Part shown: piece by piece, positions 1 through 64,000 of the stretch
How the letters are laid out: every line of letters begins with the position of its first letter
How positions within the stretch are numbered: position 1 is the first letter of the stretch
Source: Macrostomum lignano
Lineage: Eukaryota
Direction of reading: 5' to 3'
Assembly: GCA_002269645.1 (NCBI GenBank)
Contig: NIVC01002468.1
Coordinates: forward strand, 1 to 64,000
DNA: 64,000 nucleotides
The notes under the pieces: model-generated
Told to the model about the DNA's origin: nothing
The model's input: the letters and a program-made list of their open reading frames with translations, nothing else
Databases searched by the model: none
Position numbers and translations under genes: made by a program

Positions 1-56
1 AATAACAAATGACACGCGATCTAATTTATATCATACACGCTCATAAAAAATCAAAC

Positions 57-350
57 CTTCAGAGGCTGAACAAGCAGCGCTGTCTGGATGAACGACAGCA
101 CAAAGGACAGCAGCCACTGCTGCGACTTCTCCTGCCCCCACTGCATCGCGTAGAACACCAGAAACACGCCAGCCCCAACCATGCTGCCGAGAACCAAAGC
201 CCAGCCGATGTACTGGAACCAGTACGGCAAGGTGAATCGCTTTGGGTGCGAACCGGAACCCTTCTTCACCAGCGGTGTGTTGGCGGGATTCTCTGTGTAG
301 TTGTTCGCTCGTCCGCTCAAGTCCTCGGAGGTTCGGAACACTTGCATAGT
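57..350 (-). CDS. PKD1-like exon: transmembrane segments (TM4-TM5 region)
   Basis: Translation includes TLPYWFQYIGWALVLGSMVGAGVFLVFYAMQWGQEKSQQWLLSFVLSFIQTALLVQPLK, a typical polycystin-1-family motif. Acceptor AG at 351-352, donor GT at 55-56. Confidence 0.9.
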
Positions 351-412
351 CTAAAATTTGAGTAAAGCCATTAGGTTTTCTAAAAAACTGAATGACTCAT
401 CAAGTGTCTGAC

Positions 413-914
413 CTCATCATTAAAGTGTTCAGTAGTCAGTGCATCGTCGGTATTTTCTACAGTTGTTGAAAGAATGACGTCCGCGGGTTCATCGTTCTCT
501 GGCTCCGGCTTTCGCTCCGACTTTAGAAAGAATATTGTAACCGCTGCAGAAACGGGAATGACTACGAGGCCTCCCATGATGGAGGTGAAGAGAGTGTTGA
601 TTGACAGCTTGATGGGCCCGATGGAGATCGTGTCAGAAGCAGCCTGGCTTTCTTCACCTACGCCGTAGAACATGGCGTTGGAAATCATGGTCATGAACAG
701 CAGGCAGAAGCACACCCCGAAGCGCTGCAGGCGGCTGAAGTTTGTGTCTGTATCGCGCTTGAAGACGGACATCCACAGGTGGTCGTCTTGAAACTTGCGC
801 TGCAAGTTGAGCTTCACAAAGCGAGGCTGGAACGCCAGAAGCCCCTTGGTCGCCAGTTTCAGAATCACCGGCGGATCGAAGCCGACAATCGGCTCCGAGT
901 TGACAAACACGTAC
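413..914 (-). CDS. PKD1-like exon: post-PLAT region with TM2-TM3
   Basis: DHLWMSVFKRDTDTNFSRLQRFGVCFCLLFMTMISNAMFYG and a second hydrophobic segment LFTSIMGGLVVIPVSAAVTIFF. Splice phases agree with the neighbouring exons. Confidence 0.9.
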
Positions 915-985
915 CTGGCAATCATGAGCGAACAGTTACGGGCTTCATCGCTGTTTTTCGGATTGCTAAACATTTGACTACTCAC

Positions 986-1381
986 GTGGCATTGTACAGC
1001 TGGTCTGTGATGACAATCTTTCTCAGCGTCCATGGAAACACTGGGCGGTGCCTTCCAGAGTAACACTAAGCTGCATGATGTCGCCCAAATGCTTTGCGGT
1101 TGTCATGGTAAAGTGATCGATGTCACCAGATCGAAGGTTCTAACATGAACAAAGAATGTGTTGAATAATTCTATTTCCCACAGTACGATTCTACCAAAAT
1201 TAAAATTGCTCACCTCGCGAACTCCATCGGAGAGGATCCTGCAGGCTTCTATGTGGTTTCTTCCGACAATGCTCAACAACGGAGTTCCCGTTGTGCTGCA
1301 GCCCTTGTACTTGTCGGTGTACACATCCATCAGGTAGCTGAACTGCCGCTGACAGTCGTCAACGAGCGGCAAGTGTTTGAA
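986..1381 (-). CDS. PKD1-like PLAT/LH2 domain exons (1214-1381 and 986-1139), with a 1-nt frameshift in the second exon
   Basis: YLMDVYTDKYKGCSTTGTPLLSIVG, then NLRSGDIDHFTMTTAKHLGDI in one frame and PWTLRKIVITD in another. Exon 986-1139 is 154 nt, but the flanking splice phases require 155. Confidence 0.85.
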
Positions 1382-1447
1382 CTGAAAAATCAAATCGAAA
1401 GTCAATCACTTCAGCGAGACAAACAGCGAAACGAAGACTCAACTCAC

Positions 1448-2541
1448 CTTCTCCAAGTCTTTCTTGTCAACGTGGCGAAGCCACACGGCTATGGGAATGA
1501 AGATGATCCACAGCGTGACGACCGTAGCAACCACAGCCGCGCTGTCAGCCAGTTTGCCCTGCCAGTTCTCGAACAGTGTCCCGAAGTCAATAAGATTCGG
1601 CAGAACATTCAGTCCGACACCGAAGCTGCCAAACAAGTTGCTGACGAATCGAGGCTTGCTGGCAACAGAGCTGGGCTCAGGCCGGCACACATCCTCCGAC
1701 GGTGTGATCCAGACGCCAAGGCTTGAGTCCCACATGCTGCACACAAACAGAGATAGACCGAACTCGTAGGACAAGACTGGGTCTGGGCACGAGGCGGCTG
1801 TCACATCTCCGCTGGCGTCTCGATTGCAATCTGCTCGACCCACGGCAATGAAGTAGCTCTCGTTTACCGCTGCCGGCAGGTAGAAAGAGCCCTGACTCAC
1901 ATTCAGCATGCTGTCGGTGAGTGTTGGCAGGCGTCCGAGCTGTACAGATACCTTCAAGTTCTGCTTTTGGTTTAGTGGCAAGACCGTCACCTGCAGCAGC
2001 CCACTTGTCACATTGACGCTATGATAGAACCTCAGCCAGCGATCTGTGGGAGTCGCATTCACCACTATTCTGGATCCTGTTGTAGCAGGAAGAGAGAACT
2101 CAAAAGAATCCGTGGTGTCGATGGCTCTTCTAGTCCGACAGCCCTGCTTTCCAATCATAAGAACAGGTGAGCTGACACTGTTTTCGTTCTGCCAGAGATA
2201 AGGACTCGGTCGAGAGAACAAAACCTTCACTGACTCGCAGCCAGCAGTGCTGGGCAAGACTACTTCTCCAAAACTCGATTGAAAAGTGACGTTCTCAGTC
2301 CCACTGCCGTTCAATTTGAGGCCTTGAGCTGATAGCGAGTCGTCTGATATTGAGTACGTACTTGACGAGTTTAGCAGAGTGTCAGTGACGCTATCGATGG
2401 CTGCAAGGACCGTCTCCGTTACTCGCTTTACTTTGCTCTGAGCTTCCGTATCATTGTGACTGGATCCGTTCACTGACGCAGCAGAAGAGTTCACGGTGCT
2501 TTCTGAGGCTACCCAGATGTTTGATCCGGTCAAGACGATGT
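1448..2541 (-). CDS. PKD1-like exon: GAIN domain, GPS-like motif and TM1
   Basis: CSMWDSSLGVW...C...SNLFGSFGVGLNVLPNLIDF followed by the hydrophobic AVVATVVTLWIIFIPIAVW and LRHVDKKD, matching the GPS-PN.IDF-TM1-DxxD layout of the PKD1 family. Confidence 0.9.
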
Positions 2542-2617
2542 CTGAAATCGGCGAAAAGTCGAATACACGTCAGCTGTTTTGAGTGCAACCTCAAACAAAA
2601 ATGTCATGCGAGTCTTA

Positions 2618-3996
2618 CCTGGTCCGAGAAAGGCTCTTGAGTCAGCCGGGATTTTGTCGCCGATGCGGCCAAAGCTGTGACTGATTTCTGATAGCTTCTC
2701 GGCTGCACTCTCCTGAAAAAGGAATAGCAAAAAGTAAGCAATGTTCTGATTACAATTTGTACCATTAGAGCTGCTGTTTGGTTACCTGAGACTCGACTGT
2801 GACCTGATTGATTCTGTCTACAGGGATCGCGTTTTTCAAAGCATAATTCACTTGCTCAAGATCTTCAGGTGTGTCCACAGAGAAATTGGCAATTATTGAA
2901 ATCATATTTGCTCTTAGCTGGAAAGAAGTGGCAGTGGAAAGTAATAGTTTTAATGCGGAACATACATTTCAAGGAATCAGTTTATTTATGCACAATTTTC
3001 CGATGTCGTACCTCAGTCATTATGTTTTGAAAAACTGCAGTCTCCTCAGATGTAGCATTTGACCCCTCGGCGTCGTCGTTCTCAGCATTCATCACGGATG
3101 CCAGGCACACGATGGTGGTGGCAGCCGCCTGCTGGTTTCCACTTCGCAAATGCTTCTCCAAGTCGTCGTTGGATCCATCGAAAATTGCGGTCAAGTTTTC
3201 AAGCAATACGCTCGCGGGGATCGGAGGTGGATAAACCTATCAAGGGATCAACGACGCCAAAAATTATTGTCAGAATCCAATATAAGCTACTTGAGTATGG
3301 TTTACAGCATCGTCACTTACAAATACGTCAAATACAAAGGCGATCTTATCTCCGATGCTGTCAATAACGTTGATGTAAGCGTCAGACCTGAATCCATGAG
3401 AGCCAGAACCAACTGGCAGCAGAACTGGCGGTGAAATGGCTGCTGGTCCATAAAACAACAGAATGGTTCGCCGAGTTCCTTTTGGTCGAATTCGATATTC
3501 GTAGGTGAGTTTATTGGAGGTTACGTTGAACTCCTGCCAGCCCCAGCATGAGATCTGATATTCGGTGATCATCGCGTAGCCAAAGTTCGGCTGAATGGTG
3601 CAGTTGCCTCCACTGGCCGGCTTGTTAACAACAAAGATTTTGCTTACTGTGACCGGACCCTCCTGTCCGAAGCTGGATGCAGACACTTGATGAGGTACGC
3701 CACACCCAGGGTCATTGTGTTGGCCTTTCGAACCAGAGTGTTGTTGGCGAAACCTAAGCAAAATCGGATTTAGTTTTTGGTTTAAATGTTTCTTAATCCT
3801 GGGAACAGCTGTACTGCTAAAACTTACCTGAGTCTGTAACAAGTTGCAGATTGTCGAAATGATTAGCCGTCAGCTGTCTCATTGCCTAGTCAAAGGAAAG
3901 GCCCGAAAACTTGGTCCCACAATGGGATAAGCAGTCGGCCTGGTACACCAATGGCGCTGAACCGCCCACTTTCTCGGCACAGTTGCTCACGCATCT
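2618..3996 (-). CDS. PKD1-like REJ C-terminal and post-REJ exons (contain an in-frame TAG and a 1-nt frameshift)
   Basis: Exon ~3826-3996 reads CVSNCAEKVGG..CLSHC..SFD*AM (TAG at 3886-3888 where REJ has a conserved W). The next exon, from 3753, reads GFANNTLVRKANTMTLGVAYLIK and then shifts frame to VSASS..VVNKPASGGNCTIQPNFGYAMITEYQISCWGW. Confidence 0.75.
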
Positions 3997-4498
3997 AAAA
4001 ATCAAATTTAGCGCAAGCCAGTAATCAACTTTAATTTCATTGGTAGACACATTGGGGTGGCCTTGGGGGTTCCCTGTCAGCCACCCGATTCCGCTTATCG
4101 TCTAGTGTGCAGCCACCCCACTCCCGGTATGTACATTTTAACGTCAGTTTAATGTCGGTAAAAACCGATCGGCCAAAGTTATAAACTAAGATGCCAAGGT
4201 TTATTGGTGGAATTGTCGAGAGGTCAAGGCTTATGGCGGCAAATGCTAAGATATCGAGGCTTACTGAAGGTAAGGCTGAGATCTCAAGGCTTACGGGGGA
4301 ATCGCAAATATTTCAAGGCTTGAAGGAATTGCTAAGATATCGAGGCAAATAGGATACACAGTAATAATTTTCGTCTATTGGTCGCCCCGAAGGGAGGCCC
4401 AAGGCCAAGATTGCTAGTCAATCAACTTTGATCAATAGTGCAACACGATAAGAAACCATTTTATGGGCTTTACTCGACCAATAAAGCACATAACTTAC

Positions 4499-7400
4499 GA
4501 AACTCTTAAAGATGCTTGTTTTTGAGGGCTGACATAAATGTTCCAGTCAGCATTGGCTGTACGCCCGTCCTTGGTCAAAAGTGTTCGAACAATATAGATA
4601 TAGTTTGGAAGCATGTGAAAAGTGTCAAGAACCGCCGTGGCTGATTCATTCTGCTCCATGAAGATTCCAATGCCGTTGCCAAAGCAGCCAGAATATCCTT
4701 CAAGATCTTGGCTCACAGGAATGCTAATCCGAGTTTCCACATTGTCAGGAAGTGACGGCAGCTCCGCCTCCTGCAGACAAATCCAGCGAAACGCCATGCC
4801 CGTCAGATTCCCAGCCTCAACGTCCCAGTCCCGAGGCGACAGCTTCAGCCTGACAGTTTCGTTGTAGGCAGCGGAGGCCGGTGTTGACTCATTGTTGAAG
4901 CTCAGCGTCAGAGGTGTCTCCGTGATTTTGAGGTAAAACGCGAACTCTGCAGAGACCGGAGGCGTCACGGCAAACATGGATAGGTTGAGTACAATCTTGT
5001 ACAGACCATACCAGAGTGTGCGGTTGGGAACCTGCAGCAGAAATGAGTTACCGAGACTCAGGCTGACTTCAGCTCCGGCTGCATACAGAACTCGCCAGCG
5101 CCAATACGTGTTGCTTGTCTTCGTGCAGTTCAACTCCGGAAGACCCTCTACAACGATCTCTTGGGACCTCATCAGCTGCAGAGGCCTCTCGGGATCCCAC
5201 TGGGTCAGAATCCGACCAGCATGAGAAAAGTTCAGTTTTGGTTTGTCGCACATCCAGTCGAGTATAATTGCCAGAGTTTCGGCCGTGTCGTTGCTGACGT
5301 GGTTGAATGCTAGCAGAGAAGCCGAGAAGCCACCAAGACTTGGATAAACGTGAGAAAACGAAAACAACGTGTTGTTGTAACAAATTTCAGTAAAATTGAT
5401 GCCCCGAGTAGCAGAGTAGGGCTGACACAAAAATGGAATGCCAAAGCTGATTGATGTAGAGTCTCCAAAATCTACGACAAAACAGCTGTTTGTGCCGAAT
5501 CTGGTGATGTTTAAGAAGAAGAAAGTCGCGTTCGATATGAAGGCCGAGCCGTTCGTTTTGAAGCTTTCGACTATGACAGCATCGAGCACAATGTCTACAG
5601 AGATCGGAAGCGTTTGGAAGGAGATGAGGTTGGAGCAGTTCAGACTAAAGTTTTGCAATCACAAGGCAGCTCTGGGAAACGAGTGAGACAAGGCGACGTC
5701 CGCACTGAACCCAATCGTGTCGGCGTAGATATAGCTGGAGCCAAATATGTCCCAACTGAACACGCAATGCACATTGCTCAGTGAAAGCAGGGAGTTCGAC
5801 AGTCGAAAGTGCACCTCAGCAGGTGTGTACAACACGCTAGAGTTGTACTCCAGTGTCAGACCTCGAACTCTCTCCTGAACCACAACGGGACCGAGCGACA
5901 CCGTCTTGTTGCTGACGTCATTCCAGACAGACACTCGCGTAGTGAAGTTGCCGACACTTGGAAACTTCAGCTCAACAGTACCCAGGTGTCCCAAAGCTGC
6001 TATGCGGCCGTCACCAAAGTCGACGCCGACCCGTAGAGCAGATCCGGTGACTACCGAGACGGTGAAGTTTCCAGCTTCCGCTTTGACCAGGACCGTGGGA
6101 CCGGTGAATATCAGACCACTCACTGCCTCCTGACAACGCACTTTTACATTCGGAGCATGTAGAATGGACACCAAATTCCAGCAGGTTACTTGCACCGGCT
6201 CCGGTCCTTGAAGGAGACTCCTTGAACACGCGAGCGGCAGCTGAGTTGACACTTCTGATATCGAGAGTTGTGTTGATATGCTTCCGAACACGAAGCTGCA
6301 ATTTGCATTTGTTGGTAGTGGCTCAGGGTGACTCAGTGTGGCGCTCACGTTTGTGACAGACAGCTCCAGGAATGTCGGGGCTTGTACAGTCAGTGACTGG
6401 ACTGGATTCTGGACTAAGACACCGAGCGTCACGGCCTCAGATCGAGTGTGATAGTTGGCGGCGAACGCTGTCAGTTGGTAATAGCCTGGTATGTGAAAGC
6501 TCATGTTGAAAACATCTGCAGCTGCCCAGGCAAACGGATGCTGATCTTCTAAATGTACCGAGCTGCCGTTTCCAAAGTCTAGCTGATATGTCACGTGACT
6601 ACCGGTGCCAACAGAGAAAGTTAGCGAGAAGCTGCGGTTTGTAGCAACGACAGAATGGCTTGAACTGAAGTGAAAGTTTGTCACGTTCTCCTGCAGAATC
6701 ACATAGAAAGAGGCGGTGTGAACGGACAAGCGGTTCCAACAGGAGACATTCGCCACCGCGGATGGAGCATCGAGTGGGAAGATTATGAATTCGTCATGGC
6801 TAACAGTTGGCCGAAGAGTCGTTGTGATGTTAAGCTGCTGGACTCCAGGCTGCAACACGGCAGTGCAGAAGATTGGCAGATTTGACACTGCAGTGCCGCG
6901 CATCATGTCAAGGCGAAGAGTAGCGTTGAGTGGCGCTGCTGTGGGAACGTAAACCAGAAGCAGCCTGAGATAGTCGACGAGTTGAGGCGCGACCTCCACA
7001 TCTTTGAAGGATTTCCAGTCCCCTGTGCCATTGCCGATCGTGCATTGAAAGTCAAACAGGCCGACGTCTTCTTCAAATGAAAAAGAAAGTTCAGTAGAGT
7101 GAGCAAGAAAGTTGCTCGTGTGTCCAGCAGCTACCCAGTTCCAGTGCTGCTTTTGTCCGTTACTGAAGTTGGCAACCAACTGCAGACCTGAGCCTTGATG
7201 CCACGATGCAGTCACTTTAAATGTCTCATTGAGTGACAGCAAAGGCTTGGACACTTCGCATGTAGCATTGAGAAGCGGAACTTCAGAGCAGGACAGATTT
7301 CCAATGATTGAGGCGCAACCAATGTTGTTGGATAGGTCGCTTTCCGTATAGGAAGGCCCGGAGCTTTCATTGAAAACTGCACACAAACGGGTAATGTCGG

Positions 7401-8658
7401 GACAGCTTGATTCAGAGACATTGAAGATGTAGCTGCAATTTACGATGCTGAAATTCGAGAGGCCCTGACGCAGTTGGTCTGGCTGACAGAAAGCGGTCTT
7501 TGGCATCTCAAGCGCATTCAGAGAAAAACCGGATGTCAAAAACGCAACCGGCTCAAAATTTGTTCGTGGTGGTGGAACTTCAGCTACTGGCAGTCCAAGG
7601 CTTAGATGCAGTAAGTATGTGACAGTCAGGTGCACAGGGTAGCGATGAATCCATGTGCTGTTTCTCATTCTAAAGTTCACGCTGAGCAACTCTGTGTCTG
7701 CAGTAAGACTGCAGTTTCGAGGCAGTTCTGTACACGCTGCGCCGTTCTCTGGCGAAGCCATGACGAAACTACCGTTAGTAGTTCCTACGTATGTTCCAGT
7801 GCAGACATAGGGAAAAAGTTCGCAAGTGGCCAAGTCAAGATTTGTCTGCGCACTCAGCCTGACGCCAGCGGCCTCGCCAGGATGCACAGAATCTCCAGAT
7901 GTCAGGTTGGCAGGTAAACTCAAATTTAGCATTAAGCATGAGGAGGCAATGCAGCTGGTGTTCAAGCTACAGTTGCTGCGGCAGAGAAATAGGACTGGTT
8001 CCAGCTGTGGAAGTGAAATAATAATTTTTAATAATTTAAATAATCTATAACATCGCACAAAAGTATGAAATTTATCTCTTACTTGAAAGTTTGCATCCGG
8101 CAGGGTCACCGCGGCCACGTGAAAGGGACTGGATGGGCTGAGGATGAGCACTGACTCAAAAATCAGAAACTCCTGAGTTGATCGAGTAATCACCGGAGGG
8201 CTTATCAGATGAAGTGAGGCTGAGACATTCAACTCAGGCTGGCACAGCTTGTTGAAAGAGACGCAGGCTTCGTTGTTGTCCAGCTGGTAGTCGACAAACT
8301 CGGAGAAGCTGCCCGGTGCTGCGGACACGCAGACATTTGAGATCTGGTGGCAGATGCTTCCGGCAGGCAGCTTTAGTGTTGCTGTGCACACAACATCGAA
8401 TGTTTCTCCAAGATAGCGTGCAGCACTGAGGTTTCCGCTCACAGCGATCGCTGAGCTGGCGGTGAAGTTCAAGTCGCTGACTGATGAATTAAAGCGGGCG
8501 GTGAGGTCGAAGTTCGTCCTCGGAGACGGAGCGGCCGTCAAGTTTGTGGTGGCGTTGAGAACACGAATTCTGAAGCTGAACGTCAGGTTGGTCGCGATGT
8601 CCCGAACTACTGTCTGGGTAGAGACCAAACTCAGTGAGTTGACTTCGGTGTCCATCAC
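4499..8658 (-). CDS. PKD1-like large exons: Ig-like/PKD repeats and the start of REJ; in-frame TGA at 5659-5661
   Basis: ORFs 5659-8658 and 4495-5658 share a frame and are separated only by TGA. Repeated PKD motifs (YQLDFGNGS, VDFGDGR, VVDFGDST, HVYPSLGGF..AFNHVS). A stop-free 78-nt AT-rich intron (8005-8082, GTAAGA..CCACAG) lies inside the first ORF. Confidence 0.85.
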
Positions 8659-8959
8659 TGGAAAAGAAAATGAGGTTATGAATCACGCATTCTATCACTT
8701 GTAACGAAGCAAAAGCTTGCAGCAATTTGTCCTGAGCCACTTACAAAGTTTGCACAAAGCTTTCCGCATCACGTAGCCAGACTTGCACAAGCACGTCGTA
8801 TTCAACGGTTCTCCGGGTGACAGACACACCGTGTACTTTGCCAGAGTGCAGCTTGCATCCGCGAAGCAAGCATCGTTAATATTTTTAGCTGGAAAAATCG
8901 AGATTAGTTGTAGCTCCTTTGATAATTGTACAAGTTAGGGTAGCAAAAATCAGACTTAC

Positions 8960-9529
8960 GTAAGTGATAATAGGATTTTTGAATGATTCTCATTTGAACC
9001 TGAGCCCCTGACGCGCTGCTCAACGACCATCTGATGGAGTCGGATCGGTTTGAGCCGGCGCTCCCTGTGAGCTTCGTGGCGGGACAGTCGCTGCTGAACC
9101 ACCAGCCGCTGCCACCAGCAGTTGCGCACATCTTTGCGGTGCCGAAGTCGAACGTAGAGAAGGTCGACATGTTCTGAGCTTCGAACAGCTGCCCGTCACC
9201 GAAGTCGGAGGTACAGTCTTCCAACCGGAGCTGAAAGTCCAGAAACGACGGTGCCACTTTGACCTCCCGGCACTCCACATATCGAAAGCTTCCGTCGGAG
9301 ATCCACGCGTCGATCCGCATGGAGAAGTTGACCATGAGTGTCAGATCGCTGAGTGACTGCAGCCCGATCCAAACGAGGTTGTCCATCTCGAAACCAGCCT
9401 GATACTGCGCTATAGAGAAGTTCATCGAGCTGTTCAGGTTGAAGTTTTGATAAATGATCATCCAGTCGTGGTAGCAGTTGATTTTCTTGCTGTCAATGGC
9501 GGTCTCATTGCGACCCACGCATGTCGGTA
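8960..9529 (-). CDS. Fibrinogen C-terminal-like (FReD) domain exon of the PKD1-like gene
   Basis: CYHDWMIIYQ..NF..QYQAGF...VWIGLQSLSDLT..SMRID..FQLRL..FSTFD..CA..GSGWWFSSDCPATKLTG follows FReD consensus spacing. Confidence 0.75.
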
Positions 9530-9619
9530 CTGGAAAAAGCATGTCGAAAGTCATTTAGCACTTTTTTACGCCAAAGAGCAGTTTCGAAAACTATAAATAA
9601 AGAATATATGCCGAAGCAG

Positions 9620-10044
9620 AGGACGACTCACCCTGCAGCACGCTTCCAAATATTTCATATTTAAAACTCAAATCGCTCCGGTAAATTGCAGGCATAATCT
9701 TGGCCTGCTGAGCAACCACTATTGTGCGGGACTGAAGTATCACCACCTGGTTCAGCAGATGCTTTTCGTTTACGGAGAGTCGTGACGTCTGAAACCGATA
9801 GAGGTCATTCATTACTTCGTCCGGTAATTCTCAAAGAGAGATGCAGTTTTTAGCTTACCTGGTTGTCGCTGAGCACAAATGTTGCAGGAAACCAAGTCAT
9901 GGTCTCACCGTCGAAGTACAACAACAGGATGGAGTTGTATGCGAGGGGCTCTCCGTCTACGCGTTTCAGGTTGTTTCCGGCACCAGAGAAGCCTAATCCG
10001 GTGATTCTGACTTGCCTCGACATTGTCACCTGACGGTAGGTCAT
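9620..10044 (-). CDS. F5/8 type C (discoidin)-like exons
   Basis: RITGLGFSG...LLLYFDGETMTW and IVVAQQAKIMPAIYRSDLSFKYEIFG resemble the middle and C-terminal FA58C strands. Confidence 0.55.
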
Positions 10045-10669
10045 GATGGCTTTCTATCTATCTCTATTAACAGTCTATCTTACAGACAAAAAAACGGTCA
10101 ATTACGAGTACCATTATGTAATATCCGTTGAAACACTCCGAAGGTGACAAAGTTGGAGACGACAAGAGCGAATCAGCTGCAGTTCCGTTTGTAGCGTTGG
10201 CTGTGAAAGTAACACTGACGTTCGATGTTTCAGACATCAAGTTCTGCCAGGAATCAGCTGAAATCATTTCAATTTTACCTAACTGTAAGTAAATGCTCAT
10301 ATCTACTGCACATGTCAAGACTCAGAATACGAAAGCGAAGTGACTCACGACGACAGACTTGCTCCACGAAGTGAGTGCCGATTCGCAATACTGCTTGGAA
10401 ACTGATTGACAGAGTGTCCACATTCAGCCCTGTGAAGCTCTCGTGGGAAATCTCCAGGCTCCTGCACCCTCCATCCTGGCACTTCACCAGCGCACTCTGA
10501 ATGCTGTCCACTTGTAAGGACTGGCGGGTGTCGGAGACAATTGAGTAATTGTAGAACACATTGTAGAACGGGTTGGAGCAGCTCAGGTGTTGCAGAACAT
10601 CTGCAATTAATCAAGTCATGGATCTGACCCAGTTCCAATGACAGTCTCTGCATCAACCTAGATCAAGTC

Positions 10670-11190
10670 GGTGAGCTCACCGGCCTCAGTCTGGCACAGG
10701 ATGTGACCTCTGAAGGAGCCGCAGTCAACTGCAGTCCAGGCCTCTTCAGTCAGCCTGGTGGCAGCGCAGGCTCCCGCCACCGAGGGCTCCCCGATGCTCC
10801 AGTGCGCCCAGGCTCCCAGGCTGCTGTTGGTCGCCTCAGATAGCCACTGGCCGCTGCTGGAGTTGAGCACTGCGCCAACGTGAAACCTGAGGTCGCTGGG
10901 CTGCGAGCTGAAGCCGCTGCGGGTGCACAGAGTTGGGTGAGTTTGTCAGTGAGAGGCTGGCATAGTGCTGGGTTAAAGCAATGCGAGCGATTCTGGCATA
11001 CAGCGAGTGATCGATGAAGGCCAGCTTCAGAGCGGTGTAGTCAGCGTATGAAGTAGGCAGGAAGAGGCCGCCAGGCCGGTCCCAGTTGAGGCTGCCGCAG
11101 TAAGCCTTCGCCACTTCGCGCGCGACTCCCGGAGTTCCGTCCGCAGAGTGGTGGCGGCAGCGGCCTTCGAAGTAGTAGAAGTTCACAGGG
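10670..11190 (-). CDS. C-type lectin domain (two exons)
   Basis: CPVNFYYFEGRC..AKAYCGSL, then after a GT-AG intron FHVGAVLNSSSGQW..WAHWSIGEPS..CAA..WTAVDCGSFRGHILCQ. Confidence 0.8.
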
Positions 11191-11472
11191 CAATCTGTAG
11201 AATGGCGCATGTTTGATTGAAATCTTGTGAATAAATGACAGGTAAAAAAGATTTAAAACTGTGGCTTACCTCCCGATGGACAGCCGTATATAGTGTTGAT
11301 GGCCAAATTATGTATCTCAGATGCGTTTCCCAGTATCTTTCCGCTCTTGGCAATAAAAGTTTGATTCAGCCAAATACGGTTTGTACCGTTGATTACGCGG
11401 AAAGTCTAAAAACATCGTTAATAGTGAAGATTGTTTAAATAATCAAGTATAGCGAGTATCGAGTATCTATCG

Positions 11473-12427
11473 AACTCACGGAGATTCACTCAATTAGCCA
11501 TTAGCACAAACTCACGGAGATTCACCCAATTAGCCATTAGCACAAACTCTCACGGAGATCACTCAATTAGCCATTAGCACAAACTCACGGAGATTCACCC
11601 AATTAGCCATTAGCACAAACTCACGGAGATCACTCAATTAGCCATTAGCACAAACTCACGGAGATTCACTCAATTAGCCATTAGCACAAACTCACGGAGA
11701 TTCACCCAATTAGCCATTAGCACAAACTCACGGAGATTCACCCAATTAGCCATTAGCACAAACTCACGGAGATTCACCCAATTAGCCATTAGCACAAACT
11801 CACGGAGATCACTCAATTAGCCATTAGCACAAACTCACGGAGATTCACTCAATTAGCCATTAGCACAAACTCACGGAGATTCACTCAATTAGCCATTAGC
11901 ACAAACTCACGGAGATTCACTCAATTAGCCATTAGCACAAACTCACGGAGATTCACCCAATTAGCCATTAGCACAAACTCACGGAGATCACTCAATTAGC
12001 CATTAGCACAAACTCACGGAGATTCACCCAATTAGCCATTAGCACAAACTCACGGAGATCACTCAATTAGCCATTAGCACAAACTCACGGAGATTCACCC
12101 AATTAGCCATTAGCACAAACTCACGGAGATCACTCAATTAGCCATTAGCACAAACTCACGGAGATTCACCCAATTAGCCATTAGCACAAACTCACGGAGA
12201 TTCACTCAATTAGCCATTAGCACAAACTCACGGAGATTCACCCAATTAGCCATTAGCACAAACTCACGGAGATTCACCCAATTAGCCATTAGCACAAACT
12301 CACGGAGATTCACTCAATTAGCCATTAGCACAAACTCACGGAGATTCACCCAATTAGCCATTAGCACAAACTCACGGAGATTCACTCAATTAGCCATTAG
12401 CACAAACTCACGGAGATTCACTCAATT
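11473..12427. repeat. Intronic minisatellite, 35-36 bp unit (CACAAACTCACGGAGATTCACYCAATTAGCCATTAG), about 26-27 copies
   Basis: Direct head-to-tail repetition with no spacers. Variants differ by C/T and a 1-nt deletion. Confidence 0.97.
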
Positions 12428-12457
12428 TATAGCTACTATCAGTGAAACTGTACTTAC

Positions 12458-12997
12458 CTACAGGAAACCCGACGACTCCAACTGTCAGTAGAGCGTCTCC
12501 ATAGAAACTGACAGGTGTCAGGACCAGGAACTTTGCCACTACTGGATCCGGCAGATCTTCCACAAAACTCACATTGGAAATGACTGAACCCAGCAATTCT
12601 TTGTCTGGAGTGCCTGCCCTGGGCACTTCCTGAAGCTGGGAGTCGTCATGAGTTCCATAGTGCAGTCTGTACTGATTCAAACATGATCCGAGCTGATCGA
12701 GCTGAAACAGAAGTTATCCAAGATATGATTCGATTGCATCTAACTGTAGAATGTTGTATGTGAATGGTTTCAGTTTAGCTCAAACTCTCACAGGTTCAAT
12801 TTTCCAAAAATGGCTTTGAAAATCTGTAGCTCAGACTCCGTAGTCATCTTTGCTAGCCGTCCTCTTCCGTTCCAAGCAAGAGACTTGCAGATCTTGTGAG
12901 CAGTTTGCCTCGTTGCGATTGTATGAGGCTGGCTGGAGTCCGAGAATGGAGCCCAGTAGCAGAGTTGGCCATGACGAAAGGTGTTGATGGGACAGTC
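12458..12997 (-). CDS. PKD1-like exons: N-terminal half of a C-type lectin domain (~12790-12997) and C-terminal half of an FA58C domain (~12458-12700)
   Basis: DCPINTFRHGQLCYW..AHKICKSLAWNGRGRLAKM; QYRLHYG..LPDPVVAKFLVLTPVSFYGDALLTVGVVGFP. Confidence 0.65.
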
Positions 12998-13943
12998 TGC
13001 GGCCAGGGGTCCCAGTAATGCAGTTACGATTGTGTACTACATTTTTGTACTTTTGTATCGCTGAATCCCTGGCCTGCGAGGCACGTTACGGTAGGGTGTA
13101 CAGGGTACACTGGGTACAGTACAAGGACATGGGTCTTTGCTCGCTCCAACGTGACTGAAGCCCTCTCAGGACGCCGGGACACCAACCACCTGATGCTAGT
13201 TTCATAACACACAGGCTGGCGTAAAATCAAAGCGATTAGGGTGTGACTACATGTGCGTAGCCGAATCTGAGTCGGAATCAGAGCACACGGACCCTTAGCT
13301 GCCACCTTGGCAACCGAAAGAAAAAAGACGGATGAGCCCACTCAGCGTACTTGGCGGCAGGAACTAATACAAGCAGCCAGGCACAAACCTCCATAGGCTT
13401 CCCTTTTGATTCTGTTCTCGCTTCATATTGTTATTATTCAGCTTGTCCTGGAGTATTGGCGTGGGTGCCTGCAGACTAGTGGAGCGGGCGACCAAAAAGC
13501 TAGACAAAGTCAGATATAAAAATCGCACACACGCCCAGCAGAGCGCGGCGCGACTACGAGCTACCTAAAAGTCAGCCCGCGCGGGGAAACCATTCCACCA
13601 CACACCCCACCAGCCGGCCGTTGGGCTTTACCCCAAACCAGCCAATCAGGGTGAGAGAGGAAACTCGTCAAGCCAGCCACTTGGCACAGCTAACCAGCCG
13701 CAGCGGCTCTCAGTGCCAGAGAGAGCTAAAGTCGAAAACAAAATGAGAAACATGGGTGGGGGAGGGGCAAAGACAAAGAGCTCTTGCACTGCAAAAAAGT
13801 TCAAAAGGCAACACTAAGTTTATCACTACTACGAGCATTGAAAGCAGTTTTAAAACAGTAGTCTGGGAAAGGGGCTTTCTAGGACAAAAATTATCGCAGC
13901 CTCCATAATGCACAAACGATTAACTTTATTATTCCTAAAGAGA

Positions 13944-14548
13944 ATAATCACATCCCGAAGGATGTGAAGCTAACCGGAATCGAGCTGTATTTGGAAGTCA
14001 TTGAGCCAAAGACCGCACTAAAAGCGGATTATCTCAAGGCAATAGAGAAGGAAATTGATGTTGCATACACGGCCTACATGTGTCGAGATGAGCGAAACGA
14101 AACTAGAACAAACATCTGCATTAAAGAGGGATCATGCTGCAATCCAAGGTATATTATTATTAACATGAGAAACCCAAATAGCATTATACGCTACATGCAT
14201 GGAGACGTGCGGTCCATTCAGCATGAAATCAGTGATAATCTTTACCCTGCACTGCCACAAAATGGAGATTTCAGTCAGAACAAGATTAGCAAATTTTACA
14301 GCGAGTTGGTCGACTTGGCTGTGAAAGGGAACAATGGAATTGCTATCACCGCTCTTCAATATGGAACTCTATATCCAATGTTTGGCGCTGATGTGTCTGC
14401 CAGACAAATGCCTACTGATAACAGCCCTGTGAATATCGTGACTAACATTGAGAGGGCTGTCGCAACACCCGTGGACCTGTACATTATCTATGCATTTGAG
14501 AGGAAGGTGAAGCTTAACATGATCAACAATTCATCCAGTAAAGTTTAA
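13944..14548 (+). pseudogene. 5'-truncated Polinton/adintovirus-type double jelly-roll major capsid protein (C-terminal ~200 aa)
   Basis: PRYIII..HGDVRSIQHEISDNLYPALPQNGDFSQNKISKFYSEL..YPMFGADVS..VNIVTNIE..LYIIYAFERKV follows the pattern I recall for Polinton MCP C-termini (PRYVII..HCNLRNVKLYLNSEYYP..NF..N.Y..LY..Y). The frame starts directly at the left TIR junction. Confidence 0.75.
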
Positions 14549-14583
14549 AGATATTATTCATTTATTATTTTGTGGGTGAAAAA

Positions 14584-15460
14584 ATGGAAGCGATTGCTGA
14601 AAGACTAAATAATATTATTTCTCGCTCTAAGGAGAGTATTCCTATTACAATAACTGGGCGAATTAATGACTCAAACGGGATATTTGTTGAAAAATTAGAG
14701 CAGGTGATTCGCCTGGATCCAGGTGCTAAGTACCATGTCTATCTTAACGGCTTCACTTGTTGGTCAAACGTTCCCAATGTGACGGCAGCAAATAATAAGT
14801 TTTATTACAAATGGAAAGGTGCAGCAGCAGAACCTGTGGTATTCCCTGTGAGCACGCAAAGTGTGGATACCTACAATTACTTTCTAGAAAACGTCTTTAC
14901 TAAAAAAGGCCATTTTGAGACACCTGATCTGATTAAGCCAGAACTGTTCCCTGTCAAACTAGCCTATGATCTCACTGTAATGAGAGTGGTCATGCGAGTT
15001 TCACAAAGATGCGGAGGTTGAGTTTAAAGATGACACTTGGTATAGGGAATTGGGATTCGAGAAGAAAGTTTATAAGGCAGAATCCGCGGCGCGGATCGCC
15101 ACTCAAACGTCGGGGGCCGTTAGCATGGCCCGGGAAAGTGTAAGCGGTTTGTTCTTAGCACCCAATATTGCAGACATTGTAAAGGGTCTGCATTATCTCT
15201 TGAATGTGATTGAATATTCTAATCAGAAGTAATCTCAGTCTTGATTGGGTATTTAAGGGAAAGCGAACAAATATTTTGTACATCTCTATTCTGTAGCTGG
15301 AGGACAGATGCTGGTAGAGAAACCAAATCCAGTGAAAAGAGTTGTATTGAGTAATAAGGAGATTCACGAGATTGTGCTACAGTTTGAGACTGAAGATGGG
15401 GTGGGTGTTGATTTCAACGGTGAAGAGTTTGTATTGACGTTGATCATTGAGAGAATGTGA
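14584..15460 (+). pseudogene. Polinton/adintovirus-type minor capsid (penton) protein, frameshifted
   Basis: IRLDPGAKYHVYLNGFTCWSNVPNVTAANNKFYY; after a +1 shift near 15001, DTWYRELGF; after further shifts, GGQMLVEKPNPV..IHEIVLQFETEDGVGVDFNGEEFVLTLIIERM*. These motifs match the penton N-terminal, LGF and C-terminal consensus as I recall it. Confidence 0.75.
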
Positions 15461-15708
15461 GAAAAAAAATACAATTGCTTAATGATTTCTGCAAAGTTAT
15501 AGTCGCTGTCGTAGTCTTTTACGTAGGTCACTCCATACTTAAGAAACCAGTATCTTTGGAGAGCTAGATTAATATTAGGGACGTTGATATCAACGCCGGG
15601 CAAATATTTTCTCATGTACTCACTGCATTCTAGTTTGCATCGGTACTTACTCTTGTAATAAGGCTCGTGCCTTTTGTCAAAAGAACCCGGAGAGACGATT
15701 GGAAGCAT
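15461..15708 (-). CDS. Small orphan ORF (~80 aa) of the Maverick, convergent with the penton
   Basis: ATG at 15708: MLPIVSPGSFDKRHEPYYKSKYRCKLECSEYMRKYLPGVDINVPNINLALQRYWFLKYGVTYVKDYDSDYNFAEIIKQLY. No family recognised and the true end is uncertain. Confidence 0.35.
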
Positions 15709-16436
15709 TTTTATTGAGAATTTAATTTTTTTCGGAGGATGAGCACCCTGGGTTTTGGGATTGGCGCTAATTTGATTGTCTTGGCACACTTTTTGCAAGG
15801 CTGGGAATATAGAGACTGATATTTTGTGCTAGACTGATGGGGCTGCGTGAATTTTTGATAATAAATGTAGAGACAGATTTTTGTGAGGGGCAGGTACCCT
15901 TTTTTCCTGATCTCTTTGGGAATAATAAAGTTAATTGTTTGTGTATTATGGAGGCTGCGATAATTTTTGTCCTAGAAAGCCCGTTTCCCATACTACTTAA
16001 AACACATAAGAGGAGGCAGTTGAATATTCAAAATGAATATATTACCAGGAATTGGGCAGCCACGAATTTCGAATCTCGTAGTGACTTGATCTGCATCAGA
16101 AAAGTTAATGAAAATCATTCTAGTCCGTAACATTGTCGGCAGATATTGCTCAAAACCGAGACTCAAGTTGAACAGCTGGAATAATTCAAGTGGGTGAAAT
16201 TATTTTTCAAAATATGCGTTTTTGGAAACTATTAATACATTTTATTTAATAAAAATTTCGTGGGTCTGTTGCTACGACTGAGTCGATTCGTTAGGTTAGA
16301 TCAGTCTTGTATCGCTGAAGTGGCTCCGATCAATATCCTAGGGCAACCACTAACCAAACTATAGTCACCCATTGTACACTGCTAAAATGTACAGAAGTAT
16401 AAAACCTTATATGAGCTATTAATAGACATCTCACAT

Positions 16437-19400
16437 GCGCTGAACCGTGAAGTGTGACTGGACGGACGCTTTCATCTACAGGGCTTGCATAGGATACGAC
16501 GAATGTGGCGTTCTCCGACAGGCCGTTTAGTCTCCACCCTGTGAGCAAGTGCGCAGTTGCCAGCTGAACCTGCACTGTAGTTGGCGATGTTTGCGTGATT
16601 GTCAACACAGCGCTGCTGACCCAGTCGCAATCTGAAGTGAAGTTTGGCGATTAGCGTTTGAATTTCAGTTCTGATTGATTTTCCTACGGCAACCGCGTCT
16701 CACCTTCAGGATAGCCCAGCAGTTCTAGTCTCAGCAGTCTCTTCCTCACAAATCTGATTGGCAGAATTCTGACTACTCTGGCAAGAAACGGCTTAGTGAA
16801 GGACATCCGGCTGGCCATTTCGTTGCCTGTGAGACCGGTTCTGATGATCTGTAATTGACGAACATTTTGTGCTCTAAAATACCTATTTATCTTTTCAATT
16901 GTACTTCCAAGTTGAACAGTACTATTTTTAACGTCAATCTCACATGGCTTAGTCCTCCAGCAGAGTACTCAGTATAATTGAGCATTTCTGTCGAGCTGTT
17001 TCCATACCGAATTCGGGCGGTCGTGACGTACCCGTCAAAGCCTCCAGTTGCGAAGTCCCAGACTCCGCTGCCCTGCCACACAATCCCGGTGATGCGGTGG
17101 ATTACATCCAGCTGAATCTCCAAGAAGCTGCCGTCAGTGGCTGCTGCAAGTTAGAAATGCCTCATTTTAGCCTCAACTATCAACTGCAGCACTGCTCACA
17201 GCTGGGATCAATCAGCTCAATCAACTCAATCATCTCAATCAGCTGCCAAGCGACTCACAGTCAGAGAAGACGGCAGCGGGCGGCAGGCCGACCTCCTGGC
17301 CGCGATTCAGCGCTGCCATGAGCGGAGTCGGGTGCCGAAATGCATCCTGCGGACTGGCGGCTGTCGCATCGCCGACTGCCAGCTGATTGGCCATAATGCG
17401 ACCGTCCTCGAGTCCGACATTTGAGTTGATGAAGTAGTAGGCAGCTGGAAATAAAAGAACTAGTTGACGTTAGAGTGACGCTGTTTACGAACTCCTGTAA
17501 ACTCAGTTAAGTTTTTGTCGGAGTAAAGATTTGATGTAATCAGCTCACCAATGCTGGGATAGCCGTAGACTTCGAACTCGCAGAGTGAGAGAGTTCCCAG
17601 CGATGAATGCTTTCGCAAGCCAGCGACTGAAGCAACCTGTTGGTTATTATAGATCACCTCTAAGACTTGTACTTCTCGTTGAGAGTGAAAAAGCTGCCAT
17701 TTATTTTCTGTTTAAAATGACGGAATCGCTACCTTATTGACGTTAATCTTCCACAAATGGGACTTCATGAAGCCGCCAGTCCAAGTTTCCAATATCGTGA
17801 CTGCTGTCGCGTCCCACGGAGCGGCCGTGCTGTTGCTGATGTAAACACTGGCTGACTGCATGTCCTCGGATAAGGCCTGGACTTTGTCTGTCGGATCAGG
17901 GGGTAAATAGGGAGTCCAATAAGTGCGATTGATTTGTTTAAGGCGACACAGAAAATCTTCTGCAGCTCTGAGGACTCACCGAGTGTCTCGACCATGTCGA
18001 CTATAAAGATGAAGACGATTCGCTGCGCCACTCCGAGATCCACGAACCAGTACAGATAAGGATCGGCGGTGCCGGAGTGCTGGAAGCAACGGCCTGACAG
18101 AGCGTGGCTCTCGAAGTTCCCGTCGACAGGCAGTCCTGTTGCTGCGTCGGAATTCGATCCGGTGGGCCGGTAGCGGGACAGCAGAATCGGGTTGGCGATG
18201 GCGTCTGGATATGGCGCATTCGGAACGGCAGGATTGAGGCTTACAAACGCACTACTCGGACCTCAAAAAGCTAAACAATGCATGTCAATGTCCCAATATG
18301 CAACTGTTTTTTACTTACTGGCGGAGTCGCTGCAGCCGAGCAGCTGCCACTTGAACTCGAGTTTCCGCGTCCAGCTCAGCGGATACAGCCGGAAGCCCAA
18401 CGCGACGGGCTCGGGCAGCAAGCGGTGCCGAGACTCGTGCTGAGCCACGAAGACTCCGGTCAAAATCTGTGGAAAGAATTGAGGCTGTCTGTGTGAGTAA
18501 TTGTTCAATGAACTCAATGGGGAAGCGCATGCAACTCACCCAGCCGTCTCGGTGCAGGCTCCAGTACTTGCCCTCTTCGCTCACCGCGGCCCTGAATGAC
18601 GTCACGTAGTTAGAGTTGTCTCCGGCCTGGTTGACGATGGCGCCGCCGCCGATGGCCACCGCGAACAGCCGGCAGCGTCGTGGAAGAATCGCCTGCAGAG
18701 TTGGCGAGTTCCTCGACCGTTAGTCGGCTGGTGCGAAATTGGACTTCAAATTACTAGGCGGAGCAAGCTGCACCTCCAAATGGTACTTACCTGGACAAAG
18801 ACTGCGGTAGTGGCTGGATTGTCGCTCAGGTACGCAAGCAGGCTGGGCGAGAACGCACCCATGCTGCTGTTGTCCAGCTCATGGAACACCAGGTGCGGCG
18901 CCATCTTGCCAGCAGTGTAGGAGTCTGAATCGACAACGAACCGCTTCTTCCGCCTTCTGTAGGGCTGAATGAGTCCGGAGTAGCCGATCTTGTTCACCTG
19001 GATGCCGTAGACTGAGTCCCAGCAGCTGCCCAGCGACTGGTTATTAGAGAACACCCTGATAATGGTGAGGTTGCTGCCAGCGCTTTTCGACTGCTGCCAG
19101 GTGACGCTGATGTTGGCGAAATCGTCCGTGTCGAACACCACAGGGTCGGAGAAATCCGAATCCAGCGATGTGAGCTCAAATTCTGCATAGCTGTAGTCCT
19201 TGTGCTCAACGGTGCAGCCGCTCAGCCTGATGTGGCTGCTGTTTCCCGTCAGCTTGACGATTTAACGTTTCTAGACAAGGCAGAAGTTTTGAGACCATTA
19301 ATAATTTCCTGACCTATTTGAGTTTTATTGCAAGAGACTTTCTCACGTTTCTCATGGCTTTGTCGTATCCGTACTGATCCGTGAGCCAAATTTTTAACGT

Positions 19401-22400
19401 TGTTGTTTTCAAGCGGGCTTGGAAATGTACTTCCTGCTGAGGGATCGCGGCTGCCACAACGCCTCTCGGCATCCATTCCGGCCTCACTTGCACGTTCTCA
19501 TCCAGAGTGTAGTCTGAGAAAGGAGAGTTGCACTCGTAACAAATTACACAGTAACCTGTACATAAAAAAATCTGTTTCTTCCGAATTTGGAGAGTACATG
19601 TAAACCTTCTACCTTATTATGCAGCCTATCCTAAGTTATTGTTTTCTAGAGCAAATTAAAGAGATGATACTTGTACTTACACTCTTTGCCATATACATGC
19701 AGAGCAGTGATGCTCAGCGGGGATCCGTGCTCGATCCTCCGCACAATGGCCAGGTATCTGGACGGTTCAGAAGCGACGCATGCAACGACGAGCTTGGAGC
19801 TCAGGATCGGCACCTCGACAGATCCGCACTGGGGCCACGCGTCGAAGGCCGAGCCGCCAAGTGCCGGCTGCCAGACGGTGCTGGTGAGCAGCCGAACTCC
19901 GAACTGGCTGCGAGTGGCTTTCAGGGTTGGGAGTCGCTGCATCAGTCAGTTTCGATATGAGTACAACAAAGACCCTTTAATCCCCCATCCTTTTCGACAA
20001 CTTTCAGCATAGCTAAAGTTGAGTCTTTACTATGCACCAAAGAAGCATCAATGCGGTTAACGTAAATGATTTTGCATCAGTGTTTCTCAATAACTCAAAC
20101 TAAATATGAACAAACTACCTGTCTCCATGTCGACTCCGGAGATGAGGTGCAGGCTCTTGAAGTCAACAAGCAGACTGTTGACTTGCGTTCCGACCACAGG
20201 TGCAACGCTATTAAGGACGAGCCTCAAAAATCCTTGCGCAGTTCTACCTCTGATGTTGACCTTCTGACCGTTATAGTAGATGGTCTTGAAGTAGGCGATG
20301 TTGTGTGAGTACGGTTGCGATCTCCAAGGCTCGTAGTCGTGAACTTCAATGAGTGAAAAAATATTAACGAGTATGATTACTTTTTCTGTTTCAGAAACAG
20401 TGTTTGGGTTTGTGAAAAGATGATCAATTTCCAGGGAATTTAGTCGCGGAATTTCTGTGGAAGGCGACGACCTCGCTTCGAAATTAAGGGGGTGTTGAGC
20501 CAGAAATAACAGTAGCGAATAAAATTCAACACCACAAGTATGATTTCTGTAATTTAGTTAGGCAACTGGTATTTGCGTATTTTACCCAGTATAATTATTT
20601 TATTTGAACCGACTTCAACAGCCAAAAATAAGCTGAGTAGCGAAAGAAGAATATCTCAAATACTCGTAGCATAAAAGATTAACATAGGAGTGAACACAAA
20701 TAGTGTGAGACCAGAGGGCAAGAGAGGGTGAGAGCACAGAGGATGAGAGTACAGAGGTGAAATCATATTGTTTCACGGAATTCTGCAACGCACCCGCGGA
20801 TCGGAGACTTTCCACAAACCCTACTGTATTCAACTAGGAGGTCTATTGGAACTCACGGCAGCTGTGTCGAATGCAGTCTTCTGTGGATAGTTTGCCGGAT
20901 TCTCGGCAATAGGGTGATCTGCCTTCGGTGGCTGCATAAGTATAAATAATTAAAAAATGCATTGAGGAATTACAAACATTGGCTACTTTCGTTGAGTGAA
21001 ACAATATTTCTGCAGGGCAAAAGCACTTACGACTGATGCAGTAATTGCGGAAGTCTCTTTTACTGCTCTTGGTTGCTGGCCTGCAAACCTGGCCCCTTGC
21101 AGTCACGTTGATCTTGTAGACAAAGTTCTCATAATCACCAGTTGACAGAAGACAGTTAGCTGAAAGGTGCTACTAAATGCAAGTTTGAGAAAGCATAGCA
21201 AGTGCAAGAAGTACTAGATCGATAGTGAACAAGTCTTACCGCGCATTCGAACTCCGCTTCCAATGATGGAGCCAGCAGAGTCAAAGTAGGACGCAGAGAA
21301 CGGGAAGCCCCGGATCGAAGCTCCGCTGCCTTCGCCAAGGAGCGGACGGTAGCAGTCTGGATCGGGAATGATGCACATGACCCAATGAAAACGATGTTAA
21401 CAATCATAAGAACTGCTTTTGCTCTGGATTGTTAGCCGATGTTTACCTCTTTCGGCTGGCATCACAGTCACAATTCTCCTATTAAAGGCTGGCCGAGCAC
21501 CTCCCACCAGATCGGGCGGCACGCTGCAGGCAAACACAGTGGAGTTCGAATACTGAGTGCTGCTGGTGCTGAAGCCGCTCTGACTGCCCTCTAGCAAATG
21601 CAGCCGATCGTACAGCAGCCTGCGGTACCGGTTTCTGCCGGGGTCCGGCTGCTGAACACAAGCTCTACTGTAGCTGCCACCAAAGCTGGCCCTCTGATCC
21701 GCATAGGCCACATGACTCACTAACATCGTTACTTTTTCGCCTGAATTAGAGTTGAGTTCGTTTTTTAGAATGGAGTTTGCACATTGACATTTTGCAAAAT
21801 GCTTAAGTGTTTAACGCACCGTTTCGTTGGGGTGCCTGCGGCAGCTGGCAGGCGAACATCTCCTTGGTCCCAGCTTCGTGTGCAACGATGGACGCTTGCA
21901 TTGTGCTGTACACGCCGTAGATCTCAGACGGCTGGCCGAGCTTCCAGTGGGAGTTTGGCACCGCTGTGCCGTCGAACCAGAACCAGCCGGAGTCGTTCCG
22001 CTGCATCCCGATGTGAAATTCAAAATCGTTCCTGAATGAGGAGAGTATTAAATTACTTCACGGTAAATTGTATTTGTAGCTACGCGTTTGTTTTGTAATT
22101 TTATCTAAGTTTTTTATCTGTTCTACGAGCGCTCAATCTTAACCGAATCACAAGTCCTGCATGATCTTTACACTAACTCGATTTTAGTTATCACCTCATT
22201 AACTGAATGCTCTTCCTAACGGAGAGGGAAATGTTGAACGCTTCAGTTTTTTTGCTCCATGGTTGTTACTCGAATGACTAACTTACCGCAGCACTAATAC
22301 CACAGTCATATACCTAGTGCAGTCCTAATACCACATCAGACTCACCAAACACTCAGGAAGCTCATCACGGCCGCGTCCTTCGGCATCAGTAAGCTGCCTC

Positions 22401-22610
22401 GGCCACCAGCCCAGAAGTAGGAGCTGCACAATCTGTGTGCACTGCTCTGCAGAGCCTTCACGGCGCCGAAGTGCAGGCAGATGTCTCCGTGTGGGGTGAA
22501 GCCTGGCGGACAGGGGCTGGCCTGGACGCCCCAGAGGGACACTTCCTCCGGCTGCAGAGACCCGTTGGTGACGTGGATTGTGAGATGGATCGGCGTCAGC
22601 AGCACCGGGA
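16437..22610 (-). CDS. Block of PKD1-like ectodomain exons: several FA58C/discoidin domains, F-type (fucolectin-like) lectin domains and one C-type lectin domain
   Basis: FA58C: VGLEDGRIMANQL, IHRITGIVWQG, KPFLARVVRILP..LRLELLGY, YVTSFRAAVSEEG, LLVDFKSLHLISGV. FTP-like: PVDGNFE..CFQHSG..YWFVDLG..IVFIFI and LSLCEFEVYG. CTL: CPPGFTPHGDICLHF..LC, WFWFDGT..HWKLGQP..FACQ. Confidence 0.7.
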
Positions 22611-22877
22611 ACTCGAATATCCATCGGGCTGAGCTTGTCTGGAACTGAGAATCGTGATTTTAACGCGACTGTTATTTGTTCGAGCATTTGATAAAGCACC
22701 AACGCTTTTGATAATCAAATGGATTTTTTAGCTGTTTCAGTACGATTTTGAATATGAGCTGTTCTGTTGTGCAAAATAACTTCCACAGAATATGAATCGA
22801 GTCTTATACTTTGTTTTTCGCTGTTTGCGTTGTTTTACTCCTTTCTTTTTATTATCTATCCGGCCATGGATTCTTTC

Positions 22878-23045
22878 TGTTGTGTATGAACTTAAGTTCT
22901 ATGGTTTATGGGCGAAGCCTTATTCATATTTTAAGTATAGCAGCCAGCTACTTCGCTGCTGAAAAATATACGCGCTGCATGCATCTACGATCTCTTCCTA
23001 ACTCGGCACCTTGCATTCGTCTTCGTTACTACGAAAAGTACAACA
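22878..23045 (+). repeat. 5' LTR
   Basis: TGTTGTG...ACAACA, identical to 26972-27139 except for one A/G. Confidence 0.97.
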
Positions 23046-23056
23046 TGGCGACGAGG
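23046..23056 (+). promoter_or_regulatory. Primer-binding site complementary to the 3' end of tRNA-Ser(GCU)
   Basis: TGGCGACGAGG directly follows the 5' LTR. Its reverse complement CCTCGTCGCCA is the 3' end of animal tRNA-Ser(GCU) as I recall it. Confidence 0.75.
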
Positions 23057-23107
23057 AAAATTTAATTCGCCGCGGGACGATACTGCAGTCACCAAATCTT
23101 CATCCCG

Positions 23108-26100
23108 ATGTCTTCCGGACTCGACTTCCGACTGGGGGAGATGCCGCTGTGCTACCCCGATGTCGAACAGTATTTCAAGCGCCTCGGTTTTTACATTAGC
23201 GCAACGGAAAAGAATGACCAGAGCAAAGCCGTTCTACTTGCTACTTGTGGAGATGCCGCATTTTCACTGATTGAGACACTTGTGCAGCCAGAAGACATTT
23301 TAAACGATACAAAGTGTACGTTCGATTTCATCAAAGAAGCGGTACTGAGCCACTTGAAACCCAAGCGCCTTCTTCACTACGACAGACATCTGCTACATAC
23401 CATGGTCTAAATACAGGGTGAGTCGGTGACAAAGTTTTTGGAGAGACTGAAGACACAGGCCAACAAATGCGAATTCGGCAACCTGCGAGAAGAGTTAATT
23501 CTTTCTCAGTATATTTTCGGACTGGCTGATAATTCTCTGAATCAAAAATTACTAGTGAAGGAAAAGCTGGATCTAGAGACTGCGGTTAAGGATAGTCTCT
23601 TATCGGAGTCCGTATCTCAAGCCACTGATTTGAGCAAAACCGTCGCAGCAGTGCAGAAAACCACTCACAAGAAGACCGGCAGCAACCAAAAGTATCCAAC
23701 GGTATCCAGGCCAATGCCAACAACGCCGAATCATTCTAAGTCTAGCTGCCATTCCTGTGGTAACCCGGGTCATCTTAGAAATACCTGCAAGTTCCGTAAT
23801 GCGACATGTCACAAGTGCGGAAAAACCGGGCACATTGCCAGAGCATGCAGGTCCAACATCGGTGGCAGCAAGAAAGTCACGTACGCGGAAGTTGAAGCAA
23901 CCGACGCTGATCCACCTGATTCAGCTGTGTACTCGGTGATCAAGGCTACTCCATGCGACGAACTCTGGAAAATAGTCTGCACGATCGGTGATTCCACAGT
24001 CCATATGTGCGTCGACTCTGGTAGTCAGGTAACAATTTTGCCAGTAACCATCGTAGAGCAAGCCGGATTGCACATGGTTGACGCGGACATTCGATCACTC
24101 AAAGTTTTCGGGGGAGCTTCAGTTTCCGTACGAGGCATGGCTAAGGACGTCACAATTGAGCTGAGAAACGGCAAAACGGCATGCGGAGACATATATGTCG
24201 GGGACCCATCTAGTCAAGCCATTTTGGGAATAAATGTTATTCGTGCCTTCAACCTATTGACGGTAGACGAATTTCTGTGCCATCCAGTGCAGTGTGATGA
24301 AAATTCAAGATTCCAGGCCAGCTTTCGCCTGAAGGACGGGGCCTCTACCGATGGAATGTGCTTTCCTGCCAGATCCCTTCCGTTCTCAATTAAAACTTTG
24401 GTTGAACTGGAGCTGAAAAGACTGGAAAGTGCAGGTATCATCTACCCAGTTCACTCGCCTAAGGTATCGTGCCCTATTGTTCCTGTGTTGAAACCAGAAG
24501 GATCAAAGAGACCCATTAGACTGTGTGGAGACTATTCAGTCACTCTCAACAGACTGATAGACCGAGATCGATATCGACTGCCAACTTTGAAATAAATCCT
24601 TCAAAAGATCCCAAATTCGAAAGTGTATTCAGTGCTCGACCTCGAAGACGCATTCTTGCAGATTCCCCTAACGCCAGAAAGTCTAGATCTTACGTGTATA
24701 TCCACCCACGTAGGACATTTTGCCTTCCGCAAGTTACAATTTGGGATATCGGCAGCACCACTGATATTTCAGGAAGTTATGGATATCTTGCTCAAAGGAA
24801 TACCAGGCACTGCTTCTTATCAGGACGACATCATTCTAGGCACTGAAATAGTGGAGTAGCATCGACAGATCCTGGTGCAAGTCAAGGAAAAACTGAAAAA
24901 GCATGGATTCAAGATCAATGAGCGTAAGACTCAGGAGTGCAAGAAAGAAGTCACATTTCTGGGATTTCTCCTCCGAGATGGGAAACTTTTGCCTGATCCT
25001 GCAAGAGTGGAAGCTCTATCCAACTTGTCAGAGCCAAAAGACCGGGATCAATTGAGAAGTGCTATATGCACCTTAAGACACTACGGGATTTTTTGTCGGA
25101 ACTTTTCTTTGATCGCCAAGCCGCTCTATTACCTCCTAAAGAAAGGGGTTCAGTGGAAATGGACTGTCGTTCACTCAAGTGCGTTCTCCCAACTGAAAGC
25201 TGCTGTAACGGAAGGTCGAATCGTTTCTTATGATATAAAAAGGCCGTTGTTTCTAACCTGCGACGCTTCTCAGAGTGGAGTCGGATTTGTGCTGTCCCAC
25301 GACACGAACCAAAAAGAAGTTGTATGGCTGGGAAGCAGAGTTTTGACCAAGGCTGAGGCCAACTACGCCAACATTGCGCGGGAGGCTCTTGCAATTATCG
25401 AGGGTGTAAAATATTTTCATCAATTTCTGGCAGGCCGTCATTTTACAATCATCTCTGATCACAGACCTTTGCAGTACATCTTCTCTACAACGAAAGTTCC
25501 TGACCGAGTTTCTGCGAGACTCCAGAGATGGGCATTGCTGCTCAGATCCTATGACTACACTGTCACTTACTCAAAAGGAGACACCATGCTCGCAGCAGAT
25601 ACTCTGTCCAGAATTCCTTCAACAAACGCTTCTACTTCGTTTTCAAATTTTGATGTCAATCTGCTGGAGGTAAACTCTCTCGTAGAATTTTCTTCTTCTG
25701 GGACAATTCTTCGGCGTGTCGCCAACACCAGAGACCCTGAAATTGATACCATCAAGAAGTTTGTTACTCAAGGTTGGCCAAGCTACATTTCTAAACAGCT
25801 GCTTCCGTACACCAAATCCAAGGCGGAATACTCCATTCAAAACGGGATTCTGTTCAAAGGGATCCGAATCGTGCCTCCAAAGTCCATGCGCAGAGAAATT
25901 CTTCAAATTCTTCACGAGAATCATCCGGGCATTGTGCGCATGATCAGACTAGCTCGAGAGTACTTCTGGTGGCCTTACATTGACGCCCAGATCAATAGCT
26001 TCGTTCAAAGGTGTCCTTCCTGCCAACTAAATTCGAGAAAGCGAACAAATGCAAATCTGCATTCATGGGAGGATGCAAAGTTTTTCTTCGAACGTGTTCA

Positions 26101-26899
26101 TCTGGACATAGCATATTTCAAGGAGAAACACTTCTTGGTTCTCATCGACTCCTTCTCTCGGTGGATTGATGTACATCAGCTGTCAAATCTCACAGCCAAC
26201 TCTCTTATTCCAGCATGCAGACGAACATTTAAGTACATGGGACTTCCAACGTGCATTGTGACTGACAATGAAACCAATTTTCGATCAAAAGAGTTCGCAG
26301 AATTTCTCAAGAAGAATCTAATTAACCATGTCCTAACACCACCTGGTCATCACCAGTCAAATGGGATTGTGGAAAGAGCTATCCAAGAGTTGAATGCGAC
26401 TCTGAAGCAGAACAGTAATGACATAGGTTCCGAATGTGAGAAGGTGTTGATATCATTCTGCCTTTCGAAGAACACTACACCGAATTCCGAAGGAGCGATT
26501 CCTGCTGCACAACTGTTTATGCGACGCCCAAGAACGCGCCTCACTGCAACCTTTACAGAATGGGACAAACCGCTAACTACCCCAATTCCTGTCTACATCA
26601 ACGTAGAAGGAAAGTCAGACAAGGTCCCAGAAGAAATCCAAGGACTTCATGGATCAAATACCTATTTGGAAAGCAAAGGACGGGTTGTCCATGCATCTGA
26701 TGCAACGCCAAGGTCTACAGAGAACTCACAAGAGATTACCTCGCCTAGACCTGCCCATGTTGGCAGCAGCAAGGAGAAGGAAATGGAGACTGCGACTCCT
26801 GCTGAAGTGGAGACAACCAGCGATCAAAGTCCCGAGTACCAAGTTTCTCGTCGAAGTCAGAGGCTCCGAAAAGCCCCTGATCGGCTGACCTATTCCTGA
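23108..26899 (+). pseudogene. Gypsy gag-pol in a single frame with three premature stops
   Basis: Two CCHC knuckles (CHSCGNPGHLRNTC, CHKCGKTGHIARAC), protease VDSGS, RT YQDD, RNase H DAS..SDHRPL, and integrase HHCC plus D(HLD)-D(TDN)-E(VER). In-frame stops at 23408-23410, 24593-24595 and 24857-24859; no frameshift. Confidence 0.95.
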
Positions 26900-26971
26900 T
26901 TTATTTGATCGTTAGACAAAATAGAAAACAGTCATTTATTTCTCTCCAGGTTAATTGCTAAAATGTGGGGG

Positions 26972-27139
26972 TGTTGTGTATGAACTTAAGTTCTATGGTT
27001 TATGGGCGAAGCCTTATTCATATTTTAAGTATAGCAGCCAGCTACTTCGCTGCTGGAAAATATACGCGCTGCATGCATCTACGATCTCTTCCTAACTCGG
27101 CACCTTGCATTCGTCTTCGTTACTACGAAAAGTACAACA
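26972..27139 (+). repeat. 3' LTR
   Basis: Preceded by the purine-rich AAAATGTGGGGG and followed by the TSD CTTTC. Confidence 0.97.
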
Positions 27140-27694
27140 CTTTCAGAGACATATCTCGTTGCAAATCGGTTGCCCTCCGTTCTGTCTTTTGTATGGTATA
27201 GGAGAGGAGACCAAGGAGCATCACGACACCCTCACTGCCCTTACTTCAATAAGGCGCGGCACAAGCATCTCGGCTACCCCCAGCGGATGGACTGGCTGAC
27301 CACCCTAGACAACATCCGTGATTTTCGCCCCTTCGTCAGAGACAGGCCTGATGAAGATTGCCGATTCCTCCCCTGCAAACATGCCATTTACTGGCGGGGG
27401 CTGGGTGCGCCCCCAAGATTAGGCCTTGGCTTCTTCTACCTCAGGGGTTGCAATAGGAGCCTCGCGGCCTAACCCGCCAGTAGTAAGTAAATTTGCTCCT
27501 CTCCAAGGCGGCGTGTTTAGTATACGGGCGTATTTTTCCTCCAGTGCCCTGAAGTGGACTGGATCGTTGTGTTTATTACACTTCAACCCTCTTAGCTGGG
27601 ACTACTATAATTGATGCACCGAACTGACACACTTTGTTTTCCATATTATTAATACGAGTACACAATATGATCAGTAAAAATAAATTAGCAATCA

Positions 27695-30600
27695 TCAACT
27701 CACCAGCCACTTTGTGCTGCGCACAGTCAGTACCGAGTCTGGCTCGCCTGCAATGTCACTATAAGAGACGTAGAAGCTCAGATAAGAAGCCGCAGTCCTG
27801 TTCACCACGATTCTGTTCACGTGGAAGAAGGAGCGGAAGCTGATGCGCATTGAGTTTGTCTCGGTCATAGCTTTTCCTATGTCAGCGATTTCGGTTGCAT
27901 CTGCAATAGAAATTATTTGGGAGGGCGTCTTTGTTGTCGTAAGATACCTTGACACAAAGACCTTGGGCTTTCCATTTTAACTCACTTGGATCTTGAGGAT
28001 AGCCTACTAAGTCTAGCTTGATTTGCCTATAGTAGCAGCAGTTATAAAGGTGTATTTTGAGCAACTTCGCCAGAATAGAGCGCTGAAAATTGACTCGCAT
28101 AACGTTAACGTCGTCGTATGTTGCATCGAGTGTTATCTGAAAAAAATTACCCGTGCTTCTACTTAGCGTTCGGACGTTTAACATCTGTAGCGACTCTTCG
28201 GTTTGCTTGACTATTTATATAAAAAAGCCAGCTACGTGCATATAATTTCAATTTAATCAAATCATGCAGTATTTGCACTAACGCTTCTATTGTTCACCGA
28301 TTTTACGAGCTAGTATAGTTCTAATCTAATTAGTAATATAAGCTATTAATATAGCTGCCAAGTCTTGGACGGGAAATCCTAATGTGAATTCCCAGTCCCA
28401 ATCCATATACTAAAAATAAATTTTTCCTAATCCTCTATAAGAACTTATTTAAAAAAATGACAATCAGGCAGTCTTAAAGCGTAAGATGTTCATTTAAGTT
28501 TTCTTGAAAGAGCAGAAAGGAAAAAATCGTTATAGGTTTAAAATTTAAGATTCGTCTACGGTAAATAACGCATAACATAAGAGTAAACTGTTTTTGCAAC
28601 AGTCCCTCGTTCCACTAAGCCAAGAGACAATAGTATTATGTCTTATTGTCTGCTAGCGTTGTTGGGAAGGTTGTCTTTACAATCAATCAATCAATTTTCT
28701 TTCTAAATTTGACTTTTTTAATTGAATAAGTATTTTTTTAATTAAGCCGTTTTGTTTTACTTTATTCAATTAATTTTCCTTGTGTGCTTCTCGGGTCACA
28801 TTCTACCTTATTTTACCCATGAAGCATGTTTACGGTGCCCTTTCCAGTACGTTAACGAAATACTCCAGACGATTTCTGTTGCTATCCGGGCTGTACTGCA
28901 GTCGCATGCTGCGGCATCTGCCACGCAGATAATGCCAGCCGTAATGACCGTACCACTGATAGCTCCCTCTCGCCAGTGCACCGGTCAGTACGAATGCTTG
29001 CGGCAAGTAAATATACAAATTGCTATTTAAAAAGCTCTCATGAAAGCTCTCGTCACCGGGAAATTCAATCGGCACTGAGTAAGCATCCGAGCAGTAGTCA
29101 TAAAATGAATTTCCATTGTGAGTAATTCCAGTTGATGGATATCGTGTGCCAAGACCGGTGGCTACGTCATAGGCTTTGGGAAGATAATCAGCCTCTGTGG
29201 ATTCTGGAAATACAATCGATGCAGTTGTTAATAAATTCATACCACATACCTTGACCCAATTATTTACGATTTTAGCTCGTAGCCAAACTTACCAAGAAGC
29301 GATCCGTAGACTTCCAACTCGGCAATCTTTAGAGGCACGCCGGTACACAAGCTGCTATCTTCGCAACACCGACTAGCCTTGCCAACTGAATGCAAAATAA
29401 TAGCATGATATTTAGCTCAAATTACCTGCAACTTCCTGTAAAATGAGGTACAAAACAACAATTCAAAGCACATACTTGTCCAATGTTGCTTCTCCAAGGA
29501 TGTTTCATTACTTCGTGAAGGTTTTCCGCTACAATAATTCGATCTGTAAGCGAATGCCTTGATTGGTTGCTGATAAAGATGGCCACGTTTACGTTTGGCT
29601 CTCGGGAAACATCGTCTAAAATTACCATCGAAATATTGAAACGAAATTAGCTTCACCTTCATGGTACAATGAAGTTTGGCAACCCAATTGCTGCCCGCCT
29701 TCAGTCGGTGCTCACATATTGAGTCCTCTTTCAGCTCTGTTACAAGCTATTGTTTATCTTTCTGCTAGTATTACCCCTGGCAGCGTAGTCTCTAAGCCAA
29801 GAATTGTGACCCTAATACCTTAAGTATGATTTACTTTTGATTATATCTTTTATTTATTTCAGTTTAACAAAAGTGTGAGTTGTTCATGAAATTAACAGTA
29901 ACTTAAGTACTAACTTGCGACACTGGCGTGGTACGGCCAAACAAGAACAAATTCAACATAGCACAGGGCCTCAAAGTCGATGGCAATCCATGGTAGGCTA
30001 CCAGAGTCGCTCCAAATTTTACGATCGTATGCACCATTTCTCTCGCCATCATTGATTCGTCCCGCTGCTGCTGTGTTGCTGGCAACCACTTGGCGATATC
30101 GGTGTATTTGTAGGGCCGGCGGATTGTAGACTGTTCGGTCTGTAATCGATTATAGCGAGAAATAACAAATACATTACCTTTTAAAAGCTCGTTTCACAAG
30201 CTCAAACAAGAAATTGCAATTGTACCACTTGAGGAAATCAAAGTTAAGAGCCAGATAATAAATTACTAAATGATAATAAATGATAATAATAAATAATAAA
30301 TGATAATAAATGATAATAATAGATAATAAATGATAATAAATTACACCTGCCTTATTGGCCAGATGTACAACCGACAGCTCAGCCGCAGCTATTGCGCGGC
30401 GCATAGAAGGCTGCGTACGGCTGTTCAGTCCAAGGACTGGTGGTCGCCAAATACACCCTCCACACATACCCCAGCTAATGCTGGCACCCATTTTACAGCT
30501 GGGTGAACTGAAGCAATGCAGAGTTTTGCGTTTTGTTCAAGGACACAAATCGCTTCGAGTGGTTCGAGAATCGAATCCCCGACCTTTCAGCTGGGATTCC

Positions 30601-33600
30601 GACGCTCTAAAACACTAGGCTACAACCCCCTTTTATTTTTGAGCAGAGTAGCTCAGTTTAAAACGAGTCTGATTTTCGTCCCACTAAACCATGGTTCCAT
30701 TCCGTGCGTGGCCACTTTCTGGATCTAGTCCATGAAAACTGACGCGGGGTTGTGGACGGCCAACCCCACCCCCCCCCCCCCAAACACAGAGAGTGCACAT
30801 GTCTGATAATTAGAAAGTCAGGACCGCTGTACACCCTGTGCGAGCTGCGAGCATGAGTGCGTGCCTGCGTACAGTATTGGCGCTTGTATTGCTCAGGAGT
30901 CAGTGCTGGTTGTAGGACGATGTCTCCGAAGGCGCTAATCCAGGGTGTCCAAAGTTCTCTGTGTCTATTTATGAGCGCATATATGTTGTTATGTTTTATT
31001 CCGCTGATAAATTTTTAGAGTATCATGCATTCATAGAATGCTACTGTAAGTAGAGTAAATGCAAACATGCGCAGAAATACTTAAACTATGAATCATGTTA
31101 CTCTATATATAATGAGAAGATGAATCATGTTACTATCTATATTTTGAAAAATTTGTGTATAAATATGAGTACAAGCGAAAGATCCGAGCTGAAATCTCAG
31201 ACTCGGAGCGGCCTCAAGAGATCTTGAGCTTTGTTAGAGCAGCCAAACGAGGCTACATCTCCCAGGGAGAAGTAAACCAATTGGTAAGCCTTTGTCGAAC
31301 TCTTTGATATCTGATTATTGAGAGTTGTCTTATTGCCGGCCGTTATCGTTTAGTTGGTTTTCATTGAGTTATTGAACTTGAGGCCTCCCTATTTTTAAGG
31401 GATTGGATAGGATCTGAGGAACGATTTTAATACGATGGATTGATTGATTTTGGTACCCTAGAGTAACAGATAAGGGCACACGACTCTGATTCTGTCTGCT
31501 AGTTCTAGAAGAAGACGCCTTTTTGGAGGACCTCGTTATTGTTACAGAGTTGACTTTATTACTAGGGCAAATCTCTGATTTTTATCACTGATTCTTCCGA
31601 AGAATACATTGACGTCGACGGATTGAATTGTTACGTTCATTAAAGTGTTCATACTCGGCCGACTTCAGAATTCAAGAAACTCCGAAGGAAGACTACATTG
31701 AGAAGACGAGCTCTACGGACCTGCCCGACAAAGAAGAGGAGCCCGCGATAGTAAGTAATCACTAAATTCTGTTCCCAGACTTGCGATCTGGAAGTGGGGG
31801 TTTTCGAGTGACTGATCACCACTCCTAAACTCCTAAATTTCTCTCACCTGAAAGACAGCCATACAGCATCCAGCGGGATTCCCATCGGTTTCTGTATCCG
31901 CCTCGATGCAGCCTGAAGCTCCTAGCAACCAGCTCTGGTATGAAGCTGACGAACGAAGCAAACCGTGGCTTTGCTCCGGCTTTTTGAATCTGCATTGCAT
32001 GTCAAATGTGTGACATCACATTCTTACTGTGGAAAATCTTTTATAGCCTTTGGCACTCCTTCAGGTCATGCATTTTAATTTTATATTCGTAACTAGCGTA
32101 TTAGCTACAAGGGCGAAGTAAAGTAACGTATTTTACTTAATTAGTCCTTGATTAGCTCATGCCTAGAAGTGATCAATAAAAAAGTCTTTTAAATAAATTT
32201 TTATTCTGTACAGAACAATAAAGTTTTAAATTATTGTTCTGTACAGAACAGACCTTAAGTACAGACTTAAATAATTTTTAAGTCTGTACAGAAAAACGTA
32301 CACACCAGCTCTTCCCGACCCTCTCAGTTCAGACCCAGTTAACAAGTAATTTAAAAATTACGATATAAAATTTGACCCAATGATTTTATATTGTAGTTTT
32401 TTACTGTGAAACTCTTGCCACCTTTTCTATCAAAAAATCTCATCGATTCTTATCGCCTTCGACCTGTGAGTAATTTCAATTGCTTTTGATGCCTTCCTAG
32501 GTCCAAAAACTCATCCAATGCTCTACTTTCGATACAGGGAGATGTACACTTCTTTTCTAGCACGAATCGACCCATTAAACTCACCACCGGACTGTACGGT
32601 GAGTAGGAGATGCCGTCTGTAGAGTAATAGACATACAAATCGTAGTTGATTTGAAAGTACGATGGATCAGTCCCAGCTCGATCTGTTCCTGGTTGAACAG
32701 CCATGACAAACACATTGACCATTTCGGAGAAGGTTGCCTAAAAAGTAAATCGATGCAGAAGAGTCTACAAAATGACATTCACCTCAAAGTTTTAGGAAGA
32801 AAAAACTGTTAAAATTCACCTGAATGTACTCCCTGAAGTCACAATAAGAGTTAATATTTCCAGGCGCCCACATTCCGAGTTGTCGATCGTCTATAAAAAC
32901 ACAAAGTGTAGCACTCTAGGCAGTTGAAAACTGGCTGATACCATCAATTAGAAAGTCAGGATTAAGGTAATACTTTTTGCAACTTTAGAGTTTTGCTTTA
33001 AAATTTTTTTACAAAAACGACACTCACTCGGTATGTCGAACAGAACGTGCGCCCTGGTGCCGTCCGAGCCGCTCCCCAGAGTCGTGTAGCCGACAGTTTT
33101 CACGTCAACCGCGTGACTAGCGTTAGTTACAAACAGATCGACTAAGAGTGCATCGCTGATGCTGATGTTGAGTCTCGTCTGAGTCCAGGACAGCTTAACT
33201 AGCAGGTAGTCATCGGTGATAGCAGAGATTGTGTTGTTGATGATCACCTGCATAACGGCTAGATTTGTCTGGGTGACCGAGTCACCTAAGCGGATTGAGC
33301 AGTCAGTAGCGACAACGGAGGAGCCGTTGCCTTCGAGTGAGATTTCCCAGCGCAACTGCAAAATTGAAAAAAGGCAAAAGGACGACTTTTATTTCAAAGT
33401 TAAAATTTAGCAGTATCGCTATCTTTAAAAGCAACAAAACTACTTATTAAATAATTCTTCGTACAATCTAGCAAGCATACATTATTGAGTATGTCAGCGT
33501 GTTCGTAGTGCTCTGTCAGCCACAGCTTGATCCCCGTCCTCCTCAGCCGAGCCTGCAGCGTCAAAACTTGATCTCTGGTGGCGTTTCTCATCACAATGGC

Positions 33601-36600
33601 AGGGACTCGGCGAATCAGATATGGAAACGTGCGAACCTCTTCAAATTTTTCTATAAGGTTATACGATTTTCAGGTATTTAATGGTTAATAAGTAAACTAT
33701 TATGAGGATTACAGGTAATGGTAAAATATATCCAATATTATAGCTTACAAACTCGATGTTACCTGAATGCAACTTTGTTTAACTGATATCTTGACACCAT
33801 GCATTGTTCGACCCCCCCCCCTAGCCTGGCCGTCAATGATTCTACACGGTATTTGTTATTTGAAATCACCTTGACCAGGCAGTACGCATGGTGAATGAAT
33901 AAACGATGAAATGTAGACAAAAATGAACAATTCGTTCTATTCGAATGTGTTTTGCATACGATACTGAACCAAAATTTATATTACAGTAAAATTATTGTGA
34001 TTTTGCTCACCTTCTTCAGCTTGAATTTTCAAGTTTCGGATACCCATTTTTCCCGTTGAAACGCCCTGCAAAAAGACAATATATCGACCGCAGAGACGGC
34101 TAAGGCATCGCATCTGCAGTGACGAGGGCGCACTCATAGGTAGGTTGAATCTGTAGCACTCAGGCCAGGATTCAAACGCCAGGTCTTTCAGACTGGAGTT
34201 CCAATTGTTTCCAACTTTTACAGAGAAATTGTTGGTCGCTGAAGATTGAAGTTTTTATTAAAGCTGATAAATTTGATCTATATTCTAATGACAAAAGCTT
34301 ATTTTTTTAGATAAGAGAGACTTCTACATAACGGAAAGGAAATCAATTTCAGTAAAACATATAGCCTATATTTAGCTACACATTGACTAAAATATCTGTT
34401 AATGGATCGATCGACTTCACAACCGATGTAACCATGTACGATGTACCTAGTAGCTGGCGATAAACTTCTTTCCGATTTCATTTATATTAATACATTTTAT
34501 ATTAAACTAGGAAACTCGAATGAATTCTCTTGATGTAAACTACATGTACGTACACAATAAGCAAAACAAAAGTTTTCTGAATATATATTTTTGAAGAGTG
34601 ATGGCCAACGGCGTTGCCAGGGGGTGGGGAGAAGTGACCCGCGACCCCCAATAGGCTTGACTCCCTTGATCACAACATTAGCAGCTTCCCAACAACTATT
34701 TTGGCGCCACCGTGGCTGGCTAACATATTATTCCCTAAAAAAACATAACGATGGAAAACTCACTTAGTAAAAGGTCCGCGTGAATGTATCCAATGCAGTG
34801 GCTGGATTTTAAATCAACGAGAAGTCGCCAATAGTGCTTTGGCGTTGCAGAAGATATACCGTTAGTGTACAAATAAACGTACTCCATATTTTCGCTAGGA
34901 TTGGATATAATGACATCGTTGAAGTAAAATGTTTTTTGATAAGTAACGGAAAACACTTGCGTTGCGGCACTTGATCCCGATGGCGGGTAGTAAAAATGAG
35001 CTAAAAAGCGAAATAATTTCTGTAATAAATGACAATTTTATTGCTAAAAAAACTCTTAGAATGACGTCATCTTACAGCACAAAAAGTCGTCCCTGGACTT
35101 ATGGCAGGTTTGAGTGTCACCTGAATTAGTAACTTGGCACGTTGTTAAACCTCCAGTTGAAACTGAAAGTAGAATAATGAGATTAGGACACAATATTTGG
35201 TGACTCACTTTACTGCTAAAATTAAACCAAATTAAGCCAAAGCAAGTCAGCTCTCCGGCCAGTCTCACCAGTGATGCAGGATCTATTGAATCTTGAGTAC
35301 CGTCCGTTCCAAGGCACGCATGCTCGTCCATAGTCGGTCATCGTAATCCCATAGTCGTAGAAATTTGAATCTCCTCCAACTACCGTGCACTTTAAGTGAT
35401 CTGTACAGTTCAGTTATTCATATTGGCTTAGAAATAAGTCGGAGCTAAAGTCAATGAATTTTTCGCATAAAGATATAGATTAGCTACCTTCATATTTCAG
35501 AGCCGCACCAATCAAAGCACCATCAGGACTTCGTCGATAGTTGCTGCTGGAGGCCGACACTTCCACATCAAGCTTGCCGGCGATGCCTTTCAGCAGAGGC
35601 TGTAGACAGTCTAAATGGCGACGATGGCAAAGTCGAAATTCCAATTAACTTCAACTTTGATTTTATTAATAATTTTGTCATTGAACGCAAAAAATAAAAG
35701 TATATAATATACACTATTAATGATGTCCATGAACTTGTTTATTTAGTCCATCTATGTTTCAATGCAAGATACATGTTTCTGTATCATACGTTGAGAAAAT
35801 GAAAAATCTATTTACGAGTAGTTCGCGCCACTATTGCAATAGCTCAATAACCAAATTAATGAAATTGTTGCACATAAGCTCTCACCTTGCTTCACTTGCA
35901 GTGGGTGGTATGTGACGTAATTCGACCTCCCGGAATGACAGTCACTCGGTAAACTTGTAATAAAGGTGCAGATGGAAGCACACGCAGCTACCTTACTACT
36001 TTGGCTATCTAAATTCAGCAGATGAATGGCCTGAAACAGCCCGCCTACATCGCTGATATCATCATCCAACCCAATGCTGCAGCTGTCCCCAGAGCTCAGT
36101 TGGACGGTGTGCCACTCGCTTTTCGATGCTGAAATGTGCAAAGAAAAACGGTAGAAAATATTAACAACATTATTAATAAATGCCATCAGTTTGAGCACTT
36201 ACGTGTGTACTTGTCGATCTGGCAGATGAATTTCAGCTGCAGGCCGCAGGTGACGTCCACCATGGCTCCGGTGAAAGTGTCCAGCGCGGCACAGTTGGGC
36301 GCGGGCCGGCCCATGTAGAAGGCGCCAACCTCAGGCTGGGTGCCGTCACCCCAGACCCACTGGTTGTTGCTGGCGTTACGCTTGAGACCCGTGTGAAAAT
36401 AACTGAAGTAACTTCTCTCACTCCCTGAGTACCTGTCATAATTTTTACGATTTCTACTTTTACATGTAGTTTCAAAATAAAGCGACTTGGTTCAAAAGAA
36501 AAAAAGGAAGAACGGAATCACTTACTTTAAAGCAAATAACTTTCCGGTGTACCCTTGCTATTTTTTCTTTCTCTTAATGGCGACACAAACACAAGATTTT

Positions 36601-39600
36601 GGCACTTCTATCGAAAAATAACTTAGTCCCTTTGTCCAAGAGGATTGGGAAACCACAGATATCATCCATCATATCCATTAATACTCAAATCCATATTGAT
36701 TGCTACTTTAACTCTAAATTAGATTATAGACTTTTCCTTGGACTTACTGAAAAGGGGTTGTAGTTTCGTGGTTAGAGCGTCGGACTCACTACTTGAAGGT
36801 CGGGGGTTCGATTCCCGAATCCCACTGGAACAATTTGTGTCCTTGAGCAAGACACTCAACTCTGCATTGCTTCAGTCCACCCAGCTGTAAAATGGGTGCC
36901 AGCATTAGCTGGGGTAATTGAGGGTTTGTGTGGCGACCCCCCCCCCAGTCTTGGACTGAACAGCCGTATGCAGTCTTCAGATCTGCCGCGCAATAGCTGC
37001 GGCTGAGCTGTCGGTTGCACATCTGCCCATTAAGGCAGGTGTAATCAGTTATTAGTATTAATATTGAACTTTCTAAAACATCCTTCTAAAAATCTAGTAC
37101 ATACCAGAATAACTAGACTGCTACTGAACCAAGCTTTCGAGGTTTTGCTTCGTTGACCCTCTGGTCCATTATAGCTTTAAGTACATGTAGATTCGGGTTA
37201 CAGCACCCACGGAGTGTTGTAAGCATACTGAAGTAGTAAGCAGAAGGTATTAAACTATTTAAATTACGGTGGTGTGATGAAGCTGCGTTCCACGGCAGTC
37301 TTGGCGTCCAACAGGCGGCCCCTGACGCCGCCCCAGGTGTGCTCGGAGCAGAACTGGTTGGCAGCGGTCCAGGTGACTCGGTTTTCCACCGGGTACCAGC
37401 AGCTGTGCATCGATGCGATCCAGCCGTCAGGACAGACTAGCAAAATGAGTATGACTTTTCAAGTAACCACGAACAGTAACATCAGAATCTTTAGCTGGAA
37501 GAAAACATAAAAAACAGAACTAACCATTAACTTTGCAGCCTTTCACGGAGTCAACGGTTATTTCTTCTGATGCATCGACGAAGTGAAACTTTATACTCAG
37601 CGGCGTCAGGAAAAACGGCATAATGAAGGTCTCGTTAGTGTAGGTGACTGGGAACTGGACAGGAGGGATTCAACTAAACGATTGTCGTATGCCCGGAGTC
37701 TTGTAATTGAATCAATTTTAGTCCGAAGAAGATCCATAAATATGTTTATCATTTTTAGTAGACCTCTATGATTTTTGAAAAATGCCTTGTTTATAATATA
37801 AAATTAATGTCTGCAAGAGATTTGGGCCACCACAGCATGGCACACGGTCTCACAACTAAGTCGATTCTGCCTGCGAGCGTATTCTGCTAACAGAAAAGCG
37901 CGCAGATTCTAGATGTACAGTTGTGTATTGACTTTCTAACCGTCAGGCATGTAAAATCTCTGTGTCTTGGTGGTCGGCCTTCGGACTTCCGACGATTAGG
38001 GTTAGGTAGGGTTTAGGTTAGGTCTTTAGGTTATGGATAGGGTCTGCTGTCAAATTGCGGCAGATAACTGTCGTAGACCCTGATTGAACAGAACTCCAAC
38101 TTATGCCCCTCCTTTTGCGCATGGCGTTACGAGTATTACTTTGCCGGCTATGAAAGCTTTTAAAAGTTGACAGCTTCCATAAACTTCAGCTCACCGTCCA
38201 TAAGCTGTCATTCCAGGCGTGCGTCAGATTAACAAAGTCTTCGCCAGCAACCAGCTGGTAGGACAGCCAAAATCTGCTGTTTGCTGGCAGGCTGCCCATT
38301 GTGAAAGCGGTTACATAGTGGAGTCGAGTAAAGTTCAGCTGCACCAGAATCTCCGAGCCGCTACTCAGGGGCGCTGTTATCGAGTAGTCCGAGCTGTCGA
38401 TCAGCGGACAAGCTGAGGGACAGTGCACGTTATTCACTTTATGGAACAATATCGAAGTTTTTCATGAATAATAAAATGAATATGCACGATTTGAAATTAT
38501 TCAAGCAATAGTTTTACTCTTGAAGTAACTAAATATTTGCAGGAGGGCTGCTGCCGGCACCTCTGGCGCAACGCCCTCTCGGCGACAGCGTCCCACAGCC
38601 GGCGCTGAGACAATTCTGCTCATTCCGCCGACTTCTGAGCACACGCAAGTGCGTCATACACACGCTCACACGGGGTGTACAGCACGGCCCTTTTAATTTC
38701 TAATCGTCAGGCATGTGCACTCTCTGTGCCTTAAGGGCTGGCCCTAATGGAAAGTGAATCACACGACAACGCCTGGACCAATTTTTCGTGGAATCGAACC
38801 AGGAGTCGTAGAGCAAAAATCAGGCAGGTTTACCACTAAGCCCTCTACTTATGTAATCTTAGCATGCTACTACGCTCATAATAGTAGTCATTCACAATGG
38901 GATGCTAAATTCTGTGTAATTTTAAAATTCAAGCTGCATTTGTACTGTATGTCAAAGGCATGTCTTCAGTGGAAAAAGGCAATGAATATTAGAAAAGAAT
39001 ATAATAGAATAGAATAGAATAGAATATAATAGAATAGAATAGAATAGAATATAATAGAATAGAATAGAATAGAATAGAATAGAATAGAATAGAATAGAAT
39101 AGAATAGAATAGAATAGAATAGAATAGAATAGAATAGAATAGAATAGAATAGAATAGAATAGAATAGAATAGAATAGAATAGAATAGAATAGAATAGAAT
39201 AGAATAGAATAGAATAGAATAGAATAGAATAGAATAGAATAGAATAGAATAGAATAGAATAGAATAGAATATAATAGAATAGAATAGAATAGAATGGAAT
39301 AGAATAGAATAGAATAGAATAGAATAGAATAGAATAGAATAGAATAGAATAGAATAAAATGGAATAGAATAGAATAGAATGGAATAGAATAGAATAGAAA
39401 TTCAGACGTACCGTTTGGACTAGGATAGCCGGCCACGTCAAGCTGAAGAAGGCACCGACTTGACCAGCCTCTTGGCTCAAAATAAACCAATTGAGTTTCA
39501 ATCGGGCCATTGAGCGGCACGAGACACGGATAATTCTTGGCATCTGGGCACGATACGTAGTACAGGATCTGAGGGATGCGATGTCAAGAAATATATCAAT

Positions 39601-41217
39601 TATTGTTTCTAACGCTTTAGTCCTAGTATAGTAATATAAAAGTATGTATTATGAGTTCTAATAACATTAATTTGCTATAGGACAAACTCCTAAATAATTG
39701 TCATTTTGACTAAGGGTCAAAAGTCCAAGTTCCTAGTCAGTAAATACGAACTCATGGATAAATTAATCGCAACTCAGGTGAGATTTAAGCGTTACATGAG
39801 GGGTTTTATTCTTGCTTGGGGTCTTTGACCACTTTAACCTTCATTAGAAGGGATGGGGCAGGCTTCCCCTTTAGCCCATATTCCGCAGTCTCTGTCCGGA
39901 TTAGGAGAGCGTAAAATATTTTCCTTAGCAACTGGTAAACAAAACTTTATTTGTTTGGGAAGCTTGTTAAACGCTACTAATGCATTGGTAAAACTATCCA
40001 TCAATTTGATAATCTAGCCATCCATCACTCATATGACTTCACTGAAGCACATGCTTTTCCCCACTACTCCAATTCATTGAAAAACATCTTTGTAATTGTT
40101 GTATTAACGTCGAATTGCTCCAGAAGTGCTCTTCAATGCTGTTTGTCATCCAGGCTGTCATCTCAAACGGCAGTTCTTTATTTGCAAGCTTGCGTTTATG
40201 GTTTCATTTAAAAAAATTATTCTATAAAGAGTTACTTAAGTATTCTGAATGATCGATAATGATTGACGCATTAAACAAGCTAACGCCAACGGTGAAATCG
40301 GTCGGGTTGCTATTCTAGTTAGTTAGCAGAATGACTTTCGAGGTGGCTTTCTCGGAGGTGGATTTCGAGTGAAATCATCCCAGGAGAATTTTACAAAGCC
40401 TGAAAGCCTTCTACTCGCTTAATCTGCCTAATAGGCTTTACAGAGTTGATTTTAATGTGCTCGTAAGGGGATATCCGCTTCAGACATTCTAGAACCGCTG
40501 AGACATCCTCGAGACATGCTAGAACCCTCGAAATATTTTAGAACCGCCGAGGCATCTTAAAAACACCTATATCACCGCTAACACTATCAACTAAACTATA
40601 GTTGCAATAGTGTTAGCGGACACCATGAAAGTGCTAAGGCACTTACAAACCAACAATGGTCAAAATACAGAGGATTGGATGTTAGGCTAAGACTGCATGC
40701 CAACCTCAGACTGTTTTCTGATACCGATAAAAGACAAGCAAGAAAACTCTCTGTGAATTTTAATTCCATGTAGTCTAGAGCCCTAAACTTAAGAGGTCCC
40801 ATTTTCAGCTCATTAATCGTTTAAGGGTCCTGTAGTAACAGGTGAGTTGCATGTCCCGACACTTAGAATTAGGCTTTTTGGGTTTGAGCAATCTGCCTGA
40901 GTCACCTTGTTATTGAAGGTGTCAGCCGAGTACAAGGGCGAGGAGGTCAACAGCGATTTCCTGGGCGAGTGGCCAGCGTAGAAACGGGTCACCCGGCCCG
41001 GGTTCTCCACTCTGGTGCTGTTGCCAAACACCAGAAAGCCAGTGACCGTGAAGTTCAGAGGAAAGTAGATCCGGACCCATTTATCGCCGTTCAGGTGGGC
41101 ACCCTGAGCTGTGGGTCCGCCTGGCTCGGCTCGGAAGCTGAGCGACATCAGGCCCTGATCAGTGTCGCTGCTGCCGAGAACGACCCAGGAGACGGGGAAG
41201 TAGCGGCCGAGGCCCAT
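27695..41217 (-). CDS. Block of N-terminal PKD1-like ectodomain exons: FA58C/discoidin domains, C-type lectin domains and a beta-rich domain resembling Methyltransf_FA
   Basis: FA58C: KWVRIYFPLNFTVTGF, IETQLVYFEP..LQLDVAGYP, LQLNFTRLHYVTAF-like, YVYYSTDG, ARSFRLH..WMLYGC, AKLLKIH..IKLDLVGYP. CTL: CPDGWIASMHSCWY..TWTAANQFC (37270-37440) and FHTGL..QWVWGDG..CAALD..DVTC..FICQ (36200-36400). Exon 32948-33361: LSWTQTRLNIS..VKTVGYTTLGSGS. Confidence 0.65.
30265..30630 (-). mobile_element. tRNA-derived SINE with a CORE/Meta-like central domain and a (TTTATTATCA)n tail
   Basis: The reverse complement starts GGGGTTGTAGCCTAGTG (A box)...GATTCGATTC (B box), then GTGTCCTTG...CACCCAGCTGTAAAATGGG. Homologous to 36754-37062. 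Confidence 0.8.
30786..30900 (-). repeat. Copy of an unclassified interspersed repeat (other copies ~37925-37975, ~38635-38735, ~52820-52945)
   Basis: Shared core GACTTTCTAAT(C/T)(G/A)TCAG(G/A)CATGTGCACTCTCTGTG, with upstream CTGAGCA..CAAG(C/T)GC in three copies. Confidence 0.6.
36754..37062 (+). mobile_element. tRNA-derived SINE (second copy of the family)
   Basis: GGGGTTGTAGTTTCGTGGTTAGAGCG...GGTTCGATTCCC, then GTGTCCTTGAGCAAGACACT...CCACCCAGCTGTAAAATGGGTGCCAGC; ends TAAGGCAGGTGTAA like copy 1. Confidence 0.85.
38996..39399. repeat. (AATAG)n pentanucleotide microsatellite, about 80 units
   Basis: Directly visible; it produces the spurious (FYSIL)n ORFs. Confidence 0.99.
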
Positions 41218-41312
41218 CGGAGACCGGCTGAGCTGGTCGAGCTGGGCGGCACCTGCCGATGCAGGGAAAGAATTTTGGGGACATTGTTTCGCAACCAGCG
41301 GAGCAAAAAATC

Positions 41313-42126
41313 GTTTCTTATCTACAAATCTACATAAGTTTCTTATCTACAAATCTACATAAGTTTCTTATCTACAAATCTACATAAGTTTCTTATCTAC
41401 AAATCTACATAAATTTCGTATCTACAAATCTACATAAGTTTCTTATCTACAAATCTACATAAATTTCGTATCTACAAATCTACATAAGTTTCTTATCTAC
41501 AAATCTACATAAGTTTCTTATCTACAAGTCTACATAAGTTTCTTATCTACAAATCTACATAAGTTTCTTATCTACAAATCTACATAAATTTCGTATCTAC
41601 AAATCTACATAAGTTTCTTATCTACAAATCTACATAAATTTCGTATCTACAAATCTACATAAGTTTCTTATCTACAAATCTACATAAGTTTCTTATCTAC
41701 AAGTCTACATAAGTTTCTTATCTACAAATCTACATAAATTTCGTATCTACAAATCTACATAAGTTTCTTATCTACAAATCTACATAAGTTTCTTATCTAC
41801 AAATCTACATAAGTTTCTTATCTACAAATCTACATAAATTTCGTATCTAAAAATCTACATAAGTTTCTTATCTACAAATCTACATAAGTTTCTTATCTAC
41901 AAATCTACATAAGTTTCTTATCTACAAGTCTACATAAGTTTCTTATCTACAAATCTACATAAGTTTCTTATCTACAAATCTACATAAATTTCGTATCTAC
42001 AAATCTACATAAGTTTCTTATCTACAAATCTACATAAGTTTCTTATCTACAAATCTACATAAGTTTCTTATCTACAAATATACATAAGTTTCTTATCTAC
42101 AAATCTACATAAGTTTCTTATCTACA
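41313..42126. repeat. Minisatellite in intron 1, 25-bp unit (GTTTCTTATCTACAAATCTACATAA), about 32 copies
   Basis: Head-to-tail repeats with a recurrent variant ATTTCGTATCTAC. Confidence 0.97.
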
Positions 42127-42177
42127 TATGACGAAATAAAAGCATGTCCAACTAAAATAGTTGTCTACGGCTCTTAC

Positions 42178-42265
42178 CAATCTGCACTTCAGCATCTGCG
42201 GCCCAGACTGCTGCCCCTGCAGAGCTGCAGCAGGTGATGATTATTCTAAAAAGGAGTCTCAGCAT
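42178..42265 (-). CDS. Putative first coding exon (signal peptide) of the PKD1-like gene
   Basis: ATG at 42265: MLRLLFRIIITCCSSAGAAVWAADAEVQI-G, ending at a GTAAG donor. Confidence 0.7.
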
Positions 42266-42995
42266 TGGTGTCTTCAGTGTGAAATTTGTAATTCTCAGTT
42301 AAGATGTTGCGCGTTGGTTCTCTAATAAGCGTCGGGTTTTATAGTTAAGAACCTGGCTAAGTCTTAAGGATGGAACGCATCGCTTTTTTCTATTTTAACA
42401 GCAGGATGTTGAAAAATGACAGCTGCAAAAGCGTCTTTTTTCTAATGCTAAAAGAGTCGATTCCAAGTTAACTCAAGCATCAGTTCTTGAGTTGAAGAAG
42501 CTACCGCGGGAATACTCTGGGCTGCCAGAAGGGTGTTTGTGTTCTACAATACTGTGAAACTGTGTAAAAATTGCCTCAAAGACAATTTAAGTCGATTGGC
42601 AGACATGGGTAAGAGTTCTTCTCTCCAAGGCTAACAACTGAAGTAGCTAAATAGTAAAGAGGAAGGTAGCTACCTAGAGAAAAGTAAGCCTAATAGGGAG
42701 GGGTGGAATGAGAAGAAGAGTCAGGGGCGAAACGTTTCATCGGTTGACAGCCGCCATCACTTCTTCATCTAATGAGCAATAAAATCCCACGGCTGTTGTA
42801 CAAAGCAAGAACCGCTAAATTGCGCCAAAAACCATATTTCCTGGAAAAATGGCAGGCCTGTTTTCGGTAAAAGATACAAAGCTCTTCTTGCTTTGAACGG
42901 TGATACACCGTTCATGTTTTTTAAATAAAAATTTCATTTTGAGCTTTAAGTCTCGAAGATACATGATTGATATAATATTGTATTTTGCGCCAGCC

Positions 42996-43155
42996 CCAGG
43001 GGCTTTAGCACCAGGGGGCTTTAGCACCAGGGGCTTTAGCACCAGGGGGCTTTAGCACCAGGGGCTTTAGCACCAGGGGCTTTAGCACCAGGGGCTTTAG
43101 CACCAGGGGCTTTAGCACCAGGGGCTTTAGCACCAGGGGCTTTAGCACCAGGGGC
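42996..43155. repeat. 15-16 bp tandem repeat (GGGGCTTTAGCACCA), about 10 copies
   Basis: Directly visible in the intergenic region between the divergent genes. Confidence 0.95.
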
Positions 43156-43654
43156 GCCAGTACTAGCTTTTGTTACAGTCGATTGACATAAAATTTTGAA
43201 CATGTTTACTCGCAGTTGAAGTTACTTAAATGCAATGAAGTGTTACATGTACGTGAAACTGTAGTAAAGCAAGTCTACTCACGTAGCTGTTATCAATTTA
43301 TTCAATTTACTCTGAGTTCTCGCATGTTCGTCTGTTTTCCTTAACCAAGTCGCGAGCCTGATAATTGTCAGCTTGGCAAAGCTAATGGCCAATTGTTTGC
43401 GCAGGATAATGCCGGACAAATAAATTGCAGTTTAAACAGACTGACACGACAATCGCGCTTTCTAACTGTGTGTCGGAAGATGCAGTTGATGAAGACCGCT
43501 GATGGGCAAAAATTTCATTAGCAATTGTATATGCAGTCTATCGATCGCAAACACTAGAAATAAGCAAAGATATAATTTCATTTTGGATATAACTGTAGAT
43601 AAGCGTGTCCAGAGCTCTGAACCGTTTTGATCAGTGCAGAGAAAGCTTAGCGCC

Positions 43655-44950
43655 ATGGCTCCACTACGAAATTTGTCAGCCGTTCTTACTTTTCTTGCTG
43701 TCTGTTTCTTCTGCAACAGCTATGGTTGGGTGGACCACCAGGCTAACGTGATACAGCACTTGAAAAACAACATCACCAATTACAGTCCCCTGCTCCCGCC
43801 CAAGGTGGAGCCGAATGCTAAAATTGCTGTCAGGATGGACCCTCTGCTGACCCACATAACTGCGGTTGACACGGTGAAGCAGACGATACGAGTGAGCGCA
43901 TTGCTTCAGGCAAAATGGGAAGAGGAGCGGCTGGTTTGGAATTCGAGCAAATTCGGTGGTGTTACCGTTATTAATTGGAAAGTTGATGAAATCTGGAGCC
44001 CTTTTATTTTGATGTACAACGGTGTAGGACAGGATCAGGTGCCGCAATCAAAAACGCCAGTTTTCCTAACGTCGCAATCACCCAACTTAACCCAAGTCAC
44101 GGCTCCATGGCGTCGCGAGTTCGAATTCACTTGCAAGTTTGACGTAAGCCAGTTTCCCGTGGACATGCACGACTGCTCTATATAATTCTGCTTCATCGAT
44201 CCTGAACGGCACAACTCTGTGGTACAACCTGAGGTCAACAAGCTGTTTCCGTATAACCCGCTAGTTCTCTACCAAAAGAGCAGCGAATGGACACTTCTGA
44301 ACTTCTCCACGTCTGCAGAGTTCAAGGAGTACGCTCTAATTCAAGGTCCGAGAAAGGCGCAGCTTCCAACGTACGAATTAAAGCTTCAGATCTGTCGAGT
44401 ATCAAATTATTACTTCGTGAACATCATTGCACCGCTCATTCTGTTGTCTGTTCTTCAAGTGCTGGTGTACTTTGTGCCACTGGAGTCCGGTGAGAAGCTG
44501 GGATTCGGCATCACAATCATGCTCAGCTACACTGTTTTCCTGCTGCTCCTCGATGGCATTTTACCGAAGCTGCCATTTGTAGCGTATTTCATCACGTCTG
44601 CAATGATTCTGTCCACAGGATCTCTCCTACTGACTTCTTTGACAATGCGACTTCACTTCACGCCTGCAGATGATGGAATGCCAACCTGCCTTAGAGTCGT
44701 TCTCGTCCGGTTTCTAGGCCGTCTGCTGTGCGCGAAAGGTAGCGATGCCACGGTTCGGACGGAAAATAGCGACAATAGCCGGACCAACGTTAGAAAAGTG
44801 GATGGAGACGCCGACCGGATTCAATCGGATTGGACGGTGGCAACAAAATCTGTCGAGCGGCTGATGGTAGCGCTGGGCGTTGAAGCCACAGCCGCCTTCC
44901 TGGGCAGGCTCATCATCAGGCCCTACTGGGGTTCGCCGCACAAATGCTGA
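43655..44950 (+). pseudogene. Intronless nAChR-like Cys-loop channel subunit, copy 1, with a premature TAA
   Basis: Signal peptide, Cys loop CKFDVSQFPVDMHDC and M1-M4 with GEKLGFGITIMLSYTVF. In-frame TAA at 44183-44185 where paralogs have E; both halves are in the same frame. Confidence 0.9.
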
Positions 44951-46186
44951 CTTGGCTTCACAATTGGCAGCTAACAGTTTCACTGAGACTAAAATCTTCC
45001 TTTATTTTTTAAGGAATAGGCGCGAGAAAATGCGCATCACGCATCAATATTTTAAATGTTTAAATAAATAAATATTTTCGTCTAATCAAACACTACTACT
45101 ACCAGCTATACATTTTCTGTCCAGATGTACTTCTTGTCGCTGGATAATCTTAAATTTAACGATAACTTCACCAAAAAATGCGTCGTTAGCAAAACTTTTC
45201 CATCCGTTTTTAGCTACTTAGAGTAGTTTCGAACTTTTTATGAAACGAGAAACTTCAGTGAGTGAACTAAGAAAAGTTTGGTTGTTATGTAGCCAGAAAC
45301 TTCGTTGCCAGACATTTCGGTGCCAGAGCAAGTGAGAAAGGAGAGTTTCAGAGAAGTGTATTATTATTAATTATATATGTATAATTAATATAATTAGTTT
45401 ATTTAGTTAAATATATTTTTGATGGAGCGAAGGTTTTTTATTTTTTCAGAACCACTCGTAAAAGTCTACTTTTCAAACTAGAAGTGGGAGCGAGTGAAGA
45501 TTCATAGAAACTTGTTTTGTAGAAACTTCGACAAAATATTAAAAGCAGTATTACAAAAAATTGCAAACTATTTAATTTATTATGCAGTTATTGTCTAATT
45601 GCTAATCCACATTAATTCCACTCATTAAACAAATAGCATCAGTAAATTCAATGAGTAAATTAACCGCAGGCACTAACACTCCAGTACACAGTAAAACCAG
45701 GCACCGAATATCCGGTATTCGTTACTAATATGCGCTTATTTGGCTTGGCTCGTCCGTCTAACTTTCATTCGTACCCACTCATTGTTGCGATAGCAAAGCA
45801 ATTAACAATAGAAATGAAAGGCACTAAAAGTGCCACTTAAATTGGTTTGAACGTTATATGGAAAGCTTTCAATCATGACTTTCATTTTATTTTTAGCAGA
45901 ATTAATAATTAAAGCAGCTCTACTATATACTGCGCGCGCCCGTTTGCTTGCTTCTCCTAATCTGATCAATCAATCAACTTGCACAGTTTTCACCACTCAG
46001 GTAAGCGTTGTGTTAGGAGCACCTCTCAAATATGCATACTGTATGCGTGTGGCTCGCGTCAGAAGCCACACAGCAAGCCAATCATGAAACAAATCCATTG
46101 TTTGGACAAACTCCATATTTATAACCAAAGTTGATTGAATTTCTCTTGAGAACCGAGGCATACCAAAGCAGAGCTAGCTGATAAAC

Positions 46187-47491
46187 ATGACGCCGGCTCT
46201 ATTTGTGACTGTCGTCACACTATTGCTGACAGCGGCTGGTGTCCAGGGACAGCAGGACTTCGAGGGTGAACTTGACACGTATTTAAAGAACAACATCAGC
46301 TATTTCAGCCCGAATCTGTTACCAAGAATTAACAAGGACAAGGTGATCCAAATCGTGATGGACTCGCTTCTGTCTCAGATTGTGTCTGTGGACACGGCAA
46401 AGCAGAGCATAAAAATATCAGCATTCATTCAGGCTGTGTGGGAGGAGGAGCGACTGGTTTGGGATCCGAAAAAGTTTGGCGGCGTGAAAGTGATTAACCG
46501 GGACGCGTCAGAGGTCTGGTTTCCTGTTATCATGGTGTATAATGGCATTGGAGACGGACAGGTTCTCGCGCCGCAGATGCCGGTAGATCTTTTGTCGACA
46601 ACAGTGAACAGTACGCAAGTTACTGCAATGTGGCGTCGCGAGTTCGAATTCGCCTGCCAATTTGACGTGTCAAAATTCCCTTGGGATCAGCACGACTGCG
46701 AGTTGGAGTTCTTCTTCAGCGACCAGGGGCACGGAAATTCGATGGTAATTCCAATAGCGAAGACCAATCACCCATTCAATATAAAGGCGCTATACACAGA
46801 GAGCAGCGAGTGGACATTGGTGAATGCATCCTCAAAAGCTGAATATAGGGCTTACAATTTGATTCGCGGAGTAGCTGCGAAGCAAATGCTCCCATCTTAT
46901 ATCATCAGGGTGCAGTTTAAAAGAGTTTCAACGTACTATTTGATAAGCGTAATCACTCCGCTGTTGCTGTTGACTCTGCTTCAAGTGCTGGTGTACTTTG
47001 TACCACTCGAATCCGGCGAGAAACTGGGATTCGGCATCACAATCATGCTCAGTTATACCGTGTTCCTGCTGCTTCTGGACGGCATCCTGCCGAAGTCGCA
47101 GTCAACACCAGCTATTGCATCGTTCATCACGTCTGCCATGATCCTGTCAACGGTGTCACTGCTGTTAACTTCGCTAATCATGCGATTTCACTACGCTCCG
47201 GAGGGCACCAAGATGCCCGCATGCGCCCGAGGCTTCTTTGTCCGATTCCTTGGACGCGTGTTCTGCGTGAACGGCTCGTCCAGTGCGCAGGACAGTGAGA
47301 CTCCGACTGCTTACGCAGCGGCAAGCGAGTCCAGTGTGCGCAAGATGGCCGACTCAGCTCCCGTGGCGAAGTCGGAATGGATTGTGGCTTCCTACGCGAT
47401 TGAGAGGCTGATGGTGGCTCTGGGAGTTTTCGCCACAGCTGCAATCATCGGAGTGTTTGTTTTGAAACCCATGATTCAAAATCAAGACTAA
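46187..47491 (+). CDS. Intronless nAChR-like Cys-loop ligand-gated ion channel subunit, copy 2 (434 aa, intact)
   Basis: Signal peptide, WEEERLVW, WFPVIMVYN, Cys loop CQFDVSKFPWDQHDC, PLESGEKLGFGITIMLSYTVF, short M3-M4 loop and M4; no vicinal CC. Confidence 0.95.
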   Translation: MTPALFVTVVTLLLTAAGVQGQQDFEGELDTYLKNNISYFSPNLLPRINKDKVIQIVMDSLLSQIVSVDTAKQSIKISAFIQAVWEEERLVWDPKKFGGVKVINRDASEVWFPVIMVYNGIGDGQVLAPQMPVDLLSTTVNSTQVTAMWRREFEFACQFDVSKFPWDQHDCELEFFFSDQGHGNSMVIPIAKTNHPFNIKALYTESSEWTLVNASSKAEYRAYNLIRGVAAKQMLPSYIIRVQFKRVSTYYLISVITPLLLLTLLQVLVYFVPLESGEKLGFGITIMLSYTVFLLLLDGILPKSQSTPAIASFITSAMILSTVSLLLTSLIMRFHYAPEGTKMPACARGFFVRFLGRVFCVNGSSSAQDSETPTAYAAASESSVRKMADSAPVAKSEWIVASYAIERLMVALGVFATAAIIGVFVLKPMIQNQD

Positions 47492-48712
47492 GCTGTTTAC
47501 GAGCGTAAGAGGAATCTACGAGCTATCAACGCGCAGTGAATTTAAGACTGTTTGTTTAAATAATCTTGCTCGAAATTTAACCCACTGATAACTCAGAGTG
47601 AGCCTTATTTTTGAAAATTATCGTTTTAATTTTTTCACACATTTGAGGAGGTGAAAATCAGTCGATAATTGGAGTTTACTGGTCTTCAACTTGTACCCTC
47701 GCTGTCACGCCCAAGAAATGTTTATAATCTCAGCTGCACACAATTATGCTCTATCTAAATTAACTCTCTTGGACATTATCCTTTCGCTAAATATAAATTT
47801 TTTCTCAACGCTATCTTCATAAAATTTTCTGTCGTAGCTAAATCTTTGAAATAATACATTCGATATTTTACGAATATATCAGATTTATGTGACGCTTCTA
47901 ATTTTGACCTTGTGACGCTGCCATCTAAGAACTCTGACAGCGCATTTTGTTTTTGTTTTAACTTCTTAGGGGGACAGTGGGGGTACACCTAATTCGTCAA
48001 TTATTTTACCTTAGTTGTCCAGGGACAAAGACATTCGAGTCCTTGCTCGCTAGATTACAAAATATTGTAAATGGGAAGTATTATACTAGCTCCACTCCTA
48101 TTGCTTTATGTAAAGGATATACGAGGGTAATGGTGTGTGTTGTGTTAATGTGTGTTTAATCTTGAAGAAATATCTAATTTAGATGAAGAAAAAAAAACTG
48201 AGTCTGTATTTTACCCTACAGAACCAAAAAACCCTGGGGAACAGCACCACTTCAGTCCAATTACAAGCTTATAACCATAGACATAGAACTAAAGCTTCAT
48301 ATAAAACATAGATATAATCCATAGAAATAAAGACTTTCCGTGACAATATTTGCGTTCTCCGGGATTTTATTTGGTAATATTCAATAATATCCCGTAAAGT
48401 CTTTATGTCTATGGTTTATACGAGATTACACATGCCTTTTTCGGGAGTTATTTTCATAAATCCCTCGGGCCTCAGGCCCTCGTGATTTATACAAATAACT
48501 CCCTCAAAAGGCATGTTTAATCTGATACATAACGATTTACATTACTTCCATTCCGGGATTTTATTAGGTTATATTCAATACGCTCGTATTATCCTGGAAA
48601 ATCCTTATGTCTATGCTCTGTTTAGAGGATTAAACATGCATTTTGAGGGGAGCTGCAATATTGTAAAAAGCCTGACGGCCAAATGATAAATCAAATTTAG
48701 TATAGAAGTTTC

Positions 48713-50632
48713 CAAGCCAATTGAGCCTAGGAGCAAGCAGTTTAATCCTTATTGGGAGAATCAAGCTATTGAAGACTTGCTTTTCATTGTCTATGGCCCA
48801 AAAATGGGGTCTATGGAGCAACCAATTTGAGAATTAATCCTTTTCACAGTGCTCGTATATCCTTCACGAATAACTTTACTGAAATAGCGTCTGCAAATAG
48901 ATGGCATATCAAGAAACGATTGACATTAACACTTTGATTTCAGAGAAACCAATCAAACAGGCAAAGGAAAAGTCATGGCATACAGTATAAGCCGAGAACA
49001 ATCGTGTCTCTCAAAACAGTGTTGGACAGATTGAAACCAAACCCGATCAATGTTCAGAGAATTTCTTCCTCGTTTAAGCAGCGCGGGATGAAGCGAAGCA
49101 TCTGCCAAAACCAGCCACCGAATTTGACTACTGTGGTCTCAGCCGTTGCCTCCTCCGCAATCCGATGAAGAACGAGTACGCGCCACTCGAGCAGTGTTGT
49201 CTCTGGCGGTGGATTGTCCAATTCGATTTGCACCTGTGGCTGTGCAAGCTGCCGCTTGATGGCCGCCTTCAAACAGGAATGCGCACACTCGGTCGGGTTC
49301 AGAAATGGAGAAAATGGAGGCAGTACTACAACCTGCCAGTTCAGCTCAAACTGCTGGGGGATCCTCAGTCCGTTATGGAAGCGAGCTCCATCAATGATGA
49401 CTAAGAAGTTGTCGGCATTGTCTACATCATCTCGATTGTTGACAGCATGGAGTAACTCCTCGACAAATGCTTGAAACACGTTTGCAGACAGTGTGTGACC
49501 GACAATCTTGTGGTGTACCAAGCCGAAATTTGTGCCACTGCCTGCAGGACATTGACCTGAACCCCACGCTGCGTGTGCAAAACAGGTCGGACTCGCTGGC
49601 CACGTCTGCTGCGTCCTTGGGACCGGCGAGTCCAAATGTTGAAACCGGTCTCATCAGCATAGATGAGGTGACGTTCAGGTGGAACACCAGTGAGCCAGTG
49701 AGCAAATTCTCGTCGGAGTGCCCGATATTCAGGACTATTCCTGACCACTGGCACATCGGCGTCTCGACCAATGCACTTCAATGTAATCAGCTGCTTGTCC
49801 AAGGTCCGGCTTACAGTAGTAGTACTCACTTCGGGGCCTGGACAGGTGTCAGTCAACTTGCGTCGCAACTCTTTCAACGTCATTAGAGGATTGTTATCCA
49901 GTGATGAAAGAAGTAGTTGGATGTGTTTCTCTTCCAGTTTCGATGCTCGATCTCCACCCCGTCGTGTGCGGTCCCGGCGTCCCGTGGTTTCATAGCGACG
50001 CCTGATAGAATAAACTGTTTTTCTCTTTACGTCCAGCCATCGCGAAATGTGCTCAGCACTATCACCTCTATCGATGGCAGCGACAATCAGGTCGTACTTT
50101 TCGTTGCTTATCTTGCGATAGGGTTCTCGCCCTGCAGGATTCTGCTCATCTACTCCATCTTGGGCTGTAGCAAAACTTTCGTCACTGCTCTGCTCGCTAA
50201 ATTCTTCGTCTGCCATGTCTATGTTTGTCTAATGAAATCTGTTATTTTCTATGGTCTAAGGCTTGCGCAACTGTGGAAAGGATTAATAGCGCGCCCAAAT
50301 TCTCAAATTGGTTGTTCCATGGACCCCCATTCGGGCCATAGACAATGGATAAATAATCAGCGGTCCCAGTGCGTGACAACGATTGTCTGGCGAGCGCCGG
50401 TAGGCGCGAGCCATAGACAAATCGTTGCCACGTGCTGCGACCGCTGATTCTTTGCATTGTTTTTCTATTTGACAATCCTAAAGAAAATGCATTGCTTGTA
50501 GTAATGGATGGTTCTGCATTAAAAATGTGAATAATGATCGTCAAATTGCTAGACAATGAAAAGCAATTGTCTTCAATAGCTTGATCTTCCCACTAAGGAT
50601 TAAATTTCTTGCTCCTAGGCTCAATTGGCTTG
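48713..50632 (-). mobile_element. IS630-Tc1-mariner DNA transposon with imperfect TIRs and a frameshifted transposase
   Basis: Transposase 50216-49054 has an HTH N-terminus, DETG, DGARFH and LPPFSPFLNPTE, with a -1 shift near 49535. 48713-48835 is an imperfect inverted copy of 50298-50350 plus 50549-50632. Confidence 0.85.
49054..50216 (-). pseudogene. Tc1/IS630-like DDE transposase (33 residues between the second D and E), one frameshift
   Basis: ORFs 49422-50216 and 49054-49635 join if one G is added near 49535 (QAV-GTNFGLVHH). Confidence 0.85.
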
Positions 50633-50886
50633 AAAAAAAGCAAGTCTATTTTTTTCAAGCCAATATTTATCAAATATCTCGCTAGAAATGTGATAACACT
50701 GGCGCTGCTTTATGCTTTCATATTGATGAAAGCTATCTGTCCAATCGAATTTCAGTAGCAAACGGATTTTCAGGCTATCTTTGAGCCCAACCTGTAGTTG
50801 GTCGGGGTGAAACGGCGTTAAAACTATTTTATCAGACGTACCAGTTGTCAATGCGATCAGCAATGCACTGGAAAATGAGACATAAA

Positions 50887-52158
50887 ATGCTATTCTCATT
50901 CATACTGCTGGTTTCGCTTTTAGCCTCGACACTAGCTACTGATTTCGATGTCCTGCTAATGCAGCACCTAAACAACAAAATTGCAAACTACAGCCAATGA
51001 TTCTGCCAATATTAAACAAGACAAAGAAAGTCAACGTGTCGTTTGACATCATGGTCAGCCCATTAGTCTCAGTGGACACTGCCAAGCAGAACATCAAAAT
51101 CGCTGCCTACGTTTAAGCCAGCTGGGAGGAGGAGCGACTCGTGTGGAATCCTGCCGACTTTGGTGGCGTCAGTTCTACTAGCTGGGACCCAGCGAAAATT
51201 TGGTACCCAATCATCATGACATACAACGGTAACGGCGATGAACAGATTCTGATTCCTCGGATTCCTACTTACACTGGCTTCTAAAAATTCAAGCGTGACG
51301 ACGGTTGCTTCATCCTGGCGCCGGGAGTTCGAATTTTTTTGTCAATTCAACATGTCCGACTTTCCGTACGACCAGCACACTTGCGAGCTGCTGTTCTTCC
51401 TTGCAACTCAGGCCAATCCTGATGCAGTGCGGCCTGTTCGCAGCGCAATGCCATGCGGGTGACAGGAATCTACAAGCCTAGCAACGAGTGGATATTGAAA
51501 AATGCTACAGCAGATTTGGAAACCAAAAAATATTTTATAATCGAAGGACACAATGAGACCGAACTTTCGACCTTTGTTCTGCGATTGCACTTGTAGCGAG
51601 TGTCAACGTACTATTTCATCAACATCATCACGCCTTTGCTGCTGTTGACTTTGCTCCAGGTGTTGGTGTACTTTGTACCCCTGGAGTCCGGTGAGAAGCT
51701 GGGATTCGGCATCACAATCATGCTCAGCTACACCGTGTTCTTGCTGCTTCTGGACGGAATTCTGCCGAAGTCGCAGAAGATGCCCGCCATTGCCCTGTTC
51801 ATCACGGCCGCCATGGTGCTGTCCACCGTGTCGCTGCTGCTGACATCGCTGGTCATGCTGTTCCACTACAGGCCGGAGGGCAGCCGCATGCCGGAATGCG
51901 CTCGGGCGGCCTTTGTTCGATGCCTGGGCCGACTGCTCTGCGTCAGCGGCGCCACAGGTGGGCCAGCAGAGTCCGGCTGAAGCTGAGGGCGATGGCAACT
52001 GCGTGAGGAAACCGCCTACGGCGGAAGAGAAATCGGTCGATTCAGACTGGGTGGTGGCCACCCGCGCTATCGAGAGATTCTTGTCGCTGTTAGGAGTGGT
52101 TGCTACCGCCGTCATAATTGTAGTCTTTCTGATGGGGCCGTATCTTCAGTTCTCTTAA
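50887..52158 (+). pseudogene. Intronless nAChR-like subunit, copy 3, multiply disrupted
   Basis: Signal peptide MLFSFILLVSLLAS.., frameshift near 50995, TAA 51114-51116, two more shifts in the ECD, TAG 51594-51596 and a shift near 51980. Cys loop CQFNMSDFPYDQHTC and an intact M1-M3 block remain. Confidence 0.92.
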
Positions 52159-54995
52159 TGAAACTTGACTAACTGAGATTTGAATGCTTATGAAAGGCAT
52201 TGGCATTCTATTGACTACCATATTCATTGATACTCTTTGCAATGGTTTTTGTTTTATTTTCTGAATAATCTTCTGAATTGAATTTTCGGAATTTTTTAGC
52301 TCTGAATTTAGGAAACAGGCATTGATCCCCGGGCCTTCTTGGGCAGTGACTAGATAGATCTGTAGTGAAACATGCGTGATCAATTTTTTCATGCATAGGC
52401 TAATGCCAATCGCGGAAGGGCTTGAATAAACGAAAGTAACTAGTCACCGTTGCCATTGGATACGCACTAGTCAAGCGCGAAATGCAGGCAATGGAAATAG
52501 GCTTGGCGTTTTGCTAATGCAATTAACGTTTGGGCAAATATTTGAATAGCGAGCCATGCGGCCCGTTCGTCCAGTTGCCATGGCTGGGCGCTAAATCTGC
52601 TTCAGTTGCAGAGTAAACAGTCTGTATTTCAGCGAGAGCAGAAACCGTGTATAATTAATAAAGTTCTTCCTAGCTAGTTAATTGATGGTAGCTAGGAGAG
52701 GAAAGATTAAGTGCTCTCCCTATAACAAGATTATTATTAATAATAATTACAAAGGGTTGTGGCTTCATCCACTATACTGCTCTTCTGCAATTCTGAGGCA
52801 ATTCTGGCCATTCCGCCGAGTCCTGAGCACACACAAGCGCGCTAATACTGTAAGCAGGCACGCACTCGTGCACACGCTCACACAGGGCCTTTTTGACTTT
52901 CTAATCGTCAGGGGATGTACACCCTCTGCGCCTTGGGGTTTGGCCCGCATGTGGGCGAGAATCGCAGGACAACCCCCTGGGCCAACTTTCGTGCACAGGC
53001 CCGATATGCATGTGGCCGCGTACTGAACCGATCCCGGGGGTCGCGGGGCGAGTCAGACGGCTCTGCCTACATCGAATACCGAAGTCCTCAGAACTTCCGA
53101 ACTTGGCAACAGAAATCGGCCACAATTCAAAATCAAATCAGAATTCAAGCTTCCATTTAAACACGTACTGTTAAAAATTATCCCTTAAAAAGCTTTTTTG
53201 AGGCAGAGAGGCAGGAATTACAGATGCAAATTACATATGTAACATGTAAATATTAGACAGGCAAGTTATAATTACATCAAATTTTTCCTGATCAAACATG
53301 AATAGGTACAAAAAATCAAAAAAATACAAATCGAGCTACAAGTTGCGAAGTTTGAATGCAGGTAGGTAGGCTTGGGTCCATGTGATTTTGCAGCAGTGCA
53401 TTTAGCTCCGTGGCAGATTTTGTCTGAATCGCATTGAGTCCTAGAGAGTCTTACTAAAGAGCTAGGGATTCACCCAATAAAAAATTTCCGGTAGTAACCA
53501 CATATTAAACTCATGCTTTTCTGGTATGAGAGGTCTTCATTTCTATGTACTCTAACGTAGGGGTACAGTTACATCGGTCAGTCATCAATACATGTGTATA
53601 CCATGTCGCTATGTCCCCTATAGCCTCTTTTCTAAGAATCGGTGGCAGTTCTTGTGCTCGTACATGCAGGTCTTACCACCTCATCAACACTGACGTTTCC
53701 TTATTACCTATGTTAATTCCACGTTCGGAGCACGAAAGCAGCCTGACGCAAACACCAACGTGGGGGAGCGAGGCACGCAAGCCCCATAAAACCCTATAGA
53801 CTTGGGACATAATATTTCGACGAAAAGAGTAAAATAAGCTATCAGCAACGATTAAGGAAAAAGCGATCGCCATTATGAATAAGGATAAAAGACACCACAG
53901 AGGATAAAACTTGACTCTGCGCAAACAGACAAGACGAGCCGACACAACGCTAGAAGACCTTAAAACCATATCGGGGGAGGTGGGTGCGCGCATGGCAGAG
54001 GGACGAAGAGGGAGCGGGGCGACGGAAATAAAGAATACATGACGCAAAAAGTGTTCAGAGCAAGGGAGAGACCGGTGCCCGACCAGCTATTGACCACCGT
54101 AAACGTCACCCCCTAAAGGGGCACGCTTACGGGTAATTAAGAGCAAACGTTTGATTACTTTCTATGTGTCTGTCAGTTGAATTACATGAAGTGGAATATG
54201 GTTTTAAAATATAAACTAAAAAATACAGATGGAGCCAGACAGACTTAACATCAGATACCCCAGAAAGATAATACAAGACTGAACAGAATTGATGTAGCTA
54301 ATAGCCACATATTTGTACTGTAGATATGACGATATCCTGGAAATTTCGTCTAAAACCTAAGATTTGAGGCTGTGAACTGAGAATTTAGGATAAATGTTAA
54401 TTACATATCCTACTGACATGTTCCATTCCGAAAAATTATAAAAATAGCACCGCTCAACTCATCCTATTAAAATTTTTGTTACATAGTCAGAAGCTGAGAA
54501 TGGTAAAAAAGAGATTCATAAAACTAATAAGTCGAGCTAGGCCATTTTTATAACTCTTAGGCACAGGAAATGTAAGAAGAACATCAAGTTAACATACATG
54601 TAGAATCTTAATTTTCTAAGCATATTAGGATCTTGTAACATGTATACGAAAGGCAAGATATCAAAAGATGAACCAGGGTCTACTTAAACTAGTTTAAGAA
54701 GTTCCTGAAGATGAACATTAGGTCTGCCTCCGATCAAATGCAATAACAATTTTTGCGCTATGCTATGCTATGCCACTCAGCTGCGGAACATACTACTATA
54801 AGTACAGCGTGTTTTTGGTACTCAAATTTATTCGTCATCGTATCGATTGGATCTCGACTATAAAATATTTGAACCAACCCTGGTGAGTACTAAGCAAAGC
54901 AAGCACAGAAATACTTTTCGTTGATACATTGATAGGAAAGATTCTCGTTTAACCAATAGACCTCAGTCAAAACACTTTCTAGGACTGCAACAAGG

Positions 54996-56251
54996 ATGTT
55001 TTTCAAGTAATCATAATCGCTTCTCTCTTCACGCATTCAGCAGCAACCGATTTCGATGTTCTGCTGATGCAACATCTTAAGCAAACCATAAAAAACTACA
55101 GTCCTTTCATACTGCCGCGAATTAATAAGACCAAAACCATTAAAGTAGCTACGGACATCATGGTCAGCCATCTGGTCTCAGTGGACACCGCCAAGCAGAA
55201 CTTGAGGATATCTGCCTACTTTCAAGCCAGCTGGGAGGAGGAGCGACTCGTGTGGAATCCTGCCGACTTTGTTGGCACTCAGCTCACTCGCTGGGACCCA
55301 GCGCATATCTGGTATCCGACAATCATGATATACAATGGCAACGGCGAGGACCAAGTTCTCGTGCCTCAGATCCCTGTTGCATTGTTATCGTTAAGGCCAA
55401 CGCTGACCATAGTCACAGCATACTGGCGCCGGGAGTTCGAGTTTTATTGCGAGTTTAGCATGGTTGACTTTCCATACGATCATCATGTTTGCGAGCTGTT
55501 CTTTATTTACCATAATCAAGGCTATCTCGATTCAATCATTCATCCTGTTCCGAGCACGGCCCATCTACGTGTGCAGGGAATCTACAATCCGAGCAACGAA
55601 TGGATTCTGACCAATGCCACCACACACTTTGAAAAGAAACTTTACCACGTATTGGATGCACATGAGACTGCATTCCCAGCGTTCGTACTGAGATTGCAAT
55701 TAAAGCGAGTGTCAACGTACTATTTCATCAACATCATCACGCCTTTGCTGCTGTTGACTTTGCTCCAGGTGTTGGTGTACTTTGTACCCCTGGAGTCCGG
55801 TGAGAAGCTGGGATTCGGCATCACAATCATGCTCAGCTACACCGTGTTCTTGCTGCTCCTGGACGGAATCCTGCCGAAGTCGCAGAAGATGCCCGCCATT
55901 GCCCTGTTCATCACGGCCGCCATGGTGCTGTCCACCGTGTCGCTGCTGCTGACATCGCTGACCATGCTGTTTCACTACAGGCCGGAGGGCAGCCGCATGC
56001 CGGAATGCGCTCGGGCGGCCTTTGTTCGATGCCTGGGCCGACTGCTCCGCGTCAGTACTGCAACGTCGCCACGGGTCGGCCAGAAACCGTTGGAGGGTTT
56101 CGGCATAGCCGATAGAAGTGCCTTGGAGGTTGCCGGAGAAGCCAGGGAATTCGATTTAGACTGGGTGGTAGCGGCACGCGCAATCGAAAGGCTCATCTTG
56201 CTGTTCGGAGTGGTTGCTACTGCTGCTATCATCGGCTTGTTTTTACTATAG
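54996..56251 (+). CDS. Intronless nAChR-like subunit, copy 4. The signal peptide is out of frame by 1 nt in a T-run (real allele or assembly error); otherwise intact.
   Basis: ATGTTTTTCAAGTA at 54996 would read MFFQVIIIASLFTHSAATDFDVLLMQH with one more T. The ORF from 55067 is open, with Cys loop CEFSMVDFPYDHHVC and M1-M4. Confidence 0.85.
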
Positions 56252-57957
56252 AATAATGGACATATAATAAAGCATTAGATCAAGGAACTGCCGTACGGTA
56301 AAAAGGTACAAAATCTTTTCACAATTCGTGCCATCGAAATTTCGTATCCTTTCGTGGTATCGCGAACGAGCTTTAAAAGCTCTTCCTTATTAAGACAAAG
56401 TTTGAAGGGATCAGACTTGGACAGTGCCGTAAATTAGGCAGCCAGCGATCGAGGAGGCAAAGCAGTCATATGCCTATTCCACTGACCCATCTGCACTGAC
56501 ACTAATGAAAACGTACGCAGGCACACTCTCGCACATTGTGTAAAATGGCCTCTGGCTTTGTCATCGTGAGACACACTCGCTGAAGCACACTTCGATTACA
56601 CACTCTATGCCCTCATGTACTTTGAGTAAAAAGTCTCGTAAAATAGAAATGTTATTTTATAGTTTGGGACAAAATAAAATGTCTTAAAGACTAGTTGAGC
56701 ACTGTATTTTTTATAGTATATTATTTAAATGCACTAATATGTAGTTGTTTTTGTCCTAAATAAAAAATTAAATACTCAACTGATTGAAGCATATAAGATA
56801 CGCCCAGACCAGTAGAAAATATTTCTATTAAATTAAAGGTTCCCCTCAATCATGATATTCTTTTGGCCCTGCACATGTATTGGGACCAGTCAGTATTTAC
56901 ATACCGTCTATCTAAAAAGTGCCGAAAAGATTTACGATATATTTGAAGCGATTAATTCTTTTCACAATTCAAGTTTTCATTGCAAATATAGCATTGAGCC
57001 TATCTACACAGTGGCAGCATCCTCTAGGTTATAAATGCTGTGTATATCGATATGCATATTGGCAGGTAAATATGCTTTAGGCAAACAATGGAGACTGCTT
57101 TCGATAGAGTGTTGGATCCCTATAATCGATTCAATGGCTCAGGCTGCAATCGATTTGTTTGTTAAAGCCCAGTTGCGTAGCGGTTGAAGTGCTCTCGCTT
57201 CTTCTGGACTTTCCAGCTCAGTAGGCAATTAGCTAGCTCAACAGAGTCGATATCTGGAATGTATGGACGGTATTACAAACCCTCAGTTGACAAAGGCAGC
57301 TGCACTCGTTACAGAAGAAAGAAGTCCACTACAGCCGTAAGAGCTTAAACTATGTAGACTGTGTAGGACTTTTCAGTGAGGTGCTTACAAATCCCTTGAG
57401 ACAGCAAAGCATTTCTGTACTCTTGTGAAAACTCTGCACTAGCTCTCATATTCGCATACAGATATAAATGTAGTCTTAAATATTTTAAGTTATGTATTAA
57501 TTTAAAAAAGTATAAACCGCAGAATTCTTTACCTGCTATAATTATTTTAAATTAAGTTTCCTATCGTTATTTCTATTTAGTAAGTCACAAGATTGGCAAA
57601 GTTAATTTTGGTAGAACATTCAGAGTGGTCGGTTCGTAAATTTAACGGTGGATTTTATGGATGAAAGGCTGGGCCAAAAGATTCAAAGGAAGTTGGTCAT
57701 TCCTTGCGCTAAACGCGTCTTGCACGTTATTCGCAATCTACGGATAAGATGGATCAGCATCGCTGTCACAACGGAACTTAATTTTGGACACACCCTTAAT
57801 TGTCTGCGAGAAATAAAGCAAAGCAAATGGTCTGTGAAGTCGGATGTTTCAATGGTGTCAGTGTATGAAATGCTGTACATCTGGCGTTGTCCCTGTCTTT
57901 AAGAGATCTGAAGACAACATAAAAACTATGCTAAAACACTATGGGACAGCCTAGAGA

Positions 57958-57984
57958 TAGAGAGATATGCCAGAGAGAGAGAGG

Positions 57985-58058
<74 letters not shown>

Positions 58059-58075
58059 GAGAGAGAGAAGAGAGG
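57958..58075. repeat. (GA)n microsatellite
   Basis: Directly visible; a shorter (GA)n lies near 59133-59157. Confidence 0.97.
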
Positions 58076-58689
58076 TCACGGCGTGTTAAATTATTTAATT
58101 GAAAGTAGGCTTCCGGTTTCAAGCCTCTGGGCTCTTCATCAGGCCAAAAACTGTGTGTAATACAATGCAAGTTGGTCTTTTAAGTATTATTTTTCTTAGT
58201 CTGATAAAATTGATGGATAGTTGTACATATGAGGGATGTACATTTAAAACCCTGTTTTGTCTAGCTCTAACTTGTCCCAGAGGCTTTCCACCATTCATTT
58301 CAATCGACAGTATATTTATTATATAAAAACTGTTTTTTTTCGAAGTACTATACGATTAGATGAAATGCCGGTATTGGAGGTAGGAGCATAAAAATCGACA
58401 TTTGTGCGTACAATCAAGTTTGGATAAAATAAATGACAAAGTGAATAAATATTGTACTTCAATAGGGTAAAGTGAGCGCATTGGTTAAAATGATTCAATG
58501 GTTTCCTGGCTGAGACTTTAATTTATTGGGAGCCAGGATCGGCTCTGTAAATTACGTTGCCGTGTAAATGCGGGCATTATGCGGGAGCCTGGTTTATTTT
58601 GTAGTTTATCAAAGTTTTTAGCAATCTCGTTGGCGAGCCAGACCGTAGATGGGTGAACAGGAAGGACCAATGGGATGGGTCGGAGAAGA

Positions 58690-59110
58690 TGATTGTCAAC
58701 CCTGATTTTCGTACCTGGTGGGTGTTTTGTCAGTCCCCAGTTTTTTTAATCCAGATTTCTTCCCTTAGTTCGATTATGTTGTTATTAAGAACCTGTTCAA
58801 TGTCAATGGTGACAAAGTTTGCAATCGAGTGATTGGGGGTGAGAAAGTGCGCTGACCCCGAAGTCACGACTCTCCTGTTAATATTTGACCTGTGTTGGTT
58901 CATTCTATCTCTCATTGTTCTTCTTGTCATCCCTAGATAGAGGATTTTCCCAGGGTGGCACTGGTTGCAGGAGATGCCATAGATGATGCTCTTAGAGCCA
59001 CAGGACAGGCTCTAAGAGATTAAAAAACCGGAAGCCGGTCTCAATCCCTGGGCGGAGAGATCATGCGGTGAGTGGGTGCAGCATTTGCAGCGGGATGACC
59101 AACAGGGATG
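58690..59110 (-). mobile_element. Penelope-like retroelement 3' fragment (GIY-YIG endonuclease remnant)
   Basis: SIIYGISCNQC..LYLGMTRRTMRDRMNQHR..HF..NHS..IEQ..REEIWIK, with an upstream RCKCC-like motif. Confidence 0.75.
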
Positions 59111-60068
59111 GAACCCTTTGGGAAGCAGACCCAGAGAGAGAGAGAGAGAGAGAGAGATCATTGCGATTTGTTTGAAATGAAAATTCTCGCCAACTAGCTT
59201 CTCCGATTAAGGTAGTCGGAATTTGTTTATCACATAATTTTATACTCGCAAAGAATACACAGAGAGAGAGATCATTACGATTCGTTTAAAATTGAACTTC
59301 TTGCTAATTTCGTCGAAAAAGTTGTCGCCGTAATGAATTGCCTTCGAAATGGTCGTCGCCGAGATGGTCTGTTGCCAAATTGGACTGTTACTCTGGCGAG
59401 GACAGACGCGAACTCGGCGCTCTGCAGACTGCCTGCTGGCCGACACCCGCGCCGCAGATTCAGCTTTGAGGCACGGCCTGCGTGAGGGCTGCTCTTGATT
59501 TATAAGACCCAACGGACAGCTTAGTTTGTTTTTGTCAGCTGTGCAACTTCAACTTCAAAACGACATGGCTTTGAAAGGGAGCGAAGAATGCTCGAAGGAT
59601 TCATCCAGTTTATTCATTAAATAGATAGTAGCCATATACATAATATTCACGTAAATTTCATTAGCATCCTTTTGCAACATGCTAGCATACATGGAATACG
59701 AGTACATATCCGAGTATGCTATAAAGGTGCACCGTGCGCGCATTCGTGCTAAAGATAGGTCGCTACTGCAGGCCGCACCCGGGCCAGAATATGCAGCGAT
59801 GAAAAGTTTCTATGCAAATAACGACGTCATACGAGGTCAGGGATCTGCTAATTGGAATATCAGACCAATATAAGCAGCTAACTTTACTATATTTGATCTA
59901 TTGAATTACCTAAATGAAATTCAAATAAGAATCAATCTAGAACTTACACTAGCACGCCAGGGTGATGAGTTGCGAGATCTCTGGTGCTGTATATATATGT
60001 CTGCAGTGGAAAACCGAGCAACTTACAATTAACCGATCAATTCAAAGCAAAGCCCTGTCTCGTGCAAA

Positions 60069-61349
60069 ATGCTCACTAGAACAGCGATCCTTTTATGTCT
60101 TCTAATAGCTGTTACGCCAACGACTGTCGACTTTGACGCCAAGCTGCTAAAATATCTAAAAAACAATACCGATCACAATCCGTTGCATTTTCCACGAATC
60201 GACAAAACCAAGATGTTGAACATATCGCTGAACTTCTTGCTGAGCCACATTGTCTCCGTGGACACAGCTAAGCAGAGCATGAAGGTGTCAGCATACGTTG
60301 AAGCCAGTTGGGAGGAAGAGCGACTCGTGTGGAACCCAGAAGACTTCGGCAATACCGTGTACACCCGATGGGAAGCTGACCAGATTTGGCAACCGACGAT
60401 CATAGTCTACAATGGCAACGGCAATGATCAGACATTGGTGCCGAAGGTGTTTGTTGGATTAAAGTCGAAAACTCCCAATTTGTCTGAGGTGATAGCCACT
60501 TGGCGACGTGAGTTCGATTTCTTTTGCGCGTACAACATGGCCGAGTTTCCATTTGATCGACACACTTGCGAAATAAAATTATTCGTCACTGACGCATACT
60601 ATCAAAACTTGACGCATCCAGCGGTTCCGCGTATCAAGTACAAGCTTCTAGGCATTTACCAGCATAGTAAAGAATGGAATCTCGAAACTGCTACAGTCAG
60701 CATATTGACCCAAACATATGACATTTATGAAGAAATGGAATCCACTCTTAAACTACCCATTTACAGAGTCGTATTAAAAATTAAAAGGATATCAACCTAT
60801 TATGTAATTAACATTATAATTCCTCTGTTGCTGCTCGCCCTTCTCCAAGTGCTGGTGTACTTTGTGCCCCTGGAGTCCGGTGAGAAGCTGGGATTCGGCA
60901 TCACAATCATGCTCAGCTACACTGTGTTCCTGCTACTCCTGGACGGAATCCTGCCGAAGTCGCAGAAGATGCCCGCCATTGCCCTGTTCATCACGGCCGC
61001 CATGGTGCTGTCCACCGTGTCGCTGCTGCTGACCTCGCTGACCATGCTGTTCCACTTCAGGCCGGAGGGCAGCCGCATGCCGGAATGCGCTCGGACGGTC
61101 TTTGTTCGATACCTGGGCCGCCTGCTCTGCGTCAGCGGCGCCACTAGGGCATCACAGAAGACCAATCAAATTGCTGTCGAAGGCTATACAGAGAACGAAA
61201 ATGCCCGGAGGCCAAGTGAAAAAGAAGCGTCAGAATCGGACTGGGAAGTAGCAGGTCGAGCAATCGAGAGGCTCATGTCGCTAATGGGCGTTGTTGCTAC
61301 CGCCGCCATTATTGGGGCATTCCTGCTGAGGCCACTGTTAATTAACTAA
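60069..61349 (+). CDS. Intronless nAChR-like Cys-loop subunit, copy 5 (426 aa, intact)
   Basis: Signal peptide, WQPTIIVYN, Cys loop CAYNMAEFPFDRHTC, GEK-M2 and M4; no vicinal CC. Confidence 0.95.
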   Translation: MLTRTAILLCLLIAVTPTTVDFDAKLLKYLKNNTDHNPLHFPRIDKTKMLNISLNFLLSHIVSVDTAKQSMKVSAYVEASWEEERLVWNPEDFGNTVYTRWEADQIWQPTIIVYNGNGNDQTLVPKVFVGLKSKTPNLSEVIATWRREFDFFCAYNMAEFPFDRHTCEIKLFVTDAYYQNLTHPAVPRIKYKLLGIYQHSKEWNLETATVSILTQTYDIYEEMESTLKLPIYRVVLKIKRISTYYVINIIIPLLLLALLQVLVYFVPLESGEKLGFGITIMLSYTVFLLLLDGILPKSQKMPAIALFITAAMVLSTVSLLLTSLTMLFHFRPEGSRMPECARTVFVRYLGRLLCVSGATRASQKTNQIAVEGYTENENARRPSEKEASESDWEVAGRAIERLMSLMGVVATAAIIGAFLLRPLLIN

Positions 61350-62480
61350 CTAAAGAACACAATGCTGTTAACAACTGTGAGAACTAATTTTATGGTTGTT
61401 TTTATTAGTGTTGCAAAATTATTAACTGGTTTTGCAACTCATCTTGATATTCTTGCTTTAAAATTGTCATGACATACATAAATTATTAATGTTGATTTTA
61501 TTAACGGTACTTACCCGCACGAAATCGAACCCGGGACTCAGGACAAGACTCAGATGCGTTGCTGGTTGCAGGAACCGCTACTAAAAAGAAATAATTTTTC
61601 CGGCCTGGGCGCTGTCAACTAAAATAATTATTTATTTATGGCGTCCATTATGCTTATTATAGGACGGAATACACACACGCTGCTATCTGCTTACGTATAA
61701 TATACTCAATATATTATCTACGCTACTAATATGTAGTAGTTTAGCTATTTTTTGTACAATTTGATGTTGGAAAATGTTGGAAGATGTTGGTCTTTTTACA
61801 TACCCGTTGGAATTCCCGTTAAAAGGTTGAGAGTATATTTTCGATATCGCATTTGCATTGTAAAGCGAAATATTATATTAAAAGTGATACCAACTTAACG
61901 CTCTAGAATGGAGCCTGAAGTAAGGCTCCGAATAAAATATATACATAGACGGACAAGTCGGAGATATTCTCTAAGAGAGTTCCAGAAACGAACTTGCATT
62001 GATAGGATTTTTCGTCATTTATTTCAACCAGTCGGTTTGTCACTTTTTCGGAAATCTACTTCGAGCTTACTTACTTCTATGTACTTACAGTGCTTAATTT
62101 GACAGCCCCTTTCGAACATTTTGAAGAGTTTCTCTTTACTACTACCATGCAGTAGTTGATAATGTATATTTTACCAGCTTTCTCGTTTACTAACACACGG
62201 AGGATTCGTGCGCTCAGGGGGTAAGGGATATTTAATCAAACACGGAAGCAACGTCACCAGTTATATTACACACAAGAGTACCTCCACAAATGAAATTAAT
62301 TCAATTACAGCAGTTCCACTCGTTGCCATGGCGATTGATTCAGCACTGGTAGACCAGACGCGTTATTGGCTAAACAGCTATCCTATAGGGTCTTTTCCTC
62401 AACTCTGCTTTCTATGATGATATAGAGTAGAAAGCAGTAACCAACATTGGCCTCTTACACCGTATCGACACATCGACACA

Positions 62481-63770
62481 ATGTCCGTACGCGAAATTCT
62501 ACTAGTCGCCACAGCGATTATAGCTGCCACTTGTGGCGGCTCAGCTCAAGATAGAGATCTGCAACACGAGCTGCTGCAGTACTTGAAGAACAATATCACC
62601 AACTATAGTCCGCTGCTGCGACCCACAATTAACGCCTACAAGCCTACGTACATCACTATGGATACATCCTTGACCCAGCTGGTATCGGTAGACAGTGCCA
62701 AGCAAAGCGTCAAGATTGGGGCTTTCGTAATGGCCGGCTGGACCGAGGAGCGTCTGGTCTGGGATCCGGCCAAGTTCGGGAACCTAACCGTGATTAACTG
62801 GGACAATTCGAATGTCTGGTTTCCTGTCATCCTCATCTATAATGGCATCGGAGACAACCAGATGCTCACTCCGCAGATGCCAGTGTATCTAAGGTCGATC
62901 CAGTCCAACCTTACCAGAGTCATCGCGGGATGGCGTCGAGAGTTCGAATTCTCGTGTGAGTTCGACGTGAGCAAATTCCCCATAGACAGGCACGTCTGCG
63001 AGCTCGAGTTCTTCTTTAGCGACCAGGGCCATGACAACCAAATGCTGATTCCTGTCAAGAACAATTTGACGCCATTTCAAATAGACGGACTTTATCGAAC
63101 TAACAGCGAATGGAAGTTGTTGAATGCGTCGACGTCGTCCGAACGGAAGCCGTACAAACTCGTTCAAGGTGCACCGGATGTGCTTCTACCAACTTATGTG
63201 ATCCGTCTGGAGATCGAGAGAGTCTCCGCCTACTACTTTATGAACATCATCACACCACTGCTACTGCTGACTTTGCTACAAGTGCTGGTATACTTTGTGC
63301 CCCTGGAGTCTGGCGAGAAGCTGGGATTCGGCATCACAATCATGCTCAGCTACACTGTGTTCCTTCTTCTGCTGGACAGCATCGTGCCCAAGTCGCAGAC
63401 AACACCAGCGATCGCTTCGTTCATCACGGCCGCTATGATCTTGTCGACGATATCTCTGCTACTAACGTCGCTAATTATGCGTCTGCACTTCGCTCCGGAG
63501 GGCAATCGGATGCCGGCCTGCATGCGTGCCGTTTTGATTGGCTTCTTGGCTCGAGTGTTCTGCGTTGGCGGTGCTGCCAAAATCAACAAGGTCGAGATCA
63601 AGAAAGGGACTAGCATCGAAAAAAAGAACACTACTGATGAAGAGGACACTCCAGTTGTTCGATCCGATTGGGTGGTTGCTACGCACGCTGTCGAACGACT
63701 CATGGTTGCTATGGGAGTGGCCGCCACTGCAGCTATTATTGGAGTTTTCGTCATCCAACCGTACACCTAA
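62481..63770 (+). CDS. Intronless nAChR-like Cys-loop subunit, copy 6 (429 aa, intact)
   Basis: Signal peptide, WFPVILIYN, Cys loop CEFDVSKFPIDRHVC, GEK-M2 and M4; closest to copy 2. Confidence 0.95.
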   Translation: MSVREILLVATAIIAATCGGSAQDRDLQHELLQYLKNNITNYSPLLRPTINAYKPTYITMDTSLTQLVSVDSAKQSVKIGAFVMAGWTEERLVWDPAKFGNLTVINWDNSNVWFPVILIYNGIGDNQMLTPQMPVYLRSIQSNLTRVIAGWRREFEFSCEFDVSKFPIDRHVCELEFFFSDQGHDNQMLIPVKNNLTPFQIDGLYRTNSEWKLLNASTSSERKPYKLVQGAPDVLLPTYVIRLEIERVSAYYFMNIITPLLLLTLLQVLVYFVPLESGEKLGFGITIMLSYTVFLLLLDSIVPKSQTTPAIASFITAAMILSTISLLLTSLIMRLHFAPEGNRMPACMRAVLIGFLARVFCVGGAAKINKVEIKKGTSIEKKNTTDEEDTPVVRSDWVVATHAVERLMVAMGVAATAAIIGVFVIQPYT

Positions 63771-64000
63771 AGACCGCAAGAGATTATACTGAGTCGGCTT
63801 ATGAAACTTTCTGAAAAAAGATTCTTTAATAATAATAAATTCTCTATGCTTCTATCTTCTAATTAAATGAATTAATTCACATCAAAAGTGCATATGTGCT
63901 TCTAGTCTTCTCATTTAATCGAGCGACTTTCAGCATTGTTCTGTTCTACGAGCTATGCTAATTGTATGCCACTCTGTGCCACTAGAGACAACTAGAATCA

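Follow-up and report, generated by a model that had tools for sequence, protein, structure and literature searches.

A 2.1-kb Maverick/Polinton derivative with remnants of capsid genes in Macrostomum lignano

The element, its target site and its surroundings

The stretch of Macrostomum lignano DNA analyzed here (64 kb in full length, called the window) holds a short element at positions 13857-15997 (2141 nt). The element starts with AGTAGT at 13857 and finishes with ACTACT at 15997. Each end lies in a terminal inverted repeat (TIR) of 87 nt, the left one, with the (AGT)2 end and possibly shortened by deletion, at 13857-13943 on the plus strand and the right one, with the (ACT)2 end, at 15911-15997 on the minus strand. 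The two arms differ at five positions (nt 7, 15, 54, 62, and 80), and the window contains the terminal 14-mer two times, where 0.11 occurrences would be expected. Flank comparison and the empty site define a 6-bp target-site duplication (TSD), TAAAAC, at 13851-13856 and 15998-16003; the chance of such an exact 6-mer repeat is about 4e-4. Ends, TIRs, and TSD had been reported in the first-pass annotation, and both the sequence and the empty site confirm them. Self-comparison of the 64 kb gave no match to the element elsewhere in the window. The interior consists, as described before, of the C-terminal half of a major capsid protein (MCP) gene, a broken penton-like gene, and one small open reading frame (ORF) on the minus strand. 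The claim that polymerase, integrase, ATPase, and protease are missing is borne out as well, since the listed parts fill all 2141 nt.

Mavericks/Polintons are recognized by ends of the type (AGT)2//(ACT)2 or (AG)3//(CT)3 and by 6-bp TSDs, and the element has both, with an empty site in three of the four sequencing runs compared. Because of the ends and the 6-bp TSD, a Maverick is favored over a polinton-like virus, a type that would carry a helicase or a tyrosine recombinase instead of the pPolB/integrase pair. Autonomous Mavericks carry pPolB, an integrase, an ATPase, and a protease in about 13-25 kb, none of which is present in the fully accounted 2141 nt. The element is a Maverick derivative, not an autonomous member.

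Several other features lie in the window, and they give it the look of an invertebrate animal genome. A large polycystin-1-like gene with REJ, PKD, and fibrinogen-C domains (Pfam) occupies 380-9554 on the minus strand, and none of six more ORFs on this strand, between 10658 and 22659, gave a Pfam match. An LTR retrotransposon gag-pol region, with reverse transcriptase, RNase H, and integrase split across several frames, lies at 23066-26899 on the plus strand. At least five ligand-gated ion channel ORFs are found at 44186-63770 on the plus strand; four of them have 422-449 codons without introns, and one is confirmed by Pfam. A Tc1/IS630-type transposase fragment (HTH, DDE_3) sits between the ion channel genes at 49422-50228 on the minus strand. 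Tandem arrays at 12114-12491 and 38966-41000 (a unit of about 36 nt and a simple pentanucleotide-like repeat) give spurious ORFs.

Contigs of four runs (X1, X9, X15, and X17), out of 19 listed, were compared with positions 13400-16500 at 85% likeness. Three of them, X1, X15, and X17, which come from three studies, contain an empty site, seen as a joint from 13849 to 15997 that skips 2147 nt, i.e., the element plus one TSD. Chance TIRs and TSDs, or an assembly artifact, were considered and are ruled out by this site. The depth of the empty site compared to that of the exact right end was 149.6/175.2 in X1, 26.1/23.8 in X15, and 21.6/22.1 in X17, giving a share of the filled allele of 0.48-0.54. 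Because three runs of three studies contain the empty site at a depth close to that of the filled allele, the insertion and its TSD are real. The two depths sum to 325, 50, and 44, which is inside the range of the flank bins (320-403, 45-116, and 31-84, respectively) or slightly over it. The element is therefore present on about half of the chromosome copies. The ratio of filled to empty alleles was about 1:1 in these runs, whose studies date from 2015, 2017, and 2024; this suggests either fixed heterozygosity or a duplicated chromosome. The fourth run, X9, carries another organism label and has no coverage of the flanks. It covers 15 of 30 bins, in the interior only, at a depth of about 3-5; carry-over of a high-copy repeat might account for this, and X9 is for that reason not counted as evidence of transfer.

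Remnants of capsid genes

ORF1 (13949-14548, plus strand) is the C-terminal half of a double jelly-roll MCP gene, the MCP type of Mavericks/Polintons, and is present in this half only. It has no start of its own: the first in-frame Met comes only at 14078, and the N-terminal half is missing. Among 31 phmmer matches, the closest relative is P0001 (423 aa), with 66% identity over residues 228-422, so that ORF1 begins at residue 228 of this protein. The fragment itself had no Pfam match, and an alignment of the MCPs gave no sequence match against the PDB. Of its 31 relatives 16 were scanned, and 13 of these passed PF21738 (Pfam DJR-like_dom). The structure model of P0001 (pLDDT 81.6) matches capsid proteins of Sputnik, mavirus, iridovirus, and PBCV-1 (best E value 1.4e-15, TM 0.59), with E values of 1e-15 to 2e-14 for the MCPs of Sputnik and mavirus. 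In an Atlas feature search, ORF1 gave double jelly-roll clusters at 0.96-0.97, a recognition below the reliable mark. Read against the strands of the P0001 model, ORF1 would correspond to the second jelly roll in full, preceded by the last strand of the first. Identity to P0001, PF21738 in the relatives, and the model thus support the earlier MCP-like call. The annotation had also held that the capsid was recognizable only by its motif pattern; this was too narrow, as the MCP family is found by profile search via the relatives too. Another relative, P0003, shows 91% identity to ORF1 over 44 residues and is itself an internally deleted MCP.

ORF2 (14584-15460, plus strand) is a penton (minor capsid) gene, and it is broken. 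It had been called frameshifted, and a frame change is indeed seen near 15000, but there is more than one break, with three in-frame stops at 15230-15256 as well. Over the first 145 residues, identity to nine intact relatives (258-332 aa) is 52-62%, and these proteins can be aligned to 14584-15457 when two frames are used. None of the nine was above the Pfam cutoff, and their alignment gave no sequence match against the PDB; against a 252-aa ORF of the metagenomic locus L001 it gave an hhalign probability of 99.4%. The structure model of one relative, P0040, is weak (pLDDT 55.3). Searched against the PDB, its top six rows are mavirus penton (best E value 4e-4, four chains at an E value of ≤0.001), with adenovirus pentons next, and in BFVD minor capsid proteins lead (E value 2e-7, 27 at ≤0.001); its best Z score is 7.5, below the safe range, and none reaches 8. 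The penton-like assignment is therefore supported by intact relatives whose low-confidence model matches pentons, the Maverick/Polinton penton being present as a broken gene. At 15075-15140, ORF2 contains an in-frame GC-rich stretch of about 20-30 codons that is absent from most relatives, and P0047 has an insertion there too. As depth is high over this stretch, it belongs to the abundant family discussed below.

ORF3 (15364-15708, minus strand, 114 codons) has no assigned function. No homologue was found in Pfam, in PHROGs, or in protein searches at near or longer lengths, and no likeness was seen to the last ORF of L001. Its part from about 15465 to 15690 is common to the abundant family. 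For five pieces of the window, none was above the Pfam cutoff and PHROGs gave nothing at an E value of <0.04. The right subterminal region (15709-15910) is low copy and has weak internal repeats: 15806-15828 is similar to 15864-15885, and 15837-15857 resembles TIR nt 29-50 (E values, 0.16 and 0.57). The latter repeat is a hint that the parental TIR was longer than 87 nt. An X17 contig (depth 4.75) joins 15426 to 15909, near the inner edge of the TIR, the sequence in between not being given; this hints in the opposite direction, at about 87-89 nt as the natural TIR unit, and counts against a longer TIR.

The element had been said to have kept its capsid genes. Capsid sequence is present, but this wording is overstated, because both genes are incomplete or broken and the pattern of differences looks neutral. 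The difference table covers 40 of 104 rows, of which 21 fall inside the element; leaving out one that is outside any ORF, the 20 listed coding differences are distributed over codon positions 1, 2, and 3 as 6, 7, and 7 (p 1.0 versus one third). Without a third-position bias among these 20, the differences look as expected without selection. Retained capsid function is ruled out by the missing start, the broken frames, and this neutral pattern.

Copy number, related copies and origin

Depth in X1, X15, and X17 rises far above that of the flanks over the interior, from about 13960 to 15690. Relative to the filled allele, the median interior bins stand at 823-, 703-, and 106-fold depth. Because overlapping contigs inflate summed depth, these values are not copy numbers; we take the interior to be present in tens of copies or more. 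A single X17 interior contig has a depth of 1275, about 58 times that of the filled allele. Relative to the filled allele, the depth of 13968-15690 spreads about sevenfold between runs, which may be an artifact of contig overlap or real copy number variation. Small read shares in the runs are not taken to indicate expression. Long interior pieces show 3/260, 9/418, 8/235, and 8/150 differences from the window; the copies are 95-99% alike, and the TIR mismatch of 5/87 agrees with the range from 3/260 to 8/150. The related family that had been predicted for the same organism is thus there, and it is abundant. We infer that it is full length, with polymerase and integrase. A full-length parent, pPolB, or integrase was not found in the searches, where viral_contigs showed no related loci and metagenome_contigs no penton locus, and the TIR motif had no match in viral_contigs.

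The ends behave differently from the interior. A contig matching the right end exactly (15764-15943, 0 differences) is present at single-haplotype depth in all three covering runs, and therefore the exact element is a single copy. MITE-like families usually have many near-identical copies, and a high-copy MITE is ruled out by this right-end contig. The element could still be one member of a small, older nonautonomous family with a common junction, mobilized in trans. Two or three right-end relatives, about 10% diverged and at single-haplotype depth (records 4, 5, 13, and 22; joint 13939 to 15904), reach from ORF3 into the subterminal region, and these, together with the X17 contig joining 15426 to 15909, are what such a family would leave. 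The single-haplotype depth of the exact end speaks against it, as do TIR bins at just 3-8 times the filled depth (compared to the interior medians of 106-823 times) and the fact that no common left junction was seen, no contig crossing 13944-13967 among the 31 of 3570 pieces listed. We therefore regard a small family as quite improbable.

The abundant interior family apparently lacks these ends at ≥85% likeness, although this may partly reflect short terminal contigs dropping out of the comparison. An abundant interior without these ends is left unexplained by simple deletion of a typical family member. A chimera, in which the ends of a rare Maverick lineage recombined onto the capsid module of an abundant lineage, would account for an interior 95-99% like the abundant copies next to ends and a subterminal region that are low copy at the 85% threshold, and module exchange between adintovirus lineages is reported (PMC8502044). 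Noncoding parts differ among subfamilies anyway, though, as seen from the MCP-penton spacer bin, where depth drops about fivefold in X1, and terminal contigs that are short or divergent may be missing from the comparison. The chimera is the least likely of the origins weighed here. The combination of the two ideas, a rare Maverick end type that captured the abundant capsid module and persists as a small, helper-dependent 2-kb family, is given about as little weight as the small family.

A join at 13943/13944 had been proposed, and the junction does lie there; rather than a clean join, it is a zone (13944-13967) with a perfect hairpin (8-bp stem, 4-nt loop) at 13948-13967. This hairpin has a z score of -4.7 (0/200 shuffles) and is the only perfect one of ≥8 bp in the element, compared to 8 in the 64-kb window (post hoc chance, about 0.004). 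Other family copies carry private deletions at about single-haplotype depth, with joints 14703 to 14743, 14883 to 14942, and 14903 to 15290. Because of these and of the internally deleted P0003, deletion is considered common in the family. The deletion could have occurred during replication of a free Maverick, by a template switch at the hairpin, after which the 2.1-kb defective molecule would have integrated once via the integrase of a helper. The frequent interior deletions in other copies weigh against this, and hairpin-linked deletions can arise in the chromosome too. The perfect hairpin at the junction and the presence of both ends with an exact TSD are in its favor, and so is the reported apparent mobility of polintons lacking pPolB (10.1101/2025.02.07.637071). 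On balance, we find this origin unlikely, while ranking it above the small family and the chimera.

With a probability of roughly 55%, our best explanation is that the element is the dead remnant of one Maverick/Polinton that integrated here, after which a single deletion removed most of its interior. A longer parent with pPolB, integrase, and ATPase would have been inserted at a TAAAAC site by a retroviral-type integrase, giving the 6-bp duplication. One large deletion after insertion would have joined TIR nt 87 to the middle of the MCP gene; the hairpin may have promoted it by stalling replication or may have been made during repair. Neutral decay of a few percent would have followed. This copy would make no particle and would not have multiplied in its 2.1-kb form, and the capsid pieces would owe their survival to a position beside the right end and not to any use. 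Of the two origins offered in the first-pass annotation, an in situ deletion or a MITE-like or defective-interfering family, a one-off deletion is thus favored, and the family is disfavored because the exact right end is single copy and the abundant relatives appear to lack these ends at ≥85%.

A single decayed copy is ordinary, because most Maverick loci are defective. The value of the element is as a pointer to an abundant, young Maverick-like family, with copies 95-99% alike and a distant capsid lineage, and it comes with a verified empty allele. If the ends of the family truly differ, or if the junction recurs, this would bear on the recognition of Maverick ends in trans and on module swapping. 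Severalfold variation of the abundant lineage between samples, if true, would be in line with active amplification or with free virus genomes in this animal.

Comparison with known systems

The closest known systems are the animal Mavericks/Polintons (polintoviruses, adintoviruses) and their defective copies. According to the vertebrate survey, (AGT)2//(ACT)2 is the commonest end motif, TSDs are 6 bp, TIRs measure 46-1447 bp, intact elements measure 12.7-24.6 kb, and 96% of the loci are degraded (PMC8097293); a second source puts the size at 13-25 kb and the TIRs at 100-1500 bp (10.1101/2023.08.22.554363). The element resembles the defective copies in its ends, its 6-bp TSD, a TIR length within 46-1447 bp, a double jelly-roll MCP with a penton, and its stops and frameshifts. 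Unlike Mavericks described there, it is 2.1 kb long, lacks pPolB, integrase, ATPase, and protease, and has a halved MCP. The comparison also drew on PMC6431247 and PMC11131425. In the literature covered, no description of the capsid family or of a comparable 2-kb element was found; supplements may list the family.

The capsid lineage is distant, the nearest protein being 66% identical and the next full-length relatives at most 36%. The metagenomic relatives (P0001, P0002, and P0039 to P0047), with MCPs 66% and 36% identical and pentons 52-62% identical over the first half, are intact, unlike the broken genes of the element. L001 (26-4829), a distant relative, encodes an A32 ATPase with a long C-terminal extension, the homologous 252-aa penton, a 136-aa ORF, an MCP, and a fifth ORF; its penton ORF lies between the ATPase gene and a gene 88% identical to the MCP relative P0012. 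The A32 ATPase was the only replication or packaging gene of the Maverick set recognized in it. The fifth ORF had no Pfam match and looks protease-like. The gene order in L001 is ATPase, penton, small ORF, MCP, and fifth ORF, compared to MCP, penton, and an opposing ORF in the element.

Nonautonomous Polinton families, reportedly covered in Repbase and by Kapitonov and Jurka in 2006, are said to be short, TIR bounded, and multicopy, with 6-bp TSDs. The element is like them in its short, TIR-bounded form and its TSD and unlike them in that its exact end is single copy. In the anole, nonautonomous Polintons are reported to be apparently absent (PMC3014272). The butterfly polintons without pPolB (10.1101/2025.02.07.637071), seemingly still mobile, and Tlr1 (PMC5499653) are likewise bounded by TIRs and without pPolB, and they would need help in trans. 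They are long and have intact virion genes; the element, by contrast, is short, none of its genes is intact, and no sign of amplification is seen. The element works like a Maverick and derives from one, and it lacks the many copies that would mark a MITE-like family.

Follow-up and report, generated by a model that had tools for sequence, protein, structure and literature searches.

A tandem array of six nAChR-like Cys-loop receptor gene copies, three of them intact, in the flatworm Macrostomum lignano

The window analyzed is a 64,000 nt stretch of Macrostomum lignano DNA (assembly GCA_002269645.1, contig NIVC01002468.1, positions 1–64,000, forward strand). A tblastn search with the c2 protein as query shows six c2-like copies at positions 43724–63761, all on the + strand, and none elsewhere in the window. 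The copies and an inserted transposon are as follows.

43655–44950, + strand: c1, nAChR-like copy with a stop codon and a short deletion
46187–47491, + strand: c2, intact single-exon gene, 434 aa
48709–50636, - strand: Tc1/mariner-type DNA transposon between c2 and c3, with terminal inverted repeats and transposase domains
50875–52158, + strand: c3, degraded pseudogene
54996–56251, + strand: c4, near-intact copy, ancestral ATG out of frame
60069–61349, + strand: c5, intact single-exon gene, 426 aa
62481–63770, + strand: c6, intact single-exon gene, 429 aa

An earlier note on this DNA described six single-exon genes of ~430 aa, all with a signal peptide, adjoining an intron-rich gene. The six copies are indeed on the same strand, and each has its coding region in one exon, as seen from uninterrupted colinearity with full-length nAChR subunits, but only three of the six (c2, c5 and c6) have intact ORFs. 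A signal peptide is present in c1, c2, c5 and c6 (N-termini were judged by eye) but not in c3 and c4 as the sequence stands. The neighbor of the array is intron-rich as described; it lies on the opposite strand and is a polycystin-1/REJ-like gene with multiple exons, among them a 999-aa PKD exon. A search with this exon as query gave no hits.

The disabled copies differ in their lesions. Copy c1 has an in-frame TAA at positions 44183–44185, where the paralogs encode Glu (DCSI*FCF vs DCELEFF). It also lacks 3 aa in the M2-M3 loop, shows 18 private substitutions at sites that are invariant among the other members, and is probably a pseudogene. Copy c3 has at least three stops and at least three frameshifts. 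Over its first ~205 aa, the database counterpart of c3, P0003, is intact; beyond that it has a frameshift that differs from those of c3, which indicates that the two decayed independently. In c4, the ATG at position 54996 is out of frame because of a 1-nt shift in a T5 run; with one T added, the ORF is 418 aa long, includes a signal peptide and starts MFFQVIIIASLFTHSAATD. The first in-frame ATG of c4 is at position 55067 and the resulting ORF has no signal peptide. There are only 8 private changes in c4, on par with the intact copies. A spliced leader was considered as the source of the c4 start codon but is not needed, since a 1-nt indel that put the ancestral ATG out of frame suffices. The array would thus represent a birth-and-death state, in which three copies are intact, a single-base change disables one, and the other two are pseudogenes. 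With half of its copies disabled, the locus may be in the process of being lost.

The c2 protein is 98% identical over 181 aa to P0012 (UniRef A0A1I8GG98, Macrostomum lignano) and 95% identical over its full length to P0001. The 98% match agrees with an origin of the window in this flatworm or a close relative. At least one further paralog, P0002, exists beyond the six loci, and ~7 paralog lineages are seen. An exact look-up of the contigs that encode c2 and P0002 gave no record. The transposon has 68 nt terminal inverted repeats (48709–48776 and 50569–50636) that are 91% complementary, and its transposase is frameshifted, with HTH and DDE_3 domains spread over two ORFs (49054–49635 and 49422–50216).

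Several properties support the assignment of the encoded proteins to nAChR-type Cys-loop subunits. The Pfam domains Neur_chan_LBD and Neur_chan_memb are matched in c2, c4, c5 and c6 (E values of 1e-19 to 1e-27). The AF2 model of c2 has a pLDDT of 88.5, four predicted transmembrane helices (249–269, 278–300, 309–335 and 391–432) and TM-scores of 0.73–0.88 to alpha4, alpha7 and muscle subunits; the best 50 Foldseek matches listed are nAChR chains throughout. By PDB phmmer the closest solved relatives are human alpha3 and alpha7 (E ~1e-40, 23–25% identity), with 5-HT3A at ~1e-24. The C-x13-C loop reported earlier is found in all six copies together with an FPxD motif, e.g., CQFDVSKFPWDQHDC in c2. 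Also borne out is the short M3-M4 loop, put at ~50 aa in the earlier note; it measures 54–63 aa, compared with a median of 121 aa in 92 other nAChR-like proteins. Residues W92, W111, C157, P165, D167, C171, R246, P258 and P302 are conserved across 98 aligned sequences. The folding and gating core is retained: Cys-loop, pre-M1 Arg, M2-M3 Pro, -1' Glu and 9' Leu are all present. The cation-type signature of the pore is present as claimed, with the M2 -1' Glu (SGEK) in 6/6 copies and no PAR motif; the -1' Glu is found in 94/98 aligned proteins. From this signature, the pore is predicted to be cation-selective.

The ligand-binding site is very different. As the earlier note had it, both the loop-B Trp and the loop-C Cys-Cys are absent, with 0/6 copies carrying either. 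The vicinal Cys-Cys (YxCC) is missing between loop B and M1 in every copy and is present in 53/92 of the comparison set. The loop-B Trp position is I/S/A/H/T/S in the six copies, and a Trp is found there in 82/92 other nAChR-like representatives. At the loop-D Trp position the family has L/F/Y, most copies thus keeping an aromatic side chain there (F/Y), and Trp is present in 71/92 of the other representatives. The Tyr198 position is L/F. In loop A, WxPD is changed to WxP(V/T/F/I), such that the Asp is replaced, and xLPPxIFKSS is replaced by WRREFEF, which places an invariant Trp in loop E. It is unlikely that these proteins bind ACh as canonical alpha-type subunits, as they have lost the Trp of loop B, the Trp of loop D and, in loop C, both the Cys-Cys and Tyr198. 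The loop-A Tyr93 and loop-C Tyr190 are kept alongside the loop-D aromatic and the invariant loop-E Trp, and a quaternary-ammonium ligand such as ACh, choline or betaine may therefore still be accommodated.

The extracellular domains (ECDs) are strongly diverged, in agreement with the earlier description: pN among copies is 0.27–0.41 and synonymous sites are saturated. Among the intact copies c2, c5 and c6, pN is 0.27–0.39 in the ECD and 0.06–0.10 in M1-M3. The dN/dS values are 0.16–0.21 in the ECD where computable and 0.06–0.13 in M1-M3, but these are rough, as dS is saturated. The intact copies have evidently been under purifying selection. The duplications are evidently old, since synonymous sites are saturated and intergenic similarity is absent. 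Within the ECD, pairwise identity is 0.23–0.32 in loops B, F and C compared with 0.50–0.57 in the beta-core. Variability of loops C and F is common among pLGIC paralogs generally, and it is therefore weak evidence for ligand diversification.

The M2 segment, GEKLGFGITIMLSYTVFLLLLD, is identical in 6/6 copies. Its core is encoded by a 29-mer, CTGGGATTCGGCATCACAATCATGCTCAG, that has the same nucleotides in all six copies, synonymous sites included; no exact match is expected by chance and six are found. A single codon is used in 7/8 invariant M2-core columns of at least three-fold degeneracy, compared with 5/79 elsewhere (Fisher p = 1e-6). Three of the copies share a longer tract.

47024–47052 in c2, + strand: M2-core 29-mer, exact match; other copies at 44498, 51699, 55808, 60888 and 63321
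55778–56047 in c4, 51669–51938 in c3 and 60858–61127 in c5, + strand: gene-conversion tract from M2 to post-M3

The c3-c4 tract runs ~90 nt further in the 5' direction, and the overall tract size is 270–360 nt. Identity in the tract is ~99% for c3-c4 and ~96–97% for c4-c5 and c3-c5, compared with 65–75% overall. At sites with the same amino acid, c4 and c5 use identical codons in 32/34 to 35/38 cases within the tract, compared with ~45% in the ECD. As judged from the invariant synonymous sites and the 96–99% identical tract in c3, c4 and c5, gene conversion contributes to the invariance of M2 in addition to selection. The invariant M2 of the earlier note is thus correct at the protein level, but it is partly a product of gene conversion and not of selection alone. 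The predicted M2-M3 pore module has evidently been kept uniform through strong constraint together with gene conversion, and the ECD is most diverged in loops B, F and C.

An exhaustive HMMER search of 1.84 billion representatives shows a gap between the family (276–800 bits) and all proteins outside it (at most 191 bits per domain). Apparent intermediate relatives at 200–300 bits proved to be fused tandem gene models of 800–1200 aa, with a per-domain maximum of 166–191 bits. The phylogenetic check against nAChRs proposed in the earlier note was carried out as a neighbor-joining (NJ) tree of the array family and nAChR-like representatives. The family is monophyletic in 100/100 bootstraps and is on a long stem (0.77), with no closer kin than generic nAChRs. 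P0079 from Lingula appears as NJ sister but was rejected as a relative; it is a canonical alpha-type protein with the loop-B Trp and Cys-Cys and has none of the derived features of the family. In JGI metagenome contigs, relatives were not found with the family profile or with the invariant M2 DNA pattern. A word-indexed protein search with a mixed profile gave 10 proteins only, too few for a named phylogeny. The HMMER gap and the monophyly of the family support the independent expansion suggested earlier, one that is specific to the Macrostomum lineage and, for that reason, independent of cephalopod chemotactile receptors (CRs). Marks of retroposition were sought in the array, and there are no poly(A) remnants, conserved flanks or shared upstream motifs or k-mers; divergence of this extent would erase such marks.

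The locus probably represents a Macrostomum-lineage-specific birth-and-death array of divergent cation-type Cys-loop subunits that would not be gated by ACh at a canonical alpha-type site. Six tandem paralogs with uninterrupted coding regions would turn over by birth and death, and the subunits would assemble as pentameric cation channels. Most likely they would act as orphan ligand-gated channels whose agonist site is non-canonical; a role as accessory subunits is less likely. Literature searches revealed nothing on these array genes. The proteins could alternatively be accessory or structural beta-like subunits that form heteropentamers with Macrostomum alpha-type subunits or with each other and are gated by ACh at other interfaces. 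Non-alpha subunits are defined by the missing Cys-Cys, the extreme uniformity of M2-M3 with gene conversion would preserve compatibility of the pore and transmembrane interface in mixed pentamers, and WRREFEF is invariant on loop E of the complementary face while the principal-face loops are variable. However, among non-alpha subunits, those of vertebrates and most of those of invertebrates have a loop-B Trp, and the site-forming ones a loop-D Trp; the array family has neither, although the nearest relatives mostly do (82/92 and 71/92, respectively). With the loop-A Asp of WxPD replaced as well, and a stem branch of 0.77 that points to a functional shift and not to a conserved partner role, this alternative is unlikely.

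A role of the intact copies as peripheral or contact-chemosensory ionotropic receptors for environmental small molecules, convergent with cephalopod CRs, is quite doubtful. It would account for the CR-like set of features (nAChR origin, loss of the aromatic box and Cys-Cys, intronless and clustered genes, conserved cation pore), for the position of the greatest ECD divergence in pocket loops B, F and C, and for a birth-and-death turnover that is typical of chemoreceptor families. The variable loops, however, are generic to pLGIC paralogs, and six loci with at least one additional paralog (P0002) form a small family, given that tens to hundreds of members are usual in chemoreceptor repertoires. 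No sensory role has been shown for other orphan nAChR-like proteins with similar losses, e.g., Alpo4 (PMC10338036). It is accordingly rather improbable that c2, c5, c6 and perhaps c4 are flatworm-specific ionotropic chemoreceptors of nicotinic origin, separate from cephalopod CRs; if they are, they would represent a second, convergent recruitment of nAChRs for environmental sensing, with a cation pore kept uniform by gene conversion and diversifying ligand-binding domains. That the whole array is non-functional, consisting of decaying, unexpressed retrocopies whose surviving ORFs are open by chance, is very improbable. Three of six copies have disabling lesions, a DNA transposon is within the array, and intron-poor nAChR copies of bivalves are more often unexpressed (PMC6896357). 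Yet three ORFs of 426–434 aa have stayed open with low pN despite mutual synonymous saturation, the core structural residues are all kept, and the database copy P0001 is likewise full length at 95% identity.

The array family can be compared with several known receptors. Vertebrate alpha7 and alpha3 have the same fold, Cys-loop, four-TM topology, SGEK...LSxTVFLLL pore motif and gating-interface residues as the array family, which differs in having no loop-B Trp, Cys-Cys, Tyr198 or loop-D Trp and an M3-M4 loop of about half the usual length. Alpo4 of Alvinella pompejana (PDB 8BX5 and related entries; PMC10338036) is also an orphan nAChR-like protein without the loop-C Cys-Cys and with the -1' Glu, but it retains the aromatic cage including the loop-B Trp (W159), which the array family does not. 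In the PDB search with c2, Alpo4 has an E value of 1.1e-25 and scores below human alpha7 and alpha3.

Intronless, tandem, expanded and divergent nAChR genes are known from lophotrochozoans (Jiao et al. 2019, PMC6896357; mollusc clades, PMC13174522), in arrays of 2–12 genes with some pseudogenes (PMC6896357). The Macrostomum array shares with these the single coding exon, tandem arrangement, lineage specificity, diverged ligand-binding residues and presence of some pseudogenes, and it therefore fits a pattern that has already been described. It differs in being from a flatworm, Platyhelminthes being outside the Jiao et al. 2019 survey (PMC6896357), and in belonging to a small family of ~7 paralog lineages with no specific tie to any mollusc or brachiopod sequence. 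As it stands, it is an uncharacterized and unsurprising lineage-specific receptor cluster, half decayed. If the intact copies are functional and non-cholinergic, Platyhelminthes would join molluscs, annelids and cephalopods in the pattern of repeated duplication and repurposing of nicotinic receptors. With its pore homogenized by gene conversion and its ECDs diverging, this receptor family is a clean, small case of mosaic concerted evolution.

Cephalopod CRs are predominantly a cephalopod clade (PMC13174522). They resemble the Macrostomum array in being nAChR-derived, intronless and clustered, with loss of the ACh-site signature and a cation-type pore, a resemblance that is not homology at the clade level. 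Octopus and squid CRs are absent among the best 50–60 PDB matches listed, by sequence and by structure. The resemblance is probably convergent and close relatedness is excluded as far as sequence comparison extends, because no sequence among the 1.84 billion is closer than generic nAChRs. For the CRs, expression in suckers has been shown, as have terpenoid and bitter-compound ligands (van Giesen 2020 and Allard 2023, as cited in PMC10338036 and PMC13174522). As RNAi and transgenesis make Macrostomum lignano a tractable model, this orphan branch of the nAChRs could be de-orphanized there.

A tblastn search of the 64-kb window with the 434-aa product of positions 46187–47491 reveals six copies of an nAChR-like coding sequence, all on the + strand and spanning 43724–63761, and no further copies outside this span. 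The copies, c1 to c6 in order, are:

43655–44950, + strand: c1, probable pseudogene, a single frame interrupted by a TAA
46187–47491, + strand: c2, intact ORF, 434 aa
50875–52158, + strand: c3, pseudogene with three stops, at least three frame changes needed
54996 (ancestral ATG), + strand: c4, nearly intact, start out of frame
60069–61349, + strand: c5, intact ORF, 426 aa
62481–63770, + strand: c6, intact ORF, 429 aa

Three genes of the array are intact, one further copy is nearly so, and the remaining two copies are pseudogenes. The earlier note described six same-strand genes; the number and orientation of the copies hold, but only c2, c5 and c6 have ORFs that are unbroken from the hydrophobic N-terminus to a stop past M4, and thus the array does not represent six genes. 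The TAA in c1 (44183–44185) is at the position of a Glu in the paralogs (DCSI*FCF vs. DCELEFF). Copy c1 also has a 3-aa deletion that shortens the M2-M3 loop, one Glu and one Arg in M4, and 18 private changes at sites invariant in other members, compared with 5–8 in the intact copies and c4. Copy c4 has no in-frame ATG upstream of the signal peptide. A run of five T residues at 54999–55003 directly follows its ancestral ATG, and the addition of one T yields a 418-aa ORF that starts MFFQVIIIASLFTHSAATD; the lesion could be genuine or an assembly error.

Copies c2, c4, c5 and c6 match the Pfam domains Neur_chan_LBD and Neur_chan_memb. By sequence, the closest solved structures are the human alpha3 and alpha7 nAChR subunits (E ~1e-40), followed by muscle nAChR subunits, with 5-HT3A at only ~1e-24. 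The AlphaFold2 model of c2, built from an alignment of 98 sequences, displays the expected beta-sandwich and four helices (mean pLDDT 88.5, pTM 0.80), and a Foldseek search of the PDB with it gives only nAChR chains among the best 50 matches (TM-scores 0.73–0.88). The nAChR-like family of the array has every residue that is invariant across the 98 aligned proteins, i.e., both cysteines, the Pro and the Asp of the Cys-loop, the pre-M1 Arg, the M1 Pro and the M2-M3 Pro.

All six copies have one and the same M2 segment, SGEKLGFGITIMLSYTVFLLLLD. It has the -1' Glu, found in 94 of the 98 aligned proteins, as well as the 9' Leu and an outer Asp. These three residues form the cation-channel pattern among pLGICs, and the array channels are predicted from it to be cation selective. 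The agonist site is different. Alignment to nAChR subunits (sloth alpha3, Nematostella alpha10, a hemichordate alpha7-like subunit and others) shows that the family retains Trp and Tyr in loop A and Tyr190 in loop C, and that the vicinal Cys-Cys is absent. The position of the loop-B Trp is I/S/A/H/T/S, that of Tyr198 is Leu or Phe, that of the loop-D Trp is Leu, Phe or Tyr, and the Asp of WxPD is replaced by a hydrophobic residue. Among the 92 nearest nAChR-like representatives outside the family, the loop-B Trp is present in 82/92, the loop-D Trp in 71/92 and the Cys-Cys in 53/92. These losses and frequencies show that the atypical site described in the earlier note was correctly recognized. 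The M3-M4 segment is short, as the note also stated, at 54–63 aa in the family vs. a median of 121. In loop E, directly N-terminal to the Cys-loop, the usual xLPPxIFKSS is replaced by WRREFEF, an invariant family-specific motif. The array probably encodes cation-selective Cys-loop subunits of a lineage-specific family, no longer able to bind acetylcholine at a canonical alpha-type site.

A word-indexed search finds only three close proteins, all UniParc-type entries. P0001 is 95% identical to c2 over its full length; Macrostomum lignano is a hidden polyploid (PMC10468722), which could explain this second copy of c2. P0002 is about 50% identical and its best match in the window, c5, is at only 55%, which places at least one more paralog, a seventh, outside the window. 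P0003 is the database counterpart of c3 (92–95% identity in aligned pieces). It is unbroken at the sites of the c3 lesions and has its own, different frameshift further on. As the lesions do not match, the two copies, be they homeologs, alleles or strains, must each have decayed separately. When the family profile was run exhaustively with HMMER against 1.84 billion representatives, one more protein was recovered, P0012 (UniRef A0A1I8GG98, Macrostomum lignano). It matches the C-terminal 181 aa of c2 with 98% identity, which places the window in M. lignano or a very close relative. Per-domain scores are 276–800 bits for the family and at most 191 bits for all other proteins. Higher-scoring matches of 800–1200 aa were set aside as gene models in which tandem copies are fused; they come from bivalves, an annelid, a hemichordate and a tardigrade. 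The nearest single-domain matches are spread across Metazoa (coral, sea anemone, sea star, amphioxus, sloth, mite, annelid and molluscs). Neighbour joining recovers the family as monophyletic in 100/100 bootstraps, with a stem length of 0.77 substitutions/site. Its neighbour is a Lingula alpha3-like protein, a canonical Trp/CC subunit that shares no derived characters with the family; its placement as sister is considered uninformative.

The copies resemble one another only in their coding sequences; the DNA between them is unrelated. In the extracellular domain, synonymous differences have reached saturation (pS 0.71–0.89) and pN is 0.27–0.41, in keeping with the strong divergence noted earlier for this domain. 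The dN/dS is 0.16–0.21 there, for computable comparisons only, and 0.06–0.13 in M1-M3. The saturation together with the low ratios indicates that the duplications are old and that the coding sequences were constrained. The M2 core shows a different pattern:

44498, 47024, 51699, 55808, 60888 and 63321, + strand, 29 nt each: M2-core 29-mer, identical in c1 to c6

The identity includes fourfold-degenerate sites and both pseudogenes, and the flanking codons differ at synonymous sites. Among invariant columns that are at least threefold degenerate, a single codon is used at 7/8 in the M2 core vs. 5/79 elsewhere (Fisher p = 1e-6). In addition, c3, c4 and c5 have in common a 270–360-nt tract, from M2 to post-M3, with 96–99% identity, compared with an overall identity of only 65–75%. 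Codon identity between c4 and c5 at same-residue sites is ~45% in the extracellular domain, >90% in the tract and lower again in M4. The tract and the M2 codon uniformity are the signature of gene conversion. The 29-mer probably results from short conversion tracts centred on the segment that is conserved best, with a constraint acting on the RNA or DNA itself a conceivable alternative. The essentially invariant M2 of the earlier note is thus confirmed as an observation, but because of conversion it is only in part evidence for selection.

Three other readings were weighed, each likelihood being judged independently, with no intention that they sum to one. That the copies are accessory subunits within acetylcholine-gated heteromers is unlikely: the uniform transmembrane module fits mixed assembly, but the lost loop-B and loop-D Trp speak against a conserved partner role. 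It is also unlikely that the array represents chemosensory receptors convergent with the cephalopod chemotactile receptors. The most variable parts of the extracellular domain are loops B, F and C (pairwise identity 0.23–0.32 vs. 0.50–0.57 in the beta-core), which is a weak sign of ligand diversification; such variability is common among pLGIC paralogs. It is very improbable that the entire array is dead, as three long ORFs have outlasted saturated synonymous divergence.

The very intron-rich neighbour of the array is a polycystin-1/REJ-like gene on the opposite strand. Its parts and the mobile elements and tandem repeats of the window are:

~41300 to the window start (380–41300), - strand: large, multi-exon polycystin-1/REJ-like receptor gene, by domain content
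36189–36491, - strand: its C-type lectin exon
8904–9554, - strand: its fibrinogen-C exon
5659–8658, - strand: its PKD repeats, in one 999-aa exon
4495–5658, - strand: its REJ domain
22878–27139, + strand: Ty3/gypsy-type LTR retrotransposon, 168-nt LTRs, 99% identical
48709–50636, - strand (transposase ORFs): Tc1/mariner-type DNA transposon between c2 and c3, 68-nt TIRs, 91% complementary
38990–39399: tandem repeat (TAGAA)x82
41313–42126: 25-nt minisatellite x33
42992–43155: 15-nt minisatellite x11, directly upstream of c1
57953–58074: (AG)x61, between c4 and c5

A word-indexed protein search found no homolog of the 999-aa PKD exon. The Ty3/gypsy element sits inside the span of the polycystin-like gene and is probably young, given its nearly identical LTRs; it has gag-protease and RNaseH-integrase ORFs, with a broken RT region between them. 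A frameshift divides the Tc1/mariner transposase (HTH and DDE_3) between two overlapping ORFs. At 13964–15021 (+ strand), an AT-richer stretch (GC 0.40) holds adjacent ORFs of 194 and 149 aa that have no Pfam match and are possibly a repeat element.

The array coding regions have no introns, as had been proposed, and Macrostomum genes have ~3–5 introns on average (PMC10468722). By analogy with molluscs (PMC6896357), retroposition followed by tandem duplication would be a plausible origin. No poly(A) remnants, shared flanks or shared upstream motifs were found around the copies; these would not outlast such divergence. No literature on these array genes was found. The array resembles the intronless, tandem and highly divergent nAChR genes known on a large scale from molluscs and annelids (PMC6896357). 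Clades of mollusc receptors whose binding residues are altered have been described, as have the chemotactile receptor and receptor-like clades (PMC13174522), and Alpo4 is an orphan annelid nAChR-like member with a solved structure (PMC10338036). The lophotrochozoan survey did not include flatworms (PMC6896357). The pattern is known elsewhere, and what is new is its presence in a phylum and a model species without prior description.
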